Part shown: positions 1 through 64,000 of the stretch, piece by piece
Position numbering within the stretch: the first letter of the stretch is position 1
Layout of the letters: each line of letters opens with the position of its first letter
Origin: Candidatus Nomurabacteria bacterium GW2011_GWC2_42_20
Lineage (GTDB): Bacteria; Patescibacteriota; Minisyncoccia; Phycocordibacterales; UBA1550
Direction of reading: 5' to 3'
NCBI GenBank assembly: GCA_000998425.1
Contig: LCDG01000003.1
Coordinates: 1,619-65,618 of the forward strand
Length of the DNA stretch: 64,000 nt
Notes under the pieces: model-generated
Databases searched by the model: none
The model's input: the letters and a program-made list of their open reading frames with translations, nothing else
Told to the model about the DNA's origin: nothing
Program-made: the position numbers and the translations under genes

Positions 1-220
1 GGATATTTGAAAAAATGAGTTCGGGCGAAATGTTTTTGCCGTCGCAGGTAAAACGCGCGGGAATCACTCCGTTCGTCTCAAATGCAGGGCTAGTGATGGT
101 GAATGTCATGGACTTTTGCTGTGGTTCTGGGGTGGGCGCTTGCGGTGCTTTTGGCAGCACATACCAACTTAGAATCGCTAGAAAAATTATCCCAGTGATT
201 ATCAAAATCAAACCGCGCAT
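1..220 (-). CDS. PEBP/YbhB-YbcL family protein (partial; continues beyond window start)
   Basis: Minus-strand ATG at 218-220 gives MRGLILIITGIIFLAILSWYVLPKA (signal/TM), then MTFTITSPAFETNGVIPARFTCDGKNISPELIF, which matches the YbhB/YbcL PEBP family. No stop is reached before position 1, so the ORF is absent from the track. Confidence 0.5.
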   Translation of the reverse strand, partial: MRGLILIITGIIFLAILSWYVLPKAPQAPTPEPQQKSMTFTITSPAFETNGVIPARFTCDGKNISPELIFSNI

Positions 221-247
221 GATCTAAATTATAACACAAATACCCTA

Positions 248-874
248 TTACTTTACATAAAATTTCCCGAGCGGGCAATTCGCGTGACTGTGCTTCCGTG
301 CCGAGCAGTACTCGCGTCCGTAAAGAATAAGCGTGTGTGAAAAACGAACGCAGTCTTTTTTAGGGACAATTACCATTAGATCTCGTTCGATTTTGTGCGC
401 TTCGCGGTACTTCGTGAGACCAAGGAGTCGTGACAAACGGATGACGTGTGTATCGACGGCGATGCCTTCACTTGTGCCATATAATTCTCCGAGAACAACA
501 TTTGCAGTTTTTCTGCCGACACCAGGAATAGTTATCATCTCCATCATCGTCTTTGGAATCTTTCCACCAAAATCTTTTTTTATTGTTTGCGCGGCGGCAA
601 GAATATTTTTTGCTTTAGCTTTGTAGAAACCTGTTGAATAAATATCTTTTTCAAGTTCATCAGGTTTGGCATTTATATAATCGTTTAATGTTTTGTATTT
701 TTTAAAAAGCTCTTTCGTGACCTCGTTCACTTTTTTATCGGTGCATTGCGCAGACAAAATAACAGCAACGAGAAGTTCCAATGGTTTCGCGTAATGAAGA
801 GCACATTTTGGTTCAGGAAACAGTTTGGTAAGAACCGTAAGTATTTTAGGCAGGTTGACGTTTTCTTTTTTCAT
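248..874 (-). CDS. nth: endonuclease III (HhH-GPD DNA glycosylase, 4Fe-4S)
   Basis: HhH-GPD fold with GVGRKTANVV helix-hairpin-helix and a C-terminal C-x6-C-x2-C-x5-C cluster loop (CVRFSHTLILYGREYCSARKHSHANCPL). Confidence 0.9.
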   Translation of the reverse strand: MKKENVNLPKILTVLTKLFPEPKCALHYAKPLELLVAVILSAQCTDKKVNEVTKELFKKYKTLNDYINAKPDELEKDIYSTGFYKAKAKNILAAAQTIKKDFGGKIPKTMMEMITIPGVGRKTANVVLGELYGTSEGIAVDTHVIRLSRLLGLTKYREAHKIERDLMVIVPKKDCVRFSHTLILYGREYCSARKHSHANCPLGKFYVK

Positions 875-918
875 AAGTAATAAATGACCCGTGTTGTCTA
901 TAAGAAGTATTACACGAC

Positions 919-2814
919 TTATTCCACTGTTACCGATTTTGCAAGATTGCGAGGTTTATCGACATTGTTTCCTAGCGCGCGAGCGTAGTGATAGGCAAAA
1001 AGTTGAAGCGGAAGAATCTCTAGAGCAGGATATAGAAGCTGATTTTTTAGAGTTGGGATTATTATGACTTCAATATCTTGTAGTACTAAATTTTGCGCGC
1101 CTAGCTCGTCAGTAACGACAATTACATTTCCACCCTTAGAGAGAACTTGTTCCAAAGAATTTTTATTTAATGCAAAGAGATCGTCATGCGGCATAATGAT
1201 GATTGAGAGAGCATTATTATCAATAATTGCTATTGGTCCATGCTTAAGCTCGCCCAGCGGGTAGCTCCCTGTTTCAAGATATGTTAATTCCTTGAACTTT
1301 AGTGATGCTTCGATACATATCGGCACGTGGATCCCGCGTCCGAGGAAATTTATTGTTCTAATTCCTTTGCTTGCGTAATTCTCGGCAAGCCTCTTTATTT
1401 CAGACTCAGTTGTCTCCAACGTTTTTATCATTAGATTCGGAATTTTATTGAGCTCGTTCAAAATACTTTGTCCTTCTTGTGGCGTCATACCTCTTTCTCG
1501 CGCTAATTTTATTGCAAGTAAATAAAAAATGGCAAGTTGTGCAATAAAGGCTTTGGTAGACGCCACGCCAATCTCAAACCCTGCCCTTGCGTACACCCCA
1601 GCATCGACAGCTTCTGCTATAGCGCTTCCAACAACATTCACAATACCAAAGGTAGTATAACCTTTACGACGCGCTTCCTTTACCGACTCAAGAGTATCTG
1701 CTGTTTCTCCAGACTGGCTTACCGCAAAAAGTATTGCTTCCTCGGGGCTTATTGGCACCTTTTTATAACGAAACTCTGATGCGATTTCATTTCTAACAGG
1801 GAGATTGGCTAATGTTTCAATGAGTATTCCGCCAACAAGTGCCGCATTGTGTGCTGTACCACATGCAACAGTAATCACCTGCCTAGCGTGACGTAGCATA
1901 TCCTCGTAGTCGATTAATCCACCCAAAACCGCGTCACCAGTTGTCTCATCATAACGCCCCAGTATTGTGGTTCTAAAAACAGAGGGTTGCTCATGAATTT
2001 CTTTTTTCATAAACGACTCATACTCCCCCATTGACATGTCTTCTCGTGAATGATCAGTAATCGTTGTTGTTTCCTTTGTAATTAAGTTTTCTCTGTCCTG
2101 TATCGTACCGATTTTGTACGATACATTCCCGCTACCAATTGAAAGGTCGGCGTACTCTCCATCTGCAAGAGTAATAAAAGTATTCGTGTATGCGAGAATT
2201 GCGTTTGAACTTGATGCGGCGATTAAGGTATCTTTGAGCACACCAAAAAGGAGCGGACTACCGTGTTTTGCTAGGAGAAGACGATCTGGTTCATTTGATG
2301 AAATTAATGCAAGGCCAAAGCTACCATCGAGGCACGCAGCTGTGTCTAGGAATGCATCCTTAACCGAACTCCCTTCTTTTATTTTTTGCTCTATAAGGTG
2401 TGGTATTACCTCGGTATCTGTTGTGGATGAAAATGTGTGGCCGAGCGCGATAAGTTCCTTTCGCAACAATTCATGATTTAATATCGTCCCGTTATGCACA
2501 ATCGCCAGTGTATCTGTGCAATCAAAGTGCGGATGAGCATTTTCCTCAGATGGCTTACCGTGCGTTGCCCATCTATTGTGACCAATGGCTACAGAAAGTC
2601 CGTCGCTAGTAACTCCAAGCTCCTCTGAAATCTGTTGTGGCACGAAAACATCGCTCGGCGCGCCAAGTCTATGTACCCGCCTGATTTCCCCTGTATTGAT
2701 AATCGCTATACCAGTACTGTCGTAACCACGATACTCAAGATTTTTTAGGGATGAAATAATCTCAGGAACTAGATTACGTTTTTCGCTAGTGATGATGCCT
2801 ACAATGCCACACAT
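919..2814 (-). CDS. glmS: glutamine--fructose-6-phosphate aminotransferase
   Basis: N-terminal MCGIVGII class-II glutamine amidotransferase nucleophile, two SIS domains, C-terminal ...KSVTVE; length 631 aa. Confidence 0.95.
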   Translation of the reverse strand: MCGIVGIITSEKRNLVPEIISSLKNLEYRGYDSTGIAIINTGEIRRVHRLGAPSDVFVPQQISEELGVTSDGLSVAIGHNRWATHGKPSEENAHPHFDCTDTLAIVHNGTILNHELLRKELIALGHTFSSTTDTEVIPHLIEQKIKEGSSVKDAFLDTAACLDGSFGLALISSNEPDRLLLAKHGSPLLFGVLKDTLIAASSSNAILAYTNTFITLADGEYADLSIGSGNVSYKIGTIQDRENLITKETTTITDHSREDMSMGEYESFMKKEIHEQPSVFRTTILGRYDETTGDAVLGGLIDYEDMLRHARQVITVACGTAHNAALVGGILIETLANLPVRNEIASEFRYKKVPISPEEAILFAVSQSGETADTLESVKEARRKGYTTFGIVNVVGSAIAEAVDAGVYARAGFEIGVASTKAFIAQLAIFYLLAIKLARERGMTPQEGQSILNELNKIPNLMIKTLETTESEIKRLAENYASKGIRTINFLGRGIHVPICIEASLKFKELTYLETGSYPLGELKHGPIAIIDNNALSIIIMPHDDLFALNKNSLEQVLSKGGNVIVVTDELGAQNLVLQDIEVIIIPTLKNQLLYPALEILPLQLFAYHYARALGNNVDKPRNLAKSVTVE

Positions 2815-2815
2815 A

Positions 2816-3406
2816 TTATTGGATATGAATTATTGGATACTGGGCAAACTCTGGCAATAAATTTTTACCGTGCAAAAGGCGGGAAAATGCTTCTGCTTCA
2901 TATTTAGCTCCATTTAACCCATGATGGGGTTTAGGCTCTTCTGGCAGGCCTAGGTATTTTAAAATGGTATCGAGACTCAAATCTGCTCTGTCGTTTTTGT
3001 GCTGTATTGCGACATCGCGCTTCACCATGTCCATATATGCCATTGAGTTGAGGTCGAGTGTGCGATATGAAAAATGCCATCCGATACTCGATCGCGCGAA
3101 AGAATTGTTTAGAAAATCACGGTCAAAGGATGGGTTCTGACCAGCAAGTGTTTTGTCTTCGCATTGCTCTACCCAATGCAAAAAGTTTTCCATGAGTTCT
3201 TTTAGTGAATGTTTTTTGGAGTCCATACATTCCTGTTTCGTGAATCCGTTGACTGCGAGCGCGTCACTCATTATACTCGCGCCATCCCACATACGACATT
3301 CGCCATAAAATTGGCGCTCTGGGTGCTCGAAATCTACAGCACCAATACTTAGAATTGAGTGTTTTTGCGGATCGAGTCCTGTAGCTTCAATATCGGCAAC
3401 TATCAT
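2816..3406 (-). CDS. DEDDh-type 3'-5' exonuclease (DnaQ-like)
   Basis: MIVADIEATGLD Exo I motif, and later H-x4-D-like HHGLNGAKYEAEA. Confidence 0.7.
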   Translation of the reverse strand: MIVADIEATGLDPQKHSILSIGAVDFEHPERQFYGECRMWDGASIMSDALAVNGFTKQECMDSKKHSLKELMENFLHWVEQCEDKTLAGQNPSFDRDFLNNSFARSSIGWHFSYRTLDLNSMAYMDMVKRDVAIQHKNDRADLSLDTILKYLGLPEEPKPHHGLNGAKYEAEAFSRLLHGKNLLPEFAQYPIIHIQ

Positions 3407-3460
3407 ATCAGCTGATTATATCACAAATCCAATTACCCCACCTACTTAGTAATTTGCTAT

Positions 3461-4477
3461 TTAAAGTGAAGAGAATTGTTTACTTACTTTACCTGTCGCT
3501 AGAATTTTTTCTGTAAAACCGATGGTTTCCTTGGAGAACCAATCATTCGCTACATATCGCTCAAGATCCTCTACTGTGTGCGCGTCTGAACCACCAAGGG
3601 CGAGCAATTCATACTTTTTTGCCATATTGCGAAGCGCGTCACGTTCTGTGTTCATCTCTGCCTCACCAATTGTTCCATACTCGCGAATGCCATACACAAC
3701 CTCAACTCCATCAAGACGTTTCTCATATAGCAGACGTTCAAGCACGTGAAGCGGCATTTTTTGTTGAACCGTAAAATAATGCGCCAGTATAGCCACCCCG
3801 CCAGACTCGCGAATAAGTTTTACCGATTCATCGAGATCTGGCATGTATTCGTGCTCCGCATACCCATTTCGAAACGCATTCGGGGTAAGAAAAAGCGCGT
3901 ACGGGTAATTGTTCTCCCCTTTTTGCATCATACGTGTGTATTGTTCCTGGATTGCAGGATTGGTGGAGGCTTCTGTAGCCATTTCTATACGAATTTTTTC
4001 GATTACGACATTGTTCTCGGGGTATTTTTTAATAGCTTGAACTATGTGCGGCCTGCCAACAGACTCCCCTCCCGACATTTCAAGACAGTCGGTTTCTGTG
4101 ATTTTAAATCCTAAATTTTGAAGATTATCAACAATCTTCCTCATTCTTTTTCTTCGAGCATCTTGCGCTAGCCTGCAGTGAGCAAGAAGCTTTTTGTTTT
4201 TTGGGTTAACAAAAAGTCCTATAATGTGCATTGCGCCTGTCTCTGGATAAAGCTCCGTTGGTAGATTTGCTGTAATTTCAATACCTATCACCCACTTTGT
4301 TTTTTCTTCGCGAAGTGTTTCAAGTTCAGAAATTATTGTATCTGTTGGTACAGAATCGTGGTCCGTAAATGCGACAATAGAGATCCCTAGCGTTTGAGCC
4401 AATTCAAACATTTCACGATGGGATAGTTTCCCGTCAGAAAGTGTCGTGTGCGTATGAAGTGATTCAATTGATGTCAT
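3461..4477 (-). CDS. PHP-domain metal-dependent phosphoesterase
   Basis: LHTHTTLSDGKLS and AFTDHDS motifs at the N-terminus are typical of the PHP (polymerase/histidinol phosphatase) family. Confidence 0.75.
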   Translation of the reverse strand: MTSIESLHTHTTLSDGKLSHREMFELAQTLGISIVAFTDHDSVPTDTIISELETLREEKTKWVIGIEITANLPTELYPETGAMHIIGLFVNPKNKKLLAHCRLAQDARRKRMRKIVDNLQNLGFKITETDCLEMSGGESVGRPHIVQAIKKYPENNVVIEKIRIEMATEASTNPAIQEQYTRMMQKGENNYPYALFLTPNAFRNGYAEHEYMPDLDESVKLIRESGGVAILAHYFTVQQKMPLHVLERLLYEKRLDGVEVVYGIREYGTIGEAEMNTERDALRNMAKKYELLALGGSDAHTVEDLERYVANDWFSKETIGFTEKILATGKVSKQFSSL

Positions 4478-4495
4478 ACAGTTATTTTAGCATGC

Positions 4496-4918
4496 TCAGA
4501 GACCTTTGCATGTTGCCGATGGTGTATACCCTCGAGCCTCTGCCTCCGTTTTTGATGTGAAATGTATTATATTTGCTTGAGCTATTTTTTGTACGCCAGT
4601 GCACCAAGGATAATAATACTTTGTACCATTCTTTGAGCCAACGAGTTGGTCTCCTGCTGAATTTATGATACTAGCAGCTTGTCCGCCTGCTAGTGCTTTT
4701 TGATAGGAAGTCTCCTTGGTAGCTTCTGTAATATTTTCAAACCGAACAGGTGTTTTTGACCCCTCTATTTTAGAGAGTCGTCCAAGCCCAAAAGATGCAA
4801 AAGCAATAAGTATTAAAATTAGCCCCAAGAATACGTCATCTGGGATAATCCTTAAATTTACTTGTTTACGTACGTTAATCCCCTTGATTTTTTCAACTAT
4901 CTTCTGTATACTTGTCAT
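4496..4918 (-). CDS. membrane-anchored protein with degenerate Ada-like metal-binding domain
   Basis: One N-terminal TM helix. The C-terminus (KYYYPWCTGVQKIAQANIIHFTSKTEAEARGYTPSATC) resembles the Ada N-terminal Zn-binding fold (IYCRPSC...ENVRFF..EEA..AGFRPCKRC) but keeps only 2 of 4 Cys. Confidence 0.35.
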   Translation of the reverse strand: MTSIQKIVEKIKGINVRKQVNLRIIPDDVFLGLILILIAFASFGLGRLSKIEGSKTPVRFENITEATKETSYQKALAGGQAASIINSAGDQLVGSKNGTKYYYPWCTGVQKIAQANIIHFTSKTEAEARGYTPSATCKGL

Positions 4919-4966
4919 TACTTTAGATTATAGGCGTTTTATAGATATTTACGAAATTTTTACACC

Positions 4967-5239
4967 ATGGCAACACGAAAAGCTGGCGGATCCGCCAAAA
5001 ACCTAACTGATTCAACAGCAAAGTACCTTGGTACTAAGCTTTATGATGGAGAGACTGCAAAGGCTGGCTCAATTATTGTGCGTCAGCGAGGTACAAAGAT
5101 TCTTGCAGGAACCAATGTTGCTATCGGCAAGGACCACACCCTCTACGCTCTCAAGGAAGGAATTGTAGAATTCTCTGAGAAGCGCAAAGGAAACTTTGAT
5201 GGCACAACTACGCGTCGCAAGGTAGCGAGCGTGAAATAG
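4967..5239 (+). CDS. rpmA: 50S ribosomal protein L27
   Basis: [16 protein letters not shown]... with the conserved L27 N-terminus and GTKLYDGE...RQRGTK motif. Confidence 0.95.
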
Positions 5240-5254
5240 AAACATTATACACGA

Positions 5255-5290
5255 AACTCCGACTCATTAATGAGTCGGAGTTTCTGTTGT
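5255..5290 (+). terminator. Rho-independent terminator after rpmA
   Basis: Hairpin aactccgactcatt/aatgagtcggagtt followed by tctgttgt. Confidence 0.6.
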
Positions 5291-5365
5291 GCCTCGTGGT
5301 GTTGTTGACTTTATTCAGCAAATCTTGTACAATTAAAAGAGATAGTCAATGAATGGGGGCGTACA

Positions 5366-5686
5366 ATGCTAGACGAGAATCCAGCACGTAATGAGTGCGA
5401 TGAATGGATGAGAATATCTAAAACAAATGAGCTTCTAGGTCCCGAATGTTTTGTTCTTGTTAAGAATAATTTTCACCTACACTTTGCAAATAATTTCGTT
5501 GGACGTATATATCGCGAACAAAACGCTTACAAAGAATGCTTTAAAGGCAATTCGAATTTTCCAAGGCTTGCCGAATATTTAATTGCTCGTGGTAATCGCC
5601 CATCTATAATATATATTGCGCTATTGTACGAGGCATATAAAATGATGCGCATATATGCAGAATCAAACTGGGAAATGTTCCAGTAA
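5366..5686 (+). CDS. hypothetical protein
   Basis: 106-aa ORF with a GGGGCG ribosome-binding site before the ATG and its own downstream terminator; no recognisable domain. Confidence 0.35.
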   Translation: MLDENPARNECDEWMRISKTNELLGPECFVLVKNNFHLHFANNFVGRIYREQNAYKECFKGNSNFPRLAEYLIARGNRPSIIYIALLYEAYKMMRIYAESNWEMFQ

Positions 5687-5690
5687 TCCT

Positions 5691-5726
5691 AGGATCGTCT
5701 TACCTATAAGACGATCCTTTTTATTT
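5691..5726 (+). terminator. Rho-independent terminator
   Basis: aggatcgtctta cc tataagacgatcct followed by ttttattt. Confidence 0.55.
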
Positions 5727-6164
5727 AACTGCTCCCACTACAACCTTAAGTGTCGACTTATTCTTTTCAATAACCACTGGGATTTCATATGTGCCAATTT
5801 CTTTTAGTGGGCGGTCGAGCATGATATAGTCTGGATGCATATCAATATGTGCAGATCGTTTGAGCTCTGCCAAAAGTTCTTCTTTATGGATACTTGCAAA
5901 GAGATGTCCCTTCTCGTTAGCCTTACCTAGAAGAGTGATGGTCGCACCAGAAAGTACCTCGAGATTTTTCATCAATAACTCAGTATGAACTTTTTTTAGT
6001 GTTGCATCTGTTGCCATTTTACTTTGTATACGCGCAAGAACCTCCTTTGTAGCAGGCTCAGCTATTCTTTGCATAACAAGATGTCGCCCATACCCATCTG
6101 CAACATCTTTGACTTCATATTTTTTACCTACACGCGGGACATCTTTTAAAAATACAATTTTCAT
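5721..6164 (-). CDS. rplI: 50S ribosomal protein L9
   Basis: MKIVFLKDVPRVGKKYEVKDVADGYGRHL is the typical L9 N-domain. Confidence 0.9.
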   Translation of the reverse strand: MKIVFLKDVPRVGKKYEVKDVADGYGRHLVMQRIAEPATKEVLARIQSKMATDATLKKVHTELLMKNLEVLSGATITLLGKANEKGHLFASIHKEELLAELKRSAHIDMHPDYIMLDRPLKEIGTYEIPVVIEKNKSTLKVVVGAVK

Positions 6165-6168
6165 AATA

Positions 6169-7401
6169 TTATCGTTTAAAATCAGGGTCTTTTAAGATTG
6201 CTACAGCTTTATCCATCTGAGGATCAAGTTTTTTCTCTATATCATTCTTTGTTATCTCTACCTTTACATCTGGTTCAAGACCATTTTCTGAAATTGATAA
6301 TCCATTTGGAGTGAGCCATTTTGCAATAGTAACCTTGAGCGAGGTTTCTGGTGTTATCTCAATAAGTTCCTGCACGGATCCTTTGCCAAAGCTTTTTTCA
6401 CCGACAAGTTTTGCAATTTTGTGTTCATGAAGGGCGCCGGCGAGAATTTCTGAGGCTGACGCAGAACCCTCGTTGATAAGAATCACCATCTTCAAATTCT
6501 CAGTGAATACATCGTACCCTCTGCTCTTTTCTGATTTTTGCTTTGACTTTATCCCACCGTCCTCAATGACGACAGTTTTCCCTATCGGAAGAAAGAAGCT
6601 CGCCATATCAACAGCTGCTTCAAGGTATCCGCCTGGATTACTACGCAGATCAAGCACTAGCTTATCGGAGCCTGATTCAATAAACTCACGAAGAGCTCCA
6701 CGAAATAGATTTGCGGAGTTTGCCGAGAAGTTATAAAGAGAAATCACAAAAACACCGTCATCGCGAAGCTCTGTGTCTATGGTTGGGATATTTATAATAT
6801 CGCGCGTCACATTGATATCTTCCACTCCCCCATTTCTCTTAATAACAAGCACAACGGTGCTCCCACGCGGGCCACGAATATGCTGGACGGCTTCCTCTAC
6901 CGTCATGCCACCTGTATAAAGTTTATCAATTTTTAAAATTTGGTCGCCAGGCAGTATTCCTGCGCGTTCTGCCGGGGTGCCTTTAAGTGGCGCAACAACA
7001 GTAATCACCTTGTCTTTTAAAGCAATCTCCATCCCAACCCCCTCAAAGCTTCCTCTAACCTCCTCCTCAAATGCTGTCGTTTCCTTTGGTGGGAAAAACA
7101 CAGTGTACGGATCACCATAGGAAGCTGTTAACCCCTCAATAGCCCCCCATACTTTTGCCTCGTCGCTTGGTATAGATGATGATGCAGAAGTTGCGACAAA
7201 TCGGTTTTCTAATACGTCAAGCGTTTTCCATAAAGGATTAAGGTCAAGCCTATTTTGTGGTGTAGTATTCGTGGCCTCGTACGTACTCACAACAAGAAGA
7301 GCGTTTTTCTGACCAATTTGCATACCAGCGCCGAATGCGCCAACAACTCCAATGATGGTCAGAACAGTAAGAGTATTTTTACTAATAGATGATTTCATCA
7401 C
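6169..7401 (-). CDS. ctpA: C-terminal processing peptidase (S41) with PDZ domain
   Basis: N-terminal TM/signal, PDZ region (GILPGDQILKID), and S41 catalytic region with GSASASEI and LVGEKSFGKG motifs. Confidence 0.85.
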   Translation of the reverse strand: MMKSSISKNTLTVLTIIGVVGAFGAGMQIGQKNALLVVSTYEATNTTPQNRLDLNPLWKTLDVLENRFVATSASSSIPSDEAKVWGAIEGLTASYGDPYTVFFPPKETTAFEEEVRGSFEGVGMEIALKDKVITVVAPLKGTPAERAGILPGDQILKIDKLYTGGMTVEEAVQHIRGPRGSTVVLVIKRNGGVEDINVTRDIINIPTIDTELRDDGVFVISLYNFSANSANLFRGALREFIESGSDKLVLDLRSNPGGYLEAAVDMASFFLPIGKTVVIEDGGIKSKQKSEKSRGYDVFTENLKMVILINEGSASASEILAGALHEHKIAKLVGEKSFGKGSVQELIEITPETSLKVTIAKWLTPNGLSISENGLEPDVKVEITKNDIEKKLDPQMDKAVAILKDPDFKR

Positions 7402-7491
7402 GTGTAGTATCGCAAAAGTTTACAATCTGGTCAATGTTTGTTGAAATCTAATTTGATGATATTAAATATTTAATATGTTATAATTTCAAGC

Positions 7492-8409
7492 ATGATTTCG
7501 CGATACAAATATAAGGACCTCGTTTGGGTAGACGTACTATCGCCAACTCCAGAGGAAGTACGTGTTCTTATGGATGAATTTAATATCCACCCATTGGTCG
7601 CAGAGGAGCTTTTGACCCCAACCCTTCGTTCAAAGGTGGATCTATATGATGATTTTATTTATCTCATTCTGCACTTCCCAACAATATCACATAAGCACGA
7701 TGGAGGTAGGGATCAAGAAATCGATTTTATTATTGGTGATAAGTTTATTATCACATCGCACTACGACTTTGTTGATCAGCTTCACGAATTCTCAAAAGCA
7801 TTTGAAGTAAATTCAATTCTAGAAAAATCGAATATCGGGGATCATGCTGGGTTTATTCTATTTTATATACTAAAAGATCTTTATAAGATGCTTGATGGCG
7901 AGCTCGAGCATATCAGTCACGACTTTAACGAAATTCAGGCAAAGATTTTTGGTGGGAATGAGCGTGACATGGTTAATTCCATTTCGCACCTAAATCGTGA
8001 TCTGCTTAATTTCAAACAGATTCTTCGCCCACACAAAGAGGTTCTCGAGTCATTTGAGATTGCCGGCACTAAATTTTTTGGTGAAGATTTTTCCTATTAT
8101 TTACATACTGTTGTTGGTGAATTCTACAAAATATCATCGATTCTCGATGGGCACCGTGAGACAGTACTCGACCTGCGCGACACAAATGATTCACTTCTTA
8201 CTACAAAAACAAATGACATCATGAAAACTCTCACAGTAACTGCTTTCATTATTCTCCCTCTCACATTTATAGGGCAAGTATTTGGAATGAGCGTTTCAAG
8301 CATACCGCTAGCTAGCAACCCAAACGCATTCTGGATTATATTGGCCACAATGGGCGTCGTCGGCGTCTGCCTTTTTAGCTACTTCAAGTTTTTTAAGAAA
8401 TGGATGTAA
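7492..8409 (+). CDS. corA: CorA-family divalent cation transporter (variant GMS motif)
   Basis: Cytoplasmic N-domain then two C-terminal TM helices. The loop after TM1 reads QVFGMSVS where canonical CorA has YGMNF. Confidence 0.8.
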   Translation: MISRYKYKDLVWVDVLSPTPEEVRVLMDEFNIHPLVAEELLTPTLRSKVDLYDDFIYLILHFPTISHKHDGGRDQEIDFIIGDKFIITSHYDFVDQLHEFSKAFEVNSILEKSNIGDHAGFILFYILKDLYKMLDGELEHISHDFNEIQAKIFGGNERDMVNSISHLNRDLLNFKQILRPHKEVLESFEIAGTKFFGEDFSYYLHTVVGEFYKISSILDGHRETVLDLRDTNDSLLTTKTNDIMKTLTVTAFIILPLTFIGQVFGMSVSSIPLASNPNAFWIILATMGVVGVCLFSYFKFFKKWM

Positions 8410-9752
8410 GACTGTTTAATACACTCTCGCGCTCTATCGAGAAACTCGAGCCGATTAATGATAATGAGATTCGAATGTACCACTGTGGTCCTACAGTTTA
8501 CGACTACGCGCATGTTGGGAACCTACGTGCCTTTATTGTAAATGATACATTGAGACGAACACTTGAGTACCTAAATTACAACGTAAAACAGGTGATGAAC
8601 ATCACAGATGTTGACGACAAAATGATTGCTCGCGCAAGGCAAGAAGGGGTTACGATTCAAGCTCTTGCGCGAGAGTATACAAATTTCCTACTCGCTGATT
8701 TTAAAGCGTTAAATATCCTCACACCACACAAAATACCGCATGCTACCGAGCATATTGGTGGTATGGTCGTGATGATTGAAAAGCTGATTCGCGATGGATA
8801 TGCGTACACTACTTCAGACGGAATATATTTTGATGTTACTAAATCAAAAAATTATGGCTCTCTCGCGCAGCTTGATCTTGACGCAAGCACTGAGTCGCGA
8901 ATAGAGAGTACAGGAGAGAAGAGGTCACATCGAGACTTCGCTCTCTGGAAGTTTGAATCCAAGGACGACAACGGAGTAGCTTATGATGCATCTTTCGGGC
9001 GAGGAAGACCTGGTTGGCATATTGAATGTTCAGAAATGGCATGCGACTCACTTGGAGAAACAATAGATATTCATACAGGTGGTGTTGACCTTATTTTCCC
9101 ACACCACACGAACGAGATTGCACAATCAGAAGCAGTAAATAAGAAGCCTTTTGTGCGTACGTGGGTTCACACTGAATTTGTTATGATAGATGGCCAAAAA
9201 ATGTCTAAATCACTTGGCAATCACACAACACTAAAAACTGTCACAGAGCGTGGCTTCTCCCCCCTCTCCTTTAGATATTTCGTATTAGGCACTCACTATC
9301 GTTCAAAGCTCAATTTTACGTGGGATGCGCTTGATGGCGCTCAGAATGCATTAAAAAAATTAAATGAATCATTTCGCGAACTTCCAGATGGTGGGACCCC
9401 CGTACCGACTGAGCTCGCGAATTTTGAAAATGCTTTATGTAACGATATGCATATTACATGGGTACTTGCGCGCATATGGCAAATCCTAAAAGAGGAACCT
9501 AGTATCCCCCCTGCAGATAAAAAAGCGACAATTCTTGAATTCGACAAGGTGCTAGGTCTTGGACTCGTAAATGTAAAAAAAGAAACGATACCAAGCAATA
9601 TAGTAGCTTTGGCCAAAGCTCGTGAGGAAGCTCGCAAAAATAAGGATTGGATAAAATCGGATAAAATCCGTGAGGAAATCAATTCCCTTGGGTGGAGTGT
9701 TGAGGACACAGATAAGGGCCCAAAAATCATAAGATTAGACGTTCAGGAATAG
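8400..9752 (+). CDS. cysS: cysteine--tRNA ligase
   Basis: HIGH-type motif (CGPTVYDYAHVGNLRAF), zinc-binding Cys, and KMSKS motif (KMSKSLGN). Confidence 0.95.
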   Translation: MDVRLFNTLSRSIEKLEPINDNEIRMYHCGPTVYDYAHVGNLRAFIVNDTLRRTLEYLNYNVKQVMNITDVDDKMIARARQEGVTIQALAREYTNFLLADFKALNILTPHKIPHATEHIGGMVVMIEKLIRDGYAYTTSDGIYFDVTKSKNYGSLAQLDLDASTESRIESTGEKRSHRDFALWKFESKDDNGVAYDASFGRGRPGWHIECSEMACDSLGETIDIHTGGVDLIFPHHTNEIAQSEAVNKKPFVRTWVHTEFVMIDGQKMSKSLGNHTTLKTVTERGFSPLSFRYFVLGTHYRSKLNFTWDALDGAQNALKKLNESFRELPDGGTPVPTELANFENALCNDMHITWVLARIWQILKEEPSIPPADKKATILEFDKVLGLGLVNVKKETIPSNIVALAKAREEARKNKDWIKSDKIREEINSLGWSVEDTDKGPKIIRLDVQE

Positions 9753-9836
9753 TTTTTGTGGCATAATTTTGTATCCACCGCTTATCCCCTATTTTTTCCA
9801 CGATTTTGTTTTTGTGAGAATTGAAGCTGTGCTAGA

Positions 9837-11249
9837 ATGGCCGATATGGCAGATACAAAAAACCGACAATTCAAATCAAGAGAGCTCCGCATTCCTCCTC
9901 AAAACATTGATACAGAAAAAGCGCTTCTTGGATCCCTAATGCTTCGCCCAGAGGGTATGTATGATGTTGGGGATGTTGTCACAAGAGAATCATTTTATGT
10001 AGACAAGCACCGCATGCTTTTCGATGCAATGCTTGAACTCCATACTCGACATGAGCCAATAGACCTGCTTTCAGTGTCTACTCGACTAAAGGAACGTGGT
10101 AAATTTGACAATATTGGTGGCGGAAGTTATTTGGCCGAGCTTGTAGATACCGTCCCCTCCTCTACAAACGCAAAACATTATGCTGAGATTGTTCAAAGAA
10201 AATACATTTTAAGACTACTTATTGAGGCGGCGGAACACATCTCTGAGTTAGGATACAATGAGGCTGAAGCAATAGAAAATGTGCTTGATGAAGCAGAAAA
10301 GAAAATATATGCGATCACAAATTCAAGTGTCACGAAAAAATTTATCGGCCTGAAAGACACTCTTGAAGAAGCGTGGGAGCGCCTTGATAAAATGCACAAA
10401 TCTGGTAGCGAGCTACGTGGAGTGCCTTCTGGTTTCCCTGCACTCGATACACTGCTTTCAGGCTTTCAAAAATCCGATCTCATCATCCTCGCTGCTCGCC
10501 CTTCGATGGGTAAGACAACCCTCGCGCTTGATATTGCCCGCCAAGCAGCGATTCATCACAATGTTCCTGTTGGAATCTTTTCACTTGAAATGAATACACA
10601 GCAACTCGTCGACCGCCTGCTATCGGCAGAGGCGCGCGTAAATGCATGGAAGCTTCGTACGGGGAAGCTTTCACTTGATGAGGATTTTGAAAAATTACGT
10701 GGCTCACTCGACAGACTTTCTAAAGCACCGATTTTTATCGATGATCAATCTGGAAATACGATTATGAAAATGCGTTCTGCAGCTAGAAAACTCAAGAGCG
10801 AGCATGGGCTTGGGCTCATCATTGTCGACTATCTCCAGCTTATGAATACATCAAAAAATCATGATTCTATGGTCAACCAAGTGACAGAGATATCTCACTC
10901 TCTCAAGGCGCTAGCAAAGGACCTCGATGTGCCAGTGATTGCGCTTTCTCAGCTTTCTCGCGCAGTGGAGGCTCGTGGTGGCAAACCTCGCCTATCTGAT
11001 CTTCGTGACTCAGGTTCTATTGAGCAGGATGCCGATGTTGTTATGTTTATTCACCGCGAGGACAAGCAAGACAAGAATGCCGAGAAGACCAACATTGCGG
11101 AGATTCTTGTAGAAAAGCATCGCAATGGCCCTGTCGGCGCCATTCAGCTCTACTTCGATGAGGAAAAATCAACGTTTATGTCTGTTGATAAGCAACATGA
11201 GTATGCAGGTGCCACACGCAGTTCTGGTGGGAATTTTGATGATTTTTAA
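9837..11249 (+). CDS. dnaB: replicative DNA helicase
   Basis: DnaB N-domain, Walker A (ARPSMGKTT), SQLSR helicase motif, IDYLQL motif; 470 aa. Confidence 0.95.
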   Translation: MADMADTKNRQFKSRELRIPPQNIDTEKALLGSLMLRPEGMYDVGDVVTRESFYVDKHRMLFDAMLELHTRHEPIDLLSVSTRLKERGKFDNIGGGSYLAELVDTVPSSTNAKHYAEIVQRKYILRLLIEAAEHISELGYNEAEAIENVLDEAEKKIYAITNSSVTKKFIGLKDTLEEAWERLDKMHKSGSELRGVPSGFPALDTLLSGFQKSDLIILAARPSMGKTTLALDIARQAAIHHNVPVGIFSLEMNTQQLVDRLLSAEARVNAWKLRTGKLSLDEDFEKLRGSLDRLSKAPIFIDDQSGNTIMKMRSAARKLKSEHGLGLIIVDYLQLMNTSKNHDSMVNQVTEISHSLKALAKDLDVPVIALSQLSRAVEARGGKPRLSDLRDSGSIEQDADVVMFIHREDKQDKNAEKTNIAEILVEKHRNGPVGAIQLYFDEEKSTFMSVDKQHEYAGATRSSGGNFDDF

Positions 11250-11251
11250 AT

Positions 11252-11872
11252 ATGAGTTCAATTGAAAACCTATCACATCTTTTCATGAAATTCCCCGGTA
11301 TTGGCACACGCCAAGCAAAACGCTTTGTGTATTTTCTGCTTGCGCAAGATCCGTACTTTGTGGATAGTCTAGCTCGCGAAATATCCGCATTAAAGAAAGA
11401 TATTGCACAATGCGCTGGGTGTTTTCGATTCTACCAAAAACGCATATCATCAAATTCAAGCACGCTTTGTGATATTTGTGTTGATGATGCAGACAGCAGT
11501 ACTCTTATGGTTGTGGAGAAGGATACAGATCTTGAAAGCGTTCGTCGCAGTGGAGGCTACGCAGGCAGATACTTTATTTTAGGAGGCACTATCCCCGTGC
11601 TTGAACGTGACCCTGCTTCAAAAATTCGCATTAGAGAGCTTTTAGAGCGAATAGAGGGTTCTGCAACAGATGGCCTTACGGAAATAATCCTAGCGCTTTC
11701 CGTAAACCCTGAGGGGGATTTTACTCATGATTACATACTCAAGGTGATCACACCACTTGCAGAACAGCTTGGAATCACCATAACCACATTAGGTCGCGGG
11801 CTATCCACAGGCACCGAGCTTGAGTACTCTGATAGCGATACTCTTAGGCATGCTTTGAAAAACAGAGGGTAA
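11252..11872 (+). CDS. recR: recombination protein RecR
   Basis: HhH (FPGIGTRQAKR), C4 zinc finger (CAGCFRF...CDIC) and Toprim domain. Confidence 0.95.
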   Translation: MSSIENLSHLFMKFPGIGTRQAKRFVYFLLAQDPYFVDSLAREISALKKDIAQCAGCFRFYQKRISSNSSTLCDICVDDADSSTLMVVEKDTDLESVRRSGGYAGRYFILGGTIPVLERDPASKIRIRELLERIEGSATDGLTEIILALSVNPEGDFTHDYILKVITPLAEQLGITITTLGRGLSTGTELEYSDSDTLRHALKNRG

Positions 11873-12011
11873 TTTAGTAGTCACAGTACATTTTCAATTC
11901 ATACATCCGTGGTTATAGCCATAAATATATGTTAGTTGATTATTGAGCGGGATATGTTAGTCTATTTTGTAGAAAGCTTTTGTACCTAAACAGAGAAGAA
12001 AGGATAGAAAA

Positions 12012-12257
12012 ATGGCACAAACCTTGAAAGAGTATCTTCAAAATCCACATGCGGTGATAGTTGAACTTTGCGGATGCGGATGCGGTGAGTCATTAGAGAA
12101 AAATGACCCGCTCGGCCCGCAATTTATGGTCGTTGATTGTAAAAAGGTTTTCGTTAATCCTGACTGCTACTTTGACCAGATTGGCGAAGAAATCGACAAG
12201 CACCCAATCGGTGGACGCGGGATTCATGGTCCTGGATGCAAATCACCAATTGACTAG
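12012..12257 (+). CDS. small Cys-rich hypothetical protein
   Basis: 81 aa with CGCGCG, DCK, PDCY and GC motifs; an upstream AGGA-type ribosome-binding site and a downstream hairpin terminator. Confidence 0.35.
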   Translation: MAQTLKEYLQNPHAVIVELCGCGCGESLEKNDPLGPQFMVVDCKKVFVNPDCYFDQIGEEIDKHPIGGRGIHGPGCKSPID

Positions 12258-12264
12258 AAACAAA

Positions 12265-12300
12265 AAACCTCTGAATCAGTAGATTCAGAGGTTTTCTTAT
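12265..12300. terminator. bidirectional intrinsic terminator (small ORF / rplU)
   Basis: aaacctctgaatc agt agattcagaggttt flanked by A-run and T-run; lies between convergent genes. Confidence 0.55.
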
Positions 12301-12318
12301 TTAAAGCTAAAGCCTTGA

Positions 12319-12636
12319 TTACTTGATAGCGTCTATCGTTACCTTCATAAAAGGCTGGCGATGGCCGTTTTTCTTGAAATAGCGGGATTTGTTACGATAT
12401 CGAATAACGACAACCTTCTTTCCGCGCCCCTCCTCCTTGAGTGTAGCATGAACAGATGCACCCACTACCGTTGGAGCGCCAACCAATGTCTTAACGTCAT
12501 CATTAACAAGAAGAACCTGATCAAAAACGATCTTATCCCCTACTTTTGGCTCACCTGGCAGCTTCTCTATAAGAAGAGTTTCACCTGGGGCTACCTTATA
12601 TTGCTTGCCACCTGTCTGTATTACTGCAAAAATCAT
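12319..12636 (-). CDS. rplU: 50S ribosomal protein L21
   Basis: MIFAVIQTGGKQYKVAPGETLLIEKL is the classical L21 N-terminus. Confidence 0.9.
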   Translation of the reverse strand: MIFAVIQTGGKQYKVAPGETLLIEKLPGEPKVGDKIVFDQVLLVNDDVKTLVGAPTVVGASVHATLKEEGRGKKVVVIRYRNKSRYFKKNGHRQPFMKVTIDAIK

Positions 12637-12777
12637 AATCTGTCTATTCTACACGAAATTATAGAAAACGCAAGCGAATTTGCCTACAATCGCGCCAAAA
12701 TCAGATTTTCCACATAAGCATGCTACAAAAACTGTAAGAAATTGACAAAATCACTAACCTCGTGCTATTGTTAAGTC

Positions 12778-12896
12778 GTTGGTATGCGCGCTTCTCCTCC
12801 CTGAGCGCTCGCATGCTAGCCCTTGGCCCCACATTTTTACCACTAAAAAGACCTGGCCACCCGGAAGCACCACCCCTTTGCTTCCGGTTTTTTTTT
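12778..12896 (+). ncRNA. candidate small non-coding RNA (orphan promoter + terminator, no ORF)
   Basis: TTGACA (12742-12747), 18-nt spacer, TATTGT (12766-12771). About 120 nt downstream is a strong hairpin ccggaagca/tgcttccgg plus T9 (12861-12896). No plus-strand ORF lies between them. Confidence 0.3.
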
Positions 12897-12911
12897 GCAA
12901 AAATTACTTAT

Positions 12912-14054
12912 CTACTCACCGGAAACTGGTTTTTCAATTAGGATAGGATCAATACTTGCAGTCTCCCCTGTAATTTTCACCATATCCTTGTCTACCTTTT
13001 TGAGTTCATTGTACGCCATGTTGTAATGGTTCACAGTAGTTCCAAGTGTATTGCCAAGTTTCTTCATGTACTCTTCGTATGCGACTAGGTGCTTCCTCAG
13101 TTCCTCAACGCGACCAATTATTAACTGCGCGGATTCTTCAATTTTAAATGCGCGAAAGCCATATAATACAGACTGCAAATATGCCGAGAACGTTGTTGGC
13201 GACACAATGATCACTTTTTTTTCATTTGTGGCATAGTCAATCAAACTACGAGTGTTCACTTTTACAGAACCTACTTCGTTGATTAGCAGGTCATAATAAA
13301 TACCTTCTGCCGGGATAAACATAAATGCAAATGGGAGTGTCCCCTCTGCTGGACGCACATATTTTGCAGTTTCATCTATTCGCTTTTTAAGATCATTCCG
13401 AAAATCTTTTTCGAGCTCCTCCTTGCGTGTTTGGTCTGATTCATTCACGACACGATTATAGTTATCAAGAGAAAACTTTGCATCCACAGGAATCATTCCA
13501 TCTTTAGTAATGATAACAGCATCAACAGTCTCCCCGCCCTTGAATTGGTGCTGGAGCTTGTATGCTGTTGGCGGTAAAATATTTGAAAGAATTAGCTCAA
13601 GCGCAGCCTCGCCTAGGTTCCCCCTCTGCTTTTGATGAGTAAGAACTTTTTCTAGGTTCTGAAGTTGGTCTGTAATTCCGAGCACTTGCTTACTGGTCTC
13701 ATTTGCAGTTGTCATTTCTTTTGCCACATTACTGAGATTTCTTTCAACCTGTTCATTGATTTCGCGAATAAGCTTTTGAGATTCGCTAAACTGCATGTGG
13801 ACCGCCTGTTGCATTTCCTTGTTTGAAGACCCGACCTTGGCATCTACTGTTTTCATAAAGTCCCCAAGTTGCGTCTGAAAGTTGCCAAGCTGATTTTGAA
13901 TGAGAACCAAGGCATCCCCTTGTGACCCTCCAAGGGTTTCATTTTTTTTGCGTAAAAACAAAACTACTACAACCGCAGCAATAGCGCCTAGGGCTAGTCC
14001 TATAAAAATTAATAAAATTGAGTACATAATTATTTTAGAGTCCATACGCACCAC
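12912..14054 (-). CDS. rmuC: DNA recombination protein RmuC
   Basis: N-terminal TM, long coiled coil, and a C-terminal RmuC nuclease-like region (IITKDGMIPVDAKFSLDNY...). Confidence 0.8.
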   Translation of the reverse strand: MVRMDSKIIMYSILLIFIGLALGAIAAVVVVLFLRKKNETLGGSQGDALVLIQNQLGNFQTQLGDFMKTVDAKVGSSNKEMQQAVHMQFSESQKLIREINEQVERNLSNVAKEMTTANETSKQVLGITDQLQNLEKVLTHQKQRGNLGEAALELILSNILPPTAYKLQHQFKGGETVDAVIITKDGMIPVDAKFSLDNYNRVVNESDQTRKEELEKDFRNDLKKRIDETAKYVRPAEGTLPFAFMFIPAEGIYYDLLINEVGSVKVNTRSLIDYATNEKKVIIVSPTTFSAYLQSVLYGFRAFKIEESAQLIIGRVEELRKHLVAYEEYMKKLGNTLGTTVNHYNMAYNELKKVDKDMVKITGETASIDPILIEKPVSGE

Positions 14055-14232
14055 TCAATGTAGACATAAGTGCGGGGATCGCAATCATAAGTCCGACCAA
14101 AGGCAGTACAAATAGCGCTACTGTGGCATAAAATGTCCACAAAAAATACTTGCGTGTTTTTTCTGACGAAATATAGATTTTTTGTAAAAGCTCGTCCTGT
14201 GTCTGAAGGCGATTTAAAATTTCTTGTTCCAT
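14035..14232 (-). CDS. small two-TM membrane protein
   Basis: 65 aa with two hydrophobic helices, directly upstream of and slightly overlapping rmuC. Confidence 0.3.
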   Translation of the reverse strand: MEQEILNRLQTQDELLQKIYISSEKTRKYFLWTFYATVALFVLPLVGLMIAIPALMSTLSGAYGL

Positions 14233-14310
14233 TACGCCATTTTACCACAGATGGGCAAAAGAAAAACCCTTGTGCAAAAATACACAAGGGTTCCTAAAAA
14301 TAGAAAATTG

Positions 14311-15075
14311 TTACTTTTTCTTGTCCAGATACATCGCTTTGTCTGCGACCCCGATAATTTCTTCGAGGGTATGAGCCATGTGCGCATCAGATGTTGATGC
14401 CACGCCAAACGACGCTCTGATAGGCACTTGTTTGCTGTCAGGACATTGCATAAATACGCCTTCGAGCTTGTCCTTGACCGCAATTACAATCTCAACTGCC
14501 CTATCGTAACAAATCCCAGGAAGCAACACTACAAATTCATCGCCACCCCAACGACTAATTATGTCGGTTTCGCGAAAAGACTGCTTCAAAAAATTTGCAA
14601 AAATGCTTAGCGCACGATCTCCATATTGATGACCGCAAGAATCATTGATAATTTTGAAGTCGTTTAAATCGACAAACAAGATTGAAAAATTTTCATCATC
14701 GATGTTTGCAACCTTTTTATTTTTGAGCAAATATTCTGCGCGAGAAAGAAGCGAAAAGTGATGCTTTATCTGCACTTCCATTTCATACCGAGTAAACAAT
14801 CCGGTTAGATTGTCGTAAACGGCGCGTTTTTCTGCCAATGCGAGATTTTGCAAAAGTATGCGAGTGTTTCTATTGGCCATCTCAAGCTCAATCGCCTTCT
14901 CCCTCAATGATGCAACTGCGTCGTCGTAGCAACCTTGCAATTGACTTAACTTATTTCTAAGCTCGTCATTTTCTGCCTCGCAATTTAGGCAGAGCATTCC
15001 GCCTGCGCTTAATTTATCCGCCATCACCTTCTCCTTTATTAAAAGACCAAAATAATACCGACCCCAGTATAGCAT
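14311..15075 (-). CDS. GGDEF-domain diguanylate cyclase with N-terminal coiled coil
   Basis: RWGGDEFVVLL active-site motif; typical GGDEF fold residues (FVDLNDFKIINDSCGHQYGD). Confidence 0.85.
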   Translation of the reverse strand: MLYWGRYYFGLLIKEKVMADKLSAGGMLCLNCEAENDELRNKLSQLQGCYDDAVASLREKAIELEMANRNTRILLQNLALAEKRAVYDNLTGLFTRYEMEVQIKHHFSLLSRAEYLLKNKKVANIDDENFSILFVDLNDFKIINDSCGHQYGDRALSIFANFLKQSFRETDIISRWGGDEFVVLLPGICYDRAVEIVIAVKDKLEGVFMQCPDSKQVPIRASFGVASTSDAHMAHTLEEIIGVADKAMYLDKKK

Positions 15076-15157
15076 AATTTATATACATGTGTCAATATTG
15101 GTCATAATGGTAAAAACGCTTACAATGTACGGATTAATTGGTAATTTATAAAAAATA

Positions 15158-15613
15158 ATGTCACTACATGAACAAATAAAGGCTGAGGTGAAACCTGCAA
15201 TGATGGCAAAGGATGCAGTTCGTCTATCGGTGGTACGCAATATGCTATCAGCGTTTACTAACGAGCTTGTTGCTACAGGAAAAACACCGCAGGATGTCCT
15301 AGATGATGCAGGGGTTCTCAAGGTCATTAAACGCCTTTCAAACCAACGCAAGGACTCAATAGAGCAGTTTGTAAACGGCGGGCGACCAGAGCTCGCAGAA
15401 AGCGAGCAGGCAGAGCTTGCGGTTCTAGAGAAGTACCTCCCCACCCTCATGTCACGCGAGGAAATTATGGTCGTTGCTCTCGCAAAAAAGGAAGTACTTG
15501 GTGTAACAGACAAATCAAAAGCTGGCCAACTTACCGGCGCTATCATGAAGGACCTTGCTGGTAAGGCAGACGGTGGCGATGTAAAAGCAGTTGTTGATGG
15601 ATTATTCGCGTAA
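15158..15613 (+). CDS. yqeY: GatB/YqeY-domain protein
   Basis: Full-length match to the YqeY pattern (EQIKAEVKPAMMAKDAVRLSVVRNMLSA...). Confidence 0.85.
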   Translation: MSLHEQIKAEVKPAMMAKDAVRLSVVRNMLSAFTNELVATGKTPQDVLDDAGVLKVIKRLSNQRKDSIEQFVNGGRPELAESEQAELAVLEKYLPTLMSREEIMVVALAKKEVLGVTDKSKAGQLTGAIMKDLAGKADGGDVKAVVDGLFA

Positions 15614-15614
15614 T

Positions 15615-16916
15615 CTACGATAATTTACCGCGCAGTTTTCGATGATACCCTATCGCAAAGCGATGTGCTTCACTGTTTGCGAGCAGGATTGCGCGGTCGT
15701 GTTTTTGAACTAGCGCTTTATCCCCGAGAAAACCTTTTGGCTTGTGTAGCTCGTCCTTCACAACACCAACGACTGGGATGATCAACCCACACTCATTAAG
15801 GACCTTCTCTGCAGTGTTAACCTGAGCCTTCCCTCCATCTACAACAATTAGCTTCGGCATTGGCCACTCTGGATGATTGAAACGACGCTCAAGAATCTCG
15901 CGCAAGGATGCATTGTCATCGTTGGTACTAGTTTTGATTTTAAATTTTCTATACTCGCTTTTCCTGGGTTCATTGTCTTCTAACACAACCATTACACCTA
16001 CTGTATGTGTACCTGAAATATGCGCTACATCGTACGCTTCAATCCGAACAGGTAAAGCCTCATGTAGGCTAACAGCAGAAGCACGCAGAAAATCCGCCCT
16101 TAATAAAGCAACATCCCGAATATGATTAAGTGCGAAAATCGCCTTCTTTATTTTTCCTGCTTCTTCAAAATTTTGATTCCTTGCTGCTGTCTTCATTTCA
16201 CGCTCGAGCCTCACAATAAGAGTTTTTTTCTTCCCCTCAAAAAAGAGTTTAATGCGCTGAATTGTTTTTGCATACTCTGTTTTTGTTATAGAACCTGAAC
16301 ACACACCAGGGCAAAGTCCAATCTGCGCATTAAAGCACTGTCTGCATTTACTAGTCAGTTGTAAGTTGTTAGTTGTTAGTTGTTTGCAAGGCACACACCT
16401 GTCTCTAAATGGAAAAATTTTACGAACGATAGAGAGCGCTTCGCGTAAAACGCTACCTTGTGGAAACGGACCAAATGAATATTTTACTTCATCAATTCGC
16501 AAGTTCACTTCTCGACCGCGCATGGTAATCACACGAGGAAAATCCTCCTTTGTAATGACAATATAATTAAAACTTTTGTTATCCTTTTCCTTAGTGTTAT
16601 ATATTGGCTGATGTTTTTTAATTAGTGCCGCTTCTAGGATAAGTGCTTCAAGCACGGAGTCAGTTTCAATGAAATCAACAGACTTTGCGGCTTCAACCAT
16701 TCCTACAATAATAGGCCCACGAGTAGCTATGAGGTCGCGACGAAAATAGCTCGCTACGCGCGTACGAAGTGATGTTGCCTTGCCTATGTATAAAATCTCG
16801 TGCTTCCGAATAGGCTTACTAACGCCTTGGACGCAACCTCGAAATATATATACACCAGGCGTATCAGGAAGTTTTCGAATCAGCTGATTCGCGTCTTGGA
16901 CGTAAAGTTTTTCCAT
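15615..16916 (-). CDS. uvrC: excinuclease ABC subunit C (short form lacking C-terminal HhH2)
   Basis: GIY-YIG (GVYIFRG...ILYIGKATSLRTRV), Cys-rich segment, UVR domain (FEEAGKIKKAIFAL), and RNase H-like endonuclease domain (IEAYDVAHISGTHTVGVMVV). Ends at 433 aa with no HhH domain. Confidence 0.85.
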   Translation of the reverse strand: MEKLYVQDANQLIRKLPDTPGVYIFRGCVQGVSKPIRKHEILYIGKATSLRTRVASYFRRDLIATRGPIIVGMVEAAKSVDFIETDSVLEALILEAALIKKHQPIYNTKEKDNKSFNYIVITKEDFPRVITMRGREVNLRIDEVKYSFGPFPQGSVLREALSIVRKIFPFRDRCVPCKQLTTNNLQLTSKCRQCFNAQIGLCPGVCSGSITKTEYAKTIQRIKLFFEGKKKTLIVRLEREMKTAARNQNFEEAGKIKKAIFALNHIRDVALLRADFLRASAVSLHEALPVRIEAYDVAHISGTHTVGVMVVLEDNEPRKSEYRKFKIKTSTNDDNASLREILERRFNHPEWPMPKLIVVDGGKAQVNTAEKVLNECGLIIPVVGVVKDELHKPKGFLGDKALVQKHDRAILLANSEAHRFAIGYHRKLRGKLS

Positions 16917-16987
16917 ATTGCGGTTCCTTAAAAGAGAGTATATAGTAAATATGGAAATTGTCCTTCATCAACAAATAGGGGGTTATT

Positions 16988-17524
16988 ATGTCGCAGTCTC
17001 GAGAGCTGATTGTATGTCAGCGATTGCAGTTTTCAGTGCTTTTCCCAGAAGTACACAGGCTAGTAAGATACGCCCTCGTGCGCTATTTTCATGTCCTACA
17101 ACTTCGTTGCGTGAAGCCGCTTTTGGACGTATGTGCAGAGAAACTGACTCGTCACATTATTGCACTACCAGAAAAACGCAACGCCTTTACAAGGCCATTT
17201 CTGGACCTTGGAGAAATTCATGGATTCGCAGAAGAGCGAATAGACACACTTGTTCATTGTTGGCACAATGAGATAAGTATGTATGACGATCCGGATATAG
17301 CCAATGTCGTTTTGCCAAAGATTTTTAAATTCACTCGCGAACAAGTGCTTTTGAAGGAGCCTGATGTATATCCGTTTTATCTTTCAGAAAATGATATCGC
17401 TGTTCTTTCAATGCTACTCGTAAAAAACACTACTGTTTTCTACAGAGGAGCAAACTGGTGGTCCAACAAGCGCCAAATTGAACGTACCCTCGGGTGTTGG
17501 TTCATTACTCCAAACCAGAACTAA
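16988..17524 (+). CDS. hypothetical protein
   Basis: 178-aa ORF followed by an intrinsic terminator; no recognisable domain; an overlapping alternative ORF (16918..17271) is less likely. Confidence 0.3.
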   Translation: MSQSRELIVCQRLQFSVLFPEVHRLVRYALVRYFHVLQLRCVKPLLDVCAEKLTRHIIALPEKRNAFTRPFLDLGEIHGFAEERIDTLVHCWHNEISMYDDPDIANVVLPKIFKFTREQVLLKEPDVYPFYLSENDIAVLSMLLVKNTTVFYRGANWWSNKRQIERTLGCWFITPNQN

Positions 17525-17526
17525 CA

Positions 17527-17568
17527 AATAGACATCTCGCCATCGTGCGTGAGATGTCTATTTCTTTT
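17527..17568. terminator. bidirectional intrinsic terminator
   Basis: atagacatctc...gagatgtctat hairpin followed by ttcttttt; coordinates +/-2. Confidence 0.55.
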
Positions 17569-20167
17569 TAAGGACCTTCTTCAGATATTTGCCTGTATGT
17601 GAATTTGGACTCAGAGCGATTTGCTCTGGCGTACCACGCGCAACTATTTGCCCTCCACCCTCTCCGCCCTCAGGACCTATATCTATTACATAATCTGCAC
17701 TCTTAATGACATCCATATTATGCTCAATAAGCAGCACGCTATTTCCTTTATCAACCAATTTTTGCAGGATTTCAATAAGCTTGCGTACGTCCTCATAGTG
17801 AAGGCCTACCGTCGGCTCATCAAGAAGATAAATCGTTTTTTCTATGTGTGGGCGATAGAGCTCGGACGAAATCTTTACTCTTTGCGCTTCACCACCAGAC
17901 AACGTTGTTGCTGATTGTCCAAGCTTAAGATACCCTAGTCCGACATCATTTAACGTTTTTATTCGATCATAGATTGCTGGAATATCCACAAAAAAATCAA
18001 TTGCTTCTTCAACCGTCATTTCCAAAATGTCGTAAATATTTTTCTTTTTGTATCTGATCTCAAGCGTGTCTTTTTCAAAACGTTTTCCACGACAAACATC
18101 GCATGTTACATATACAGTTGGAAGAAAGTGCATCTCAACAGCTATCGTGCCATTACCTTGACATGTCTCACATCTCCCACCTTTTACATTAAACGAAAAT
18201 CGACCTGGCCCCCATCCACGCAAGCGAGCCTCAGATGTTTCTGCAAACAAGTCACGGATAAATGTAAATGCGCCTGTGTACGTTGCTGGATTTGAGCGTG
18301 GAGTACGACCAATAGCAGACTGGTCAATGAGCACTGTACGAGATAGGTATTCTGTACCAGTAAAGCTTTCACAATTATAAATATCGTTTGTACGATACTT
18401 ATACTCCAATCGAGCCTGTAAATTTCTATGAATAAGCTCGTACATAAATGTAGACTTACCGGACCCTGACACACCTGTGATAGCTACAAGTTTACCGAGT
18501 GGAATATCAGCATTTAGACGTTTGATATTAAAAATAGTACCTTCACGAATACGCAGATGTCCCTTATCTGTATCGCGCCTTTTTGGAAGTGGCACAGCCA
18601 CTTCGCCACGCAGATAGTCAAGAGTAAGTGACTTGTACTTTTTAGGGTTCGTAATGAGCTCGTCTAAATCACCTGAGACAACAATATTGCCTCCGTGCAC
18701 CCCCGCGCCTGGGCCAATATCTACCATATAGTCTGCCGCAAAAATAGTATCTTCATCGTGCTCCACAACAATAATAGTGTTTCCTATGTCACGAAGTTCC
18801 TTGAGCGTTTTTATAAGACGGTCATTATCCCGTTGGTGAAGCCCGATAGTTGGCTCGTCAAGCACGTACAGAGCTCCAACAAGGCGCGAACCAAGCTGAG
18901 ACGCAAGGCGAATACGTTGACCCTCGCCACCAGAAAGTGTCCCCGCGCGCCTGCTTAGTGTGAGATAGTTTAAACCTACCTCCAGCATGAAAGTAAGCCG
19001 ACTTTGAATTTCTTTTACAACTGGAACCGATATGTCTTTATCTCGTTCTGAAATTTTCAGGTTTGCAAAAAAATCTGATGCCTCCGCGATGGTCATGTCT
19101 ACAAGCTCAACAATATTTTTCCCGCTTACGAGAACATTTAGAGCTTCCTTGCGTAGTCGCGCCCCATCGCAATCTGGACATTTCTCGTTTCCAAAAAAAT
19201 GTTTTGTGCCAAGCCCATTACAGAGGGCGCATGCGCCGTATGGAGAGTTAAATGAAAATAATCTAGGTTCGATTTCTGGGTATGAAAAACCGTCATTTGG
19301 ACACGCGAAGCGGTTAGACATAACTGTGTCTTTTGTGTCTATCTTCCCGTCATTAAATACAATGCGAACAAGGCTCTGTGATTCATCAAGCGCTTTTTCA
19401 ACGGCTTCTCCAAGCCTTTCTCTTCCTCTCTCTTTTCCTTTAAAATCAGAAAGTAGTATCTCATCCACAAGCACATCAATCTCGTGTTTTTTTGTTTTTG
19501 AGAGTTCGATTTTTTCGCGTAGATTGTGCATCACGCCATCAATGCGAACCATCAAAAATCCCTTGCTCAAAAGGTCGTAAAGAAGCTGATAATACTCACC
19601 TTTGCGTCCACGTACCATAGGCGCGAAAATACGAATTGAGACTGCTTTTTTACCAGCAGAACCCTTCACGTCATCCATAATAAAATTAATAATTTCTTCA
19701 TTACCGAGACGTTTAATTTCTGTGCCGCAGACAAGACAGTGTGGCTTTCCTATCCGCGCATAAAGTACACGTAAATAATCGTATATCTCAGTAATAGTAG
19801 CTACAGTTGAGCGAGGGTTTGATGAATGAGATTTTTGATCAATAGAAATAGATGGGGATAGTCCCGTAATCTCATCCACATCTGGTTTCTGCATTTGATT
19901 CAGGAATTGACGCGCATACGCTGAAAGCGACTCTACATAGCGACGCTGACCCTCCGCAAAAATAGTATCAAAGGCAAGCGAAGACTTCCCAGACCCAGAA
20001 AGTCCTGTAAAAACAATCATTTTGTCGCGTGGTATCTCTACACTGATATTTTTAAGATTGTGAGTACGCGCGCCACGCACAACAATCTTGTCTAAAGGTT
20101 TGTGTTTTTTATTTTCAGCCATGGTAATTAAAAACTTTAGTATACCAGATTTTTTAAAATATGGCAA
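17558..20167 (-). CDS. uvrA: excinuclease ABC subunit A
   Basis: Two ABC ATPase modules ([22 protein letters not shown]; LSGGE signatures) and Zn-finger Cys pairs; 869 aa. Confidence 0.95.
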
Positions 20168-20248
20168 TGGTATTGCTCACCATTTTCTTGTATGGTACCC
20201 TTTTAGCAGTACAAGGTTTCCCCTTGATGTACAAAATGGGAGGTTAAA

Positions 20249-20776
20249 ATGAAACAATATCTTATTGGCATCCTCATTCTTGCTTTACCTATTTACGGGT
20301 ACGCGGAAGGATATTTACCAAATAGTGTCAAAATTGGGATTATTGATTCTCTTGAGGCTGAATCGCTTGAAAAGGAACAAAGAATCACAAACAGTTCAGA
20401 AGGAGTGAATTCATCAATAATTAAGACTGATTTTTACACAAAGAACCATCGCGAATACGCCGACATGCGCGCGCGACGAGAAATGCTGTTATCTGCGATA
20501 CAATTATCCGTAACGAAAAAGATTTCTGTTGATGACGAGCTTGATGTTTTTGGGAGAGTTGGTGTTTATAATTATCAAATTGAAGCACTCGCAAGGAGGC
20601 ATTCATCCCGAAACAATTTGAGCTTTCCCTGGGGTAGTGTCGGTAGAGAAACGGCACCAATAGCAAGCATTGGTATCGAAGCAAAGCCATTTCAGCATTT
20701 TTCATTTCGTGCCGAGTACCAAAGAGCTGGATCGGCGACTTCAAGTTCACTTTCTGTTCTTTATAAGTTCGAGTAA
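20249..20776 (+). CDS. secreted hypothetical protein
   Basis: N-terminal signal peptide (MKQYLIGILILALPIYGYA); no recognisable domain; ends in an aromatic residue pattern. Confidence 0.4.
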   Translation: MKQYLIGILILALPIYGYAEGYLPNSVKIGIIDSLEAESLEKEQRITNSSEGVNSSIIKTDFYTKNHREYADMRARREMLLSAIQLSVTKKISVDDELDVFGRVGVYNYQIEALARRHSSRNNLSFPWGSVGRETAPIASIGIEAKPFQHFSFRAEYQRAGSATSSSLSVLYKFE

Positions 20777-20797
20777 TGCAGGCGTGTAGCATAATTT

Positions 20798-20835
20798 AAT
20801 AACTGCCACTGTGGACCAGTGACAGTTATTTTTTA
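20798..20835. terminator. bidirectional terminator between secreted ORF and uvrB
   Basis: Near-perfect palindrome aataactgccactgtgg/accagtgacagttatt followed by ttttt. Confidence 0.5.
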
Positions 20836-22848
20836 CTCCAATATTTGCTTCCTAAGTAGCGCGAGTTCATCTCTTAGAATTGCTGCTGTTTCAAAGTCGA
20901 GTTCTTTCACAGCCTTGGACATCTCCTTCTCTTTAAGCTTTATTAGTTTTTGAGGATTTTTTGCAAAGATCTGCGCATCAATATCTAGATTTAATTTTAC
21001 AGCCTTCATGTGATCGGTCTCTAGATGCTCTGTAATATCTTTGATTTGCTTGATAATAGTTTTTGGGGTAATACCGTGCTCCTTGTTGTACGCAATCTGA
21101 ATAGCGCGCCGACGATTTGTTTCCGAAACTGCGCGCTCAATAGAGCCTGTTATTTTTTCAGCGTAAAGAATTACTCGCCCATGAACGTTACGAGCAGCAC
21201 GACCAATAGTTTGTATGAGTGCAGTATCAGAACGCAGGAAGCCTTCTTTATCGGCGTCTAGTATGCCGATAAGGGTGACTTCAGGCAAATCGAGCCCTTC
21301 ACGGAGCAAGTTCACTCCCACGAGACAGTCGAATGCCCCCTTGCGAAACCCAGTTAAAATTTGAATACGTTCGAGTGTTTTAATGTCACTATGCACATAC
21401 TCAGCCTTAATCCCCTCTCCCTTTAAATATTCGGAAAGGTCTTCCGCCATTTTTTTTGTGAGAGTAGTGGCAATAACCCGACCGCCTTTCTTGACCGCAG
21501 TTTTTGTTTCAGTAATAAAGTCTTGAATTTGCCCGGGGTATTTTCCTTTTTCTAAAATAGGACGAATTGAGATTTCTGGATCAATGAGCCCAGTTGGACG
21601 GATGACCTGCTCAACTACCTGCTCGCTGTTCTCCTTTTCGTAAACAGATGGTGTTGCTGATGTAAAAATCATTTGCCCTACGCGCTCATGAAATTCCTCT
21701 GAACGAAGCGGGCGGTTATCCATCGCAGATGGCAATCGAAAACCAAATTCTACAAGAGTTTTCTTGCGCGACTGATCGCCAGCATACATTCCACCGATTT
21801 GCGGAATCGTTACGTGTGATTCATCTATAATAGTGAGAAAATCAGGCTTTCCGTCTTTTGTGCGTGGGAAATATGAGAGGAGAGTGTCGGGGGCAGAACC
21901 TTCGGTACGCCCCGACATATGACGCGAGTAATTTTCAATGCCGTTGCAATATCCAACCTCACGTATCATTGCAAGGTCGTATGTGGTGCGACGCTTCAAT
22001 CGTTCTGCTTCCAAAGGCTTCCCTTCTTTTTCAAACTTTTTAAGTTGAGCGTCTAGTTCTGCTTTTATTTTTTTAATAGCGCGTGTTTTTTCTGCCTCAT
22101 TAGTAATAAAATGTTTAGCTGGAAAAATAAAAATAGAAATGGGGGTGTCTACAATTTTTTGAGACACTGGGTCAACCTTGTTAATTGATTCAATACCTTG
22201 AGCGTTGAGTGTGATACCCCATACTATTTTTTCAGAAACTGGCATTATTTCAATAAGTGTCCCAATAGAGCGAAACGTTCCGGGGGTAAGGTCAGCATTC
22301 GTGCGAGTAAAGTGAATGTTGATGAGCTTCATCATTAACGACTTGCGGTCAATTTTCTGTGCGGTAAAAAGCTTCATATTTTCTTTTTCGTATTCCGCAG
22401 GACTTCCTAAGCCATAAATACAAGAAACAGACGCAACGATAATCACGTCCTTTCGCGTGAGGAGCGCCTGAGTGGATGCGTGACGAAGCCTATCAATTTC
22501 TTCATTAATCTGCGCGTCCTTTTCAATATACGTATCTGTCGTTGGCATATACGCCTCTGGTTGGTAGTAGTCATAGTACGAAACAAAATAGTGTACCGCA
22601 TTGTCTGGGAAAAATTCTTTGTACTCCTGCGCTAGCTGAGCAGCGAGAGTTTTGTTGTGCGCAATAACGAGCGTGGGCTTGCCGACAGAAGCTATGACGT
22701 TCGCCATCGTGAAGGTCTTCCCAGAACCTGTAACCCCAAGCAATGTCTGCGCGCGCATCCCCTTTTTAATGCCATCCAAAAGCTCCTTAATCGCCTTTGG
22801 TTGGTCGCCTGCCGGTGGCCAGTCGGATTTTAGATTAAACATGGTCAT
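20833..22848 (-). CDS. uvrB: excinuclease ABC subunit B
   Basis: Helicase motifs (GVTGSGKTFT, DESH), beta-hairpin region, and C-terminal UVR domain (KELDFETAAILRDEL). Confidence 0.95.
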   Translation of the reverse strand: MTMFNLKSDWPPAGDQPKAIKELLDGIKKGMRAQTLLGVTGSGKTFTMANVIASVGKPTLVIAHNKTLAAQLAQEYKEFFPDNAVHYFVSYYDYYQPEAYMPTTDTYIEKDAQINEEIDRLRHASTQALLTRKDVIIVASVSCIYGLGSPAEYEKENMKLFTAQKIDRKSLMMKLINIHFTRTNADLTPGTFRSIGTLIEIMPVSEKIVWGITLNAQGIESINKVDPVSQKIVDTPISIFIFPAKHFITNEAEKTRAIKKIKAELDAQLKKFEKEGKPLEAERLKRRTTYDLAMIREVGYCNGIENYSRHMSGRTEGSAPDTLLSYFPRTKDGKPDFLTIIDESHVTIPQIGGMYAGDQSRKKTLVEFGFRLPSAMDNRPLRSEEFHERVGQMIFTSATPSVYEKENSEQVVEQVIRPTGLIDPEISIRPILEKGKYPGQIQDFITETKTAVKKGGRVIATTLTKKMAEDLSEYLKGEGIKAEYVHSDIKTLERIQILTGFRKGAFDCLVGVNLLREGLDLPEVTLIGILDADKEGFLRSDTALIQTIGRAARNVHGRVILYAEKITGSIERAVSETNRRRAIQIAYNKEHGITPKTIIKQIKDITEHLETDHMKAVKLNLDIDAQIFAKNPQKLIKLKEKEMSKAVKELDFETAAILRDELALLRKQILE

Positions 22849-24108
<1,260 letters not shown>

Positions 24109-24155
24109 TTAAACAAGGAAAGTTCCTAAACAATACAAAGAGAAAGGAAGTAATT

Positions 24156-24683
24156 ATGCACTCAATCAGCATTATTACAGCAATGACAAACGATAAGCGA
24201 GTCATTGGGAATAAAGGCGAAATGCCATGGGGACGCATGCTAAGAGACCTTGAGTATTTCAAGAAGCTCACAATGGGGTTTCCTGTCGTTGTTGGCTACA
24301 ATACACTGGTATCAATCAGTGAAATGTCAAGACGTAGCACGAACCTGCTTCCAGGTCGCACGCTGTGTGTTTTAACTCGCGACCAAAACAAATTGACGAG
24401 GTTCACTGATTGCATCTGGCTTCCAGATGTTATGTCTGTGATAAATTTAAGTCAAAGGATACGTGTGTTCATTGCTGGGGGAGAAAATGTTTACCGCCAA
24501 TTTATTGACCTCCCAGAAGTACGTACAATCTACATGACAAGAATCATTGCCAATTACCATGGGGATACTTTTTTCCCAAACTATTCCGCAGATGATTGGC
24601 TGACCATACAGCGAGAAAACCACGCTGTTAGCGAAAAAAACAAACATCCTCTCATTTTTGAAACCTTGATTCGCAGAAAATAA
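24156..24683 (+). CDS. folA: dihydrofolate reductase
   Basis: Start trimmed to the internal ATG at 24156, which has an AGGAAG ribosome-binding site. ISIITAMTNDKRVIGNKGEMPW...GFPVVVGYNTL matches the DHFR consensus. Confidence 0.85.
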   Translation: MHSISIITAMTNDKRVIGNKGEMPWGRMLRDLEYFKKLTMGFPVVVGYNTLVSISEMSRRSTNLLPGRTLCVLTRDQNKLTRFTDCIWLPDVMSVINLSQRIRVFIAGGENVYRQFIDLPEVRTIYMTRIIANYHGDTFFPNYSADDWLTIQRENHAVSEKNKHPLIFETLIRRK

Positions 24684-24700
24684 CAATCAGCTCACTAACA

Positions 24701-24728
24701 AAGCCCTACTTGCGTAGGGCTTTTTATC
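24701..24728 (+). terminator. Rho-independent terminator after folA
   Basis: aagccctac ttgcg tagggctt followed by tttat. Confidence 0.55.
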
Positions 24729-24739
24729 TATACAAAAAG

Positions 24740-25879
24740 TTAATCATATATAACTCTTTTAACAACATCCACCAAGCCTTTATCAAACTGGGCTGGAAGA
24801 ACTTGATCTGGTTTTGGATCGGCTACATACCTAGAAAGCGCTTCTGCTGCGCTAATAAACATTTCTTCATTAAATTGCTTAATTCTGTTATCGAGAGCAC
24901 CACGAAAAATCCCAGGAAATGCAAGTGAGTTATTAATTTGATTTGGGAAATCTGATCTGCCAGTAGCAACTACAAATGCTCCAGCTTCTTTGGCAACATC
25001 AGGCATGATTTCTGGGATTGGGTTTGCAAGAGCAAAAATAATTGGCTTCTCTGCCATCGTGCGGACCATCTCTGCGGTCAAAAGTCCCGGCTTTGAAACA
25101 CCAATAAAAATATCTGCTCCGTGTAGCACTTCAGCAAGTGTGCCAGTTTTTTTATCACGATTTGTAACTCGCGCAAGTGCCTGCTTTTCCTCATTTAACC
25201 CTTCTCGTCCATCGTATATTGCACCCTGTGTATCACAAACAATAAAATGCTTGAACCCATATGCTAAAAGAATTTTTGTAATCGCGGTTCCAGCTGCACC
25301 TGCTCCGCTCATTACGACCTTCGCGTCTTCCTTTTCAGTGCCACGAAGTTTTAGCGAATTTATAAGACCTGCAAGGACCACCGTTGCCGTGCCATGTTGA
25401 TCGTCGTGCATCACCGGGATAGGTAGCTCTGCGCGTAATCTCTCCTCTATTTCAAAACAACGTGGAGCTGAAATATCCTCCAGATTAATCCCGCCAAACA
25501 CCGGCGCAATATTTTTTACAAGAGCAATAATTTCCTCCACATCCTGAGTGTTCACGCAAATAGGAAATGCATCGATTCCGGCAAACTCTTTAAAAATCGC
25601 GGCTTTCCCTTCCATCACTGGTATCGCAGCATGAGCACCAAGGTTGCCAAGTCCAAGTATTGCAGAACCATCAGAAACTATAGCTATCGTGTTTCCTTTA
25701 ATTGTGTACTCGTATGCAAGCTCTACGTCACGTCCTATCTCGCGTGAGACCTCTGCAACTCCTGGCGTATATGCAAGCGAAAGCTCCGCTCTATTTGTAA
25801 GAGGAACCTTGCTTATAACCTCAATTTTACCGCGATGCTCCTTGTGAAGCTCGAGTGATTGTTTATATACATCATCCAT
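24740..25879 (-). CDS. NAD(P)-dependent malic enzyme
   Basis: Malic enzyme N-domain (LAYTPGVA) and Rossmann NAD-binding domain (GAGAAG). Confidence 0.85.
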   Translation of the reverse strand: MDDVYKQSLELHKEHRGKIEVISKVPLTNRAELSLAYTPGVAEVSREIGRDVELAYEYTIKGNTIAIVSDGSAILGLGNLGAHAAIPVMEGKAAIFKEFAGIDAFPICVNTQDVEEIIALVKNIAPVFGGINLEDISAPRCFEIEERLRAELPIPVMHDDQHGTATVVLAGLINSLKLRGTEKEDAKVVMSGAGAAGTAITKILLAYGFKHFIVCDTQGAIYDGREGLNEEKQALARVTNRDKKTGTLAEVLHGADIFIGVSKPGLLTAEMVRTMAEKPIIFALANPIPEIMPDVAKEAGAFVVATGRSDFPNQINNSLAFPGIFRGALDNRIKQFNEEMFISAAEALSRYVADPKPDQVLPAQFDKGLVDVVKRVIYD

Positions 25880-25880
25880 A

Positions 25881-26729
25881 TTAGTAACGCATTCTTGCGT
25901 ATGCTAGTGAACCATATAATCCTCCAAAATCGCCAAGTTCAGCCTTTTCTATGCGTGGCGCCCTCGGAAAGATTTTTAAAATTTCAGCGAGATGCTTGCG
26001 AACTGCAGAGATAGGAATACCAACTTCGTTCATCATTGAGCCTCCTATCACTACTATATCTGGTGACCAGTGCACAATTGTATTATTAAGCCCGTACGCA
26101 AGGAATTTTGCAAGCTCGTCCCACACGGCATCATCATGAATCTCGTACGGTTTCATCCCAAAACGTTTTTCAACTGCTGTTCCCGACACATACGCCTCCA
26201 AATCATTCCCTTCACACGTTGGACAAAGAGAATTGTCTGGATCAATAATCTGATGTCCAGGCTCAAACCCAAGCGACGACCTATCGATCTTCCCATTAAT
26301 AACACGCACACCGCCAACACCTGTACTCACCGTAATATACGCAACAATAGATTCACCTCGCCCAGCCCCAAAATGAGCCTCGCCTAAGCCAACTAGCGCT
26401 GCATCGTTTTCTATCTCAACTGGGACCTTGTAAGATTCATGGAGGGTATTTTTAATGTCATGGCCCACCCAGCCACCCAAATTCGGACTTTTTACAAGCA
26501 TTGTTTGCTCCGTGTTTAGTGGTCCAGCGATGCCACCAACTATTGCGGTTACTGAACGATTTTGATCCGCAAGCTCCTGTGCTATATTATCAATAACACG
26601 CTTGAGTGTGTCTATACCTTCACCAAAGTCCTTTGGTGTTGAAACTACGATAGGATTACCAAGAAATTTCTCACGATCTGCTGCGACAACACGCATCTTT
26701 GTTCCGCCTATATCAAAAAGTATGTACAT
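25881..26729 (-). CDS. ROK-family sugar kinase (glucokinase-like)
   Basis: DIGGTKMRV N-terminal ATPase motif and ROK zinc motif with CPTCEGNDLE. Confidence 0.75.
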   Translation of the reverse strand: MYILFDIGGTKMRVVAADREKFLGNPIVVSTPKDFGEGIDTLKRVIDNIAQELADQNRSVTAIVGGIAGPLNTEQTMLVKSPNLGGWVGHDIKNTLHESYKVPVEIENDAALVGLGEAHFGAGRGESIVAYITVSTGVGGVRVINGKIDRSSLGFEPGHQIIDPDNSLCPTCEGNDLEAYVSGTAVEKRFGMKPYEIHDDAVWDELAKFLAYGLNNTIVHWSPDIVVIGGSMMNEVGIPISAVRKHLAEILKIFPRAPRIEKAELGDFGGLYGSLAYARMRY

Positions 26730-26772
26730 ATGCTCACATTCTAGCAGGCCAGCGAGAAAATGTAAAAAACAC

Positions 26773-28767
26773 CTAATCCTCCTTATAAAGCGGGTTGCAC
26801 TTCAAACAAATACCAAGCTCTTCTAATTTATCCAGATATTTTACAACTGTCATAACATACTCGGAATGACTCCACGTAAGAGGTGTTGCGGAAAGCGGTT
26901 CTCCGTTGTATGGATGCAATTGTTCTGAAAAAATTCCAGACTCTGTCGTATGTTTTACTGCCCACGAAAGCCATTGATGTACTGGCGCAAAATCCGATTC
27001 CTTTTTAGCGCGCGCAATATGGTACTGAGCAAGCCAGAGAGTGGTGATAATCCATGGATTCCCTGGGACTCCTACTACATCGCGAAAATAAACGTCACCT
27101 TCGTATCGCGCGACTCCTCCAACATTAGTTTTAACAACAATGCGGTCTTCGATCTGTTTTATTGCGCGAGAAAGACGAGGATCATCTATATCTAGAACGC
27201 CGAAAGCAAAAATACCATAAACGCTCGACATATCAAGTGTGCGGTCGTATGAAATAGTGCCATCATCAGCAACATTGATCATCTTTACAAAAATTCCAGA
27301 CTCTTCTTCGTATAAAAAGTTTAATATTGATTGACGAATTTCAAACGCGGCAGTGGTATATATATGCTCACTCTTTTCTTTTCCCAAAAGTTTTGCGAAT
27401 TTCGCCGCACACATCAAGGCCTCATACACAGCTGCGGACGTGAATGTATGTATCCCAAATTTTTCTTCCCATAGATCGTATGATGCTTTCGGAAGACGTG
27501 TTGTTGGATCGCGATACTCAACCATAAAGTCCGCTGCTCTTTTTACAAGGCTATTGTAAACCTTCTCAATAAATTCCAAATCCCTGGATTGTATATAGTG
27601 ATGCCAAAGTGCAATAAGAACAAGTGCTGTTTCGTCTTCTTGAATTGGAAGCTCTATTTTCCCATTTTTCATCCATGGATGCCACGAACTACCGAGGGAT
27701 TCATCTGGACGATATTTATGCATAAAATACCCATCATCTGTAATGACATGTTCGCAAAAATCAAAAAATCTTTCCGCAACATTAAAATCACCCGCCATAT
27801 CAAATGCCATAGCAGAAAATGCTCCATCGCGTGGCCACATATAGCTATATGTATCACGGCCGTTTTGCAGCATGTCTGAATCTGCAGACGCAATAATAGC
27901 TCCGTTGTTGTCTGCGTGAGTGCGTATAGCAAGAAGCGATCTTTTAAACAGCGCTATCTCGTCTTGTGTAAGCCCGTAAAATGTAAAATTATATTTATTT
28001 ACCCATGCGTGCCAATAATCACGAGTTGTTCTCATCAAATGCCCGGGGTTCCTCTCAAGAGTATATTTATTTAACTCAAGCGCCTCCTTAATAGATTCAG
28101 CCGCAACTACCCAATAATGAATTATTTTCGATTCATGTGGAGGAATGTCCAAATAAAATCCCATAACGGAGTCAGATGGTCCATGCTCTATAAGGTTTTT
28201 TGCAAGAATCCCATCCTCTGCATCCTTAAAACTTCCTTCCTTCCCTTCAATCTTGAATATTCCGGCTGTATAGTCGTCAAAACCACCATTAGATGACTGT
28301 CCATTAATTAAGAAAACTCTTTTCCCGTTATAATGAACAATCACATGATTTATTGGGTCAAAATATGAAGTATCCCCGCGGTGTGATTCGTATATTTCAA
28401 ATTCGTGCCCAAAGAATAGCCTGACTGAACGCTCTCTGTCGGAATCATTTGTAACCTTTACCTCACGCAGAAAAATATTTTTTTCATTGTATACTGTGTC
28501 AGATAAATTTAGAGTGACACCAAGCGTACTGTTTTTTGCGACTGTCTCACCAAGCAGTGACTGGTCTGATGAGTGAATTTGTATGTCCCAATTTGGATTA
28601 TCGAACCAATTGAGCTGATAATCAACAAACACTCCTACGCGATGTGTATAGTGTCCCCCAATATGATTTTCAAGACCTACATATGGGAAATAGAAGTCTC
28701 GCACTTGTGCGCGCTTGTCCATGCATACAAGAATATTTCCATTACCAAGTGAAAGGGACTTTGACAT
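26773..28767 (-). CDS. glycoside hydrolase family 15 (glucoamylase-like)
   Basis: N-terminal beta-sandwich and a (alpha/alpha)6 catalytic region with the GH15 hallmark YMWPRDGAF. Confidence 0.8.
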   Translation of the reverse strand: MSKSLSLGNGNILVCMDKRAQVRDFYFPYVGLENHIGGHYTHRVGVFVDYQLNWFDNPNWDIQIHSSDQSLLGETVAKNSTLGVTLNLSDTVYNEKNIFLREVKVTNDSDRERSVRLFFGHEFEIYESHRGDTSYFDPINHVIVHYNGKRVFLINGQSSNGGFDDYTAGIFKIEGKEGSFKDAEDGILAKNLIEHGPSDSVMGFYLDIPPHESKIIHYWVVAAESIKEALELNKYTLERNPGHLMRTTRDYWHAWVNKYNFTFYGLTQDEIALFKRSLLAIRTHADNNGAIIASADSDMLQNGRDTYSYMWPRDGAFSAMAFDMAGDFNVAERFFDFCEHVITDDGYFMHKYRPDESLGSSWHPWMKNGKIELPIQEDETALVLIALWHHYIQSRDLEFIEKVYNSLVKRAADFMVEYRDPTTRLPKASYDLWEEKFGIHTFTSAAVYEALMCAAKFAKLLGKEKSEHIYTTAAFEIRQSILNFLYEEESGIFVKMINVADDGTISYDRTLDMSSVYGIFAFGVLDIDDPRLSRAIKQIEDRIVVKTNVGGVARYEGDVYFRDVVGVPGNPWIITTLWLAQYHIARAKKESDFAPVHQWLSWAVKHTTESGIFSEQLHPYNGEPLSATPLTWSHSEYVMTVVKYLDKLEELGICLKCNPLYKED

Positions 28768-28829
28768 ACATAAAGTATACTAGAATCTGTCGTAAAAACA
28801 ATCCAAAACCGCTGTGACACTGTTGAAAA

Positions 28830-30065
28830 CTATGACAACTCTTTTACTTTTATCTTTTTTGCATGCATTGGATGCCCTACAATGCGCAAGCGTAAATCTT
28901 GGAGTGCGTTCATGTACGCGATGAATGCTTCGTAAGGTGTATTGTATGGATTAAAATATTTATGCACATCGCCATCATTGAACCACTTGGTGCACATATA
29001 GTAGAAATGATCAGATGTTTGCAGTTTCCGCCAATCGCTGATGAGCTTGTCATCGTTGGTAGCAAGCACATCTTCTTCAAGCTTGTAAATGCTCTGAATT
29101 GCATCGTGCTGCATTGGGTTTGAGAGCCACGCTGAAAGATCCCGCTCCACATCGGCCCATGACATATAGTTGTGCACATCAAGCTCTGATACTGGCTCAT
29201 ACCGCGCAATTGCCTCGCTTGGTGTTATAAAGTCGTTGTCTGGGTGTTTATAGATCTCCTCAGGCAAATGACGAAGGAAATTAAAGATACCTGTGTCCTC
29301 CCACTGATGCTCTCCAAATGTCTCATAATCCATAAATAGATTAATGACGTGCCCATTCCCATTTACTTGTGACGCCCATTGAGCAAACTTTGGCGCTGTT
29401 AGAGGAAAATCAGCCCACTCTTTTGATGAAAATCGAAAAGCAATATCATCTGAAAGGCGATAATTTTTGAGCAGGAGCTTCAGGTTTTGTGCCCCTTGAG
29501 GGCGATATAAAAAATTTGGACTCTTCCATCCAAGTACGTGGTCTGCCCCTTCTGCTATGATCCCCTTGTACCCCATTTTTTCTACCTCATGCGCAAGCGC
29601 ATTATTATAAATAAGCTCGGTATTGCGAAATACTGTCGGCGTAACACCAAAAAGCTCCTCGATTTTATCACGGTGCATTTTTACCTGACGACGAAACTCT
29701 TCTGGCGAATACAGAAATGATAGCGAATGATAGTACGTTTCCTCGAGCACCTCTACACGTCCTGTGTCAATAAGCTTCTTAAAAGACTCAAGTGTCTCTG
29801 GATTAAACTCCTGAAGCTGATCAAGAAATACCCCCGAAAAAGAGAAGCTGATTTTGAATTCTGGATGCTTATTTAAAAGCTCAAGCATAACCGCATTTGC
29901 TGGCAGATAGCACTTCCCTGCTACTTTGTTGAGGATCTTTTTATTGTTGATTGAGCGATCTGAATCGTCATTAAAATACTCGCTATCTTTCCCAATATCA
30001 AATACGCGATAATCCTTTACTCGAAACGGTTGGTGAACTTGAAAATAAAAGCAGATTGACGCCAT
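28830..30065 (-). CDS. glycoside hydrolase family 57-like alpha-glucan enzyme
   Basis: N-terminal CFYFQVHQPFR resembles the GH57 catalytic-domain start (HQHQP-type); assignment by motif only. Confidence 0.55.
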   Translation of the reverse strand: MASICFYFQVHQPFRVKDYRVFDIGKDSEYFNDDSDRSINNKKILNKVAGKCYLPANAVMLELLNKHPEFKISFSFSGVFLDQLQEFNPETLESFKKLIDTGRVEVLEETYYHSLSFLYSPEEFRRQVKMHRDKIEELFGVTPTVFRNTELIYNNALAHEVEKMGYKGIIAEGADHVLGWKSPNFLYRPQGAQNLKLLLKNYRLSDDIAFRFSSKEWADFPLTAPKFAQWASQVNGNGHVINLFMDYETFGEHQWEDTGIFNFLRHLPEEIYKHPDNDFITPSEAIARYEPVSELDVHNYMSWADVERDLSAWLSNPMQHDAIQSIYKLEEDVLATNDDKLISDWRKLQTSDHFYYMCTKWFNDGDVHKYFNPYNTPYEAFIAYMNALQDLRLRIVGHPMHAKKIKVKELS

Positions 30066-30090
30066 AGATTACTAGTATATCAGATTATGA

Positions 30091-31323
30091 TTAGATATAG
30101 CGAGTTTCCGATGTTGCCCCGCTTTCGCAAATAACTTTTTCATAATAATCGATGCATTTACGACTTGCGGCGTCCCATGTAACTTTTCTCACTTCCTCAC
30201 GACTGTTCCCCCAAAGAGTTTGCCAGAGCGAACGGTGCGACACAACACCGAGAATTTTGTTTGCCATATCTTCAGTATCCCAGAAATCTGTTTTGAGTGC
30301 ATGAGTGAGCACCTCGGACACGCCAGATTGTTTTGAAATAAGAACTGGTGCGCCGGCAATGATGGATTCTAGTGGAGTAATACCAAATGGTTCTGAAACT
30401 GATGGCATCACAAATAAATCCGCTGCGCGATACACAGCATTCAGATCATCACCACGTAGAAATCCAACAAACACGACATGGTCAGAAATACCGAGGGATG
30501 CAGCCTCAAGCATCATTTGCCTTTCCATATCACCACTCCCAGCCACAAGGAAAAGCACATTTGGATTTACATCAAGCACCCGCTTTGCAGCGCGAATAAA
30601 ATATTCTGGGCCTTTCTGGATAGTGATACGCCCTGCATACAGCACAATTTTTTGCCCAGCTTTTTTAAGATCTGAAAGTTTGTCTGGTATATTTGCGTAA
30701 TCACATTCATCGATACCATTGTGAACCACCTCGATCTTATGTTCTGGGATCCCATAATGCTCGACTATTTTTTGTTTTGTAAAATTTGATACAGCAATAA
30801 TCCCGTCGGCGTATTGCATGCTCTCACGTTCAATTTTGTAAACATCCTGATTTACCCCTTGTCCGCCAGTACGATCAAACTCTGTAGCATGCATATGAAG
30901 AATGAGCGGTTTCCCAGAGATTTTTTTTGCCTCGACACCAGCAAGAAAAGAAAGCCAGTCGTGCGCATGAATTACGTCAAAATGTTCTTTTTTTGCTATG
31001 TCGCGTGCGCGCAGGGCATAGCGACGCACCTCCTGCATGAGAGTATTACCATAAATATCTGAGATTATTTTATCTCGTTCGTAAATATATCCCTCAGATG
31101 TAACGTACGGTTTGAGTGGTGTCTCGATTTCCAAAAACTTTACCTTTCGTGTATCGGCAAAAAGAATGCTCATAAAGTCTGCTGACACACCAACTTTTTT
31201 GGGAAGGATAAAAAGTACATCAATTTTTCGTGAAGACAGAGCGCGTGTAAGTCCAAAACACGCTGTGCCTAGACCACCGCTGTTATGAGGAGGAAATTCC
31301 CATCCGAACATTAGTACGCGCAT
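30091..31323 (-). CDS. glycosyltransferase (glycogen synthase-like, GT4/GT5)
   Basis: MRVLMFGWEFPPHNSGGLG N-terminus typical of archaeal-type glycogen synthases; GT-B C-terminal domain. Confidence 0.65.
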   Translation of the reverse strand: MRVLMFGWEFPPHNSGGLGTACFGLTRALSSRKIDVLFILPKKVGVSADFMSILFADTRKVKFLEIETPLKPYVTSEGYIYERDKIISDIYGNTLMQEVRRYALRARDIAKKEHFDVIHAHDWLSFLAGVEAKKISGKPLILHMHATEFDRTGGQGVNQDVYKIERESMQYADGIIAVSNFTKQKIVEHYGIPEHKIEVVHNGIDECDYANIPDKLSDLKKAGQKIVLYAGRITIQKGPEYFIRAAKRVLDVNPNVLFLVAGSGDMERQMMLEAASLGISDHVVFVGFLRGDDLNAVYRAADLFVMPSVSEPFGITPLESIIAGAPVLISKQSGVSEVLTHALKTDFWDTEDMANKILGVVSHRSLWQTLWGNSREEVRKVTWDAASRKCIDYYEKVICESGATSETRYI

Positions 31324-31474
31324 ATATTTTTAAAAAGCTTGAGCTCATTGTAACACGTGTAAATAAAAAATGTGTAAAAAATATAATGTGGATAACTTAT
31401 TCAATGTGCTAATTCTTACCACTACGACAAAACTTGATTTTTATATTAAATTGTGATATAATTGCACTTATATT

Positions 31475-32194
31475 ATGGAACCTATTGAATTCCCAGTTCG
31501 TCTCAACCGCTATCTTGCTCACAAGGGTTACTCCACGCGCCGTGGCGCCGATGAGCTGATTACCAAAGGTTTGGTAAAAATTAATAATAAGATTGCTGTC
31601 CTAGGCGACAAGGTTGAATCTCCTGATGATATTGTTGAGGTTTCTGCTAAGGTGATTGCAAAAATTGAGGGTTCGTATCGATACCTCGCGTATTACAAGC
31701 CGAGAGGCATTTCCACGGACACACAGACAGAAGGTGAAAGCATTAAGTCGTCGCTCCCAGCACTTCGCGGACTATTCCCTCTTGGCCGTTTGGACAAGGA
31801 CTCAGAGGGACTCGTCATACTGACCAACGATGGTCGCCTGACTGATCGCGTCCTTTCACCAGACCGTGTGCACGAGAAGGAATATTTAGTAAAAGTAGAT
31901 AAAAAAATAACCGACACATTTATCCGCCATTTAGAGCGTGGCGTTTTGATAGAAACCTACAAGACCAAACCCTCAAAGGCTCGTCGCGCAGGAGAGACAC
32001 TCTTTCGAATCGTGCTCACCGAGGGGAAAAAACATCAGATCCGCCGAATGTGCGCAGCCGAAGGCTACCAAGTCCTTGAGCTCAAACGATTACGTATTAT
32101 GAACATAAAACTCGGAGACCTCAAAGAAGGCGCGTATCGAGACATCACAGGTGAAGAACTAGCTGAACTAAAGAAAAGTATAGGATTACAATAA
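31475..32194 (+). CDS. rsuA: rRNA pseudouridine synthase (RsuA/RluB family) with S4 domain
   Basis: S4 domain (VRLNRYLAHKGYSTRRGADELI) and catalytic GRLDKDSEGL motif. Confidence 0.8.
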   Translation: MEPIEFPVRLNRYLAHKGYSTRRGADELITKGLVKINNKIAVLGDKVESPDDIVEVSAKVIAKIEGSYRYLAYYKPRGISTDTQTEGESIKSSLPALRGLFPLGRLDKDSEGLVILTNDGRLTDRVLSPDRVHEKEYLVKVDKKITDTFIRHLERGVLIETYKTKPSKARRAGETLFRIVLTEGKKHQIRRMCAAEGYQVLELKRLRIMNIKLGDLKEGAYRDITGEELAELKKSIGLQ

Positions 32195-32302
32195 GAGCGG
32201 TATACCCTTATATTATGACGGCGACTCGGACGCTGTGTGTATGAGAGCACTCATCAGCACGATTCTCAATGGCATATTGACCTACTGGGTCGCTTGTCAT
32301 AA

Positions 32303-32340
32303 TAAAAAAAACACGTAATTTGTAAATTACGTGTTTTTTA
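32303..32340. terminator. bidirectional intrinsic terminator
   Basis: A8-acacgtaatt tgta aattacgtgt-T6; sits between the convergent rsuA and dgkA. Confidence 0.5.
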
Positions 32341-32682
32341 TAAATAGCTCCAAAAAATTATTGCTCCAATCACAGCTGAGACAAAACACACAATAAGAAC
32401 AAACCCTCCCATGATGTCTTTTACCTTACCGATTACAGGGTCGATGTTTGGCTCAACCTTGTTGCATAGGTCCTCGACTGCCGTGTTTAATATCTCAGCT
32501 GAGAGAACTGCACCGACACACCCGACGATAATCATCATGTCTCGCATTAAAAAATTCAGATAGTATGCTGAACACAAAACAATAACAGCAATAACTACCT
32601 CAATTCGAAAGTTTATCTCTTCACGCCACACCACACGTATGCCGTTTATTGCCCAACCAAAGCTCTTAGGTATTTTATCCAT
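32338..32682 (-). CDS. dgkA: diacylglycerol/undecaprenol kinase DgkA family
   Basis: Start trimmed to the internal M (MDKIPKSFGWAINGIRVV...). Three TM helices and the DgkA motif LNTAVEDLCN; trimming removes the overlap with the upstream gene. Confidence 0.65.
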   Translation of the reverse strand: MDKIPKSFGWAINGIRVVWREEINFRIEVVIAVIVLCSAYYLNFLMRDMMIIVGCVGAVLSAEILNTAVEDLCNKVEPNIDPVIGKVKDIMGGFVLIVCFVSAVIGAIIFWSYL

Positions 32683-32708
32683 ATTCAATTGATTATAACA
32701 AATATCAT

Positions 32709-33110
32709 TTAAAATTCCTGGTGCTGACCTTGCTTTGCCTCCCATTCTGCCACCATGCTTTCGCCCATTCCAAGATAATGCGCGACTTCATGAAGAACGG
32801 TTTCGCGGACAACCGTGCGGACGAGTTTTGTGTCTCCTGATGCAGCCCTCTCGGTTGGGCCCTGGTAGATTGTTATCACATCCGGAAGCGTCATGCCTAC
32901 GCCATAGTTATCTCCGCGCGCTGTAAGCGGAATGCCTTTGTACAATCCTAGGAGATCCTGCTCTTTTGTTAAATGGTTCTCGCCACGCACATCTATAGAC
33001 ACTTCATACTCAACAACAAAGACAACGTTTTTAATTTTATTGCGAAAGTGTAGTGGGATTTTTTCAACCTCGTCGATGACAATTTGTTCGAATTCTCCGC
33101 GTGGTATCAT
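32709..33110 (-). CDS. zincin-like metallopeptidase (DUF1025-like)
   Basis: HEVAHYLG HExxH motif near the C-terminus in a roughly 130-aa protein. Confidence 0.4.
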   Translation of the reverse strand: MIPRGEFEQIVIDEVEKIPLHFRNKIKNVVFVVEYEVSIDVRGENHLTKEQDLLGLYKGIPLTARGDNYGVGMTLPDVITIYQGPTERAASGDTKLVRTVVRETVLHEVAHYLGMGESMVAEWEAKQGQHQEF

Positions 33111-33163
33111 TATCAGGAAAGTATATCATCACTTTTGTGTATCAGGAAACAGTGTACTATTTC

Positions 33164-34003
33164 TTATAAATTGTTACGGAAAAAATCATTAATCCTTTTT
33201 TTGTACGTTTCCTCAAATACGCCGTGAGTAAGATTTTCTTGAAACCAAAATTCTGCACGTGAGTTCCCTCTCAGTGCTTCCTGAAGCAGGAGAGCATTCT
33301 TGAATGGAATTACCTCATCGTCTTTTGAGTGAATAATTAGAATGGGGACTTGAATATTTTTTACTGCATCTATTGGTGCTACTTTGTTTATATTGATACC
33401 AATAAACAATTTGGCCCAAAGCTCGGTGAGCCACGCGAGTGGGTAATCAAGGAATGGCAGACGATAAAGTTCCCGAGCCATCAAATCTAGTCGTGCATAC
33501 CCTGCTTCAGAAATAACGGCTTTTATTTCTGGTGTTTGTGATGCCGCCATAAGCGCAACAGCACCACCCATTGAAAAACCAAAAACTCCTATCTCTGTAA
33601 TGCCACGTGATTCCAAATATTTTATTGCCTCAACAAGATCGTCTGTTTCTTTTGCGCCAGCGGTAGAATACGATCCTTCGCTTTGTCCAAAATAACGAAA
33701 ATCAAATAAAAATAAATTATATCTATCATTCAAAAAAGCCAATGAAGGGAGAATGTCCCCTTTGTCGGCAGGATATCCATGAAGAAGCACGATTGTTTTA
33801 GCACCATTCTCTGCTTTCTTACTTGGAATAAACCAGCCCGAGAGTGTAAGCCCATCTTCTGTATTAAAGGTTGTCTCTTCGTATGTGAGACCGATATCAC
33901 TCGGTGTGATCATTGAATGTATTTTGGGTGGTCGAATCGATATAAGAAATCCCCACAATGAAATAACGAGAACGGATGCTAGAATAATGAGAATAATTTT
34001 CAT
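33164..34003 (-). CDS. alpha/beta hydrolase (membrane-anchored)
   Basis: N-terminal TM helix, GFSMGG nucleophile elbow, Asp/His later. Confidence 0.7.
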   Translation of the reverse strand: MKIILIILASVLVISLWGFLISIRPPKIHSMITPSDIGLTYEETTFNTEDGLTLSGWFIPSKKAENGAKTIVLLHGYPADKGDILPSLAFLNDRYNLFLFDFRYFGQSEGSYSTAGAKETDDLVEAIKYLESRGITEIGVFGFSMGGAVALMAASQTPEIKAVISEAGYARLDLMARELYRLPFLDYPLAWLTELWAKLFIGININKVAPIDAVKNIQVPILIIHSKDDEVIPFKNALLLQEALRGNSRAEFWFQENLTHGVFEETYKKRINDFFRNNL

Positions 34004-36717
34004 TGTGGTATTTCCTTATGGCGCGTCACATCAATATACATTCTGTAGAAAAACTTTCGTATTTCCTCAGCAACAATAATAGACGATGCGATAACAAATA
34101 TTGCACCCCATTCTGGAATAGAGAGTGGCGTTGTGTGCAAAATCTTTTGACCAAAGCTAGTGTATAGTGCAAATATTTGGAGCAAAATAACAATTGTAAG
34201 CGCCCCAAGTAGATAAATATTTGAGAATGGATTCATTTGAAAAATTGATAATTTGTGCGATCGACAATTCAGCGCATTCATCCATTGAAATACTGCGAGG
34301 AGTGTAAGAGATATTGTCCACGCTTTCATCGGATCTCCAAATGCATAATTCCCAAAGAGATACACTGTTCCTATTGCCATCACACTTGCCATAATAATGA
34401 TACGAGCTGTCATAAGCCGATCTACAAGCCTCCGAGAATCTCTAGATCGCTTTTCTAGTAGTAACTCTTTATCTTTTGGCTCCATAGCAAGTGAAACATC
34501 AAGAAACCCGTCGGTCACAAAATTTAGCCAAATAATTTGCGCAGGCAGTATAGGCACCATATATCCCATAACTATGGCACCAGCAATCGTCAGAACCTCT
34601 CCTGCGCCTGTTGAAAATAGATATAAAATAACCCTTTTAATAGTTTTATATATACTTCTTCCCTCCTCGATTGCTGAAATAATACTATTCATATTATCAT
34701 CAAGAAGCACAATGTCTGACGCTGATTTTGCGACCTCTGTACCAATCACACCCATTGAGACGCCAAGATCAGCCGCAGTTAGCGAAGGAGCGTCATTTAC
34801 GCCATCGCCAGTCATTGCAATGGTATTCCCATTAGCCTTAAATGCGCGAATAATGCGAAGCTTATGTTCGGGGGTGACGCGAGCAAACACAGATACAGTT
34901 GCTATAACATCAGCAAGCTCAATGTCAGACAATAGATCCATTTCCCTTCCTGTTAAAATTTTGTCTCCTTCATGGAAAATCCCAGCATCAACTGCTATAG
35001 AGTGCGCAGTGATACGATGATCCCCAGTAATCATTACTGTGCGAACACCTGCCCGAGCGGCATGCAATATTGTAGAGGCAGCCTCAATGCGAAGCGCATC
35101 GTGCATGCCAAGAAAACCCACAAACGTCGCGCATGGAGGATTGCCAGCACTAGGTAATTCATTTACTCCAATAAGTGTGGCCAACGCAATAACCCGAAGC
35201 CCCTCCTTAGACATTCCAATCATCACGGATTCAATCTGCTGGCGCATCTCAGCATCAAGCCTGATACTATTGCCATCACGCCATACTGTGTCACAAAAAT
35301 CCAACACTATCTCAGGCGCGCCAGAAAGCGATAGAGTGCTTGTATCACCAGTTTTATTCAGCACAGCATGATATTTTAAATTGTAATCAAATGGCAACTC
35401 TGCAATGACAGGTGATTCATTCTCAAGAATATCCTTATGAAACCCAAGCTTTTGTGAAAGAACAAGCATGGCTGCTTCTGTCGGATCCCCAGAAATGTTC
35501 CATCGTTTATCTTCTTCATTAAAGAAGACGTGTGCATTTGCGCACAAAGAGGATATTTTACCAACAGCTAGCAGATCTTGATGATTAGCCACCTCGATGC
35601 GAACCCCGTCTAAAATGACATCTCCATGCGATTCGTACCCTACTCCACTTATGTCAAAAAACCTGCTATTTGTATAAATTTTTTGAACCACCATTTCATT
35701 TTTTGTGAGCGTTCCAGTCTTATCTACAGCAAGTATATTTATTTGTCCAAGTGCTTCTACTGCCTGCATTCTCTTTACAAGCGCATTTTGTTTACCCATT
35801 CGCCATACACCAGTTGCTAGAACAATAGTTAGAACGATAGGCAGACCCTCAGGAATAACAGATACCGAGAGAGCAACAACAGTTAGAAACATTTCTGTTG
35901 GCGCTCTTCCTGAGATAACCCCAATGACAAAAAGCAATAATGCTACAACTGCCGTAACATATATGATTAGTCTCGCTAAATGATCTATCTCAATTTTAAG
36001 TGGTACATCTGTGCTAATCGCAGAAATCTCTTTTGCGATAACCCCTATTTCAGTATTAATCCCAGTTCCAACAACAATGGCGCGCCCTGAACCTACGGAA
36101 ATATTCGTACCCTTGAAAAGCATGTTGCGTCTATCGGCAACATCTAGACCCTCCCACGTAGGCGTTTCAGATGATTTACGTGTCGGAGTCGACTCCCCAG
36201 TAAGTGTTGCTTCGTCTACTCTTAGGTTCCGCACCGAGATAATACGCGCATCTGCAGGGACCCTCTCCCCTTCTTGCACAATGAGAATATCGCCAGGAAC
36301 AATCTCATTATCTGGAATAATTACTTCTCTTCCATCACGCAAAACAGTTGCTTTAGTTTCTACAAATTTTTGCAGACTAGCGAGCGTATTCTGAGCGCGA
36401 CCTTCCTGAACAGAGCCAATAACTGCATTTATAATCAGCACAGCAAAGATAACCCCAGCGTCAATCGCTTCTCCGAGAATAAGTACTGCTCCACCAGCCG
36501 CAATGAGCACATATATTAGAGGGCTCTGAAATTGCCTCAGAAATACTTTAGCTAAACTATCTGGTTTTGTCTCAGGTAGTTTATTTTCACCGTATTTTTT
36601 AATACGAACCAACACCTCATCACTACTCAATCCATGCTCGTCAGTTTCAAGCAACCTAAAGACGTCTTCAACAGATTGTGTATGCCACACTTGCCGTTTT
36701 TTCAAGGGCTCGCTCAT
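34000..36717 (-). CDS. P-type cation-transporting ATPase (P2-type, Ca2+/Mg2+-like)
   Basis: DKTGTLT phosphorylation motif, TGES, GDGVNDAPSL, and about 10 TM helices; 905 aa. Confidence 0.9.
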   Translation of the reverse strand: MSEPLKKRQVWHTQSVEDVFRLLETDEHGLSSDEVLVRIKKYGENKLPETKPDSLAKVFLRQFQSPLIYVLIAAGGAVLILGEAIDAGVIFAVLIINAVIGSVQEGRAQNTLASLQKFVETKATVLRDGREVIIPDNEIVPGDILIVQEGERVPADARIISVRNLRVDEATLTGESTPTRKSSETPTWEGLDVADRRNMLFKGTNISVGSGRAIVVGTGINTEIGVIAKEISAISTDVPLKIEIDHLARLIIYVTAVVALLLFVIGVISGRAPTEMFLTVVALSVSVIPEGLPIVLTIVLATGVWRMGKQNALVKRMQAVEALGQINILAVDKTGTLTKNEMVVQKIYTNSRFFDISGVGYESHGDVILDGVRIEVANHQDLLAVGKISSLCANAHVFFNEEDKRWNISGDPTEAAMLVLSQKLGFHKDILENESPVIAELPFDYNLKYHAVLNKTGDTSTLSLSGAPEIVLDFCDTVWRDGNSIRLDAEMRQQIESVMIGMSKEGLRVIALATLIGVNELPSAGNPPCATFVGFLGMHDALRIEAASTILHAARAGVRTVMITGDHRITAHSIAVDAGIFHEGDKILTGREMDLLSDIELADVIATVSVFARVTPEHKLRIIRAFKANGNTIAMTGDGVNDAPSLTAADLGVSMGVIGTEVAKSASDIVLLDDNMNSIISAIEEGRSIYKTIKRVILYLFSTGAGEVLTIAGAIVMGYMVPILPAQIIWLNFVTDGFLDVSLAMEPKDKELLLEKRSRDSRRLVDRLMTARIIIMASVMAIGTVYLFGNYAFGDPMKAWTISLTLLAVFQWMNALNCRSHKLSIFQMNPFSNIYLLGALTIVILLQIFALYTSFGQKILHTTPLSIPEWGAIFVIASSIIVAEEIRKFFYRMYIDVTRHKEIPQ

Positions 36718-36737
36718 TACTATTCATTATAGCAAAT

Positions 36738-37187
36738 TTACTTTTTGATTGTGTTGATTACAAAATCTAAAACTGCCTCACCGTGTCCTTCTGGTTTTAC
36801 ATTTTCCCAAATGTGAACAATGGTCCCTTCTTTGTCTATTAGAAATGTTGTTCTGGCGACACCTGTAAGTGACCATACGCCAAGTGCGTCTAAGAGCTCG
36901 TGCTTTGTATCTGCCCAGAGCGAAAACTGAAGTTCGTGGTGTTCCGCAAATTTTTTGTGAGATTCCTCACTGTCTGGACTAACTCCCACAACTGCAACAC
37001 CAATCTCTTTAAACTTTCCATGTGCGTCGCGGATACTGCACGCCTCCTTCACACATCCTGGAGTTTCGTCCATAGGGTATGCGTATAAAACGACATACGA
37101 ACCCAGAAGGTCACGCAAGGAAACCAACACCCCCTTGTTGTCCAGGACCAAAATATCTATCGGCGCTTTTTCTCCTTTTTTTATCAT
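36738..37187 (-). CDS. bcp: peroxiredoxin Bcp (thiol peroxidase)
   Basis: AhpC/TSA fold with peroxidatic Cys in PGCVKEAC. Confidence 0.85.
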   Translation of the reverse strand: MIKKGEKAPIDILVLDNKGVLVSLRDLLGSYVVLYAYPMDETPGCVKEACSIRDAHGKFKEIGVAVVGVSPDSEESHKKFAEHHELQFSLWADTKHELLDALGVWSLTGVARTTFLIDKEGTIVHIWENVKPEGHGEAVLDFVINTIKK

Positions 37188-37240
37188 CTGTTAAGTATAC
37201 CACCAAAAAAAGAATACGACACAACCTATATATAATAAAT

Positions 37241-37495
37241 CTATGTAGGTTGTGAATTTATGAAATCCGTCTTTTCCACCCTGCTCCACCTTTTGAACTC
37301 CGCTTCACGGGCGCGCGCGACGCCAAAGCCTTGAACCTCTTCTGAATATCTCAAAACAACGGGTCTGCGAATTTTTGTATAATGCGCGCCACTTTTTAGA
37401 TTATTGTGGGAATGCAGCCTCTTTTCAAGATTACTAGTGCTCCCCACATAAAATGTCCCATCGGCACATTCAAGGATATATACAAAGTGCGACAT
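37241..37495 (-). CDS. GIY-YIG nuclease family protein
   Basis: [28 protein letters not shown] is the canonical GIY-YIG domain; 84 aa. Confidence 0.8.
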
Positions 37496-37508
37496 TGGTG
37501 TACAGCTT

Positions 37509-37922
37509 TTATTTTAGACCGTGCTCATGAAAACATTCAACATACTTGCGGTCTTCTCCTAAAATATGCCCTGTCCACCAACTCCCTAGGTAATCCATTA
37601 AATCAAACGGTAACGTGTTTGACTCGTTTGATTCATATGATTTTGAAAATTGAGCTATTTTTTCTTTATATGCATCGTGTGACTTTGTGTGCGGGACCTT
37701 GTCTACGTAATTAAATTCCTCAAAGTGTTTTTCTTCTGTGGAAAAATGGTAATCTGCGTAATCAGTGAGTTCTTTGAGGATCGTTTGCATTTCTTCCTTT
37801 TCTGTAGATGCCCGCATTGCATTATAAAGCTTATTTATAATGCCAATTAATTTTTGATGCTGTGGATCAATTTCTGAAATACCAAGATTATAAGACTCTC
37901 TCCATGCAATCAAATCGTTCAT
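37509..37922 (-). CDS. hemerythrin-like (bacteriohemerythrin)
   Basis: Repeated H..E/HxxxE iron-ligand pattern ([33 protein letters not shown]). Confidence 0.8.
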
Positions 37923-37983
37923 TTTATTTATTATTTATTATTTAGAACAATTGTATCACATCATTTACATAAACAAAGCTTGT

Positions 37984-39483
37984 TCAGTTCATTTCCTTGT
38001 AGAGCTTTTCCCAAATAGCGTACATGGCATACGTATCTAGTCCGCAATAAACCTTTAAATCATTTGCAATCTCCGCACTCCGCTCTAGGCTTGTTCCAGA
38101 CGCAAGCATTTCCCACCATGCATTTGACGCCTGACCACCCTCCTTTATGCCGAGATCCTTATACGAAAGCTCTGGCACAAGAGCTGGTAAAACTTTTTTT
38201 ATTGACGTGCTTCCGCGAAATTCGGGGTGTACAAAATGCTGTTTTTTGAACACATCCATCAGATCATAGAGCATACTGTTCACACGCTCCATCGTAGCCT
38301 TGTGCTGTGGCATACGCAATGCAAGCTCTCTGTTCACACCGGCTTCAAACGATTTATTCCATGCAATGACTGTCCCCACTACGCCGATATGTTCTTCTAA
38401 GAGTTGCGCGACACGTTCCGACGGATCGCTCATTTCCTCGTGCAAATATTCCACGTGTTTCATTTCTGCCCCTGACTTCTCTAGAATATGAAGGGAGAAT
38501 TGGAATGGGATTCTTTGATACGGACTGTAGCCGTCAAAAGCAGGTATCGCAGGTGCGTAAGTTTCATAATCAAAAAAATAAAGTGGAAATTTGAGATCCT
38601 TCAATTCTTCGCTAATGCCGTTGCTGTCTATAATAGACTTCCCTTTTCGATGTACGGCAATTTGGTTTATCTGAATATCTGAAAACTCCATATCCTCTGG
38701 GACATTTTCAATATCAAAAATTCTTGAATCAATCAACGTTTCCAGTTTTCGCTTACTGCTACCAATACGTGAAATGTCATGCACTGAATAGTCAGGGACC
38801 TCTGGGTTTGAATATTTAAATGTGGTGCAGTGCTTACTTCTACCATTATAGATACACTCGCAGCCACCAACTGGTTCCTTCTTGCATGTTAAATACTCCT
38901 TCGCGGTTTTCATTTGCTCTTCAACGATTGGAAGCCCTGCAAGAACTTTTTCTGTCTGCTCCTCAATTAAAAATAATTCAGGGATATTAAGCGCGCCAAA
39001 ACGCACGTAGTCCTTGTTCAGATGCACTAGAAAATATCGTCCAACAGGAACATCTGCGCGACTAAGCACAGACGCCTGAAATGTAAGATCATCGATATGG
39101 TTGTGGTCAGTCCCGCCCTCTTTGAGCGAGTTTGTGCCCTTTATTTCGTACAAATCCCAACAACCATTTTTTTCATCCCACACGAGCGCGTCGTTACGTG
39201 CAATAAATCCGTCTACAATAAACGTGGCCTGAAAAATGGCTGGAACTTTCGATGCCATAAAGCGCGCTGTTTCCTCTACGGCGCTTTCACCGGTCTCTAC
39301 AACCTCTATCCCACCAGGAAAAAGATTTCTGGCGTATGATTCCACCTCGTTCCCCTGCTCCATCAAATTCTGCTCAAATGCAGACATTTCAAATTTTTCA
39401 AAAAGCTCTGGCTTATGTAATTTTAGCCAGGTATTTTTCGGACAAAAAACATAGTCAAGAAATGTAGTTTTAGATATTATCAT
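37984..39483 (-). CDS. DUF2779-like protein (RecB/Cas4-like PD-(D/E)xK N-domain + RNase H-like C-domain)
   Basis: N-terminal TTFLDYVFCPKNTWLK and D...EIK; C-terminal FFDYETYAPAIP exonuclease-like motif; Cys cluster GGCECIYNGRSKHC. Confidence 0.5.
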   Translation of the reverse strand: MIISKTTFLDYVFCPKNTWLKLHKPELFEKFEMSAFEQNLMEQGNEVESYARNLFPGGIEVVETGESAVEETARFMASKVPAIFQATFIVDGFIARNDALVWDEKNGCWDLYEIKGTNSLKEGGTDHNHIDDLTFQASVLSRADVPVGRYFLVHLNKDYVRFGALNIPELFLIEEQTEKVLAGLPIVEEQMKTAKEYLTCKKEPVGGCECIYNGRSKHCTTFKYSNPEVPDYSVHDISRIGSSKRKLETLIDSRIFDIENVPEDMEFSDIQINQIAVHRKGKSIIDSNGISEELKDLKFPLYFFDYETYAPAIPAFDGYSPYQRIPFQFSLHILEKSGAEMKHVEYLHEEMSDPSERVAQLLEEHIGVVGTVIAWNKSFEAGVNRELALRMPQHKATMERVNSMLYDLMDVFKKQHFVHPEFRGSTSIKKVLPALVPELSYKDLGIKEGGQASNAWWEMLASGTSLERSAEIANDLKVYCGLDTYAMYAIWEKLYKEMN

Positions 39484-39528
39484 TTCCTCATTCTATCATA
39501 AACAAAAAAACACTCTATTGAGTGCTCT

Positions 39529-39756
39529 TTATTCAGAATTTCTGGGAAGCCAGTCCATTAGCTTTTTGCGATGCTGATCGAGGGACCAAAGGTCGCCATG
39601 TGTAAAGAGAGCAGTGTGCGCATCTCTAAATTTTTGCAGAAGCGCTGATGTGGCTTTGGGCCAACCAGCTGGCATATTTTTATTATAAGACTCAAGAAAT
39701 TCTGATACAGATATCAAAACAGGGGCTTCCTTCATGTTTTTCTTTTGTCCGAGCAT
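39529..39756 (-). CDS. hypothetical protein
   Basis: 75-aa ORF, no recognisable domain. Confidence 0.3.
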   Translation of the reverse strand: MLGQKKNMKEAPVLISVSEFLESYNKNMPAGWPKATSALLQKFRDAHTALFTHGDLWSLDQHRKKLMDWLPRNSE

Positions 39757-39793
39757 CTATTCATAATACCACAAAAAATCCTTAAAAACAAGC

Positions 39794-40597
39794 TTAAAAT
39801 AGATTTCGCAAAAGGCTCACAATTGTAATCGGCCCAACACCCCCCGGAACTGGGGTTATAAACGAAGCCTTACTCTCGCAAGCTGGGTCAATGTCACCAA
39901 CGAGTTTTCCTGCTTGCTCGCTTGTGCCTGCGTCTATTAAGACCACGCCATCTTTTATCATCTCTGGTTTGATGTCATGAGGGACGCCAATCCCAGAAAT
40001 AATAATGTCCGCGTTTTTATACAAAGCAAGTTTTCCTTTTTCACTTGTTTTTATATCAACAACATCATGCGGAACCTTCATTCGCTTAAGCATCAAATGC
40101 ACGGGCTCGCCAACAAGTCGCCCCTGCCCAACCACAACAATTTTCTTGCCTAAGAGTTTAATATTGCATGACTCTAGTATCTCGCGTACAGCCTGCGCGA
40201 CGGGTGGAGTCCTGTCTATTTCTCCTTTTGCATAGCTTTCTTTTGCAATCGTTCCAAGAACGTCAATATCCTTGTGTGGCGGGACTACGTCAAGCACAGT
40301 TTGCGTGTCTATCCCTGCTGTAAAAGGAAGCTGTGCGACTATTCCATCATAATCCTTTTCTCCGAGCTCGCGCACAATTTCTACAGCATCCTCTGTATTT
40401 TTAGTGTCTGGATATTTTTTAACATCTACTGCAACTCCCACACGCTCCGCGACGCGTGACTTCATTTTTACAAATTGCTCTGTCGCGCCATTGCCTCCAA
40501 ACACTACAAAGCAAACCTTTTTAGGTACAGAAAACAACAGCTCTGTGGACAGCTTTTCTTCCAACGATTTTGCGATTTTGTTACCATCAACAAGCAT
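39794..40597 (-). CDS. folD: bifunctional methylenetetrahydrofolate dehydrogenase/cyclohydrolase
   Basis: VVVGQGRLVGEPV NAD(P)-binding motif and PGGVGPITIVSLLRN C-terminal motif. Confidence 0.9.
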   Translation of the reverse strand: MLVDGNKIAKSLEEKLSTELLFSVPKKVCFVVFGGNGATEQFVKMKSRVAERVGVAVDVKKYPDTKNTEDAVEIVRELGEKDYDGIVAQLPFTAGIDTQTVLDVVPPHKDIDVLGTIAKESYAKGEIDRTPPVAQAVREILESCNIKLLGKKIVVVGQGRLVGEPVHLMLKRMKVPHDVVDIKTSEKGKLALYKNADIIISGIGVPHDIKPEMIKDGVVLIDAGTSEQAGKLVGDIDPACESKASFITPVPGGVGPITIVSLLRNLF

Positions 40598-40604
40598 TAT
40601 TATT

Positions 40605-40991
40605 TTACTCTGTTGTCACTCCGTCAAAATGTTCCTCTTGCTCATCTGACTTGGTTTGGTGTATCGTACCGTCTTTGTGCTCAGCTGGTGAGTAAATACT
40701 ATAGAGCTTGAGATGTGTGCCGCCAGTGTTAATAACATTATGTTTTGTCCCCTGCGGAATCACCACCGCAAATCCATCAGAAACATTATGCTCTACTCCA
40801 TCAAGAATTACTTTGCCCTCCCCTTTTTCAAAACGTAGGAACTGATCTAGGTGGTGTGTTTCCTCTCCAATCTCATCTCCAGGCGCAATACTCATCAGCA
40901 CAAGCTGACTGTTTTTTGCCGTATGGAGCACTCGACGATAATCAGTGTTCTCCAGAGTCGCCTTTTCAATATTTGTAATATATCCTTTCAT
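40605..40991 (-). CDS. cupin-domain protein
   Basis: Cupin motifs G(X)5HxH-like HHLDQFLRFEKGEG and GTKHNVINTG. Confidence 0.7.
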   Translation of the reverse strand: MKGYITNIEKATLENTDYRRVLHTAKNSQLVLMSIAPGDEIGEETHHLDQFLRFEKGEGKVILDGVEHNVSDGFAVVIPQGTKHNVINTGGTHLKLYSIYSPAEHKDGTIHQTKSDEQEEHFDGVTTE

Positions 40992-41012
40992 ATCAAAATT
41001 GTACCATATTTA

Positions 41013-41047
41013 TATTACAAGAAAAAAGACGGTTCCTTAAGGAACCG
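41013..41047 (-). terminator. intrinsic terminator downstream of GC-rich ORF
   Basis: agacggttcc ttaa ggaaccgtct; on the minus strand it is followed by ttttttc. Confidence 0.5.
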
Positions 41048-41071
41048 TCTTGGTTTTACTGCACGCTGTGC

Positions 41072-41371
41072 TTAGTGCCCTGGAGCCTTGACGTCGTAGC
41101 CAATGCCGGCCAGGATTTGGACCGCCGCGACTTCGAACTCGCCCATTGTGGTCGAGAACGTCGGACCGCCGCTACCGTTTTGGATCAGGATGGTGTCGTC
41201 GATTTTCGTCGTCTTCAGGCTATTGACCTTTTGGCCATTTGCCGTCACACCATGGTGATGGTCCCACTTGTTGTCGGGGATATCCTGCGGGTTAACGCGG
41301 GCCATGAGGCCACCCTTGAGAATGACCGGAACGGTTTGGGTACGTTTGTTTCCCTGAATTGCAGTTTTCAT
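41072..41371 (-). CDS. hypothetical protein in a short GC-rich segment
   Basis: 99-aa ORF in a roughly 310-bp stretch of about 55% GC, against about 40% in flanking DNA. It has its own downstream terminator; no recognisable domain (HHHG, GSGGP). Confidence 0.45.
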   Translation of the reverse strand: MKTAIQGNKRTQTVPVILKGGLMARVNPQDIPDNKWDHHHGVTANGQKVNSLKTTKIDDTILIQNGSGGPTFSTTMGEFEVAAVQILAGIGYDVKAPGH

Positions 41372-41497
41372 AAAAACTCCTTATTGGTTGAAAGAACATT
41401 CACTTATGCCACACGACAAAAATGAAATCGACCCAGAAAAGGTCGATTCGGATATAGTACACTATTCACAAAAAATGTCAAATTTTCCTACAAGTGT

Positions 41498-42754
41498 CTA
41501 CAAAAACAGCAAATCGCGGTCTAACTCGTCTGCATCAGTGCCACTGGTCTTATGTTTCAACGCCTTCTGTGTTGAACCGAGGTGAACGATCCGTTTTCCA
41601 AGTTTGTACTCCAAAAGATCAATCTGTTTGTGTATTAGATCAAACTTGTCACTCTTTGTTGTGCCTCCAAACAGATCTGCCTGAGGCGTAAAATCGGCTG
41701 TTAGATCATCTAGTATTACTCCGGCTGTTCTATAAAGAATATCTTTTGAGTAGACCTTCTTAAATAGATTGCGAGTAATTGAAAGAGTAACTTCTGGAGC
41801 GTTTGAAGGCAATGATAGCGCGGAACTCGCAGACACTATTTTGAAATCTTTTGTTTTAAGAAAAATAGAAATTTTTTTTGGAACCAATTCATAATACCGC
41901 GCCTTTCTGCACGCGTCTTCTATATGCTTTGATATCTGAGACCACAAAAAAACTTTATCATTTGTAGCAGGATGAAATGTTCTCGTTTTTTGAATTGACG
42001 AATAGGTATTTTTTACATCAGTGTCTACATCCATTATTAAAATGCCATTGAGTTCATTCCAAATTGCTTCATACGGTTTTGAAAGACATTGCTTTACCCA
42101 TACTAAATCTTTTTCGCAAAAATCAACCGCTGTTTCTACACCTCTCCTTATCAATACCTCGGCAGTTTTTGGACCAATACCCCAAACTTTTCCAACAGGA
42201 ACTTTTGCAAGAAAGTTTGACGCTGTTTCTTTTTCAATAATCGTTAATCCGTTTGGCTTTACCCAGTTGGATGCGACCTTTGCTAAAACTTTTGTGGGCG
42301 CGAGTCCTATTGATACCGAAAGCCCCAGCTCGTCATTTATTTCTTTCTTGATTTGCTCCGCAATTTCCTTATATGTCTTTTTGAGCGTTCTGTCTAATCC
42401 AGTAATATCAGCGAAGCATTCATCTATACTGTATTCCTCTACGCAATACGCATACCTACTCACAATATCAAACATCTTGCCTGAATATTCCGCGTACGAT
42501 TTGTAGTCACCCGGAAGAATGATGGTACTCGGAAATTCTTTTTTAACTCTAAATATCGGCATTCCACGCACGACACCAAGAGCCTTCGCCTCGTATGAAA
42601 GAGCAGAGACAATCCCACGTTCCTCGCCTGTAACCACAGGGAGACCTTTTAGTTTAGGATTTTTTGCAACTTCAACCCCCACAAAAAACGCATCACCGTC
42701 TATATGCAAAATAACCTTTGATTTTGAGTTTTTTTGAAAATCATGCGCGTCCAT
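41498..42754 (-). CDS. dinB: Y-family DNA polymerase IV
   Basis: ILHIDGDAFFVGVEV catalytic motif and SIDE motif (YSIDECFADITG). Confidence 0.85.
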   Translation of the reverse strand: MDAHDFQKNSKSKVILHIDGDAFFVGVEVAKNPKLKGLPVVTGEERGIVSALSYEAKALGVVRGMPIFRVKKEFPSTIILPGDYKSYAEYSGKMFDIVSRYAYCVEEYSIDECFADITGLDRTLKKTYKEIAEQIKKEINDELGLSVSIGLAPTKVLAKVASNWVKPNGLTIIEKETASNFLAKVPVGKVWGIGPKTAEVLIRRGVETAVDFCEKDLVWVKQCLSKPYEAIWNELNGILIMDVDTDVKNTYSSIQKTRTFHPATNDKVFLWSQISKHIEDACRKARYYELVPKKISIFLKTKDFKIVSASSALSLPSNAPEVTLSITRNLFKKVYSKDILYRTAGVILDDLTADFTPQADLFGGTTKSDKFDLIHKQIDLLEYKLGKRIVHLGSTQKALKHKTSGTDADELDRDLLFL

Positions 42755-42761
42755 ACGCCTA

Positions 42762-43421
42762 TTATACTCTATCTGAATGTGTCATACGGAATGAGACAAA
42801 GATGACTACAAACAATATTCCAACGAGTGAAAAAAACTTTAACGCTTCTCCATATAGAACTGCTTCGCTAGCGTATGCGGAAATAATTGCAAAAGGAAGC
42901 TCTGAAAGAAAGGTGATTATTATATAAATTCCCGCGGGATAACGGATAATGCCAAATGCGTATCCGAGCTCGGCTGGGAGCGCAATGCGTAAAAGTAAAG
43001 CAGTAGAAAAAGTTGCTCTCTTTTTAACCATACTGCTCCAGTCATCAAGTTTTTCCGTTGATACAAAATATGAAACGGCCTTGTACCCAAGATAGCGCCC
43101 TATAATATACGCAATAATATCACCTATGAACCAACCAAATAATAAATAAATAATTGTTGGAATTGGTCCCCAAATCAGAGTCGCGATAGGGACCAGCGGA
43201 ATGTTTGTCAGCGGACTAACAAGAGCGGCGAGCGCCGATGTTAGAATAAACACAAAAATCGCGAGAAGTTTATTTTGTATAGCTAACTCCTTTAGCAAAT
43301 CGGCAATTACATAAAACGAATTCTGCAGAACGCTTGAATACCAAAACAAAAGGGCGATAATTACCGCAAGTGATAAAAAAACAACAAGGCGCCTGTTCAT
43401 GCCATAAGTATACCTCCACAC
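42762..43421 (-). CDS. DedA/VTT-domain membrane protein (paralog 1)
   Basis: Multi-TM protein with the motif IPLVPIATLIWGPIPTIIYLLFGWFIGDIIAYIIGRYLG, paralogous to the next gene. Confidence 0.6.
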   Translation of the reverse strand: MWRYTYGMNRRLVVFLSLAVIIALLFWYSSVLQNSFYVIADLLKELAIQNKLLAIFVFILTSALAALVSPLTNIPLVPIATLIWGPIPTIIYLLFGWFIGDIIAYIIGRYLGYKAVSYFVSTEKLDDWSSMVKKRATFSTALLLRIALPAELGYAFGIIRYPAGIYIIITFLSELPFAIISAYASEAVLYGEALKFFSLVGILFVVIFVSFRMTHSDRV

Positions 43422-43441
43422 CTACTTTTTATAAAGTAAAT

Positions 43442-44083
43442 TCATTCGCGGGCGCGTAGAGAGCTTCTGAATGCATGTACGTTAAACACGACGACGATTG
43501 CAAAAATGATGAGACCCGTGACGATTTGGTACCTTAACGATAAAACCGCCACATAGCTGAAAACAAACGCAAACGGCGTAACACCGATGGCGGTCGCGAA
43601 TGTATACTGCGCGAATCGCATGTTGCTGATAGCACCGAGCGAGTAGCTTAAAACATCTACAGGAAGGATCATGCGAAGGAACACGACGTTCCAAAAAAGA
43701 TACTTTTGAGGGATTGCGTACGCGGTGCGACGCAATGTTTCCTTTGGGAAAAACGTTGCGATCCATTGTTGCCCGTATCTACGCGCCAATGTAAACGCCA
43801 CGATAGCGCCGAGCGTCCATCCAGCAACAGAAAGGAGCGCGGTCAGCATTGGGCCCCATAGAGTCGTTGCCAGTGGCATTAGTGGCACAGTGCTTAGTGG
43901 CGCAATTATCACAGCGCTTGCCGCCGTTAATACTATGTACACAAACATGCCAAACGGACCCGAAAGAACGTTTTGAAAAAGAGGCGTCTCAATCCAGAGC
44001 CCTGCTACGTATGACATTATCGCAAATGCAACGAGAACACCTGCAATCAACAAAGTACCACGCAATTTCAAATTAAATTTCAT
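43442..44083 (-). CDS. DedA/VTT-domain membrane protein (paralog 2)
   Basis: VPLMPLATTLWGPMLTALLSVAGWTLGAIVAFTLARRYG aligns with the neighbouring paralog. Confidence 0.6.
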   Translation of the reverse strand: MKFNLKLRGTLLIAGVLVAFAIMSYVAGLWIETPLFQNVLSGPFGMFVYIVLTAASAVIIAPLSTVPLMPLATTLWGPMLTALLSVAGWTLGAIVAFTLARRYGQQWIATFFPKETLRRTAYAIPQKYLFWNVVFLRMILPVDVLSYSLGAISNMRFAQYTFATAIGVTPFAFVFSYVAVLSLRYQIVTGLIIFAIVVVFNVHAFRSSLRARE

Positions 44084-44173
44084 AGTATTAGTTTAATCAT
44101 GACGCATCGTATGTGTATGTGAGTGCGCGGGAGTAGCAAGGTGTCTGTTCATATAGTAAGTATGAACAAAAAC

Positions 44174-44476
44174 CTATTTTGATATGATGAACAGAATAGA
44201 GAAAAGTGTAAGCGTGATTATCGCAAAAGTTCCTATTGTTTTCAGAAATAGATTCAATGACTCTGCCTTTTTCCCTTCAATAAGAAGCTGAACTGGTTGG
44301 TAGAAAAATATATATGCCATAACTCCGGCAGAAAGCACAAAAAGCGAGAGCATCGCAATGCCAACCAACACCGGAGCAACAGGCTCAGGTGTTTTTTCTG
44401 TGTAAAACATACCAAGTGCAACTATCGTGATGTACAGTGTAGCGGACAGGGCGTTTATGATTGGGTTTTCGGTCAT
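44174..44476 (-). CDS. small 3-TM membrane protein
   Basis: 100 aa, three hydrophobic helices. Confidence 0.4.
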   Translation of the reverse strand: MTENPIINALSATLYITIVALGMFYTEKTPEPVAPVLVGIAMLSLFVLSAGVMAYIFFYQPVQLLIEGKKAESLNLFLKTIGTFAIITLTLFSILFIISK

Positions 44477-44534
44477 AGGTTAAGTGTACCAAATTTATAG
44501 CAAACAGAATCATCGCATTGCCTGTTTTTGTTCA

Positions 44535-44544
44535 AAGCTGGGAG
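44535..44544. repeat. degenerate direct repeat of tRNA-Gln 3' end (candidate distal att site)
   Basis: aagctgggag is identical to 50686..50695 at the tRNA-Gln 3' end. The flanking ttgggacgaa resembles the T-arm ttggaatcgaa. Confidence 0.35.
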
Positions 44545-44601
44545 TTTGGGACGAAGTGGGAACTTTATTACTGATAAAAAACTTTCATATTGTTAATGCC
44601 A

Positions 44602-45705
44602 CTAGCTCTGATCCGGCCAGAATTCGATAATAAAATCATGTTTACTATACGGATATCCATCATATTCTTTTACAAAACCATTATTTTTTACACTTATTTT
44701 TGCCTTCATCAAACTTAACGCCTTTTTTACAATAAAAAGACCTATACCTGTTCCATCTTGAGCTATTCCTGACTTATCTTCTTTTGGCTTTTTAACATTT
44801 CTCCCTTGTCTATTTTCTAGAAATATTGTTTCTTTCTCGTCGTCCTCTATAGATACGCTAGTCATCGATAAAATTAATTTTTTAGATCTTGAAGATAGGT
44901 CAGCTGTAATTTCGATGTCAGTGTCGTGTAAAGCATACTTGCTGATATTGTCAAAAATTTGCCATATGACAGCGTTAAATAAACTGTGAACCACATTTAT
45001 TTTATTTAGTGAGGCTAAATCAGTATTTATATTAATATTTATTTCTATATTTTTTTTCCTCAGTTCATCAACAAAAGGATTAGTTAACCGATACATCGCC
45101 TTTTGAATATTTACAGGAAGAAATGAACCTGTACTATCAGCATACCCACCTATGATTCGAAGAGTTTCTATTTGTGCGTCTAAATCTATTGCCCTGTGAG
45201 ACATCTGACATACATCATTAGCAGCTATGTCTGTGTTTTCCTCAATTCTTCTTTTGACCTCATCCTTAAATTCTATATATGGACGTCCCCTGGCTTTGTC
45301 TGAGATGAGCCTATCAAAATTATCTTTAAATCTTCTTTGAAATTTAATTAGGTTGTGAGAAAATCTTCTTGTAACTGCGTCAAATGATTGCCTTTGACTT
45401 GTTGCAATTTGATTAAATTTAGGAATAAAACCTAAATAAATATTACATGATCTTTGAATCGACCTATTCCCTTGAAATAATTCGTGATCAGCTTTAACGA
45501 TTAAACGCACAGATCCGAGACTATTACTTCTGTATATATTTCGGTATCCTTTTTCAGTAAAATTATCATTTTGTGAAATACTAAACTTTTCTGGAAGTGT
45601 ATGGAGTTGCCCGTATCGTGCTACAACACTACCTTTTTCGTTTTGTAGTTCAAAAAATATTATTCCGTCATTATTATCGAGACTCATGAATTTTCTTTGC
45701 GGCAA
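44602..45705 (-). CDS. cytoplasmic histidine-kinase-like protein (GHKL ATPase)
   Basis: No TM helix. Candidate H-box FSHNLIKFQ, N-box-like WQIFDNISKYA, and G2 box GTGIGLFIVKKAL. Overlaps the receiver gene by 32 nt. Confidence 0.65.
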   Translation of the reverse strand: MPQRKFMSLDNNDGIIFFELQNEKGSVVARYGQLHTLPEKFSISQNDNFTEKGYRNIYRSNSLGSVRLIVKADHELFQGNRSIQRSCNIYLGFIPKFNQIATSQRQSFDAVTRRFSHNLIKFQRRFKDNFDRLISDKARGRPYIEFKDEVKRRIEENTDIAANDVCQMSHRAIDLDAQIETLRIIGGYADSTGSFLPVNIQKAMYRLTNPFVDELRKKNIEINININTDLASLNKINVVHSLFNAVIWQIFDNISKYALHDTDIEITADLSSRSKKLILSMTSVSIEDDEKETIFLENRQGRNVKKPKEDKSGIAQDGTGIGLFIVKKALSLMKAKISVKNNGFVKEYDGYPYSKHDFIIEFWPDQS

Positions 45706-46180
45706 CTTCTATCTGATCAACAAAAACAAAGGCGTCAGCGTGTTTATCAATCCAGGCATCAGCAATAGAATGAACCTCGCTTCCTGGGATATGCCCTGCG
45801 TATCCTGAACAAAAAATTATAAACTTCTCAGGGTATCTTTTTTTGATACTTTTAAGTAAGCCTATCCCACTCTCTTTTGGAGTTAAGACATTTCCAACTC
45901 CAACATAATCCATAAAGATAATGTCAGCACTTTTTATATCTTCAGCGTCAAAATTTATAACATCATTAATTTGATTAACATTCCAGCCAGCATTTCTAAT
46001 TGTCGACAGAGTAACACCAAAGTCTTCATCGTCTATAAATAAAATTTTGGTTATTTTTTTTATCTCTTCTATCGACAGTACTTTTTTACCTGAATATTTT
46101 GCTTTTATCCACTTTTCAGCCTTATCCATGCCAACAGTTGCCAATATTGTGCAAACTTTAGTTGCTATTGTTTCTATCAT
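45674..46180 (-). CDS. stand-alone receiver (REC) domain protein with 40-aa N-extension
   Basis: CheY-like strand pattern ILFIDDE (acidic pocket), IIFMDY (phospho-Asp), and IIFCSGY. No output domain. Confidence 0.6.
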   Translation of the reverse strand: MIETIATKVCTILATVGMDKAEKWIKAKYSGKKVLSIEEIKKITKILFIDDEDFGVTLSTIRNAGWNVNQINDVINFDAEDIKSADIIFMDYVGVGNVLTPKESGIGLLKSIKKRYPEKFIIFCSGYAGHIPGSEVHSIADAWIDKHADAFVFVDQIEVAAKKIHESR

Positions 46181-46293
46181 ATATTTATTCTTTAGTTTTT
46201 TTGTGGCTTCACTTTTTGAGAAAGTTCTTTCTTGTTGAATTTCCCATATTTGTTAATGATAGTCTACCACAATGTGGGAGGATACGCATTGTT

Positions 46294-46788
46294 TTAAGGA
46301 GTAATTTTAGAATCGATCTGTGTTTTTAAATCCATTTCTTTTGGAATAGAGGTAATATGCAGAATAGGAATACCGCACTGGTTTAGTACTCTATCCACAA
46401 AGCCGTCACGAACCTGCCTCTCTGGTCTTTGGTGTGTGTAATCATCGAGTTCAATGACAAGAACAGGCGAAATATTTTGTTTATCGAAAAGCACAAAGTC
46501 TACTGATTTTTGGTCTATTTTATTTCTGTATCCACCCCTAAGAGAGCCTTTACCTTCAAGCATTACGATTTTATCAAGAGCAAGTTGTGGAAAAATGTAA
46601 TATTTACCATCAACAGCTCGTTCAAGAACACTCAAAAATTCTCGCTCTGCACGAGTAAGTAACCATGTCTTTTTTGAATACGGAAGCCATTCATCTTTTT
46701 CGTTTACCCTCCCACCTTTTCTCGTTAATTCGCCCACAACAAATCCAACAACCGCAACGATGACAGCAAATATAACAAGATTATTCAT
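46294..46788 (-). CDS. membrane-anchored DUF2726/NERD-like nuclease-fold protein
   Basis: N-terminal TM, then FLSVLERAV...FPQLALDKIV...KSVDFVLFDK...PVLVIELDDYTHQRPERQVRDGFVDRVLNQCGIPILH, the DUF2726 pattern. Confidence 0.55.
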   Translation of the reverse strand: MNNLVIFAVIVAVVGFVVGELTRKGGRVNEKDEWLPYSKKTWLLTRAEREFLSVLERAVDGKYYIFPQLALDKIVMLEGKGSLRGGYRNKIDQKSVDFVLFDKQNISPVLVIELDDYTHQRPERQVRDGFVDRVLNQCGIPILHITSIPKEMDLKTQIDSKITP

Positions 46789-47341
46789 GGTTAATATTAT
46801 CTAGAATTATTTTTGCTTCCGCAAGCAAATTTTTAGTTACGCTTAGGTTCCATGCTCGCATCGTGCTATGCCATTTCCGGTATTTAAGAAATTGCTCCCA
46901 TGTTAATTCGATTATTCTTTTAGGTTTATAATTCTTAAATATTTGCACAATAATTACATATTCAAATTTCTTTTCTAGCTGATTAATGTCATTATTATCT
47001 CCGCACCCATAAAATACACCAGTGGTAGTTCCTGGCTCCGAAACTGTTTTAATACTATACCTTTCTCCTTTGCGGCTTAACGCATCAACATTTTGAGTAC
47101 CTTCTGGTGCAGCTTGTAATTTTGACAAGCCAGCTATGAAATTATAAGTTTCTACCGCCAAAAATTCCCCTCTCTCGCCAACCATATTGTTTGTTCTTGC
47201 TAGGTTACGTCTCCTCAACTCTTGTTGGGTTTCACCGTAGTTTAGCCACAACTCCTCATTGTCTAATTGACCTAGATTTATTTTGTTCAAATCTTTATCA
47301 TGAGTAGAATTCTTCTCCTTTTTATTAGTTTCTATTCCCAT
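46781..47341 (-). CDS. hypothetical protein (possible PD-(D/E)xK-like fold)
   Basis: 186 aa; GERGEFLAVETYNF and VDALSRKGERYSIKT are faintly restriction-endonuclease-like. 8-nt overlap with the downstream DUF2726 gene indicates an operon. Confidence 0.4.
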   Translation of the reverse strand: MGIETNKKEKNSTHDKDLNKINLGQLDNEELWLNYGETQQELRRRNLARTNNMVGERGEFLAVETYNFIAGLSKLQAAPEGTQNVDALSRKGERYSIKTVSEPGTTTGVFYGCGDNNDINQLEKKFEYVIIVQIFKNYKPKRIIELTWEQFLKYRKWHSTMRAWNLSVTKNLLAEAKIILDNINHE

Positions 47342-47755
47342 AGCATTACTCTTACATATCCCATTTACTTAGTCCAGCAGAAAAGTGCCATCCTCAATAT
47401 CTTCTTGCTTGCAGAAACCGTATGATACATAATTTAACTATGCCTGCGGGCGAGAGTTTTTTCGACTGTCGATTACCTAAATTGAAGGCAGGCATAACAA
47501 AATAGCTCTCATAACTGAGGGCTTTTTTGCTGTCTAAAAACCGCAAAAATTCCTATATATCTAATGGATTTACATAGCGACCGCTTGCTATCATTAGCAA
47601 GTTAGTGTATTATCAAATTGTAGCTTGACGTCAGAAAATTTCTATCGGCTTGCTGCGGGCATCAATAAAACGATGTACCTATGAGCGAAATGACACATTG
47701 TGTCTGCCGTCGCTCCGAGCTACAAATATAAGCGTCACCTCAACGGGTGGCGCTT

Positions 47756-48208
47756 TTATTTTTTCTTCTTATTTTTCTTAAAATGAACTGAAATTATCTC
47801 AAGCTTCTCGTCTTGTAGTTCAAGGAGAACACGCAGTGACGGTTTCCCGACATGAGAGTAATCTTTTATATAGAAATGTTTTATGGGTGGCTCATATTCG
47901 TAAAAATCAAAATGAGTGATGGTTTCCTGCAGGTTATCTATAGCAAAAAATACAGCCGTCAAAGTCTGCTCTGCTGTGTGATTCTTGCTGAATTCTTTTT
48001 TGCGACTTTCAACAAAATGCTTCAAGGACTTGCGCGAAATATAAACTCTTATATTTTTATGAGGGTGACCTTTATGTTTAGACCCTCGAACGTCAAAGGC
48101 TCGTATTAGCTCAGTATGTTTTTCTATGAAGGATCCATGATCGAGATCGTAATACTCCCTCATTAGCTTTTTTATTTTATTTAATCTTCTTGGAATACTC
48201 GCTATCAT
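47756..48208 (-). CDS. hypothetical protein (lysine-rich C-terminus)
   Basis: 150-aa ORF in the island; no recognisable domain. Confidence 0.4.
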   Translation of the reverse strand: MIASIPRRLNKIKKLMREYYDLDHGSFIEKHTELIRAFDVRGSKHKGHPHKNIRVYISRKSLKHFVESRKKEFSKNHTAEQTLTAVFFAIDNLQETITHFDFYEYEPPIKHFYIKDYSHVGKPSLRVLLELQDEKLEIISVHFKKNKKKK

Positions 48209-48644
48209 AATTGCTCATATTACCATTTTTGACGCCTTGCAGGAATTTTCACGGTTTTGCGTCCATAACAGTGAAAAAGTACTCGAAAATACAACTTTTC
48301 ACGGTTATTACATTGAAGAAAAATTTTTGTTTACCATAATTTCAAAATATGATATATTAGAAGAGCTTGAAGCGTATCGAGTGTAGGCATGTGACGGCAT
48401 CACATGCGAAAAAATTCACTGCATTCTCTACCCCTTACTTCAAGGGGTGTTTCGAGTTTCAAATTCTCACAGGAACTCATCGAGGAAACAATTCAGTGCT
48501 TTAGAGAGGAGAATACTGAAGATATCTCTCCCGAAACCGCAAACGAGTATCTCAACTCGCTTTCGGGTTTTTTCCTTGCGCTTGCTGACAATCCATCCCC
48601 TCATCCAAAAGATGAGAACGGGGATGTTTGATGTACCTATATAA

Positions 48645-48692
48645 ATGCACGCTACTTTCTCGATCCTTAAGGGACGAGAAAGTAGCGTGCAT
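48645..48692. repeat. 48-bp near-perfect palindrome
   Basis: atgcacgctactttctcg (18) + atCCTTAAGGga + cgagaaagtagcgtgcat (18). Arms are perfect and the centre contains the ccttaagg palindrome. Confidence 0.7.
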
Positions 48693-48701
48693 AAGTCAAT
48701 T

Positions 48702-49178
48702 ATGAAAAAGAAGCAACCAAGTTATATAAAACTCTACCGTGCCGACCTTAGTGCCCCGCACATCAAGAACCTCTCTGATCGCGAGTTTAGGCTTTGGGTT
48801 GTCTTAAAAGTTCTTGCTGGTTGGGATCCACGACACGAGGAACACTTCATGGTCGTAAAAAGTTCAATCAGAGACTTGCAAGCGAGCCACCTTCCTACAT
48901 GGAAAAGTTCAGGAAAGTTTAGCTTAACGATTAACCAACTGATTGAGAAAGATATGATTAAGCGCATAGGTGTAGGGAAAATGAAACTTTTGAATCCTGC
49001 TCTACGAGAAGAACAAGATTTTCTTCTCAAGGAACAAAGTGTTCTTCTGGAAGAAAATCTTGTTTCGCAGAAAGAACGGGAACGGGTCAACGAAAAGCTT
49101 CAGGACATCAAAAACCTGCTTGCAAATAACGGTATTTTGAGAAAGCGCGAAAATAATATTCCGCCTAAAGAAATATAA
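48702..49178 (+). CDS. hypothetical DNA-binding (winged-helix-like) protein
   Basis: Start trimmed to the ATG at 48702, downstream of the palindrome. Basic, coiled-coil C-terminus. Sits immediately upstream of the recombinase. Confidence 0.35.
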   Translation: MKKKQPSYIKLYRADLSAPHIKNLSDREFRLWVVLKVLAGWDPRHEEHFMVVKSSIRDLQASHLPTWKSSGKFSLTINQLIEKDMIKRIGVGKMKLLNPALREEQDFLLKEQSVLLEENLVSQKERERVNEKLQDIKNLLANNGILRKRENNIPPKEI

Positions 49179-49239
49179 AGAAAAAAATGAAACTTAAACA
49201 AATATTGCTTCATTTAACCAAGGGGGCTATAGTAATTCC

Positions 49240-50718
49240 ATGAAATACATTATCTACTGTCGAAAATCCACGGAAAGCGAAGACAGACAACTTCTGTCAC
49301 TGGATGCCCAAGAACGGGAGCTTTTGGATATTGCTAATAAGCACAGCCTAGAAATTACAAAAGTTTTTCGCGAGAGCATGTCTGCCAAAGCACCTGGTCG
49401 CCCTATCTTTGACGAGATGATGAAAATCATTGAAAAAGGAAGAGCAGATGCTATCCTCTGTTGGAAAATTGATCGTCTCACGCGTAATCCTGTTGATGGC
49501 GGAAAAATTCAGTGGCTCCTGCAAACGAACAAGATAAAGTGCATTCAGACTTTCGAGAAAAGCTACTTCCCTAATGACAATGTTCTGCTCATGAGTATCG
49601 AGCAAGCAATGGCGAATCAATACATTCGAGACTTGAGCGTGAATGTAAAGCGTGGGCTACGAGAAAAATTGCTTCGTGGAGAATGGCCAAACAAGGCACC
49701 TTTTGGATATACAAACGACAAGGGGTCTAAGTTTGTCATTCCTGATCCTGTTCGTTCAAAATATGTTTCTCGTGCTTTTGAAATCTACCTCACGGGCTCA
49801 CATGGCACAAAAGATATTTCAGAAATTCTTTACAAGGAGGGTTTACGCACGGCTACAGGAAAGAAAATTTTGAAGGGGCGCATTCATAGCATTCTTTCCT
49901 CAATTTTCTACACGGGCATCATGGAAAAAGAAGGAAAATATTATGAAGGCAAACATAAGCCACTCATCTCAAAAGAAACTTTTGAGAAAGCTCAAGATCT
50001 TATGCACGGCCGTTCACGACCCCGCCCACAACGATTATTCTTCCCTCTTCGTGGCTTTCTCAAGTGTGAAAATTGCGGATGCGCCCTCACTGCATCTCTC
50101 AAAAAAGGTCATCACTATTACTACTGCACGGGAAACAGAGACTTTTGCAATGAACACAAAAGCTACATGCGAGAGGTGTACCTATATGAGAAAGTTTCTG
50201 CTGTCCTCGAATCAATTCATTTTTCAGAACGCAAGATCGAGATTATGTATCAGGCGGCCAAGGAGAGACTCGAGTTTGATAATGGGTACAACAACCAGAC
50301 TATATCCACCCTCCAAAACCATTTAAAATCGCTTGAGACGAAAGAATCCCTTTTGCTCGACACTTTCCTCGCTGAACAGATTACAAAGGATTTATACGAC
50401 GCTAAAATCCTCGCTTTGCGTAATGAGCGAGTTCAAGTTACCAAGCAACTCAAAGAAGCCGAATCACGACAACCTGTCGCGCTGTTGGAACCTACCAAAA
50501 ATGCTTTTTTAACCGCTAGTAGAGCCTCAAAAGAGTTTTTAGAAGGCGACGATTTGAAGAAAAGAAATATCCTAGAAAGTCTCTGTTGGAACCTTTCGCT
50601 CAAAGAGAAAAATATCCATACAGTGTCGCTCAAAAGTCCTTTCGACATCATGTCAAAAGCATCGAAAAATGACGGTTTGTGCACTAAGCTGGGAGGCTTG
50701 GAATCGAACCAAGATTGA
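49240..50718 (+). CDS. large serine recombinase
   Basis: Resolvase catalytic domain with Ser in YCRKSTESEDRQ, DRLTRN motif, recombinase domain, and zinc ribbon (CENCGC...YYYCTG). The C-terminus overlaps the tRNA-Gln 3' end. Confidence 0.9.
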   Translation: MKYIIYCRKSTESEDRQLLSLDAQERELLDIANKHSLEITKVFRESMSAKAPGRPIFDEMMKIIEKGRADAILCWKIDRLTRNPVDGGKIQWLLQTNKIKCIQTFEKSYFPNDNVLLMSIEQAMANQYIRDLSVNVKRGLREKLLRGEWPNKAPFGYTNDKGSKFVIPDPVRSKYVSRAFEIYLTGSHGTKDISEILYKEGLRTATGKKILKGRIHSILSSIFYTGIMEKEGKYYEGKHKPLISKETFEKAQDLMHGRSRPRPQRLFFPLRGFLKCENCGCALTASLKKGHHYYYCTGNRDFCNEHKSYMREVYLYEKVSAVLESIHFSERKIEIMYQAAKERLEFDNGYNNQTISTLQNHLKSLETKESLLLDTFLAEQITKDLYDAKILALRNERVQVTKQLKEAESRQPVALLEPTKNAFLTASRASKEFLEGDDLKKRNILESLCWNLSLKEKNIHTVSLKSPFDIMSKASKNDGLCTKLGGLESNQD

Positions 50719-50759
50719 CGGCTTCAAAGGCCGCTGTCCTACCATTAGACGATCTCCCA
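50689..50759 (-). tRNA. tRNA-Gln (UUG)
   Basis: Hand-folded cloverleaf: U1-A72 first pair as in bacterial tRNA-Gln, D-arm GUCU/AAUGGUA/GGAC, anticodon stem GCGGC/GCCGU with loop CUUUGAA, T-arm CUUGG UUCGAUU CCAAG, discriminator G; CCA not encoded. Confidence 0.85.
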
Positions 50760-50800
50760 AAGTTGCATTGTCTTACACAATACATTACCCATGCAACTGT

Positions 50801-51835
50801 TTACGCTCCACATATGCGGAGTAGCGCAATTTCCAAAGCAAGACCAGGCACGACTGCCACACGCACACTTTCGTAGGTTCGCAGGAGCTCTGCCAGCTCT
50901 TTTGATGTTAAGGTTTGAATTGCGTTTTTAGACATGTCTTCAATGAGCGCCATATCCTCTTGAGAAAAATCATCCGCCATTCCTTTGCGCGAGTCGGTAA
51001 CAAAACGAAACATCATTACCGCGCGCATTTTTCTAAGAAGAAGGTCAAGAAAAGTTTTTTCATCTACACCGCGTTCCATAGCAGTTTTTAATGATGTAAG
51101 TCCAGACGAAACATCACGGGCAACAATAGCGCGAAGGAACGAATTTACAAGGCGACTATCAGGCGCGCCTGTCACTTTCTCAACCTCCTCCTGTGAAATC
51201 TTTTTATCAGATGATGATGCGATAACCTTTTGCAAAATGCCAAGCGTATCGCGGAATGAACCATCTCCAAGAAGCGCAATAAGGCCCGCAGATGCTGGCT
51301 CTAATGTGTATCCCTCTTTTTTTGAAACAGTCTCAACGAGAGTTTTTAGTATTGCCTGAGAAGGTTTCTCAAAACGAAAACTCTGGCAACGCGAAACAAT
51401 TGTTTCTGGAATCTTATTTTCATCGGTAGTAGCTAGGATGAACACAACATGGCGTGGCGGTTCCTCAAGTGTTTTCAAGAGCGCAGGAAACGCCTCTCTC
51501 GAGAGCATGTGCGCCTCGTCGATAATGTATACTTTGTACGGAGAATGCATTGGCACCGTATGAACCGCGTCGCGAAGCGCGCGTATGTCGTCAATGCCAC
51601 GATTGGACGCAGCGTCAATTTCGTAAATGTCGTCATCGTGCGACCCTATCGCTCGTGCAAAGATGCGCGCAATAGAAGTCTTGCCAGTACCACGCGAGCC
51701 ACAAAAAAGATACGCATGAGAAATTGAACCTGCTTTAATAGCACCAAGTAGAGCTTTAATCACCTGCTCCTGCCCTATTACCTCTTCAAAAGTTTTTGGG
51801 CGATATTTCGTATACAGTGCGAGATTGGAAGACAT
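50801..51835 (-). CDS. dnaX: DNA polymerase III subunit gamma/tau (short form)
   Basis: YRPKTFEEVIGQE, Walker A GSRGTGKTS, DEAH box; 344 aa, domains I-III only. Confidence 0.85.
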   Translation of the reverse strand: MSSNLALYTKYRPKTFEEVIGQEQVIKALLGAIKAGSISHAYLFCGSRGTGKTSIARIFARAIGSHDDDIYEIDAASNRGIDDIRALRDAVHTVPMHSPYKVYIIDEAHMLSREAFPALLKTLEEPPRHVVFILATTDENKIPETIVSRCQSFRFEKPSQAILKTLVETVSKKEGYTLEPASAGLIALLGDGSFRDTLGILQKVIASSSDKKISQEEVEKVTGAPDSRLVNSFLRAIVARDVSSGLTSLKTAMERGVDEKTFLDLLLRKMRAVMMFRFVTDSRKGMADDFSQEDMALIEDMSKNAIQTLTSKELAELLRTYESVRVAVVPGLALEIALLRICGA

Positions 51836-51904
51836 GGTTGGTAGAATATAGAATATTGAATATAGAATATAGAATTAAATTCAATAATCGTTAGTATATC
51901 ACAA

Positions 51905-51936
51905 AGAAAAAACCCCGCGAAGTGCGGGGTTTCAAT
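51905..51936 (-). terminator. intrinsic terminator (minus strand) upstream of dnaX
   Basis: ccccgcga agt gcgggg hairpin followed on the minus strand by a T-run. Confidence 0.5.
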
Positions 51937-51960
51937 TAGCTTCTTATTCTTACATCTTAC

Positions 51961-52206
51961 CTAATCTTGAACAACGGTCTTATTTTTTACAAATTCCATT
52001 TCGCTCAAAAGATTTCCATGTTTATTTTCGGCACTGAGCAATTCTTGACGGAGAGCATCTCTTTCGATACTCAGTTCAATCCTTTGCATAAGGTATGGAA
52101 GCTCGTCTATTTTTATTTGAACCTGTTTCAACCGTTCGCGTATCGCAGACTCTTCATTTTTTGCAAGGGTGCAGATGGAGCTCAGTTCTCCAATTTCCAT
52201 TTTCAT
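51961..52206 (-). CDS. hypothetical coiled-coil protein
   Basis: 81 aa, heptad-like pattern, terminated by the hairpin above. Confidence 0.3.
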   Translation of the reverse strand: MKMEIGELSSICTLAKNEESAIRERLKQVQIKIDELPYLMQRIELSIERDALRQELLSAENKHGNLLSEMEFVKNKTVVQD

Positions 52207-52269
52207 AACACACCAAACCTTTCCTGTTTAAATGTTAGCAAATAGACTTTCCTAACTAGCAAACACAGT

Positions 52270-52644
52270 TCATGAGTAGTTAAGCAGGGTATTCTCACAA
52301 ATGGATGCGAGGGCAAAGCATTTCTGCAGGAAAGGTGAGTCCGAGATACTTATCCATTCTGGTGGTGTTTGCGAGAAGCTTGCTAGCTTGAACTTCTCGG
52401 CAAAATTAATTATTTCAACACCATCTGTTATTTCCTTGAGAATCGGTGCTGGATAATTATCAAATTCAAATAGACAATATTCTGCATATTCTAGATTGTC
52501 ATATGCAAAAACCCAATGACGCGAATCTGTAGTTTCTGCCGATGGCCGATATGCAAAGAAAATTCTCTTGTGCCCGTTTTCCGCCTTTACTTCAATGATC
52601 AAATTATGGCACTCAAAGTGCCGCACCACTTTCGCGAGAAGCAT
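52270..52644 (-). CDS. hypothetical protein
   Basis: 124-aa ORF, no recognisable domain. Confidence 0.35.
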   Translation of the reverse strand: MLLAKVVRHFECHNLIIEVKAENGHKRIFFAYRPSAETTDSRHWVFAYDNLEYAEYCLFEFDNYPAPILKEITDGVEIINFAEKFKLASFSQTPPEWISISDSPFLQKCFALASICENTLLNYS

Positions 52645-52712
52645 TTTGAGCCACCTTTCTTTTTAAAATTTACCTAATCAAAAAATACCACAACTAGCAG
52701 GTGACGTCAAAA

Positions 52713-53759
52713 CTAAATCGTCTTCAAAAAATCGCGAGCGATGCGCTCCACTTCATCGGCATTTTTTGCATCCATCATGTGTACGCGAAGCTCCTTTGCT
52801 CCGTCAAATCCATGCACGTATGCTTTATAGTGTTTTTTCATGATCGCAAAATTCTTTATGTCACCAAGAAGTTTTTCATAGAGATGCGTATGCTCAATGA
52901 GAATCTCAAATTTTTCTTCTAAGCTCGGAGGTTCTTTACGCATGCGGTCAAAAAGCCATGGAGTTCCAAACATAGCACGACCAAGCATCACACCGTCTGC
53001 TCCAGTTGCATCTACTTTTGATTTTGCATCGGCGAGGTCTTTTACGTCGCCATTACCAATGATTAGCGTACCCGTACCCTCTGCGAGTTTTTTAGCGCGT
53101 GCCACGTAGTCCCATTGCGCTGGAACAAGCGAGAGCTCCTTGCGTGTGCGCGCATGCACAGTGATCACAGCGGGTTTTGTTTCAAGTATTGCGCCGATCC
53201 ATTCCTCTAGACTTTCTTTGTTGTATCCGATACGTGTCTTTACAGACACAGGAAGCCCTCCAGCACCCTCCATTGTTGCTCGAATACATTCCTGAGCGAG
53301 TTTTGGATTTTTAATATGTGCTGCTCCTGCTCCTTGCTTCTCAATACTTTTGTCGGGGCAACCCATATTAATGTCTATACCATCAAAGCCGAGTTCTTTG
53401 ATAAGCTCTGCAGTTTTTTTCATATGCTCTGGGGTAGAACCAAAGATCTGCGCAACAATTGGATGTTCGTTTTTACTAAATGCAAGGTCGCGCTTTAAAA
53501 CCTCACGACCTGCGCTACAAAGACCGTCCGCAGAAACAAACTCTGTCCAAAAAACATCTGGGCCGCCACCTATCTCACCATGACGACTGTATTTTGCAAT
53601 CATCTGGCGGAACGCACAGTCGGTCACATCCGCCATCGGTGCAGACACAAAAAATGGCTTTGGCAATTTCGCCCAAAATCCCATATTTGGCGTCATAGAA
53701 TTATTTTTCACAACCTTACTCATTGCATGCACTCTAGCATACACAAACCAATCTTTCAT
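52713..53759 (-). CDS. dus: tRNA-dihydrouridine synthase
   Basis: FVSAPMADVTDCAFR N-terminal motif and TIM-barrel Cys (NMGCP). The start may be an internal Met. Confidence 0.85.
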   Translation of the reverse strand: MKDWFVYARVHAMSKVVKNNSMTPNMGFWAKLPKPFFVSAPMADVTDCAFRQMIAKYSRHGEIGGGPDVFWTEFVSADGLCSAGREVLKRDLAFSKNEHPIVAQIFGSTPEHMKKTAELIKELGFDGIDINMGCPDKSIEKQGAGAAHIKNPKLAQECIRATMEGAGGLPVSVKTRIGYNKESLEEWIGAILETKPAVITVHARTRKELSLVPAQWDYVARAKKLAEGTGTLIIGNGDVKDLADAKSKVDATGADGVMLGRAMFGTPWLFDRMRKEPPSLEEKFEILIEHTHLYEKLLGDIKNFAIMKKHYKAYVHGFDGAKELRVHMMDAKNADEVERIARDFLKTI

Positions 53760-53793
53760 CTATTGTATGACAGTAGATGATGAAAAGGTAAAC

Positions 53794-54654
53794 TTAATTT
53801 TCAAAACCGAAAATAACCTTGCTCCCAAATCTCATATCTATATAAAGAAGCTTTTTCTTTAAAGCTGTATTCTCTGGGAATTTGGCAGGGATTGATGAGA
53901 GAAGATTTTTTAGCAGATATTCAGGTTGAGAATCTTCCTTGAATCGTATCGTAACCCCATCAAGAAAAGGATGCTCTGCGCTCGTATGAATAGTAATCTC
54001 AAATTCTCCATTTTCCTTAACTAAAATACGAAATGGCCTTCCTATGTTGTCGCGAAGAATCCCAGAAAATTTGTCGGCAAATGCAAAACGATTAGTTGGA
54101 AGCGTGCTTCGCAAGTGCTCACCAATATTTTTTTCCACAAGCTCACTATAAAATTCAATATATATGCCACTTGGGAAAATTGGTGCTTGGTCAAAAACAA
54201 AACCATCCTTGTCTATAAACCAGCAATTCTTGGATTGATCTTTCTCGATATCAAATTGTGCACCACACCAAAGCGCATACGGCTTGCGCTCTGTTGCAAT
54301 GATTCCAATCGTATTATTATCAATGCGTTTTATGTGAACGCTTTCGAGTCTTGGAAATGTTTCTAGGAGAGCTTGCTCAATATCTTTTTTGGGGAACAAA
54401 TAACTATTTCCTCTAGAATATACAAAAAAATAATTACCAGTAAGCTTTTGACGAGCAATGGAGCGTACCATATCTTCTGATACAACATTTGTTTCAGAAA
54501 TTTCTATATTTTCGACTCGCCATTTAGCATTTTGCGATACACCCCCGCCAGCAACAAAAAATAGCAAAAAAAGCACTACAAGAATAAGTGTTTTACTTAA
54601 CCACACCCCAAAATGCTCTCTAATCTTATTAGCAACTGTGTGAAATCTTTCCAT
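53794..54654 (-). CDS. ftsQ: FtsQ/DivIB-like cell division protein (POTRA)
   Basis: Single N-terminal TM then a POTRA-like region (VENIEISETNVVSEDMV). Lies between dus and serS. Confidence 0.5.
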   Translation of the reverse strand: MERFHTVANKIREHFGVWLSKTLILVVLFLLFFVAGGGVSQNAKWRVENIEISETNVVSEDMVRSIARQKLTGNYFFVYSRGNSYLFPKKDIEQALLETFPRLESVHIKRIDNNTIGIIATERKPYALWCGAQFDIEKDQSKNCWFIDKDGFVFDQAPIFPSGIYIEFYSELVEKNIGEHLRSTLPTNRFAFADKFSGILRDNIGRPFRILVKENGEFEITIHTSAEHPFLDGVTIRFKEDSQPEYLLKNLLSSIPAKFPENTALKKKLLYIDMRFGSKVIFGFEN

Positions 54655-54680
54655 AAAAAAGGAACTGTGTGGGGCTCACG

Positions 54681-55946
54681 TTATCCGATTTTTTCTTTAC
54701 CTCCCATATATGGGCGAAGAACCTCTGGAATAATAATGCTTCCGTCCTCCTGTTGGAAATTTTCAACAAGCGGTACGAGGATACGTGGACATGCAATCGC
54801 AGTGTTGTTGAGCGAGTGCGCGAAACGAAGCTTACCTTCGGCATCTCGATAACGAATATTCAAACGACGAGTCTGAAAGTCATGGAAGTATGAAGCCGAG
54901 TGAGTCTCACGATAAGTGTTTTGTGATGGTACCCATGCTTCGATGTCATATTTTTTAACCTGTCCAAGACCAAGGTCCCCACCACAGTTCAACACTACGT
55001 GATACGGAATGCCAAGCTTCTGCATCAGCTTCTCGCTATTCTCCGTGAGATACTCATGGAATTTCACGCTCTCCTCGTGGCTCGCCTCACACAGGATCAC
55101 TTGCTCCCATTTGAAAAATTCATGAACACGAATTAAGCCTTTTGTGTCCTTACTGTGGCTCCCCGCCTCACGTCTAAAACTCGTCGAGAATGAAATATAT
55201 TTTTTAGGAAAATCTGACAATGAGAGTACCTCGTCCATATGGTACCCCATTGTAGCCACCTCAGCAGTGCCTGCGAGAAAATCTCCGTCTTGAGTTTTAT
55301 AAAGATCTTCTTCACCCTGTGGCAAAAAACCAGTGCCAATGAGCGGTGCACGTCGTACAAGTGATGGCACAATCATCGGTTCGAATCCTTCTTTAGAAAG
55401 TTCGTTCAACACAAATTGCGAGAGTGCAAACACAAGCCTTGCTCCATCACCCTTCAAAACATAGCCACGAAAACCAGCGACCTTTGTCCCACGTTCAAAA
55501 TCCGCCATATCGTGTTTTTCAAAAAGCTCAATGTGATCTTTTGGTGTAAATGAAAATGTTGGAATTGTCCCCCATGTTCTTACCTCCACATTGTCAGAGT
55601 CTTCTTTACCATCAGGTACAGACATATCAGGAATATTTGGTACTTGAACCATGAGTCCGTGCCATGTTTTCATAATCTCAGCGAGCTCTTCCTCCTTTTT
55701 TTGCAGGATATCCTTTGCTGATTTTGATTCCGCGATAAGTTTTTCTCGCTCCTCTTGATTTATTGCGCGAGGAACAGCATTTGCAATTTCATTTTGCTTG
55801 CCACGCATTGCCTCAACATCTGCAAGATGAGCTCTGCGTGCATCGTCAACAGTGACGAGCTCTGAAACATCAAATGTGATATTTTTTTTCTGAGCTGCCT
55901 CCTTTACTAATTCTGCGTTCTCGCGAATAAATTTAATGTCTAACAT
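54681..55946 (-). CDS. serS: serine--tRNA ligase
   Basis: Start trimmed to MLDIKFIRENAELVKEAA (canonical SerS N-terminus); class II motifs in the C-terminal catalytic domain. Confidence 0.9.
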   Translation of the reverse strand: MLDIKFIRENAELVKEAAQKKNITFDVSELVTVDDARRAHLADVEAMRGKQNEIANAVPRAINQEEREKLIAESKSAKDILQKKEEELAEIMKTWHGLMVQVPNIPDMSVPDGKEDSDNVEVRTWGTIPTFSFTPKDHIELFEKHDMADFERGTKVAGFRGYVLKGDGARLVFALSQFVLNELSKEGFEPMIVPSLVRRAPLIGTGFLPQGEEDLYKTQDGDFLAGTAEVATMGYHMDEVLSLSDFPKKYISFSTSFRREAGSHSKDTKGLIRVHEFFKWEQVILCEASHEESVKFHEYLTENSEKLMQKLGIPYHVVLNCGGDLGLGQVKKYDIEAWVPSQNTYRETHSASYFHDFQTRRLNIRYRDAEGKLRFAHSLNNTAIACPRILVPLVENFQQEDGSIIIPEVLRPYMGGKEKIG

Positions 55947-55984
55947 ATCCTGAAGTATACCAAACATGATAGAATGAGTAAATA

Positions 55985-56857
55985 ATGAAGGCATCACATT
56001 CATACACCATTGATACGCTCTCACGCGAGGAATTCCCTCCTGCTCTTTTAGAAATCCCTCAGGTGCCAGAAAAACTCTTCGTTGCTGGTGAGCTACCCAA
56101 TCCTTCTGAATACTACTATTTGTCTGTTGTTGGCTCTCGAAAATACACGAGCTATGGGAAGGAGGTGTGTGAGCGAATTATATCTGGGCTCGCTGGATAT
56201 CCTATTTGTATTGTGTCTGGGCTCGCAATGGGTATTGATGGCATTGCACACCGTGCAGCACTCGATGCAGGACTTCGTACAATCGCTGTACCTGGCTCGG
56301 GACTTGATCAGTCTGTCATTTATCCGCGCACACATCTTGGGCTTGCAAAAGAAATTATAGAAAATGGTGGCACTCTTCTTTCTGAATATGAGCCGGACTT
56401 TCGTGCGACACCATGGAGCTTCCCACAGCGCAACAGGATCATGGCAGGACTCTCGCAAGGGGTTCTAATTATAGAGGCCGAGGAAAAATCTGGCACACTT
56501 ATCACCGCGCGCATGGCTCTCGACTACAACAGAAATGTATTTACTGTCCCGGGTCCGATTTTTTCTGCGACCTCAAAAGGGACGAACAATCTTTTGCGAC
56601 AAGGCGCTACGCCTATCACCTCTGCAAAAGATTTGCTTGAGGAGATTGGATTTATAGAGCAACAAACAGGCACCCTAGACCTCACACTTTTCACACCCGA
56701 AGAGCAAGCAATCATCATTTTACTCGACGAGCCTCTTGCGCGCGAAGACATCCTCGCATCACTCGACACTCCGCCAGCACAAACACTTTCAACCCTCACA
56801 GTACTAGAAATCAAAGGCGTGATCCATGAACGTATGGGGAAAATTGAACGAGTATAA
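55985..56857 (+). CDS. dprA: DNA processing protein DprA
   Basis: Rossmann-like DprA core (GLAMGIDGIAHRAALDAG, PGSGLD) and C-terminal winged-helix-like tail. Confidence 0.85.
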   Translation: MKASHSYTIDTLSREEFPPALLEIPQVPEKLFVAGELPNPSEYYYLSVVGSRKYTSYGKEVCERIISGLAGYPICIVSGLAMGIDGIAHRAALDAGLRTIAVPGSGLDQSVIYPRTHLGLAKEIIENGGTLLSEYEPDFRATPWSFPQRNRIMAGLSQGVLIIEAEEKSGTLITARMALDYNRNVFTVPGPIFSATSKGTNNLLRQGATPITSAKDLLEEIGFIEQQTGTLDLTLFTPEEQAIIILLDEPLAREDILASLDTPPAQTLSTLTVLEIKGVIHERMGKIERV

Positions 56858-56962
56858 TTTCAAACTATCAGCCTCTTTTGTTTGACAAAAATATAATATA
56901 GTGCTATGCTTGCTTTAGAATCGTGACATTGTGTTGCGATAAATCCTAAGGAGGATCAAGAG

Positions 56963-57211
56963 ATGGACAGAGACTTTACCGTAATTGCAGTGCTTGTTGT
57001 AATCAGCGCAATTGCCGTGCTGGCAACAAAAGTGTACTTGGGTAACACTGTGGCTGGCATTGTCACAATTGTGGCAACAATTTTTGTCGCTGGCAAATGC
57101 CTTCTTTCATTAATGACAATAACAAAGCAAGAAAAAAATGCATTAGCCAAGAAGAATGGTTCTGAGGATATTTCATTCGCCCCGGTTGGGAGGATGTCTC
57201 AGTTCCCATAG
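56963..57211 (+). CDS. small membrane protein
   Basis: 82 aa, two hydrophobic helices; followed by a strong terminator. Confidence 0.3.
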   Translation: MDRDFTVIAVLVVISAIAVLATKVYLGNTVAGIVTIVATIFVAGKCLLSLMTITKQEKNALAKKNGSEDISFAPVGRMSQFP

Positions 57212-57228
57212 CAGCAAAGTATGAATAA

Positions 57229-57269
57229 TACCCTTTGCAAAACTAGGTTTTGTGAAGGGTATTTTTTTA
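57229..57269 (+). terminator. Rho-independent terminator
   Basis: ataccctt tgcaaaactaggttttgtg aagggtat followed by T7. Confidence 0.55.
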
Positions 57270-57316
57270 CTTTTCAATTTGCAAAATAAATCACTTCATA
57301 GTACTAATGTAATTTA

Positions 57317-59524
57317 ATGGCAACCAAACAATACAAACTCCTCATCGTAGAATCGCCGTCAAAGGCGAAGACTATTGGGAAATATCTTGGGGACGAATAT
57401 GTTGTAAAGGCGAGCGTTGGGCATATTCGCGACCTTCCAAAATCAAACAAGCAAGCTATCGATATCCCCGGGGGCTTTATTCCTTTTTACGAAATCTCAA
57501 AAGGTAAATCCGATGTGGTGCATGAGATTGACTCACTTGCAAAGAAAGCGAGCGAGGTGCTTCTTGCAACCGACCCTGACCGTGAAGGTGAGGCTATCGC
57601 ATGGCACATTGCAGAAGCATGCGGTCTAAAAAAACCAAAGCGTGTCACCTATCACGAGATCACCAAGAGTGCCATAGAGGAAGCCATCGCGCATCCACGC
57701 GAGATTGATGCCAACCTTGTGAAAGCGCAGGAGGCGCGACGCGTTCTAGACAGACTCGTGGGATACGACCTCTCGGGTCTCATTTGGAAAAAAGTTCGCT
57801 ACGGTCTCTCGGCAGGGCGCGTGCAATCCCCCGCTCTCCGCATTATCATGGAGCGCGAGCGTGAAATCCGTGCCTTTATTCCAGAGGCGTATTGGACCCT
57901 CACAGCAAAAGTAAAAACAATGAAAGGCGCCGAGCTTGAGCTTTCATGCACAGAGGAACCCAGTGATGAATCAATCGTAAAAAATATCCTAAAAATAGGT
58001 CGCGCAAATCAGTGGGTTGTGCGTGAGGTAAAAGAAAGCGAGGTGGGCCGTTCACCAAAGGCACCATTCATTACTTCTACACTTCAGCAGGCTGGTTCTT
58101 CACGCTTTGGATTTGCACCGTCACGCACTATGGGTATCGCGCAAAAGCTTTACGAAAAAGGTTTCATTACCTACATGCGTACCGACAGCACAACTCTCTC
58201 TAAAGACGCAACCACCGCGATACTTGCAGAAATTACGAAACGCTATGGCGCACAGTCAGCTGAGGCACGCGTGTATAAAACCAAGAGCAAAAATGCCCAA
58301 GAAGCGCACGAGGCTATACGCCCTACCGACGTGAGTAAGGACAACCTCGGCATCAATCCCGAAGAACAAAAGCTTTACCGTCTCATTTGGGCGCGAACCA
58401 TTGCATCACAAATGGTGGACGCGAAGCTTGCAAGAACAACAATACTCGCTAATGTGCGAGATTTCAGCGTGCCAAACTTTTCTGTCACTGGTTCGCGTGT
58501 CATCACACAAGGATGGCTTGCCGCAGATCCTGACTCTCGTAGTGAGGATGTCGAACTTCCAAAAGTTGCTGAAGGTGAGTCGCTCATTCTACTTTCTCTC
58601 GATGATGAGGCAAAATTTACCGAGCCACCAGGACGCTACTCTGAAGCAGGTCTCGTGAAGGAGCTTGAAAAGCGCGACATCGGTCGTCCTTCTACGTATG
58701 CGTCTATTATTAAAACGATTCAGGATCGTGGCTATGTCATTAAAGATGGTAAAGCACTCAAGCCGACAGACACGGGGGACGTCGTGAGCTCATTCCTCGA
58801 GGAACATTTTGCAAACTATATTTCAGACACCTTCACATCAGAGATGGAGAACAAGCTCGACGATATAGCAAACGGCGAGCGCGAGTATGTAAAAACACTC
58901 AAGGATTTTTATGGTCCATTTTCCAAAGACCTCAAGGCAAAAGACAAGTTAGATAAACAGACGACTCTCGGCGACGCAGACCCACAACACAAATGTCCAA
59001 AATGCAACAGCCCGATGATAATCAAGCTCGCGCGTACGGGGAAGTTTCTCTCGTGTAAAAAATATCCTGACTGCGACGGCGCGCGCATGATAGACGGCAC
59101 CGAGCTTGCCGGCCCGCGCGATACTGGAGAGCTTTGTCCAAAATGTGGAAAATCAAACCTATTTGAACGTGATGGGCGATTTGGAAGATTCATTGCCTGC
59201 GGCAATTATCCAAAATGTAAACATATTAAAAAAGACGAGACTGCCGCGCTCCTCAACCACACGGGTGTCCCCTGCCCAATGTGTAAAAAGGGTTTTATGA
59301 CAGAGCGCAAGGGTCGCTTTGGAATTTTTTATAGTTGTACTGGCTACCCAGACTGCAAAAATGCAATCAAAGCAAGGCCGACAGGCAGAATTTGTGAGTA
59401 TCCAAAAATTGACGGCACCCCTTGCGACTCACTCATGATGGAAGGCACGAAGACAATTCCAGAACGCTGTTCAAATAAATTGTGCCCAAACCATAATCCA
59501 CATAAACTAGAGAAGGTGAGCTAG
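57317..59524 (+). CDS. topA: DNA topoisomerase I
   Basis: Toprim (ESPSKAKTI), catalytic Tyr region, and three C-terminal C4 zinc ribbons. Confidence 0.95.
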   Translation: MATKQYKLLIVESPSKAKTIGKYLGDEYVVKASVGHIRDLPKSNKQAIDIPGGFIPFYEISKGKSDVVHEIDSLAKKASEVLLATDPDREGEAIAWHIAEACGLKKPKRVTYHEITKSAIEEAIAHPREIDANLVKAQEARRVLDRLVGYDLSGLIWKKVRYGLSAGRVQSPALRIIMEREREIRAFIPEAYWTLTAKVKTMKGAELELSCTEEPSDESIVKNILKIGRANQWVVREVKESEVGRSPKAPFITSTLQQAGSSRFGFAPSRTMGIAQKLYEKGFITYMRTDSTTLSKDATTAILAEITKRYGAQSAEARVYKTKSKNAQEAHEAIRPTDVSKDNLGINPEEQKLYRLIWARTIASQMVDAKLARTTILANVRDFSVPNFSVTGSRVITQGWLAADPDSRSEDVELPKVAEGESLILLSLDDEAKFTEPPGRYSEAGLVKELEKRDIGRPSTYASIIKTIQDRGYVIKDGKALKPTDTGDVVSSFLEEHFANYISDTFTSEMENKLDDIANGEREYVKTLKDFYGPFSKDLKAKDKLDKQTTLGDADPQHKCPKCNSPMIIKLARTGKFLSCKKYPDCDGARMIDGTELAGPRDTGELCPKCGKSNLFERDGRFGRFIACGNYPKCKHIKKDETAALLNHTGVPCPMCKKGFMTERKGRFGIFYSCTGYPDCKNAIKARPTGRICEYPKIDGTPCDSLMMEGTKTIPERCSNKLCPNHNPHKLEKVS

Positions 59525-59661
59525 GAAGCATGCTTTGCGTGCGCAAATCGTCTTCGTGGGGCGGAGCTATATCGAGTGAAGCGAGATAATGAGCCGGGGT
59601 CGAGAGTACTTAGTCCGCGCAGTGTGTACACACACGAGCAGACTTAGTAACTCGTAACCAG

Positions 59662-59734
59662 GACAATACCCGAACGTTGCTCAAATAAACTTTGTCCCAA
59701 CCATAACCCGCACAAACTAGAGAAAATTAAGTAG
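59662..59734 (+). repeat. second copy of topA 3' coding end (synonymously diverged)
   Basis: Encodes TIPERCSNKLCPNHNPHKLEKIK*, against topA ...TIPERCSNKLCPNHNPHKLEKVS*. 11 of 11 nucleotide differences in the first 21 codons are synonymous; a stop lies 4 codons upstream in that frame. Confidence 0.7.
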
Positions 59735-59797
59735 ATTGACACATAAATAGAGAAAAGGTAGTCTTCAAAGAGACACATTCACATAGAGGAGATTGTA

Positions 59798-60094
59798 ATG
59801 ATTGAAACACTAGGAGTAATTATTCTGTTTGTATTTATTTACTACATTCTTCCCACTATAATTATATGTGGAGGATATTTGTTGTATAAAATCTGGTCAG
59901 CAAATCCGTATGAAGTCGAGAAGGTTCAGCAAATGAAACACACAGTAAAGCTTGCAAATGCAGGTAATCAAAATGCCATTCTTGCATGCGAAGAAGACTA
60001 TCAAATTAGAAAAAGCATACGCTATGTTGACGGGCAGATCATTGCTCACTACTCAGTCCCATCTTGGATGACTTTGCGTGCCTTCGGTTTCTAA
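59798..60094 (+). CDS. small N-terminally anchored membrane protein (paralog 1)
   Basis: MIE start, one TM helix, motif KLANAGNQNAILAC. Preceded by TTGACAC-N17-TAGTCTT and an AGGAG ribosome-binding site. Confidence 0.45.
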   Translation: MIETLGVIILFVFIYYILPTIIICGGYLLYKIWSANPYEVEKVQQMKHTVKLANAGNQNAILACEEDYQIRKSIRYVDGQIIAHYSVPSWMTLRAFGF

Positions 60095-60105
60095 GCGACA
60101 CCTTC

Positions 60106-60140
60106 GTCCCCATTTGCTCAAGCGCAGATGGGGACATTTT
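60106..60140 (+). terminator. hairpin terminator after small ORF 1
   Basis: gtccccat ttgctcaagcgcag atggggac followed by atttt. Confidence 0.4.
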
Positions 60141-60185
60141 AAATTATAAAAACAAAAGGGATGGCTTCATCATTGCGTATGCGCA

Positions 60186-60263
60186 AAAAAAACAATCCAC
60201 GAGAGGTGTAGTAATAAACTTTGCCCAAACCATAATCCACATAAACTCAATAAACCTGAATAA
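60186..60263 (+). repeat. third copy of topA 3' coding end (heavily synonymously recoded)
   Basis: Encodes KKTIHERCSNKLCPNHNPHKLNKPE*. Differences include CGC->AGG (Arg) and TCA->AGT (Ser) codon-family switches. No ATG precedes it in frame. Confidence 0.7.
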
Positions 60264-60319
60264 TTGACACTTATGGGCGATAAGTATAGTCTTTGATCTA
60301 GACACTATTTAAGGAGGTT

Positions 60320-60586
60320 GTGATGATTGAAAAAATAAGTTTTTCACTGATTGGGCTCTTTGTTCTTCTGATGATTTGGCCGTGGCTCATGGAGCTGATT
60401 TTGTATGACAAGACGACACGTCAAACGCGTCAACGTCTACAACTTCTCATAAAACGAGCAAACAACGGCAATGACGCAGCTCGAAGGGCGTGCGACAGAA
60501 ATGGTCTCATCAACAAAGGAATGGTTCTTTGCGAGGATGGGATAAACGTGAAGAGTGTCTATTCCCTTCCGCATAGATGGCAATGA
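60320..60586 (+). CDS. small N-terminally anchored membrane protein (paralog 2)
   Basis: MMIE start, one TM helix, motif KRANNGNDAARRAC; the promoter and ribosome-binding module is homologous to paralog 1's. Confidence 0.45.
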   Translation: MMIEKISFSLIGLFVLLMIWPWLMELILYDKTTRQTRQRLQLLIKRANNGNDAARRACDRNGLINKGMVLCEDGINVKSVYSLPHRWQ

Positions 60587-60634
60587 CTCCATCGCTACTT
60601 CAAAACTGCATGACCATTTCAGGTCGTGCAGTTT

Positions 60635-61802
60635 TCATTTGTATTTCTCCATCATATCCCATATCGCACCAGCGACGTTACGTGGCTTGCCTTCAAATGG
60701 CAGATGGTGGTTATCGAAAAACGGCATGCTGTTGCACTCGATAATTCCACATCGCTTCTCCTTTCTCCACGAGTGGCTGATATCATTGATTATAAAATCA
60801 ATACCGACGATAGGCGCCTTCAAAACATCGGCAACTTGCTCAAAAAGCTCGACATTGTCAGGGTGCACCAAATCAGAGACATCGGCAGTCGTGCCACCCA
60901 CACTCCAATTCACTTTTTGATGAAATGTCACGCGCTTCCTCATTTATAGCACTATCATCAATTTTTATTTTTGAAAAATATGGGCCAGTGCGTGCTGGGT
61001 GTTTGTTGGCCTCATCCACAAGCTCTTGAATGGTACTCACCCCATCTCCTATCACATATGGCTGGTTCCGACGAAGCGTTGCTACAAGTTTTCCATCGAC
61101 CACAGTGGCTCGATATACTGCGCCAACAAGTTCCTCTTCTACAATTACCGATGGCGATATTTTTGTCGCTATAAAAAATGCGCGCACGAGCTCATTTTCA
61201 TCAGTAATATGAAGAGTCGTATGCCTAGAACCAGACCCATGGCGGGGCTTCACAATAACTGGCGTTTCAAGATTCTTAAAAACCTGCATCGCTCCTCTTT
61301 TTGTAATCACAGAGGATCCTTTTGCGACAGGAAATCCATATTTAATAAAATGTTTTTTGAGAGCATCTTTATCATCAATCCATTTCACCTGATGCTTTAT
61401 CTTCTGAGGTAGTGGTATCCCTTCATAAGTTATACGTTTACCATTTGGGAACTCCGCGATATAAATGTTTCTTGGTAGCCCAAAAAGTCTAAACTCCCAA
61501 ACATTTAAACCCCTCTTGTTGGCCTCCTTCCAAAGCATTCCTGCAAGTATTGAAACATCGCTATCTACTTCAATTTGTTTTTTTGCTAGGCCGGTTTGCA
61601 AGCACGCTCGAATGAAATGTGGAGTAACTAGATGCTCATATGAATGAATCTGAAAAAATAACCAATTCATTAAACTCCAGCGAGTGAAAAGTAGGTTAAA
61701 AACAGAGCTGATGATAATATCAGCATACACAATCCGGTGAAAGATTGCGTTGTTGCTCCCGCACTCCCTGCATTCCATTGGTTTTGGTAATTTAAATACC
61801 AT
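60635..61802 (-). pseudogene. cyanophycin-synthetase-like ATP-grasp ligase, frameshifted (no Mur-ligase domain)
   Basis: Two overlapping minus-strand ORFs (60873..61802 and 60635..60943). Together they match the CphA ATP-grasp half (VIVKPRHGSGSRHTTL; ATVVDGKLVATLRRNQPYVIGDGVSTIQELVDEANKHP; VGGTTADVSDLVHPDNVEL; EGKPRNVAGAIWDMM). The frame switches near 60945-60965. Confidence 0.5.
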
Positions 61803-61862
61803 AATTCATGCAGTATACCACGAATCTTTTTATGGTATTCCAGATTTCTTTTTGTTAAAATT

Positions 61863-63380
61863 TTGTGGCATAGTAAGCCAATGCTTCCGCCTAAAAAAAT
61901 TGACTCTTGCCCATCAATAAAGGAGATAATTTCACTCCTAAAAAATCCAACAAAGGACGATATTGCGCTTATAGAAAAGGCTTATGCCTTTGCAAAAACA
62001 GCACACGAGGGGCAAAAACGCTACTCTGGGGAACCATATTTCCTTCATGTGGCAAGCGTAGGGAAAACACTTTCGGCGATTAACATTGACGCCACTACAA
62101 TAGCTGCAGGAATCCTCCATGACACAATTGAAGACGCAGAAATACCTGCGCGAACAATTGAAAAAGAGTTTGGTAAAGAGGTGTTGTCTCTTGTAGAAGG
62201 AGTGACGAAGCTCGGGAAATTGAAGTACCACGGAGTAGAGCGACACGTAGAGAGTTTGCGTAAATTTTTTATCGCTATGTCGCACGATGTGCGCGTATTG
62301 CTCATCAAGCTCGCTGACCGACTTCACAACATACAAACATTGGAACACGTGCCAGAAGCAAAAAGGCACCGTATCGCCCTTGAAACACTAGAAGTCCACG
62401 CACGCCTCGCTGACAGATTTGGTATGGGAAAATGGAAAGCGATTTTTGAGGACTCTGCATTCCCGTATGCATACCCAAAAGAGTATGAGCAGGTTCTTGC
62501 GCTTATCAAAAACAAACGTGTCGTAGATGAAAAATATGCGGAAAAAATTCATCGCTCTATTCAAAAAGAGCTTGCAGCCAATGGTATCAAGACTGCACGA
62601 GTTGATTATCGAGTCAAAAATCTTTTTAGTCTCTGGAAAAAACTTGCGCGAAAGGAAATGGACCCCGACAAAGTGTACGACATTCTTGCTGTGCGTGTCA
62701 TTGTAAAAACTGTCGAGGATTGCTACAAAACACTTGGCATAATTCATAAACACTGGCGTCCGGTTTCTGGTCGCATAAAGGACTATATTGCAACACCAAA
62801 ATCAAATGGTTATAAATCGCTCCACACTACTATCTTTCGCGGAGATGGAGGGATTATAGAGATACAGATACGCACAGAGGAAATGCATGCCGAGGCTCAG
62901 TATGGTATCGCCTCTCATTTAGCATACAAAGAAAAAGGTTCTATACACGGAGAAACTGAGCGAAATCTTGCTTGGGTAAAGGAGCTTGCTAAATGGCAAA
63001 AAGAGGTCGCAAGAACAGATGATTTTATGGAGCATCTCCATATGGACTTTTTTAAGAACCGCACATTCGTTTACACTCCAAAGGGTGATGTGATTGATTT
63101 ACCAGAGGACTCGAGTCCAATTGATTTTGCGTATGCTATTCATTCAAATATAGGTAACCACCTGGCGGGTGCAAAAATAAACGGCAAGCTTGTATCGATT
63201 GAAACAAAACTTACAAATGGCGATATTGTTGAAATAGAAACAAAGGAAAGCGCGAGCCCAAAACGTAAATGGCTAGACTATACAAAAACTACCCTTGCCA
63301 AAAGGCACATCCGCACATATCTCGAAAAATCAAATCCTATTGAGCTACTAGCACAGAAATTTTTTGGGAAGAAAAAGTAG
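61863..63380 (+). CDS. spoT: bifunctional (p)ppGpp synthetase/hydrolase (RSH, short form)
   Basis: HD hydrolase domain (HDTIED), synthetase domain (RVKNLFSLWKKL...YKSLHTT), and TGS-like C-terminus; 505 aa, no ACT domain. Confidence 0.9.
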   Translation: MWHSKPMLPPKKIDSCPSIKEIISLLKNPTKDDIALIEKAYAFAKTAHEGQKRYSGEPYFLHVASVGKTLSAINIDATTIAAGILHDTIEDAEIPARTIEKEFGKEVLSLVEGVTKLGKLKYHGVERHVESLRKFFIAMSHDVRVLLIKLADRLHNIQTLEHVPEAKRHRIALETLEVHARLADRFGMGKWKAIFEDSAFPYAYPKEYEQVLALIKNKRVVDEKYAEKIHRSIQKELAANGIKTARVDYRVKNLFSLWKKLARKEMDPDKVYDILAVRVIVKTVEDCYKTLGIIHKHWRPVSGRIKDYIATPKSNGYKSLHTTIFRGDGGIIEIQIRTEEMHAEAQYGIASHLAYKEKGSIHGETERNLAWVKELAKWQKEVARTDDFMEHLHMDFFKNRTFVYTPKGDVIDLPEDSSPIDFAYAIHSNIGNHLAGAKINGKLVSIETKLTNGDIVEIETKESASPKRKWLDYTKTTLAKRHIRTYLEKSNPIELLAQKFFGKKK

Positions 63381-63390
63381 AAAAATAAAA

Positions 63391-63440
63391 AAGCGAGCAG
63401 ATTCTCGAAATTTCTAGAATCTGCTCGCTTTTATATTTTT
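63391..63440. terminator. bidirectional intrinsic terminator
   Basis: aagcgagcagattc...gaatctgctcgctt followed by ttatattttt; sits between the convergent RSH gene and parB. Confidence 0.55.
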
Positions 63441-63442
63441 GA

Positions 63443-64000
63443 TTACAATGAGAAATTCTTCACATTATATAGATCTTCGTCTGGGTCTTTTTCCATTACA
63501 TCTTCCCCGCCCTCTGCAAGCTCGTCAGCGGTAGCAGGGGTTGCCATTTCAGTTGGGGTTTCACCAAGTGGAATTTCTGCTACAATTGTTCCTACTTGCG
63601 CTGTCTGCATTTCCGCGTGCAAACGCTTCATAAAGTTGCGCACGTCATCATTGGAAAAGAAATCAATTACAATCTTTCCTCCAACCTCACGCTTTTCAAT
63701 TTGCACACGTGTTCCAAGCCTCTCAGTCAGCTCTGCCTCAAATTCCATTATTTCAGGGTCAAAATCGCGCCCAGGTTTACGAACCTTTTCTACTGCGATG
63801 CGTCTAGCTATGCGTTCAGATTCACGCACATTCAACTTTTTAAAAATTATTTCCTTGTACAGTGTGAGCTGTTCCTCCTTGCGGTCGCAAAGCATAAGAA
63901 GTGGGCGTGTATGTCCCTCTGTAATACGACGCTCTGCAAGTGCAGTGAGCATCTCGTCTGGAAGCATGAGTAAGCGTAATGTGTTTGATACGTACTCACG
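63443..64000 (-). CDS. parB: ParB-like partition protein (partial; N-terminus beyond window end)
   Basis: VSNTLRLLMLPDEMLTAL...GHTRPLL helix-turn-helix region and C-terminal dimerisation region. The reading frame stays open to position 64000. Confidence 0.65.
   Translation of the reverse strand, partial: REYVSNTLRLLMLPDEMLTALAERRITEGHTRPLLMLCDRKEEQLTLYKEIIFKKLNVRESERIARRIAVEKVRKPGRDFDPEIMEFEAELTERLGTRVQIEKREVGGKIVIDFFSNDDVRNFMKRLHAEMQTAQVGTIVAEIPLGETPTEMATPATADELAEGGEDVMEKDPDEDLYNVKNFSL

What the first reader, a model, noticed from the sequence alone, without database searches (positions are those of the whole stretch)
44535..50759. About 6.2-kb integrated island at tRNA-Gln, bounded by a degenerate repeat of the tRNA 3' end
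A large serine recombinase gene (49240..50718) runs into the 3' end of a minus-strand tRNA-Gln(UUG) (50689..50759). 6.15 kb away, at 44535..44544, the 10-mer aagctgggag (tRNA acceptor 3' strand, discriminator and 3 nt) recurs in the same orientation, with adjacent degenerate similarity to the T-arm. A specific 10-mer match between a 40-nt tRNA end and one roughly 150-bp intergenic region is expected by chance about 0.6% of the time. The interval is visibly AT-richer and holds only non-housekeeping genes. Flanking genes on both sides (DedA/dinB on one side, dnaX on the other) are core genes.
Basis: partly seen in the sequence, partly recalled or inferred. Interest (0 to 1): 0.75.

Follow-up and report, generated by a model that had tools for sequence, protein, structure and literature searches.

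The report
Serine-recombinase defence island at tRNA-Gln
A 6.15-kb mobile island carrying candidate anti-phage genes sits at the very 3' end of tRNA-Gln in a groundwater Patescibacteria genome. It was put there by a large serine recombinase from a widespread family that targets tRNA genes, a habit normally associated with tyrosine integrases.

Summary

**The island.** Window 44539..50689 is an integrated element, bounded by attL and attR.
- attL is the tRNA-Gln 3' end fused to the 3' end of a 492-aa large serine recombinase (LSR) gene.
- attR is a 25-nt arm, GTTCCCACTTCGTCCCAAACTCCCA, followed by the tRNA's old trailer.

**Evidence from related genomes.**
- Near-identical metagenome contigs carry the same flanks. 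Between the same two points they hold a different, recombinase-less radical-SAM cassette.
- Related Yonathbacteria have dnaX, tRNA-Gln, DedA and dinB with no island.

**Evidence from the LSR family.**
- At least 568 genome loci encode relatives; the best 80 are almost all labelled Patescibacteria.
- In 63 of those 80, the ORF runs antisense into a tRNA (26 Gln, 24 Ser, 8 other types).
- The far end carries the conserved motif GTTCCAACTTCGTCCCA plus about 7 nt that co-vary with the target tRNA's acceptor end.
- The GTTC motif lies 5 bp further from the crossover in attP than in the tRNA, which is canonical LSR geometry.
- One relative is a circular 5.9-kb contig with an intact attP.

**Cargo.** PDC-M43, a methyl-directed restriction enzyme and DUF2726.

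**Not shown.** Excision of this copy, its directionality factor, and an empty site in this strain. Relatives also show arrays of single-gene cassettes, each ending in the motif.

The parts
50688..50759 (-). tRNA-Gln(UUG), intact and chromosomal. Its 3' 20 nt (G53-A72, window 50690-50709) form the B arm of the attachment site.
   Evidence: ARAGORN. Identical in island-bearing, cassette-bearing and island-free relatives.
50664..50709 (-). attL: tRNA T-arm and acceptor 3' strand (B arm), inferred crossover A72-G73 (window 50690/50689), then the P' arm, which is the antisense of the recombinase gene's last codons.
   Evidence: Homology with the cassette-bearing allele stops exactly at 50688. Junction sequences.
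49240..50718 (+). Large serine recombinase, 492 aa. The last 10 codons (LGGLESNQD + stop) are encoded by the antisense of the tRNA. The excised form is predicted at 513 aa, with tail ...GVWDEVGT...
   Evidence: Pfam Resolvase 1.8e-21, Recombinase 1.1e-13, Zn_ribbon_recom 5.9e-6. 2830 homologs. Tails. Closest solved structure is SPbeta integrase, 3e-11.
48645..49178 (+). ORF of 177 aa (more likely 158 aa from ATG 48703) immediately upstream of the recombinase. It occupies the position held by a rolling-circle Rep in relatives, but has no Rep signature.
   Evidence: No Pfam, PHROG or PADLOC hit. Called as 158/163 aa in L001/L002. L011 and L035 have PF23343/phrog_3419 Rep at this position. tblastn with the Rep proteins found nothing here.
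48645..48692 (.). 48-bp loop-less palindrome (24-nt arms, 92% complementary) between the small conserved ORF and the next gene. Candidate operator or origin.
   Evidence: the repeat finder I2. Conserved in L010 at about 90%.
48404..48631 (+). Small ORF (75 aa as listed; conserved part starts at SFKFSQELIEETI). It is conserved about 1 kb upstream of the recombinase in at least 18 family loci. Candidate directionality factor or regulator.
   Evidence: tblastx 54-65% identity to L011, L013, L016, L018, L022, L035 and others. Homologs MSFKFSQKLI... in L011 and L035. No family hit.
47756..48208 (-). Cargo ORF, 150 aa, lysine-rich C-terminus, no informative hit.
46781..47341 (-). Cargo: candidate methyl-directed type II restriction endonuclease (186 aa).
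   Evidence: PADLOC mREase_II 1.6e-55, profile covered 3-165 of 172.
46294..46788 (-). Cargo: DUF2726 protein (164 aa). It overlaps the restriction enzyme gene by 8 nt.
   Evidence: Pfam PF10881 9.4e-27.
45674..46180 (-). Cargo: PDC-M43A-like protein (168 aa), first gene of a candidate two-gene defence system.
   Evidence: PADLOC PDLC04646 1.7e-28.
44602..45705 (-). Cargo: PDC-M43B-like HATPase_c protein (367 aa from TTG; 361 aa from ATG 45687).
   Evidence: PADLOC PDLC04647 2.2e-29. Pfam HATPase_c 1.1e-6.
44514..44563 (-). attR: P arm (44539-44563; family motif GTTCCCACTTCGTCCCAAAC at 44544-44563, then an acceptor-end mimic), inferred crossover at 44539/44538, then the B' arm TTTGAACAAAAAC..., which is the old tRNA trailer.
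   Evidence: Motif with 1 mismatch, 0.01 expected. Conserved in about 45 of 80 family loci, always on the tRNA strand and always upstream of the recombinase. B' matches the L183 tRNA-fragment trailer.
44539..50689 (.). The integrated element as a whole (6151 bp between the inferred exchange points).

Best explanation
Window 44539..50689 is a 6.15-kb integrative element of a Patescibacteria (Yonathbacteria-like, groundwater) chromosome.

**Integration (inferred).** Its large serine recombinase joined an attP on the circular element to an attB made of the last ~20 nt of tRNA-Gln plus its trailer. Strand exchange most likely occurs at tRNA positions 72-73 (AG). The whole tRNA therefore stays chromosomal and intact, and only its 3' trailer changes.

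**Site recognition (inferred).**
- The attP left arm imitates the tRNA end.
- It shares an outer GTTC(C/G)AA motif with the universal T-loop. I infer this is the zinc-ribbon-domain contact.
- Its inner ~7-14 nt copy the acceptor and T-stem 3' strand.
- Five extra base pairs sit between the two parts. That is the spacing difference by which serine integrases tell attP from attB.
- The right-hand half of attB is not conserved between genomes. I infer that any tRNA-end junction can be hit again, which would explain the tandem arrays seen in relatives.

**Effect on the recombinase protein.** attP lies inside the last codons of the recombinase ORF. Integration therefore swaps the protein's tail from ...GVWDEVGT... 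(P-arm encoded) to ...GGLESNQD (tRNA antisense). It also makes the gene converge on the tRNA.

**Cargo.** The cargo is a small defence set: PDC-M43 A+B, a methyl-directed restriction enzyme and DUF2726.

**Shown:** anatomy, strain polymorphism, family-wide tRNA association, conserved P arm, and a circular relative with attP.
**Inferred:** exact crossover, domain contacts, current mobility of this copy, and any role of the tail swap.
For: 1. **Strain polymorphism at exact boundaries.**
- L004, L008 and L009 share both flanks but carry other DNA between window 50688 and 44569.
- The dnaX-tRNA spacer is identical in island-bearing and cassette-bearing contigs.

2. **Island-free synteny in relatives.**
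- L180-L183 lack the island, and the L183 tRNA is 72/72 identical to the window's.
- L183 has a tRNA 3' fragment fused to TTTGAGC.

3. **The family targets tRNAs.**
- At least 568 genome loci encode relatives.
- 63 of the best 80 have a tRNA abutting the ORF 3' end. In 59 of these the ORF overlaps the tRNA by at least 13 nt. Most overlaps fall in one reading-frame class (1 mod 3) relative to the tRNA end.
- 68 of 120 homologs end in the T-arm antisense peptide DSN.

4. **The P arm is conserved and matches its target.**
- The motif is found with up to 4 mismatches in about 45 of 80 loci. It is always on the tRNA strand and upstream of the recombinase, with 0 hits on the other strand in 1.22 Mb.
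- Its 7-nt tail matches the local tRNA end at 5.61 of 7 positions. Shuffled pairings average 4.56, with a maximum of 4.95 in 1000 shuffles.

5. **Geometry fits serine integrases.**
- GTTC lies 19 nt from AG in the tRNA and 24 nt from AG in the P arm.
- This matches the 5-bp zinc-ribbon-motif shift described by Rutherford 2013 (PMC3783163).

6. **An excised form exists in the family.**
- L099 has a 30-nt terminal overlap, implying a circular 5932-bp element. It has no tRNA and has the P arm joined to the recombinase 3' end.
- Homologs P0022, P0031, P0035, P0059 and P0087 end in VW[DFY][ED]VGT, as predicted for attP.

7. **Composition and cargo.** Cargo GC is about 6 sd below the window mean, and the cargo hits defence models.
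Against: - No circular or attP form of this particular element was found, and no truly empty attB in this population. The metagenome pattern scan returned only one attR contig.
- No recombination directionality factor is identified.
- The window's element lacks the rolling-circle Rep that relatives carry, so it may not be autonomous.
- The right half-sites (B', P') show no clear dyad symmetry or conservation. That is atypical for serine integrases and leaves the site model incomplete.
- The AG crossover rests on the smallest shared block among ten islands, and on L038 in particular. Post-integration mutation could mislead it.
- The allele swap between strains could have spread by homologous recombination in the identical flanks rather than by recombinase activity.
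Confidence: 0.85

Rival explanations
1. Integron-like cassette platform. The GTTCCAACTTCGTCCCA-plus-acceptor site acts as a cassette-borne recombination site. Recombinase-less units (one or a few genes plus one site) are captured, excised and swapped at tRNA ends by a recombinase supplied in cis or in trans. On this view the window shows one state of such a platform rather than a self-contained island.
For: - L004, L008 and L009 carry a recombinase-less radical-SAM cassette at the same site. It ends in a P site that is 28/28 identical to one in L011, a different genome.
- Arrays of 2-5 P sites occur in L011, L035, L016, L020, L025, L031, L050, L070, L084 and L098.
- Units between sites are 405-2128 bp. 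Each holds 1-2 unrelated genes, almost all co-oriented with the tRNA, with the stop codon about 17-40 nt before the next site.
- All sites within an array match the same tRNA end.
Against: - Tandem accretion of complete elements is directly seen. Truncated second recombinase genes lie distal to P sites in L013, L069, L078, L086 and L084. Decay could therefore produce recombinase-less units.
- The recombinase gene always sits next to the tRNA, which is not where a fixed platform gene would stay if cassettes were inserted at the tRNA.
- No free circular cassette was found, and no cassette was seen in two different arrays.
- The window has only one P site.
Confidence: 0.25
2. Immobile relic. The element integrated once by the mechanism above but is now fixed or defective. 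On this view it has no Rep, an unknown directionality factor, and an altered tail. The island/cassette polymorphism is then shuffled only by homologous recombination between the identical flanks.
For: - No attP or attB reads or contigs were found for this element.
- The 6427-bp contig L091 is the integrated form with short flanks.
- Flanks of the two alleles are essentially identical, which is ideal for homologous recombination.
- The gene upstream of the recombinase has no Rep signature.
Against: - The recombinase ORF is full length, with every family-invariant residue.
- Copies from several samples are 99.7-100% identical, with no pseudogenisation.
- The swap boundaries fall exactly at the att sites rather than at arbitrary points in the flanks.
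Confidence: 0.2
3. Prophage or phage satellite integrated at the tRNA.
For: - Serine integrases are typical of temperate phages.
- One cargo protein has a weak Minor_tail_Z hit (0.0014, below cutoff).
- Some relatives carry a Phage_CRI-type Rep.
Against: - The element is 6 kb with no capsid, terminase or tail genes.
- The same protein hits a restriction-enzyme model at 1.6e-55.
- The family is nearly absent from 2.9 million viral contigs: 3 distant hits at 33-42% identity.
Confidence: 0.03
4. Chance repeat beside ancestral genes. On this view the 10-mer is coincidental, and the block is a native, low-GC part of the chromosome that happens to contain a recombinase.
For: 10-mers matching the tRNA end occur three times in the 49 kb upstream. 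The recombinase module has host-like GC.
Against: The block is absent from otherwise identical strains and from related species. The end also carries a motif conserved across dozens of unrelated genomes at the equivalent position.
Confidence: 0.01

Closest known systems
tRNA-gene genomic islands mobilised by tyrosine integrases (Islander/TIGER-type islands; P4-like, pSAM2-like)
   Same: Integration at the 3' part of a tRNA gene. The tRNA stays intact at one end and a tRNA-like direct repeat lies at the other. The integrase gene sits at the tRNA-proximal end. Cargo is AT-rich and accessory, and presence among strains is sporadic.
   Different: - The enzyme is a large serine recombinase, not a tyrosine integrase.
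- Exchange is at the last 2 nt of the tRNA, so almost no tRNA sequence is duplicated (10 nt here, 3-6 nt in relatives).
- The distal repeat is an attP arm with a 5-nt insertion, not a displaced tRNA fragment.
- Mageeney et al. 2020 (PMC7192596) state that use of a t(m)RNA gene by a serine integrase had not been reported. They found only 14 candidates among 297.
Characterised large serine integrases (SPbeta SprA, Listeria A118/LI, phiC31, Bxb1)
   Same: Three-domain architecture. Short att sites. The zinc-ribbon-domain motif sits 5 bp further out in attP than in attB. A 2-bp exchange point is inferred. Identity between attP and attB is short.
   Different: - Only about 3e-11 to SPbeta integrase by sequence.
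- The target is a tRNA 3' end rather than a protein-coding gene.
- Only the left half-sites are recognisably conserved.
- attP lies inside the integrase ORF, so the C-terminus depends on integration state.
- The element is a 5-10 kb non-viral island, not a phage.
Tycheposons of Prochlorococcus (Hackl et al., bioRxiv 10.1101/2020.12.28.424599)
   Same: Small cargo-carrying elements at tRNA genes. Tandem accretion with partial tRNA repeats. Replication genes sit next to the integrase in many members. Cargo is defence or niche-related. 27 of 937 carry a large serine recombinase.
   Different: - Different phylum, and 97% use tyrosine recombinases.
- The passages I read (keyword search only) did not describe a conserved attP arm, an ORF-tRNA overlap or serine-recombinase site geometry.
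- The window's element has no recognisable replication gene.
Integrons
   Same: In relatives: arrays of co-oriented, mostly single-gene units, each ending in a conserved recombination site next to a site-specific recombinase gene. Content is rich in defence genes.
   Different: - The recombinase is a serine recombinase, not an IntI tyrosine recombinase.
- The sites are 27-nt double-strand-type motifs mimicking a tRNA end, not folded attC hairpins.
- The anchor is a tRNA gene, not attI.
- Cassette mobility is not demonstrated.
Integration-dependent gene alteration (SSV1 integrase partition; mycobacteriophage integration-dependent immunity) - recalled from memory
   Same: attP lies inside a coding sequence, so integration changes the encoded protein's C-terminus.
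   Different: Here only the last ~10-30 residues of the recombinase change. No functional consequence has been tested.

Membership tests
Large serine recombinase (serine integrase) | N-terminal resolvase catalytic domain with the nucleophilic serine | tested here: met
   PF00239 1.8e-21 over residues 4-149. R8 and S10 are invariant in the 30-sequence alignment.
Large serine recombinase (serine integrase) | Recombinase domain followed by a zinc-ribbon domain | tested here: met
   PF07508 1.1e-13. PF13408 at 27.0 bits against a cutoff of 25.3. Invariant C276, C279, C281 and C296.
Large serine recombinase (serine integrase) | attP and attB share an outer motif placed 5 bp further from the centre in attP | tested here: met
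   For the left arms, GTTC(G/C)AA lies 19 nt from AG in the tRNA and 24 nt from AG in the P arm. The spacing is the same for the Gln and Ser sites inspected. Criterion from PMC3783163.
Large serine recombinase (serine integrase) | Two inverted half-sites around a central dinucleotide in each att site | tested here: inconclusive
   B' is not conserved between genomes. P' conservation is confounded by coding. No clear dyad was found.
Large serine recombinase (serine integrase) | Unidirectional attP x attB recombination, reversed by a directionality factor | not testable with these tools
   The only candidate is the conserved small ORF 48404-48631.
tRNA-integrated genomic island | Intact tRNA at one end, and a direct repeat of its 3' end at the other | tested here: met
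   The repeat is short (10 nt exact, 33 nt at 73%).
tRNA-integrated genomic island | Absent from close relatives at the same locus | tested here: met
   An alternative allele is in L004, L008 and L009. Island-free synteny is in L180-L183.
tRNA-integrated genomic island | Tyrosine integrase (the usual enzyme of this class) | tested here: not met
   There is no Phage_integrase hit. The only recombinase is a serine recombinase.
Tycheposon-like element | Integrase plus autonomous replication module | tested here: not met
   The window's upstream ORF has no Rep hit. Relatives L011, L035, L098 and L099 do have rolling-circle Rep genes.
Integron | IntI-type tyrosine recombinase with attI and attC sites | tested here: not met
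   The enzyme is a serine recombinase. The sites are tRNA-end mimics.
PADLOC candidate system PDC-M43 | Adjacent A and B genes | tested here: met
   A 1.7e-28 and B 2.2e-29, with the two genes overlapping. Defence activity is untested.
Methyl-directed type II restriction enzyme (PADLOC mREase_II) | Full-length match to the family profile | tested here: met
   1.6e-55, profile positions 3-165 of 172. Activity is not testable here.

The most novel reading that the evidence does not exclude
Patescibacteria may host a serine-recombinase counterpart of the integron. Short gene cassettes would each end in a 27-nt tRNA-end mimic (GTTCCAACTTCGTCCCA + acceptor copy). The recombinase would capture, stack and swap them at the 3' ends of tRNA genes. 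It would read the universal T-loop as its fixed anchor and a variable acceptor segment as its address. On this reading the window's island and the radical-SAM cassette are two interchangeable loads of one such dock.
Probability: 0.25. Interest if true: 0.85.

Novelty: new variant of a known kind. Interest (0 to 1): 0.68.

Why it matters
**For mobile-element biology.**
- tRNA genes are the classic landing pads of tyrosine integrases. Serine integrases were thought not to use them.
- Here a large, coherent family of serine integrases does so systematically, in bacteria whose mobile elements are poorly known.
- The sequence logic is readable: a universal T-loop motif as anchor, a co-varying acceptor copy as address, and the canonical 5-bp attP/attB offset.

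**For defence systems.** The family gives a route by which tiny-genome Patescibacteria exchange defence genes.

**For genome engineering.**
- It is a natural series of related integrases retargeted among at least 10 tRNA types.
- That series can be used to study how serine-integrase specificity evolves.
- It may also supply integrases whose target exists in every genome.

**Open question.** The state-dependent C-terminus and the cassette arrays can both be tested directly.

Tried and rejected
- **Exact direct-repeat search at all family loci.** It works for some Ser, Trp and Lys islands (16-25 nt). For most Gln islands it is at background level (8-10 nt), so it was replaced by the P-arm motif.
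- **One metagenome scan with a degenerate pattern covering attB, attP, attL and attR.** It returned one attR contig only, which says nothing about excision.
- **Exact-protein look-ups of the recombinase and the distal cargo gene.** These were meant to find a circular form. The 6427-bp contig is the integrated form with assembly breaks in the shared flanks.
- **Looking for dyad symmetry.** I tried the centre at CT/TC of the 10-mer and a GTTC...GAAC dyad. I dropped this in favour of AG, because AG is the only dinucleotide shared by all ten Gln attL/attR pairs.
- **Rep in the window.** tblastn with the L098 and L099 Rep proteins found nothing.
- **Pfam, PHROGs and PADLOC on the 75-, 150- and 177-aa ORFs.** No informative hits.
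- **Viral-contig scan.** The family is essentially absent, so the prophage reading was rejected.
- **Literature searches.** I searched for serine recombinases at tRNAs in CPR bacteria and for serine-recombinase cassette systems. Nothing matching turned up, though the library is incomplete.
- **An apparent 2% divergence of the dnaX-side flank between alleles.** This turned out to be a single 35-bp deletion private to the window.

Full report
**Observation.**
- ARAGORN finds a single tRNA in the window: tRNA-Gln(UUG) at 50688..50759 on the minus strand.
- The plus-strand ORF 49240..50718 encodes a 492-aa protein with Resolvase, Recombinase and Zn_ribbon_recom domains. Its TGA stop lies 31 nt inside the tRNA gene.
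- AAGCTGGGAG occurs only at 44535-44544 and 50686-50695. Shuffles predict 0.05 occurrences.
- The repeat finder extends the pair to 33 nt at 73% identity, spaced 6151 bp.
- Cargo GC (44570-48300) is 0.349. Equal-sized windows elsewhere average 0.423 (sd 0.012, minimum 0.401). The recombinase module is host-like at 0.412.
- The 10-mer alone is not decisive. A 38-nt tRNA-end query finds three 10-mers in the 49 kb upstream.

**Strain and species comparison.**
- Exact-protein look-ups of dnaX and of the 100-aa flank gene returned groundwater metagenome and MAG contigs of the same population.
- L001, L002, L007 and L092 carry the island at 99.7-99.8% identity.
- L004, L008 and L009 have the same flanks. 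From the tRNA's last base (window 50688) to window 44569 they carry an unrelated 2265-bp cassette and no recombinase: radical SAM, 61 aa and 283 aa.
- The dnaX-tRNA spacer is identical in both alleles. The window alone has a private 35-bp deletion there.
- Several contigs end exactly at the tRNA 3' end (L005, L006), as expected at a polymorphic junction.
- Related Candidatus Yonathbacteria (dnaX 87-88% identical) have dnaX, tRNA-Gln, DedA and dinB with no island and no motif.
- The L183 tRNA is 72/72 identical to the window's. L183 also keeps a displaced fragment, AATCTTGGTTCGATTCCAAGCCTCACAGC, fused to TTTGAGC. The window's trailer beyond the repeat is TTTGAAC.
- The block is therefore not ancestral, and TTTGA(A/G)C is the old tRNA trailer.

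**The recombinase family.**
- The protein has 2830 homologs at E<=1e-20. The top 120 are 55-93% identical, and the few that carry source names are labelled Patescibacteria lineages.
- In the alignment most C-termini read ...LDSNQD, RDSNPD or WDSNP. That is the antisense translation of a tRNA T-arm, and 68 of 120 homologs have it.
- A scan of one genome per species found at least 568 loci.
- Of the best 80, 63 have a tRNA on the opposite strand abutting the ORF end: Gln 26, Ser 24, Lys 3, Trp 2, Tyr 2, Ile 2, and Leu, Arg, Asn and Glu 1 each.
- In 59 of the 63, the ORF overlaps the tRNA by at least 13 nt. The common overlap classes are 13, 31 and 61 nt, and most overlaps fall in one reading-frame class relative to the tRNA end.
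- Several of the other 17 loci end within about 150 nt of the recombinase gene. Others have several kb of downstream sequence and no tRNA there.
- The family is almost absent from viral contigs, with 3 hits at 33-42% identity.

**The distal end.**
- Aligning the window's 44520-44580 to the regions upstream of other tRNA-Gln-linked recombinases revealed a conserved motif.
- In tRNA-strand orientation the motif is GTTCCAACTTCGTCCCAMAC, followed by about 7 nt.
- It occurs with up to 4 mismatches in about 45 of 80 loci. It is always on the tRNA strand, always 2.4-10 kb upstream of the recombinase start, and never on the other strand in 1.22 Mb.
- In the window it sits at 44544-44563 with one mismatch, and 0.01 would be expected by chance.
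- The 7 nt after it track the local tRNA's acceptor end: xCCCAGC for Gln, TCTCCGC for Ser, GGCCCGC for Trp. The match is 5.61 of 7, against 4.56 for shuffled pairings and a maximum of 4.95 in 1000 shuffles.
- This is what an attP-derived P arm in attR should look like.

**Exchange point and geometry.**
- In ten Gln islands, the identity between attL and attR always includes tRNA nt 72-73. In L038 the shared block is only CAG. I therefore infer AG as the crossover dinucleotide.
- The window's 10-nt identity is just a long instance.
- From GTTC to AG there are 19 nt in the tRNA (GGTTCGATTCCAAGCCTCCC|AG) and 24 nt in the P arm (GTTCCCACTTCGTCCCAAACTCCC|AG).
- Rutherford et al. 2013 showed that the zinc-ribbon-domain motif of a serine integrase sits 5 bp closer to the centre in attB than in attP (PMC3783163). 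The fit is exact for the left arms.
- The right arms are not conserved (B') or are confounded by coding (P'). The site model is therefore incomplete.

**Excised form.**
- Joining 50685 to 44535 predicts a 513-aa protein ending ...KLGVWDEVGTLLL....
- Homologs P0022, P0031, P0035, P0040, P0059 and P0087 end in VW[DFY][ED]VGT.
- The P0087 contig, L099, has a 30-nt terminal overlap, which is k-1 of a k=31 assembly. It has no tRNA, and its P arm is joined to the recombinase 3' end. It is a circular 5932-bp element with an intact attP.
- L098 is also in the attP configuration. It carries a Phage_CRI Rep, DUF2726 and a BglII restriction-modification pair.
- No such form was found for the window's own element.

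**Gene content.**
- Cargo, all co-oriented with the tRNA:
  - PDC-M43B/HATPase_c (44602-45705).
  - PDC-M43A (45674-46180).
  - DUF2726 (46294-46788).
  - A methyl-directed restriction enzyme (46781-47341, 1.6e-55).
  - A 150-aa ORF.
- The core module is on the other strand:
  - A small ORF (48404-48631) conserved in at least 18 family loci.
  - A 48-bp palindrome (48645-48692).
  - A 158/177-aa ORF.
  - The recombinase.
- In L011 and L035 the gene before the recombinase is a rolling-circle Rep. The window has none.

**Arrays in relatives.**
- Several loci have 2-5 P sites (L011 has 5, L035 has 3). The units between them are 405-2128 bp and hold 1-2 unrelated, co-oriented genes each.
- Truncated second recombinase genes lie distal to P sites in L013, L069, L078, L086 and L084. 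This shows true tandem accretion.
- The L004 cassette ends in a P arm that is 28/28 identical to one in L011.
- These facts fit repeated integration at the tRNA junction followed by decay. They also fit independently mobilisable cassettes. I rate the second reading at about 0.25.

**Comparison with known systems.**
- Mageeney et al. 2020 state that use of a t(m)RNA gene by a serine integrase had not been reported. They found 14 candidates among 297 (PMC7192596).
- Tycheposons share the tRNA targeting and tandem arrays, but 97% use tyrosine recombinases.
- My searches found no description of this family or of its att logic. The library is incomplete, so this is absence of evidence only.

**Verdict.**
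- The added value is that the island belongs to a large, apparently undescribed family of tRNA-targeting serine-integrase elements with a readable site code.
- Confidence in the island and its ends is 0.85.
- Confidence in the exact crossover and the domain contacts is about 0.6.

Noticed in passing
window 50786/50787 (dnaX-tRNA spacer): The window lacks 35 bp (CGTTGCCGAATCACGTTTTTTGGTGTATTGTGCGA-like). Every other contig of the population has them, whether it carries the island or the cassette. This is a private deletion just upstream of tRNA-Gln, possibly in its promoter.
   Followed up: partly
window 48645-48692 and 49012-49064: Two strong palindromes lie in the element's core module. The first is a loop-less 48-bp one (24-nt arms, 92%) between the small conserved ORF and the next gene. 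The second has 25-nt arms (84%) inside that gene. They may be an operator or an origin.
   Followed up: no
L004:1785-4049 (also L008, L009, L003): This is the alternative allele at the same tRNA-Gln site: radical SAM (360 aa) + 61 aa + 283 aa, with no recombinase. The tRNA is followed by an encoded CCA, and the unit ends in a family P arm. It could be a peptide-modification or defence cassette.
   Followed up: partly
L011:323-6483; L035:2406-5215; L098:3753-4308: These loci hold arrays of 2-5 P sites separating single, unrelated, co-oriented genes. The layout resembles an integron cassette array.
   Followed up: partly
L013:3437-4351, L069:3487-4518, L078:96-701, L086:2864-3898, L084:279-1310: Second, truncated recombinase genes lie beyond the first island's distal site, so elements accrete in tandem at one tRNA. 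In L078 the old copy's 3' end abuts a 25-nt repeat of the tRNA-Ser end.
   Followed up: partly
L099 (whole, 5962 bp) and L098: L099 is a circular 5.9-kb relative with recombinase, Rep and an intact attP. L098 carries a Phage_CRI Rep, DUF2726 and a BglII-type restriction-modification pair. The family often carries restriction or defence cargo.
   Followed up: yes
L183:8085-8410; L180:8185-8330: In island-free Yonathbacteria, the tRNA-Gln is accompanied by 5' or 3' tRNA-Gln fragments. These are joined to a shared ~100-nt element (TTAAGTTTTTTACAAGCGAAGCG...TATAAAAAAGCT...TTCGCGTCGC). It may be the scar of another kind of insertion or of an intron. It is absent from the window.
   Followed up: no
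window 59452-60332: Dispersed 35-127-nt repeats occur at 59474-59508 and 60213-60247, 59452-59514 and 59662-59724, and others. Contig L005 has about 100 nt in place of window 59509-60221. This is a second, repeat-bounded indel polymorphism near topA.
   Followed up: no
window 49240-50718 versus the family: Protein length classes of 485, 492 and 502 aa differ only in where the tRNA antisense happens to supply a stop codon. Annotated C-termini of these recombinases are therefore partly tRNA-encoded.
   Followed up: yes

Follow-up and report, generated by a model that had tools for sequence, protein, structure and literature searches.

A divergent Patescibacterial copy of the candidate anti-phage cassette PDC-M43 on a tRNA-Gln island

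The window analysed here is a stretch of 64,000 nucleotides from a contig (LCDG01000003.1) of Candidatus Nomurabacteria bacterium GW2011_GWC2_42_20. Within it, two open reading frames on the minus strand, a receiver-like gene followed by a histidine-kinase-like gene, are carried on a 6.15-kb serine-recombinase island beside two nuclease genes (Table 1). The island is small and is integrated at a tRNA-Gln gene by a large serine recombinase. An imperfect repeat of 33-40 nt of the tRNA 3' end recurs 6.15 kb away (direct repeat D2, 44519-44551 versus 50670-50702, core AAGCTGGGAG), and GC content is 0.33-0.36 inside the island against about 0.42 in its flanks. Its two nuclease genes overlap each other by 8 nt. 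The initial annotation placed the pair on a mobile island near nuclease-fold genes, a setting borne out by the recombinase, its tRNA target, the att-like repeat, the lower GC content and the DUF2726 and mREase_II genes.

Table 1. Features of the gene pair and of the island that carries it (positions in the window)
Feature	Position	Strand	Basis or remark
Histidine-kinase-like gene (PDC-M43B)	44602..45705	-	Longest ORF 367 aa, TTG at 45705; PADLOC PDLC04647, E 2.2e-29
Kinase-like protein, N-terminal beta-rich domain, residues ~12-93	45427..45672	-	Model secondary structure
Kinase-like protein, DHp helical hairpin, residues 94-186	45148..45426	-	His117 codon 45355-45357
Kinase-like protein, GHKL catalytic domain, residues 196-362	44620..45120	-	N box, altered G1, G2 box
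Kinase-like protein, N253 codon (N box)	44947-44949	-	GHKL domain
Kinase-like protein, M281-x-S283 in place of G1 DxG	44857-44865	-	GHKL domain
Kinase-like protein, G2 box G318-G322	44740-44754	-	GHKL domain
Receiver-like gene (PDC-M43A), 168 aa	45674..46180	-	PADLOC PDLC04646, E 1.7e-28; overlaps kinase gene
Receiver protein, N-terminal extension, residues 1-29	46094..46180	-	Two helices; first moderately hydrophobic, then Lys-rich stretch
Receiver protein, (beta-alpha)5 domain, residues 44-166	45683..46051	-	Model, Foldseek, conserved residues
Receiver protein, acidic pair D50/D51	46028-46033	-	Conserved residues
Receiver protein, phospho-acceptor D91	45908-45910	-	Conserved residue
Receiver protein, S125	45806-45808	-	Conserved residue
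Receiver protein, K146	45743-45745	-	Conserved residue
DUF2726 (nuclease-fold) gene	46294..46788	-	Pfam E 9.4e-27; island cargo, outside the pair
Type II methyl-directed restriction enzyme-like gene (mREase_II)	46781..47341	-	PADLOC E 1.6e-55; island cargo
Large serine recombinase	49240..50718	+	Pfam Resolvase + Recombinase + Zn_ribbon_recom; PHROG integrase E 6e-80
tRNA-Gln(ttg), integration target	50688..50759	-	3' part overlaps recombinase gene end
Degenerate tRNA-Gln 3'-end copy + downstream bases	44519..44558	.	Distal att-like boundary, directly past kinase stop codon

The start of the kinase-like gene determines how far the two genes overlap. An ATG at 45687, where homologues and the 99%-identical protein P0001 (361 aa) begin, yields a 361-aa protein and is the likely true start. 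The 32-nt overlap first described holds for the longest ORF; from the ATG it shrinks to 14 nt, as in the related loci L004 and L006. The encoded protein is cytoplasmic and lacks a transmembrane helix, as was said of it at the outset (the 19-residue Kyte-Doolittle mean peaks at 1.26). The GHKL ATPase with a clear G2 box also stands: Pfam HATPase_c matches residues 245-341 with 29.5 bits (cut-off 26.4 bits), and the G2 box, G318-x-G320-I-G322-L, is a family constant, its three glycines occurring in 65-68 of 68 sequences. An NCBIfam scan returned weak matches to many sensor kinases. The Pfam scan gave no HisKA match, and residues 1-244 matched neither TPR nor any other Pfam family.

The N-terminal region of roughly 170 residues had been called uncharacterised. 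This remains true of its beta-rich part, which matches nothing in Pfam or the PDB, but residues 94-186 form the DHp hairpin. The beta-rich part is modelled as strands at residues 15-22, 27-31, 49-51, 54-60 and 64-71 and a helix at 80-92. This domain of about 80-90 aa is homologous across the whole family, and the PADLOC match to the protein spans residues 10-362. Profile searches against the PDB and single-sequence searches against Pfam found nothing significant for it; the top match, the VAMP7 longin domain, came at a non-significant E of 0.26. The conserved domain is likely the input or sensor of the protein.

The residues expected of a two-component kinase are present with one exception. 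The DHp histidine, His117, sits in an RRF[S/A]HNL motif and is a histidine in 68/68 sequences. The N box (D252, N253, K256 and Y257) is invariant, with N253 and K256 likewise in 68/68. In HisKA/HATPase_c kinases the N-box Asn binds Mg, the G2 box is the ATP lid and the Asp of the G1 box, DxGxG, contacts adenine. This Asp is missing family-wide, the positions being occupied by M281 (66/68 sequences) and S283 (67/68), and a profile alignment sets the family's M-x-S-x-S-I opposite D-T-G-T-G-I / D-C-G-R-G-I of SrrB and BceS. Because Met replaces the adenine-binding Asp, autophosphorylation from ATP is not assured, and the protein may act in either the kinase or the phosphatase direction.

The receiver protein had no match at all in the Pfam scan, Response_reg included. 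Its family profile does find solved receiver domains (best E 3.7e-5), and the structural model (pLDDT 83.3) has a CheY-like (beta-alpha)5 fold with strands and helices in the expected order. All 50 top Foldseek matches to the PDB are receiver domains, with probability 1.0, which confirms the REC fold first proposed. Each active-site position is filled: the acidic pair D50 and D51, the Asp at the end of beta3 (D91), the Ser/Thr at the end of beta4 (S125) and the Lys past beta5 (K146). All five residues are invariant in the close receiver family (25 sequences). Across the broad family (58 sequences) D91 and K146 are invariant, and D50, D51 and S125 are each conserved in at least 90%. The family further carries a six-residue G-V-G insertion just past the phospho-acceptor Asp.

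The part of the receiver protein that varies is its N-terminus. The 40-aa extension of the initial annotation reappears in the model as a helical segment of about 30-40 aa. Its 17-residue Kyte-Doolittle mean is 1.36, it contains a Lys, and its helix is modelled at a pLDDT of ~62. With a helix only moderately hydrophobic, bearing a Lys and modelled at that confidence, membrane insertion is uncertain in the window's clade. The receiver family comprises ~960 representatives. Among 149 receiver representatives, 88 have a strong N-terminal transmembrane helix and 11 a C-terminal hydrophobic tail. In the relative L081, TIR is fused to REC and the kinase-like gene comes next, a single instance at a contig end; a second TIR-receiver fusion was looked for on plasmids and not found. 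The N-terminal modules are thus interchangeable between a transmembrane helix, a short hydrophobic helix and, in that relative, TIR. A membrane anchor in most relatives and TIR in one make the receiver protein likely the output component and unlikely a phosphate buffer, and the earlier description as a buffer-like receiver finds no support.

Both proteins belong to a cassette that is already catalogued. The receiver matches the PADLOC PDC-M43A profile PDLC04646 over residues 24-162 and also PDLC04644 and PDLC04645. The kinase-like protein matches the PDC-M43B profile PDLC04647 at profile positions 9-341 of 347, and three more PDC-M43B profiles match it. The only other PADLOC match is a marginal one of the receiver to PDC-M69A (E 0.027). 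PDC-M43 is one of 145 predicted 'phage defence candidates', a set picked out by their location within BREX, DISARM or type I RM loci; it is listed as cassette CAS_00151, FAM_00604>>FAM_02649, with a count of 72 (Payne et al., bioRxiv 10.1101/2024.01.29.577857, supplementary table 8). The window has its two-gene layout, A and B adjacent and overlapping on one strand. By profile match and gene order, then, the pair is a divergent Patescibacterial copy of this candidate anti-phage cassette. That copy is what is new here. PDC-M43 itself was catalogued before, as a prediction, and the module is therefore not the undescribed one that had been suggested.

The window copy shares with typical PDC-M43 the order of receiver then kinase-like gene, the common strand, the overlap and the conserved residues, including MxS for G1. 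It differs in belonging to a rare, divergent clade of about 60 protein clusters (90% identity), mostly from Patescibacteria. Its proteins match the PADLOC profiles only remotely (E ~1e-29), against E 1e-60 to 1e-170 for typical relatives. The transmembrane anchor and low-complexity linker of the receiver are cut down to the helical, moderately hydrophobic extension of ~30 aa, and the H+4 position of the H box is Lys, not Ser/Thr. A literature search found no paper text naming PDC-M43. M43 is not among the PADLOC candidates put to the test in two papers, and an Aravind-lab paper on conflict systems does not describe the family. Literature searches on kinase/receiver defence gave only Detocs and a mention in a DefensePredictor figure legend, apparently of a Detocs-type system.

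The pair is a self-contained and complete two-gene cassette. The kinase-like gene lies immediately 3' of the receiver gene on the same strand in 60/61 broad-family metagenome loci with at least 1 kb of downstream sequence, and directly 3' of it in all 8 close-clade contexts. The gap between the genes in the broad-family loci ranges from -62 to +30 nt, with -4 the commonest. Pairwise distances of receiver and kinase-like proteins are correlated (r=0.857, Mantel 0/999), so the two proteins co-diverge. Each neighbour family is confined to 3 or fewer of the 75 loci examined. The initial annotation had taken the lack of a recognisable third component as a sign of an incomplete or divergent system or of a different, undescribed module; with no third gene recurring across those loci, incompleteness finds no support. 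The soluble kinase-like protein and receiver that it described stand. Promoter and terminator predictions near the two genes were no better than those on shuffled sequence.

The cassette spans phyla and settings, occurring in Patescibacteria, Auribacterota and Gammaproteobacteria, on plasmids and in prophages, and its contexts differ completely between loci. In L027, L028 and L097-L100 it sits between gpA and gpQ of P2-like prophages, a known defence hotspot of these phages (PMC9122126, PMC13586616). The P2-hotspot copy in L098 occupies 6273-7991. One copy, on the E. coli IncF plasmid pZ1322MEC0001-2 (WP_341486241.1 and WP_169782976.1), is flanked by IS3 and Tn3, with NACHT and DUF3800 genes in the vicinity; another, on the Shewanella conjugative plasmid pSBAL11701 (WP_014620399.1 and WP_014620398.1), adjoins HigBA. 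The pair also turns up in tRNA-Gln islands and inside type I RM loci. Neighbours in the close clade include TIR, caspase, Mrr, methylase, MazG and SLFN-helicase genes, and the commonest neighbour families overall are type I RM S subunits, Eco57I, AAA_21, transposases and integrases. Three close-clade loci lie amid housekeeping genes (DprA/TopA, a ribosomal protein operon and dCMP deaminase), and near the one in the ribosomal protein operon other defence genes are absent. Homologs confined to chromosomal, non-mobile loci with ordinary response regulators would have spoken against the initial reading. Instead the settings vary and are mobile, the partner in every case is the special receiver, and the neighbourhoods include the P2 hotspot, conjugative plasmids, and RM, TIR and other defence genes. 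PDC-M43 is best read as a horizontally mobile phospho-signalling module.

The metagenome scan used an alignment of 20 closer sequences as query, and a scan of species-representative genomes gave only 3 loci. The window kinase-like protein had no tblastn match in plasmid and phage collections, a close-clade kinase alignment had none in IMG/VR, and megablast of the E. coli plasmid copy found no match among complete E. coli genomes.

Detocs invites comparison. It consists of three genes, encoding the TPR-containing kinase DtcA, the buffer receiver DtcB and DtcC, in which an effector is attached C-terminally to a receiver (Rousset et al., bioRxiv 10.1101/2023.01.24.525353). Its detection requires all three, and the DtcC effector is a PNP in 80% of systems and transmembrane in a minority (bioRxiv 10.1101/2023.01.24.525353). 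PDC-M43 follows the same logic of a two-component phosphotransfer pair as a stand-alone conflict module, with a conserved phospho-His and phospho-Asp (H117 in 68/68 sequences; D91 in 25 close and 58 broad sequences) and an interchangeable effector part on the receiver. It differs in having two genes and no buffer receiver, a kinase-like protein of ~350 aa with a small novel N-domain in place of TPRs, and a minimal effector module, one helix, that is N-terminal to the receiver. PDC-M43 also has no PNP nucleosidase, no G1 Asp and no sequence-level membership in Detocs. In the window, the genes next to the pair are DUF2726 and mREase_II, and the receiver protein, at 168 aa, has only its ~40-aa N-terminal helical extension.

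PDC-M43 also stands apart from classical pairs of a HisKA kinase and a single-domain regulator, such as HK853/RR468, CheY or Spo0F. Pfam HisKA and Response_reg miss its domains, its kinase-like protein has MxSxx[I/V] where classical kinases have the G1 DxGxG, and its receiver has the G-V-G insertion. Neither a DNA-binding nor an enzymatic output is present, and no regulon goes with the pair. The transmembrane effectors of CBASS, Pycsar and type II Thoeris are built along similar lines, with a small regulatory domain fused to one or a few transmembrane helices and presumed activation via induced oligomerisation, and occupy defence hotspots. They respond to nucleotide second messengers and not to phosphorylation; the membrane activity of PDC-M43A is putative.

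The best reading of the pair is of the defence type, supported by the PDC-M43 match of both proteins and by the mobile and defence contexts of the relatives. We infer, with somewhat better than even confidence, that it is a minimal two-component abortive-infection or defence module. The soluble kinase-like protein would dimerise through its DHp hairpin, receive input at its ~90-aa N-domain and, through His117, set the phosphorylation state of Asp91 in the translationally coupled receiver. The receiver domain would then govern the self-association or activity of the module fused to it: most relatives have one helix that spans the membrane, the window's clade has a short hydrophobic one, and a single relative has TIR. 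Phage infection would throw the switch, with damage to the membrane, or to NAD+ in the TIR variant, and phage production would halt. The parts of this scheme that we infer are its action against phage, what triggers it, whether the switch runs as kinase or as phosphatase, and the damage to the membrane. A more specific form is tentative, at perhaps one chance in a few: lacking the G1 Asp, the kinase-like protein may act mainly as a phosphatase, as a scaffold or with a non-ATP donor and so restrain a membrane-anchored receiver, and infection may lift or reverse this control, so that single hydrophobic helices, or TIR domains in variants, cluster in a phosphorylation-dependent way and the cell dies or arrests. 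If so, the window version would be a stripped-down form of that switch in ultra-small Patescibacteria.

Several observations count against this reading. Protection by PDC-M43 is a prediction only, and three close-clade loci have housekeeping surroundings. The distance of the window proteins from the PADLOC profiles, the modest hydrophobicity of their N-terminal helix and the G1 substitution weigh against it too. One transmembrane helix gives little ground for postulating a pore-forming effector, and the TIR fusion rests on one contig-end case.

The same facts can be read as addiction of the toxin-antitoxin kind, in which the membrane receiver is a latent toxin, the kinase-like protein neutralises it, for example by phosphatase activity or binding, and the pair serves mainly to stabilise the mobile elements that carry it. 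This overlaps with abortive infection but lacks dedicated phage sensing, and we think it rather unlikely. A translationally coupled, self-contained two-gene unit with a patchy distribution and unrelated insertion sites would suit it, as would the plasmid copy that adjoins HigBA and the copy in the ribosomal protein operon, near which no further defence gene lies; a missing G1 Asp suits a kinase-dead phosphatase or scaffold. The invariant N and G2 boxes, however, are unexpected in a mere binding partner, and the kinase-like protein retains a conserved sensor-like N-domain. Positions in the P2 gpA-gpQ hotspot and in RM loci are typical of defence cargo, and toxicity of the receiver is putative.

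More doubtful again is an ordinary regulatory pathway, with the receiver signalling by protein contact in the manner of CheY, Spo0F or DivK, for example in control of the island or prophage. Single-domain receivers are common in signalling, the phosphotransfer residues of both proteins are canonical and some loci lie amid housekeeping genes. Set against this, partner genes are not conserved across the 75 loci, the cassette moves between phyla and contexts and sits in hotspots of accessory defence cargo, and the receivers, a separate family missed by Pfam Response_reg, always bear a hydrophobic anchor or, once, TIR. A decayed Detocs, with a DtcA-like kinase and a DtcB-like buffer receiver left after loss of the DtcC effector, is very improbable. 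A soluble kinase and a receiver-only protein on a defence-type island recall it, and the initial annotation had raised a Detocs-like but incomplete system. Yet Detocs needs its three genes and no third recurs here, the ~350-aa kinase-like protein has no TPR, and the pair is kept intact across at least 60 protein clusters. Both proteins match PDC-M43, with PDC-M69A the only, marginal, exception in PADLOC, and the pair is therefore not an incomplete Detocs. Two-gene completeness, the missing TPR and the PDC-M43 matches already contradict decay.

To our knowledge, Detocs is the sole characterised phosphotransfer-based anti-phage family. If PDC-M43 is defensive, it would be a second and simpler such system, with two small proteins, no buffer and a membrane-helix output. 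An anonymous database entry gains a concrete model, whose key sites are the N-terminal helix, His117, Asp91 and Met281. Why Met is conserved where GHKL enzymes have the G1 Asp is a question that reaches beyond this family, and little is known of immunity in Patescibacteria, to which the divergent copy on an integrative island adds a further case. Copies are known in tractable hosts, on the E. coli IncF plasmid, on the Shewanella plasmid and in P2-like prophages.

Both genes of the pair match a single PADLOC entry, the phage defence candidate PDC-M43. The receiver-like protein matches component A (PDC-M43A, E 1.7e-28) and the kinase-like protein matches component B over its full length (PDC-M43B, E 2.2e-29). 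Judged by profile and architecture, the window pair is a PDC-M43 member on a divergent Patescibacterial branch; typical members of the broad family match A and B at E values down to 1e-170. PDC entries were defined as systems lying within BREX, DISARM or type I restriction–modification (RM) loci and are explicitly candidates. PDC-M43 itself is cassette CAS_00151, with 72 occurrences (bioRxiv 10.1101/2024.01.29.577857). The suggestion of an undescribed signalling module in the initial annotation is thus superseded, the module being already catalogued, as a candidate only. In Pfam, the kinase-like protein matches HATPase_c (29.5 bits against a threshold of 26.4, residues 245-341) with no HisKA match, and the receiver-like protein has zero matches. 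NCBIfam similarities are weak and sub-threshold: the kinase-like protein resembles many sensor kinases, and the receiver-like protein the receiver parts of CckA and CpdR.

Features of the pair and its island in the window
Feature	Position	Strand	Remarks
Degenerate copy of tRNA 3' end	44519-44558		Directly after kinase stop codon
Kinase-like ORF	44602-45705	-	367 aa; follows and overlaps receiver ORF
Receiver-like ORF	45674-46180	-	168 aa; first gene of pair
DUF2726 nuclease-fold and mREase_II genes	46294-47341	-	mREase_II: PADLOC E 1.6e-55
ORF, 150 aa	47756-48208	-	No significant match
ORF, 177 aa	48645-49178	+	No significant match; just upstream of recombinase gene
Large serine recombinase gene	49240-50718	+	3' end overlaps tRNA-Gln(ttg)
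tRNA-Gln(ttg)	50688-50759	-	Overlapped by recombinase 3' end

The two genes travel together. The receiver gene lies immediately upstream of the kinase-like gene in all eight distinct contexts of the close clade, the near relatives of the window pair. The broad receiver alignment retrieved 80 metagenome loci. Of the 61 that extend 1 kb or more downstream, 60 have a kinase-like gene of 338-376 aa directly after the receiver gene on the same strand. Against the profile of the window family these genes score E 1e-17 to 1e-40, and the gaps run from -62 to +30 nt (commonest -4). In the window the overlap reported initially stands, and its length of 32 nt holds for the longest ORF: the kinase probably starts at an ATG at 45687 rather than the TTG at 45705, giving 14 nt, as in homologous loci. 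The correlation between receiver and kinase pairwise distances is r=0.857 (none of 999 Mantel permutations as high), and r=0.78 in the broad family alone. Across 75 loci, every neighbouring gene family is confined to 3 or fewer. Given obligate pairing, co-divergence and no recurring neighbour, no third component is missing, which speaks against the incomplete system raised initially as one option. The pair is an obligate, co-diverging, translationally coupled unit without further partner.

The call of a single-domain receiver was borne out. Searched with the receiver family profile, solved receiver domains come up at E 3.7e-5 at best; the elements of the structural model (pLDDT 83.3) follow the (beta-alpha)5 order, and D91 closes beta3; and the best 50 Foldseek matches in the PDB are all receiver domains. 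The REC fold is therefore confirmed, though missed by Pfam's model. Among 35 close relatives D50, D51, E52, D91, S125 and K146 are invariant, so phosphotransfer residues are intact. A receiver protein recorded from 'Parcubacteria group bacterium GW2011_GWC1_42_11' is 100% identical to the window's, which makes the host a Patescibacterium. A G-V-G insertion after the phospho-acceptor Asp is conserved in the family. Two helices make up the first ~30 residues; a Lys-rich stretch comes after the first one, which is moderately hydrophobic. One close-clade receiver homologue, P0079 (258 aa), is extended at its N terminus by ~90 aa. The start of this extension is similar to the C-terminal end of another receiver domain and may reflect a wrongly called start or the remains of a tandem receiver.

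The kinase-like protein is of the DHp-CA type. In its AlphaFold model (pLDDT 90.2, pTM 0.81) a beta-rich N-domain, with strands in 15-71 and a helix at 80-92, is followed by a long helical hairpin (94-133, 143-186) and then by an alpha/beta domain (196-362). The first DHp helix carries the invariant His117 within RRF[S/A]HNL. No TM helix was found, in keeping with the soluble kinase first described. The uncharacterised 170-aa N-terminal region proposed then shrinks to a novel domain of ~90 aa, for which neither Pfam nor the PDB has a sequence relative and which is homologous throughout the family; the remainder is a recognisable DHp. Likewise the GHKL ATPase holds, with its HATPase_c match, an invariant N box (D252, N253, K256, Y257) and invariant G2 box (G318, G320, G322), but the G1 box is missing. 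In profile alignments, M-x-S-x-S-I of the family aligns with D-x-G-x-G-I of SrrB and BceS. Met281 is kept in 66 and Ser283 in 67 of 68 sequences across the superfamily (window codons 44857-44865), which makes Met-x-Ser for Asp-x-Gly a conserved replacement rather than a sign of decay. A subset of the broad family (including L014, L016, L018, L031, L043, L048 and L051) carries a four-Cys cluster (CxxC...C...CP) in the N-domain loop between the second and third strands, possibly a metal site or a variable sensing loop; the window clade is without it. The close family is tight and rare: 53 relatives at 46% identity or more, almost all of ~350 aa and most of them from Patescibacteria MAGs, only a handful more from a profile search of 5.8 billion proteins, and only three loci among 185,579 species-representative genomes.

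What varies is the module attached to the receiver: a TM helix, a hydrophobic tail or a TIR domain. Searched exhaustively by profile, 1.84 billion representatives gave 962 receiver relatives at E <=0.001, including 435 at E <=1e-10, with D91 and K146 still invariant in the broad family. Of the best 149, a strong TM helix stands at the N terminus in 88, often bearing the motif W-[IV]-F-S-G-[IV]-G-V, and leads through a low-complexity linker to the receiver domain. A weaker hydrophobic segment is present in 16, and in 11 the receiver domain comes first and a hydrophobic tail closes the C-terminal extension. At the end of contig L081 (4807-6826) a 596-aa ORF joins an unknown N-region, TIR_2 (residues 240-367; E 3e-11, above the Pfam threshold; 36% identity to annotated plasmid TIR proteins) and a PDC-M43A-type receiver (395-530). 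The last 229 nt of the contig code for the beginning of the kinase-like N-domain. This single instance does show that a classical immune effector domain can occupy the TM-helix position.

The surroundings of the pair differ wholly between loci. In the close clade it lies between DprA and TopA; beside MazG-like and SLFN-helicase genes; or adjoining genes for a cNMP-binding TIR protein and Mrr nuclease, two ThsB-type TIR genes with a caspase-like peptidase and serine recombinase, or a DNA methylase, IS91 and integrase. It also sits between the L5 and S8 genes of a ribosomal protein operon (L008 3931-5464, L009 212-1745), where neither a recombinase nor any other accessory gene is close by. Among 149 broad-family neighbours the commonest families are type I RM specificity subunits, Eco57I, N6_Mtase, AAA_21, transposases and integrases. 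Eight IMG/VR contigs carry the pair, as does a conjugative Shewanella plasmid, adjoining HigBA. The conjugative E. coli IncF plasmid pZ1322MEC0001-2 (L094, record 46513-59418) has it between IS3 and Tn3 transposases, annotated as 'hypothetical protein' and 'HAMP domain-containing histidine kinase', with NACHT-domain, DUF3800 and pentapeptide-repeat genes a few kb away. In one of the eight IMG/VR contigs, a P2-like prophage (L098 3844-9429), it lies between the replication nickase gpA and portal gpQ, an arrangement also found by tblastn in L027, L028, L097, L099 and L100. This interval is the documented anti-phage hotspot of P2-like phages (PMC9122126, PMC13586616), where old/tin sit in phage P2. 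The contexts are thus mobile and defence-hotspot ones.

We consider it probable that the pair is a defence module. The N-domain would sense an infection-related cue and the kinase-like protein would alter phosphorylation of Asp91; with the G1 Asp missing, the switch may run in either direction. The receiver would then drive self-association or activation of its attached module. Infection would abort through damage to the membrane or, in the TIR variant, through loss of NAD+. The membrane-effector step is tentative, and membrane insertion of the short receiver helix in the window clade is uncertain.

A toxin–antitoxin-like addiction module is compatible with abortive infection but rather unlikely. 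We consider an ordinary signalling pair improbable. The window pair shares the fold of a classical two-component pair, but a defining kinase motif, G1, and a conventional output domain are absent. The likeness to Detocs lies in a self-standing conflict module that works by His-Asp phosphotransfer and can exchange its effector parts. We rejected membership on three defining features: Detocs has three genes, a kinase with TPR repeats and a receiver with a C-terminal effector (bioRxiv 10.1101/2023.01.24.525353), whereas the window cassette has two genes, no TPR repeats and no such effector. An incomplete Detocs is very improbable. Of the initial proposal, the defensive two-component logic survives as plausible, and the incomplete Detocs with a 'buffer' receiver falls. 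The PDC-M43 family is uncharacterised, with an unusual kinase motif and minimal output, and is directly testable through E. coli-compatible copies.

In the window the pair occupies one edge of a low-GC stretch (GC 0.33-0.36 vs ~0.42), and the mobile-island setting near nuclease-fold genes recognised earlier is upheld by this, the serine recombinase at tRNA-Gln, DUF2726 and mREase_II. As the recombinase gene terminates within tRNA-Gln(ttg), it is the island that supplies the tRNA 3' end. The displaced original persists as a degenerate copy 6.15 kb off, which sets the island at ~6.15 kb. The mREase_II (type II methyl-directed restriction enzyme) and DUF2726 genes share 8 nt and look like a second, separate defence module. 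The 150-aa and 177-aa ORFs match nothing significant in Pfam, PADLOC, NCBIfam or PHROGs; the 177-aa product might be an accessory or directionality factor of the recombinase. In three other close-clade loci tRNA-Gln(ttg) (L001 9381-9452, L004 9407-9478, L003 600-672) is directly ahead of the pair, which begins 30-210 nt downstream. tRNA-Gln seems to be a recurrent landing site of elements bearing the cassette. One of these three loci is binned as Bdellovibrionaceae.

Follow-up and report, generated by a model that had tools for sequence, protein, structure and literature searches.

A BisI-family restriction endonuclease gene next to a predicted membrane-anchored DUF2726 gene on a putative tRNA-Gln integrative element of a Parcubacteria genome

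Two overlapping genes in a Parcubacteria (CPR) genome encode a 186-aa protein and a small protein that combines an N-terminal membrane helix with a nuclease-like core. Do they form a dedicated two-gene system? A first-pass annotation left the 186-aa protein unnamed and suggested that the pair, lying inside a mobile island, has the shape of a phage-defence or toxin module. We examined both proteins, the element that carries them and the neighbourhoods of their homologues; the window referred to below is the whole 64-kb stretch of DNA that was analysed.

The gene pair and its element

The features of the locus are collected in Table 1. The coordinates and anatomy of the pair in the first-pass annotation were right, with the minus strand left unstated, and the 8-nt overlap that it described is borne out by the sequence: the plus strand at 46781-46788 reads ttattcat and the minus strand reads ATGAATAA, which holds the stop codon TAA of the first gene and the start codon ATG of the second. 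Conservation marks both ORFs as real genes, including the 186-aa ORF for which this had been in question: it has 672 homologues, with a mean column identity of 64% in a 27-sequence sample, and the 164-aa protein has 126. The true start of the 186-aa ORF may be internal, giving a protein of ~169 aa, because most homologues begin at a position matching codon 18-20 and there is a TTG at 47290. The two genes are probably co-transcribed. The overlap had been taken as a sign of coupling, a reading that it does not support, because overlaps between neighbours are frequent in this compact genome, one example being the PDC-M43A-like and PDC-M43B-like genes.

Table 1 Features of the element and the gene pair (positions in the window)
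Feature	Position	Strand	Description	Basis
Left repeat	44519..44551	.	Imperfect copy of the region at the 3' end of tRNA-Gln; partner 50670-50702, shared core AAGCTGGGAG	73% identity
PDC-M43B-like gene	44602..45705	-	367 aa, overlaps M43A	PADLOC PDLC04647 E=2.2e-29; Pfam HATPase_c E=1.1e-6
PDC-M43A-like gene	45674..46180	-	Receiver-like, 168 aa	PADLOC PDLC04646 E=1.7e-28
DUF2726 gene	46294..46788	-	164 aa, predicted membrane-anchored nuclease-fold protein	
DUF2726 domain	46315..46662	-	Predicted catalytic; residues 43-158, motif VDF...IELDDxxH	
TM anchor of DUF2726 protein	46723..46779	-	N-terminal, residues ~4-22, predicted N-out/C-in	
8-nt overlap	46781..46788	-	REase-gene stop and DUF2726-gene start	Direct sequence reading
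REase gene	46781..47341	-	186 aa, BisI-family (Type IIM, putatively m5C-dependent) restriction endonuclease	
orf150	47756..48208	-	Element-specific; hairpin 47730-47755 after stop	
F3	48404..48631	+	75 aa, small conserved backbone gene of the serine-recombinase element family	
orf177	48645..49178	+	Position of G2P-type rolling-circle Rep in related elements	Positional comparison
Large serine recombinase	49240..50718	+	492 aa; 3' end overlaps tRNA-Gln	Resolvase+Recombinase+Zn_ribbon_recom
tRNA-Gln(TTG)	50688..50759	-	Integration target, right edge	ARAGORN; Rfam tRNA 58.6 bits

The mobile-island context had been recognised correctly. GC content is 0.35-0.36 in the island versus ~0.42 outside, with a drop at 44-48 kb, and a large serine recombinase gene and tRNA-Gln lie together at one edge. 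The repeat at the opposite edge is probably the left att site, which would give an element of about 6.15-6.2 kb. The recombinase shares 76% identity with its counterpart at comparison locus L104 and 41-56% with those at L016, L033, L038 and L106, and homologues of F3 adjoin DUF2726, Rep or recombinase genes at L016, L025, L033, L040, L050, L104, L106 and L107. CPR bacteria harbour such serine-recombinase/G2P-Rep integrative elements as a family, ~6-7 kb in size, which shuttle defence cargo. The product of orf177 gave only a weak match to phage_O_Nterm (E=0.04), and orf150 had no family matches and no homologue in any comparison locus; given the hairpin after its stop, orf150 is probably transcribed as a unit of its own. 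Scanning the locus with Rfam and for promoters and terminators returned only the tRNA and consensus matches at chance level.

Next to the pair, 113 nt downstream of the DUF2726 gene, begin the PDC-M43A-like gene and its overlapping partner, which together make a candidate defence pair by their PADLOC profile matches; a literature search found no publications on PDC-M43. One contig of 6427 bp (L003) spans the element interval alone. We considered it as a circular form of the element and rejected this; since its ends do not overlap and it runs collinear with the chromosome, it probably reflects an assembly break at a polymorphic island.

Identity of the 186-aa protein

The faint restriction-endonuclease signature noticed earlier in the 186-aa protein held up, and the protein proved nameable. 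It matches the PADLOC profile mREase_II (PDLC03205) at E=1.6e-55, and in BLASTP comparisons with sequences taken from the supplement of PMC8281217 it shares, along its full length, 44% identity and 67% positives over 159 aa with EsaTMI (E 6e-50) and 44% identity with EsaGBI (E 3e-38), both of which are BisI-type m5C-dependent (Type IIM) endonucleases with activity shown by experiment (PMC8281217). A phmmer search of the PDB with the single sequence found Eco15I marginally (E 1.4), so the family profile, a fold search and the literature sequences were needed to place the protein. The family profile reached Eco15I at E=0.0013, and a Foldseek search with the AlphaFold model, which is of moderate confidence only (pLDDT 70, pTM 0.64), returned Eco15I_Ntd/NhoI as the top 11 PDB matches (E 4e-7 to 7e-5, TM 0.35-0.55), followed by PvuII. 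The remote-homology and structure checks suggested in the first-pass annotation thus bear out a nuclease fold, and the model, like NhoI and Eco15I, shows a PvuII-like PD-(D/E)xK fold preceded by a dimerisation helix. NCBIfam and PHROGs held nothing informative for either this or the 164-aa protein. By homology, the 186-aa protein is clearly a BisI-family Type IIM restriction endonuclease.

Residues E59, D86 and K98 do not vary among 27 homologues, and S96-I-K98 as a whole is invariant or nearly so. The third catalytic position is S96 (SIK) rather than Q; active EsaTMI has SIK and EsaGBI has AIK, so the motif takes the form found in active members and not the QxK form of NhoI and Eco15I. The spacing E...D-X9-SxK is identical in EsaTMI, and a C-terminal block, WH(T/S)TM..W, is common to the 186-aa protein, EsaTMI and EsaGBI (WHxTM..W as conserved in the subgroup described next). 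The likely equivalent of the (H/R)(V/I/T/M) methyl-pocket dipeptide is H158-S159 within WHSTM, mapped to H139-V140 of NhoI by spacing only; its histidine is invariant, and the second residue is S, T, K, R or L among homologues and T in EsaTMI. In its size range (150-190 aa), solitary occurrence and location on a mobile element, the protein resembles the BisI/Bce95I/EsaTMI subgroup (PMC4926085, PMC8281217, PMC11347163), and it likewise places an N-terminal dimerisation-type helix before the PD-(D/E)xK core. It departs from the family in its possible 18-residue N-terminal extension, in the Ser rather than V/I/T/M at the second position of the methyl-pocket dipeptide, and in its CPR/Patescibacteria host, a 2024 structural paper having found the family most enriched in Pseudomonadota. 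BisI-type methyl-directed endonucleases are very common in CPR/Patescibacteria and highly conserved there, which bears on the question of their natural target raised in PMC11347163.

A classical Type II restriction-modification (R-M) system would place a cognate methyltransferase next to the endonuclease gene, and none is present in the element or the window: tblastn found no C5 methyltransferase homologue in the 64 kb, nor was there an ORF with DPPY or C5 methyltransferase motifs, leaving both C5 and N6 types undetected. Among 12 loci with BisI-like homologues, a methyltransferase was absent within 6 kb in seven; in three (L004, L009, L013) a co-oriented C5 methyltransferase gene lies 27-44 nt downstream of the BisI-like gene, and at L006 and L014 the nearby methyltransferase has its own REase. 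BisI-like homologues also occur in defence islands, some of them beside complete R-M systems with their own REase (RE_LlaMI, RE_HpaII). The three loci with a methyltransferase directly downstream prompted us to ask whether the gene is the R component of a classical R-M pair. We rejected this as the main reading because the protein is 44% identical to methyl-dependent enzymes, the gene stands alone here and at most loci, and other REases accompany the methyltransferases at L006 and L014.

That the protein is a conventional methylation-sensitive Type IIP enzyme with its methyltransferase elsewhere, or an inactive relic, and in either case without modification-dependent activity, we consider very improbable. 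The same three loci could be cited for it, as could the Ser in place of Q/E in the (D/E/Q)xK motif and the rank of PvuII, a Type IIP enzyme, as the nearest non-BisI fold with the same D-X9-(E/S)xK spacing. PvuII, however, is methylation-sensitive and always found with M.PvuII, whereas the 186-aa protein is without a methyltransferase and its sequence similarity to PvuII is far below that to BisI-type enzymes. The enzymes 44% identical to it require m5C and carry the same SIK/AIK motif, the Q72A variant of Pam7902I keeps partial activity (PMC8281217), and the 64% mean column identity reflects strong purifying conservation. BisI itself adjoins a dead C5 methyltransferase (PMC4926085). We infer the m5C-dependence of the CPR subfamily from the 44%-identical enzymes, and hold it short of proven because in three of 12 genomes the close homologue immediately precedes a C5 methyltransferase gene. 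On this reading the enzyme would be a small, PvuII-like PD-(D/E)xK homodimer that cuts DNA at a short site carrying several 5-methylcytosines (the site is GCNGC for characterised relatives); with cleavage limited to such multiply methylated DNA it would need no companion methyltransferase, and it could restrict m5C-modified phage or plasmid DNA.

The DUF2726 protein and its genomic contexts

The description of the downstream protein as a membrane-anchored DUF2726 protein agrees with our results. Pfam PF10881 matches residues 43-158 at E=9.4e-27 and 93.7 bits (cut-off 24.7 bits), and the AlphaFold model (pLDDT 92) shows an alpha-beta-beta-beta-alpha core behind a hydrophobic N-terminal helix at residues 2-24. 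The Kyte-Doolittle maximum of 2.64 falls at residues 4-22, and the best-scoring hydrophobic segment is N-terminal in 33 of 34 aligned DUF2726 sequences; mean K+R counts in the 34 relatives are 0.41 before the TM segment versus 3.5 after it, which by the positive-inside rule predicts an N-out/C-in orientation. Residues D97, E113, D115, D116, H119, R124, R127 and D128 are invariant in the 34. Fold matches of the model were weak and confined to PD-(D/E)xK nucleases (BstEII, TnsA, 3ijm, Bax1), and with the Eco15I/NhoI matches of the 186-aa protein they uphold the earlier view that both proteins have a nuclease fold. Matches to DUF559 (E 0.08) and MTES_1575 (E 0.011) were sub-threshold, and PADLOC had no match.

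DUF2726 belongs to the Vsr/DUF559/DUF2726 group of PD-(D/E)xK phosphodiesterases, and its association with mobile elements has been noted (PMC3424549, Steczkiewicz et al. 2012). The 164-aa protein shares with DUF2726 the VDF...IELDDxxH motif and that association, and differs in the conserved N-terminal membrane anchor added in this subfamily. It is unlike the Vsr T/G mismatch endonuclease in having only sub-threshold Vsr-family matches and, by tblastn of the 64-kb window, no C5 methyltransferase. We predict from the model and alignment a Vsr/DUF559-like PD-(D/E)xK nuclease-fold domain, with D97, E113-x-D115 and H119 as its motif, behind a conserved single-pass anchor.

The neighbourhoods of its homologues are varied. 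Close homologues adjoin a serine recombinase, a REP_ORF2-G2P/Phage_CRI Rep or F3 at L016, L025, L033, L038, L040, L049, L050, L104, L106 and L107. Of 72 viral loci, 54 have a gene from one family, of which the member at L110 was tested and is Zot; confirmation of a secretin (L119) and of G2P/Rep_trans replication genes came from two of these loci. At L110 and L119 the DUF2726 gene takes the same place, following the morphogenesis module, and DUF2726 is present in seven Vibrio filamentous phages. At L020, L045, L054, L066 and L088 it instead closes R-M operons or lies within defence islands. Clustering of neighbours at 79 loci, and a Pfam comparison of 46 tight same-strand neighbours, revealed no dominant operon partner. 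DUF2726 is thus a promiscuous accessory gene of mobile elements, found in CPR serine-recombinase/G2P-Rep elements, in filamentous prophages and at the 3' ends of restriction operons.

From these contexts one might instead read DUF2726 as a backbone or life-cycle gene of rolling-circle or filamentous elements, with no part in host defence and with the BisI-type gene inserted beside it; it might then help to process the element's DNA at the membrane, keep out sibling elements that superinfect, or act on the host by manipulating it. The repeated linkage to serine recombinase, G2P-type Rep and F3 in CPR elements, the fixed position in inovirus-like prophages and the weak fold similarity to TnsA would fit. 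We nevertheless find this quite unlikely, since no recombinase or Rep gene was detected around 73 of 80 metagenome DUF2726 loci (1-10 kb around each) and several copies sit at the ends of R-M operons or in defence islands. It also overlaps with a defence role, because superinfection exclusion is itself a defence-type function.

As its most likely role, we suggest that the DUF2726 protein is a membrane-tethered entry nuclease; held at the inner face of the membrane, it would attack foreign DNA on entry and be kept off the chromosome. We infer this role purely by analogy, because a literature search found no characterised DUF2726 member and no reported biochemical activity. The analogue is SNIPE, a membrane-bound nuclease that cleaves phage DNA at injection and offers a precedent for tethering as self-protection (PMC13190303). 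Both would have a short periplasmic N-terminus, one TM helix and a cytoplasmic nuclease, both are single genes found in defence islands or on mobile elements, and in both tethering plausibly spares the chromosome. There is no homology, however: SNIPE combines DUF4041 with GIY-YIG and is about three times larger, whereas the 164-aa protein is PD-(D/E)xK DUF2726 only. Because Pfam finds DUF2726 alone and PADLOC nothing, the protein is not a SNIPE member and at most a functional analogue. A conserved N-out/C-in anchor that recurs in filamentous prophages and CPR elements makes these proteins candidates for membrane-localised exclusion nucleases.

Relationship between the two genes

The proposal that the pair is a two-gene defence or toxin module came with the suggestion to look for co-occurrence across genomes, and this went against it. 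No DUF2726 gene lay within 6 kb at any of 12 genome loci with BisI-like genes 70-86% identical to the one here, and no BisI-like gene was found at 80 metagenome or at 72 viral DUF2726 loci. The only other co-occurrence was on a short contig (L023), where BisI-like and DUF2726 genes are adjacent, 17 nt apart and in reversed order. Among longer BisI-like homologues there were no DUF2726 fusions; one is a TM+NERD fusion, and others have unannotated extensions at the C-terminus. The BisI-like and DUF2726 genes are neighbours on a small element and not a conserved two-gene system.

A true two-component system, in which the BisI-type enzyme cuts methylated invader DNA, DUF2726 serves as a second effector or localiser and translational coupling sets their stoichiometry, is therefore unlikely in our judgement. 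The 8-nt overlap, L023, a TM-DUF2726 gene with a 4-nt overlap with a DpnI-family Type IIM gene (L088) and a single database protein or cluster in which a TM segment and a NERD domain are joined to a BisI-like domain (P0363) mean that Type IIM enzymes and a membrane nuclease might still be functionally linked, and BisI homologues on mobile elements can carry an extra domain, as in Eco15I (PMC4926085). Besides the three independent locus sets, however, gene order differs between the two co-occurrences, DUF2726 adjoins many unrelated genes, NERD differs from DUF2726 and its fusion is known from that one cluster, and characterised BisI enzymes act alone in vitro (PMC4926085, PMC8281217). Eco15I resembles our locus in joining a BisI-type nuclease to a second module on mobile elements, but its extra C-terminal domain is fused and dispensable for methyl-dependent cleavage, whereas the neighbour here is a membrane protein encoded on its own and belongs to another fold family.

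We consider it reasonably probable that the REase and DUF2726 genes, side by side in the cargo region, are two separate nuclease genes carried by a tRNA-Gln serine-recombinase element, where with PDC-M43 they would form a mini defence island rather than an obligate two-component system. It is not a new two-gene defence system, because the BisI-type family has already been characterised by biochemistry and structure and the pairing is not conserved; our verdict is a small defence island in which the enzyme family is a known one and the other domain an established domain of unknown function.

A wider idea, to which we give limited credence, is that small TM-anchored DUF2726 proteins constitute a minimal and widespread class of entry nucleases, SNIPE-like in function but with a Vsr-like PD-(D/E)xK fold, cooperating with a methyl-directed enzyme here and at L088. 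If so, such proteins would degrade DNA during its passage across the membrane, and their carriers would be filamentous phages, CPR rolling-circle/serine-recombinase elements and restriction operons.

BisI-family identity of the upstream protein

At this locus a small integrative element carries genes for a BisI-family Type IIM enzyme, a restriction enzyme cutting only methylated DNA, and for a DUF2726 protein, together with those of PDC-M43, a candidate system in PADLOC. The first-pass annotation had described a novel two-gene system that could not be named; the two genes were correctly observed, but that reading of them is supported only in part. Both open reading frames (ORFs) lie exactly where they had been annotated (see table), and the sequence gives an 8-nt overlap between the stop of the BisI-type gene and the start of the DUF2726 gene (plus-strand 46781-46788, ttattcat; coding strand ATGAATAA). 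Both are real genes, the 186-aa ORF having 672 database homologues (mean column identity 64% among 27 sampled sequences), nearly all from Paceibacteria/Parcubacteria metagenome bins, and the 164-aa ORF 126; proteins identical to both are recorded from Parcubacteria group bacterium GW2011_GWC1_42_11. The N-terminal 17 residues of the 186-aa protein may not be translated, because most homologues begin at the position corresponding to residue 18-20, which in the window is a TTG codon (47290); a purine-rich stretch is better placed for the ATG than for this TTG.

Coordinates of features in the window and of comparison loci
Feature	Position	Strand	Remark
Imperfect copy of tRNA 3' region	44519-44551		core AAGCTGGGAG
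PDC-M43A and PDC-M43B	44602-46180	-	overlapping; PADLOC; immediately downstream of the pair; HATPase-type gene with partner
DUF2726 ORF	46294..46788	-	164 aa
BisI-type ORF	46781..47341	-	186 aa
Hairpin 1	47504-47523		
Palindrome	~47586-47601		TTGCTAATGATAGCAA; intergenic, upstream of BisI-type gene
Hairpin 2	47730-47755		directly after the orf150 stop
F3	48404-48631	+	
tRNA-Gln	50688-50759	-	right edge of element
HATPase-type gene with partner, L104	3566-4968		
HATPase-type gene with partner, L059	3846-4916		

The PADLOC model mREase_II (PDLC03205; Type II methyl-directed restriction enzymes) matches the 186-aa protein end to end (E=1.6e-55), as do three sister models, and a search of the PDB with the family profile returned Eco15I (E=0.0013). 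The best PDB fold matches of its AlphaFold model (pLDDT 70) were eleven Eco15I_Ntd and NhoI chains, then PvuII and DpnI, the same order of relatedness as in a structural paper on the family (PMC11347163). [quoted passage not shown] The protein once called unknown and unnameable is thus a BisI-family Type IIM enzyme, and the faint restriction-endonuclease signature noticed at first pass proved genuine, with E59 (in the first core helix), D86 and S96-I-K98 lining up with the BisI catalytic residues. Where NhoI and Eco15I carry the Gln of QxK, the window protein has Ser, which is no defect, since the motif is also SIK in EsaTMI and AIK in EsaGBI, and Pam7902I stays partially active with the Q72A mutation (PMC8281217). 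A C-terminal block, WHSTMRAWN in the window versus WHTTMNAWN in EsaTMI, is probably the site of the (H/R)(V/I/T/M) methyl-pocket dipeptide; in this candidate dipeptide the His is invariant and the second residue is Ser.

Homology and context point to methyl-dependence of the 186-aa protein. By comparison with characterized relatives, it would form a homodimer and cleave inside short m5C-rich sites, with no base flipping, restricting DNA that arrives already methylated. The 64-kb window contains no C5 methyltransferase homologue and no ORF with a DPPY-type or C5-type motif, and no methyltransferase was found within 6 kb in seven of the twelve GTDB genomes with 70-86% identical BisI-like proteins. 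A C5 methyltransferase does stand beside some homologues, which keeps alive the minority reading that some family members are conventional R subunits; at two such loci (L006 and L014) the nearby methyltransferase has its own restriction enzyme, RE_LlaMI and RE_HpaII, respectively. Such an arrangement has a precedent within the family, because BisI itself adjoins a dead C5 methyltransferase (PMC4926085). Other neighbours of the homologues, namely DUF4238, an SLFN-type helicase with GIY-YIG and S24 domains, and AAA_21, are typical defence-island content.

The BisI-like subfamily of Paceibacteria/Parcubacteria stands out for its great abundance (672 clusters) and unusually high conservation (at least 67% identity for each of the top 120); a 2024 structural paper describes the BisI family as most enriched in Pseudomonadota (PMC11347163). 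Two BisI-like homologues (P0250 and P0257) share a C-terminal extension of ~200 aa with no Pfam match.

The membrane-anchored DUF2726 protein

The downstream protein had been read as a membrane-anchored protein with a DUF2726 nuclease fold, and the analysis supports this. Pfam DUF2726 matches it with E=9.4e-27. In its confident AlphaFold model (pLDDT 92) an N-terminal helix (residues 2-24) is joined through a linker to an alpha/beta core. Foldseek returned weak matches only, all of them PD-(D/E)xK nucleases (BstEII, TnsA, a structural-genomics REase-like protein, Bax1 and FAN1). Residues D97, E113, D115, D116, H119, R124, R127 and D128 are invariant in 34 relatives and make up the VDF...IELDDxxH pattern by which a published classification groups DUF2726 with Vsr and DUF559 (PMC3424549); our literature search found no characterized member. 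The best-scoring hydrophobic segment is N-terminal in 33 of the 34 aligned sequences, flanked by a mean of 0.41 K+R on its N-terminal side versus 3.5 on its C-terminal side, so that by the positive-inside rule the nuclease-fold domain is predicted to be cytoplasmic and membrane-tethered.

The closest DUF2726 homologues are linked to a family of small elements with three building blocks: a large serine recombinase, the small conserved gene F3 and a rolling-circle Rep of the G2P type (REP_ORF2-G2P or Phage_CRI). At least one of these three stands beside DUF2726 at L016, L025, L033, L038, L040, L049, L050, L104, L106 and L107; the L104 recombinase is 76% identical to that of the window, and the cargo varies, L107 carrying an AbiLi-like ATPase. 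F3-type genes (51-83 aa, with a conserved 'LSPE.ANEYLNSL' block), found at all these loci except L038 and L049, are constant companions of recombinase, Rep and DUF2726 in CPR elements of ~6-7 kb.

Filamentous prophages carry TM-DUF2726 relatives of lower similarity (25-41% identity) as accessory genes. Of 72 viral loci, 54 have a gene from the family whose tested member, in L110, is Zot (pI). Pfam confirms a secretin for L119 and, for both L119 and L110, replication genes of the G2P/Rep_trans kind; at several loci the sequence also shows apparent pVIII-like coat genes. TM-anchored DUF2726 is common in inovirus-like prophages among the IMG/VR contigs (L108-L179), and in L110 (4992-5552) and L119 (4764-5432) the gene directly follows the morphogenesis module. 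Among named phages, a homologue was found only in seven Vibrio filamentous phages, under the annotation 'hypothetical'. In addition, Type III-like R-M operons (L045, L054 and L066) have a DUF2726 gene at their 3' end, and L020 has one in an island with GmrSD. DUF2726 is therefore promiscuous, moving with mobile elements and defence islands alike, and the membrane-anchored family itself is the part worth following.

That the gene is enriched on filamentous phages and rolling-circle elements suggests that it was selected for keeping out competitor DNA as it comes in; a part in the life cycle of the element itself is a less probable, though live, alternative. The protein may be an active nuclease that attacks DNA on the cytoplasmic side of the membrane, where the tether would keep it off the chromosome, by analogy with SNIPE, a GIY-YIG protein unrelated to DUF2726 for which tethering has been demonstrated to spare the chromosome (PMC13190303).

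Pairing of the two genes

The suggestion that the pair forms a two-gene module failed the co-occurrence check: a DUF2726 gene was found within 6 kb at 0/12 genome loci with close BisI-like genes, and a BisI-like gene at 0/80 metagenomic and 0/72 viral-contig loci with DUF2726. Clustering the neighbours of 79 DUF2726 genes and comparing 46 tight same-strand neighbours with Pfam revealed no dominant partner. The pair is not a module, and on these counts a functional link between the two proteins is unlikely. Two observations nonetheless speak for it. In L088 (852-2140) the ends of a TM-DUF2726 gene and a complete gene of the DpnI family (Pfam DpnI, E 6.8e-80) share 4 nt, so that a second kind of methyl-directed enzyme (Type IIM, of the Gm6ATC-dependent type) is tightly coupled to DUF2726, and a single-cluster fusion from the representatives search (P0363, 262 aa) joins an N-terminal TM segment and a partial NERD domain to a BisI-like domain. 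The DUF2726 and BisI-like families also meet on a 1761-bp contig (L023), in the opposite order to the window: a 75%-identical DUF2726 gene, 17 nt, then an 85%-identical BisI-like gene.

The integrative element and its neighbours

GC content is 0.35-0.36 at 44-48 kb versus ~0.42 elsewhere. The large serine recombinase ORF overlaps the tRNA-Gln on the opposite strand by 31 nt (the two together span 49240-50759), so its C-terminus is coded across the presumed attachment site and would change upon excision. The copy of the tRNA 3' region at the other end gives an element of ~6.15 kb, with the gene order PDC-M43B, PDC-M43A, DUF2726, BisI-type gene, orf150, F3, orf177 and recombinase; where other elements of the family have Rep, the window has an ORF of 177 aa unrelated to it. 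The att sites are placed only approximately, as no empty site was found. A 6427-bp metagenome contig from three samples (L003) spans just the element interval and has no terminal overlap, which fits a break in the assembly where the island is polymorphic.

M43A is receiver-like (PADLOC E 1.7e-28) and M43B a HATPase_c protein (PADLOC E 2.2e-29); our literature search found nothing on PDC-M43. A HATPase-type protein with a small STAS-like (DUF4325) or receiver-like partner stands beside DUF2726 at three loci, but the proteins of one locus have no detectable sequence similarity to those of another.

Upstream of the BisI-type gene lie 414 intergenic nt (47342-47755) with two G+C-rich hairpins and no match to any Rfam family. 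Other assemblies of the locus (L001, L002 and L003) are identical to the window up to 50786 and differ from 50787, L001 and L002 by a 34-bp insertion and L003 by divergence over the first 42 nt; this divergence, just upstream of the tRNA-Gln, suggests strain variation at the element border.
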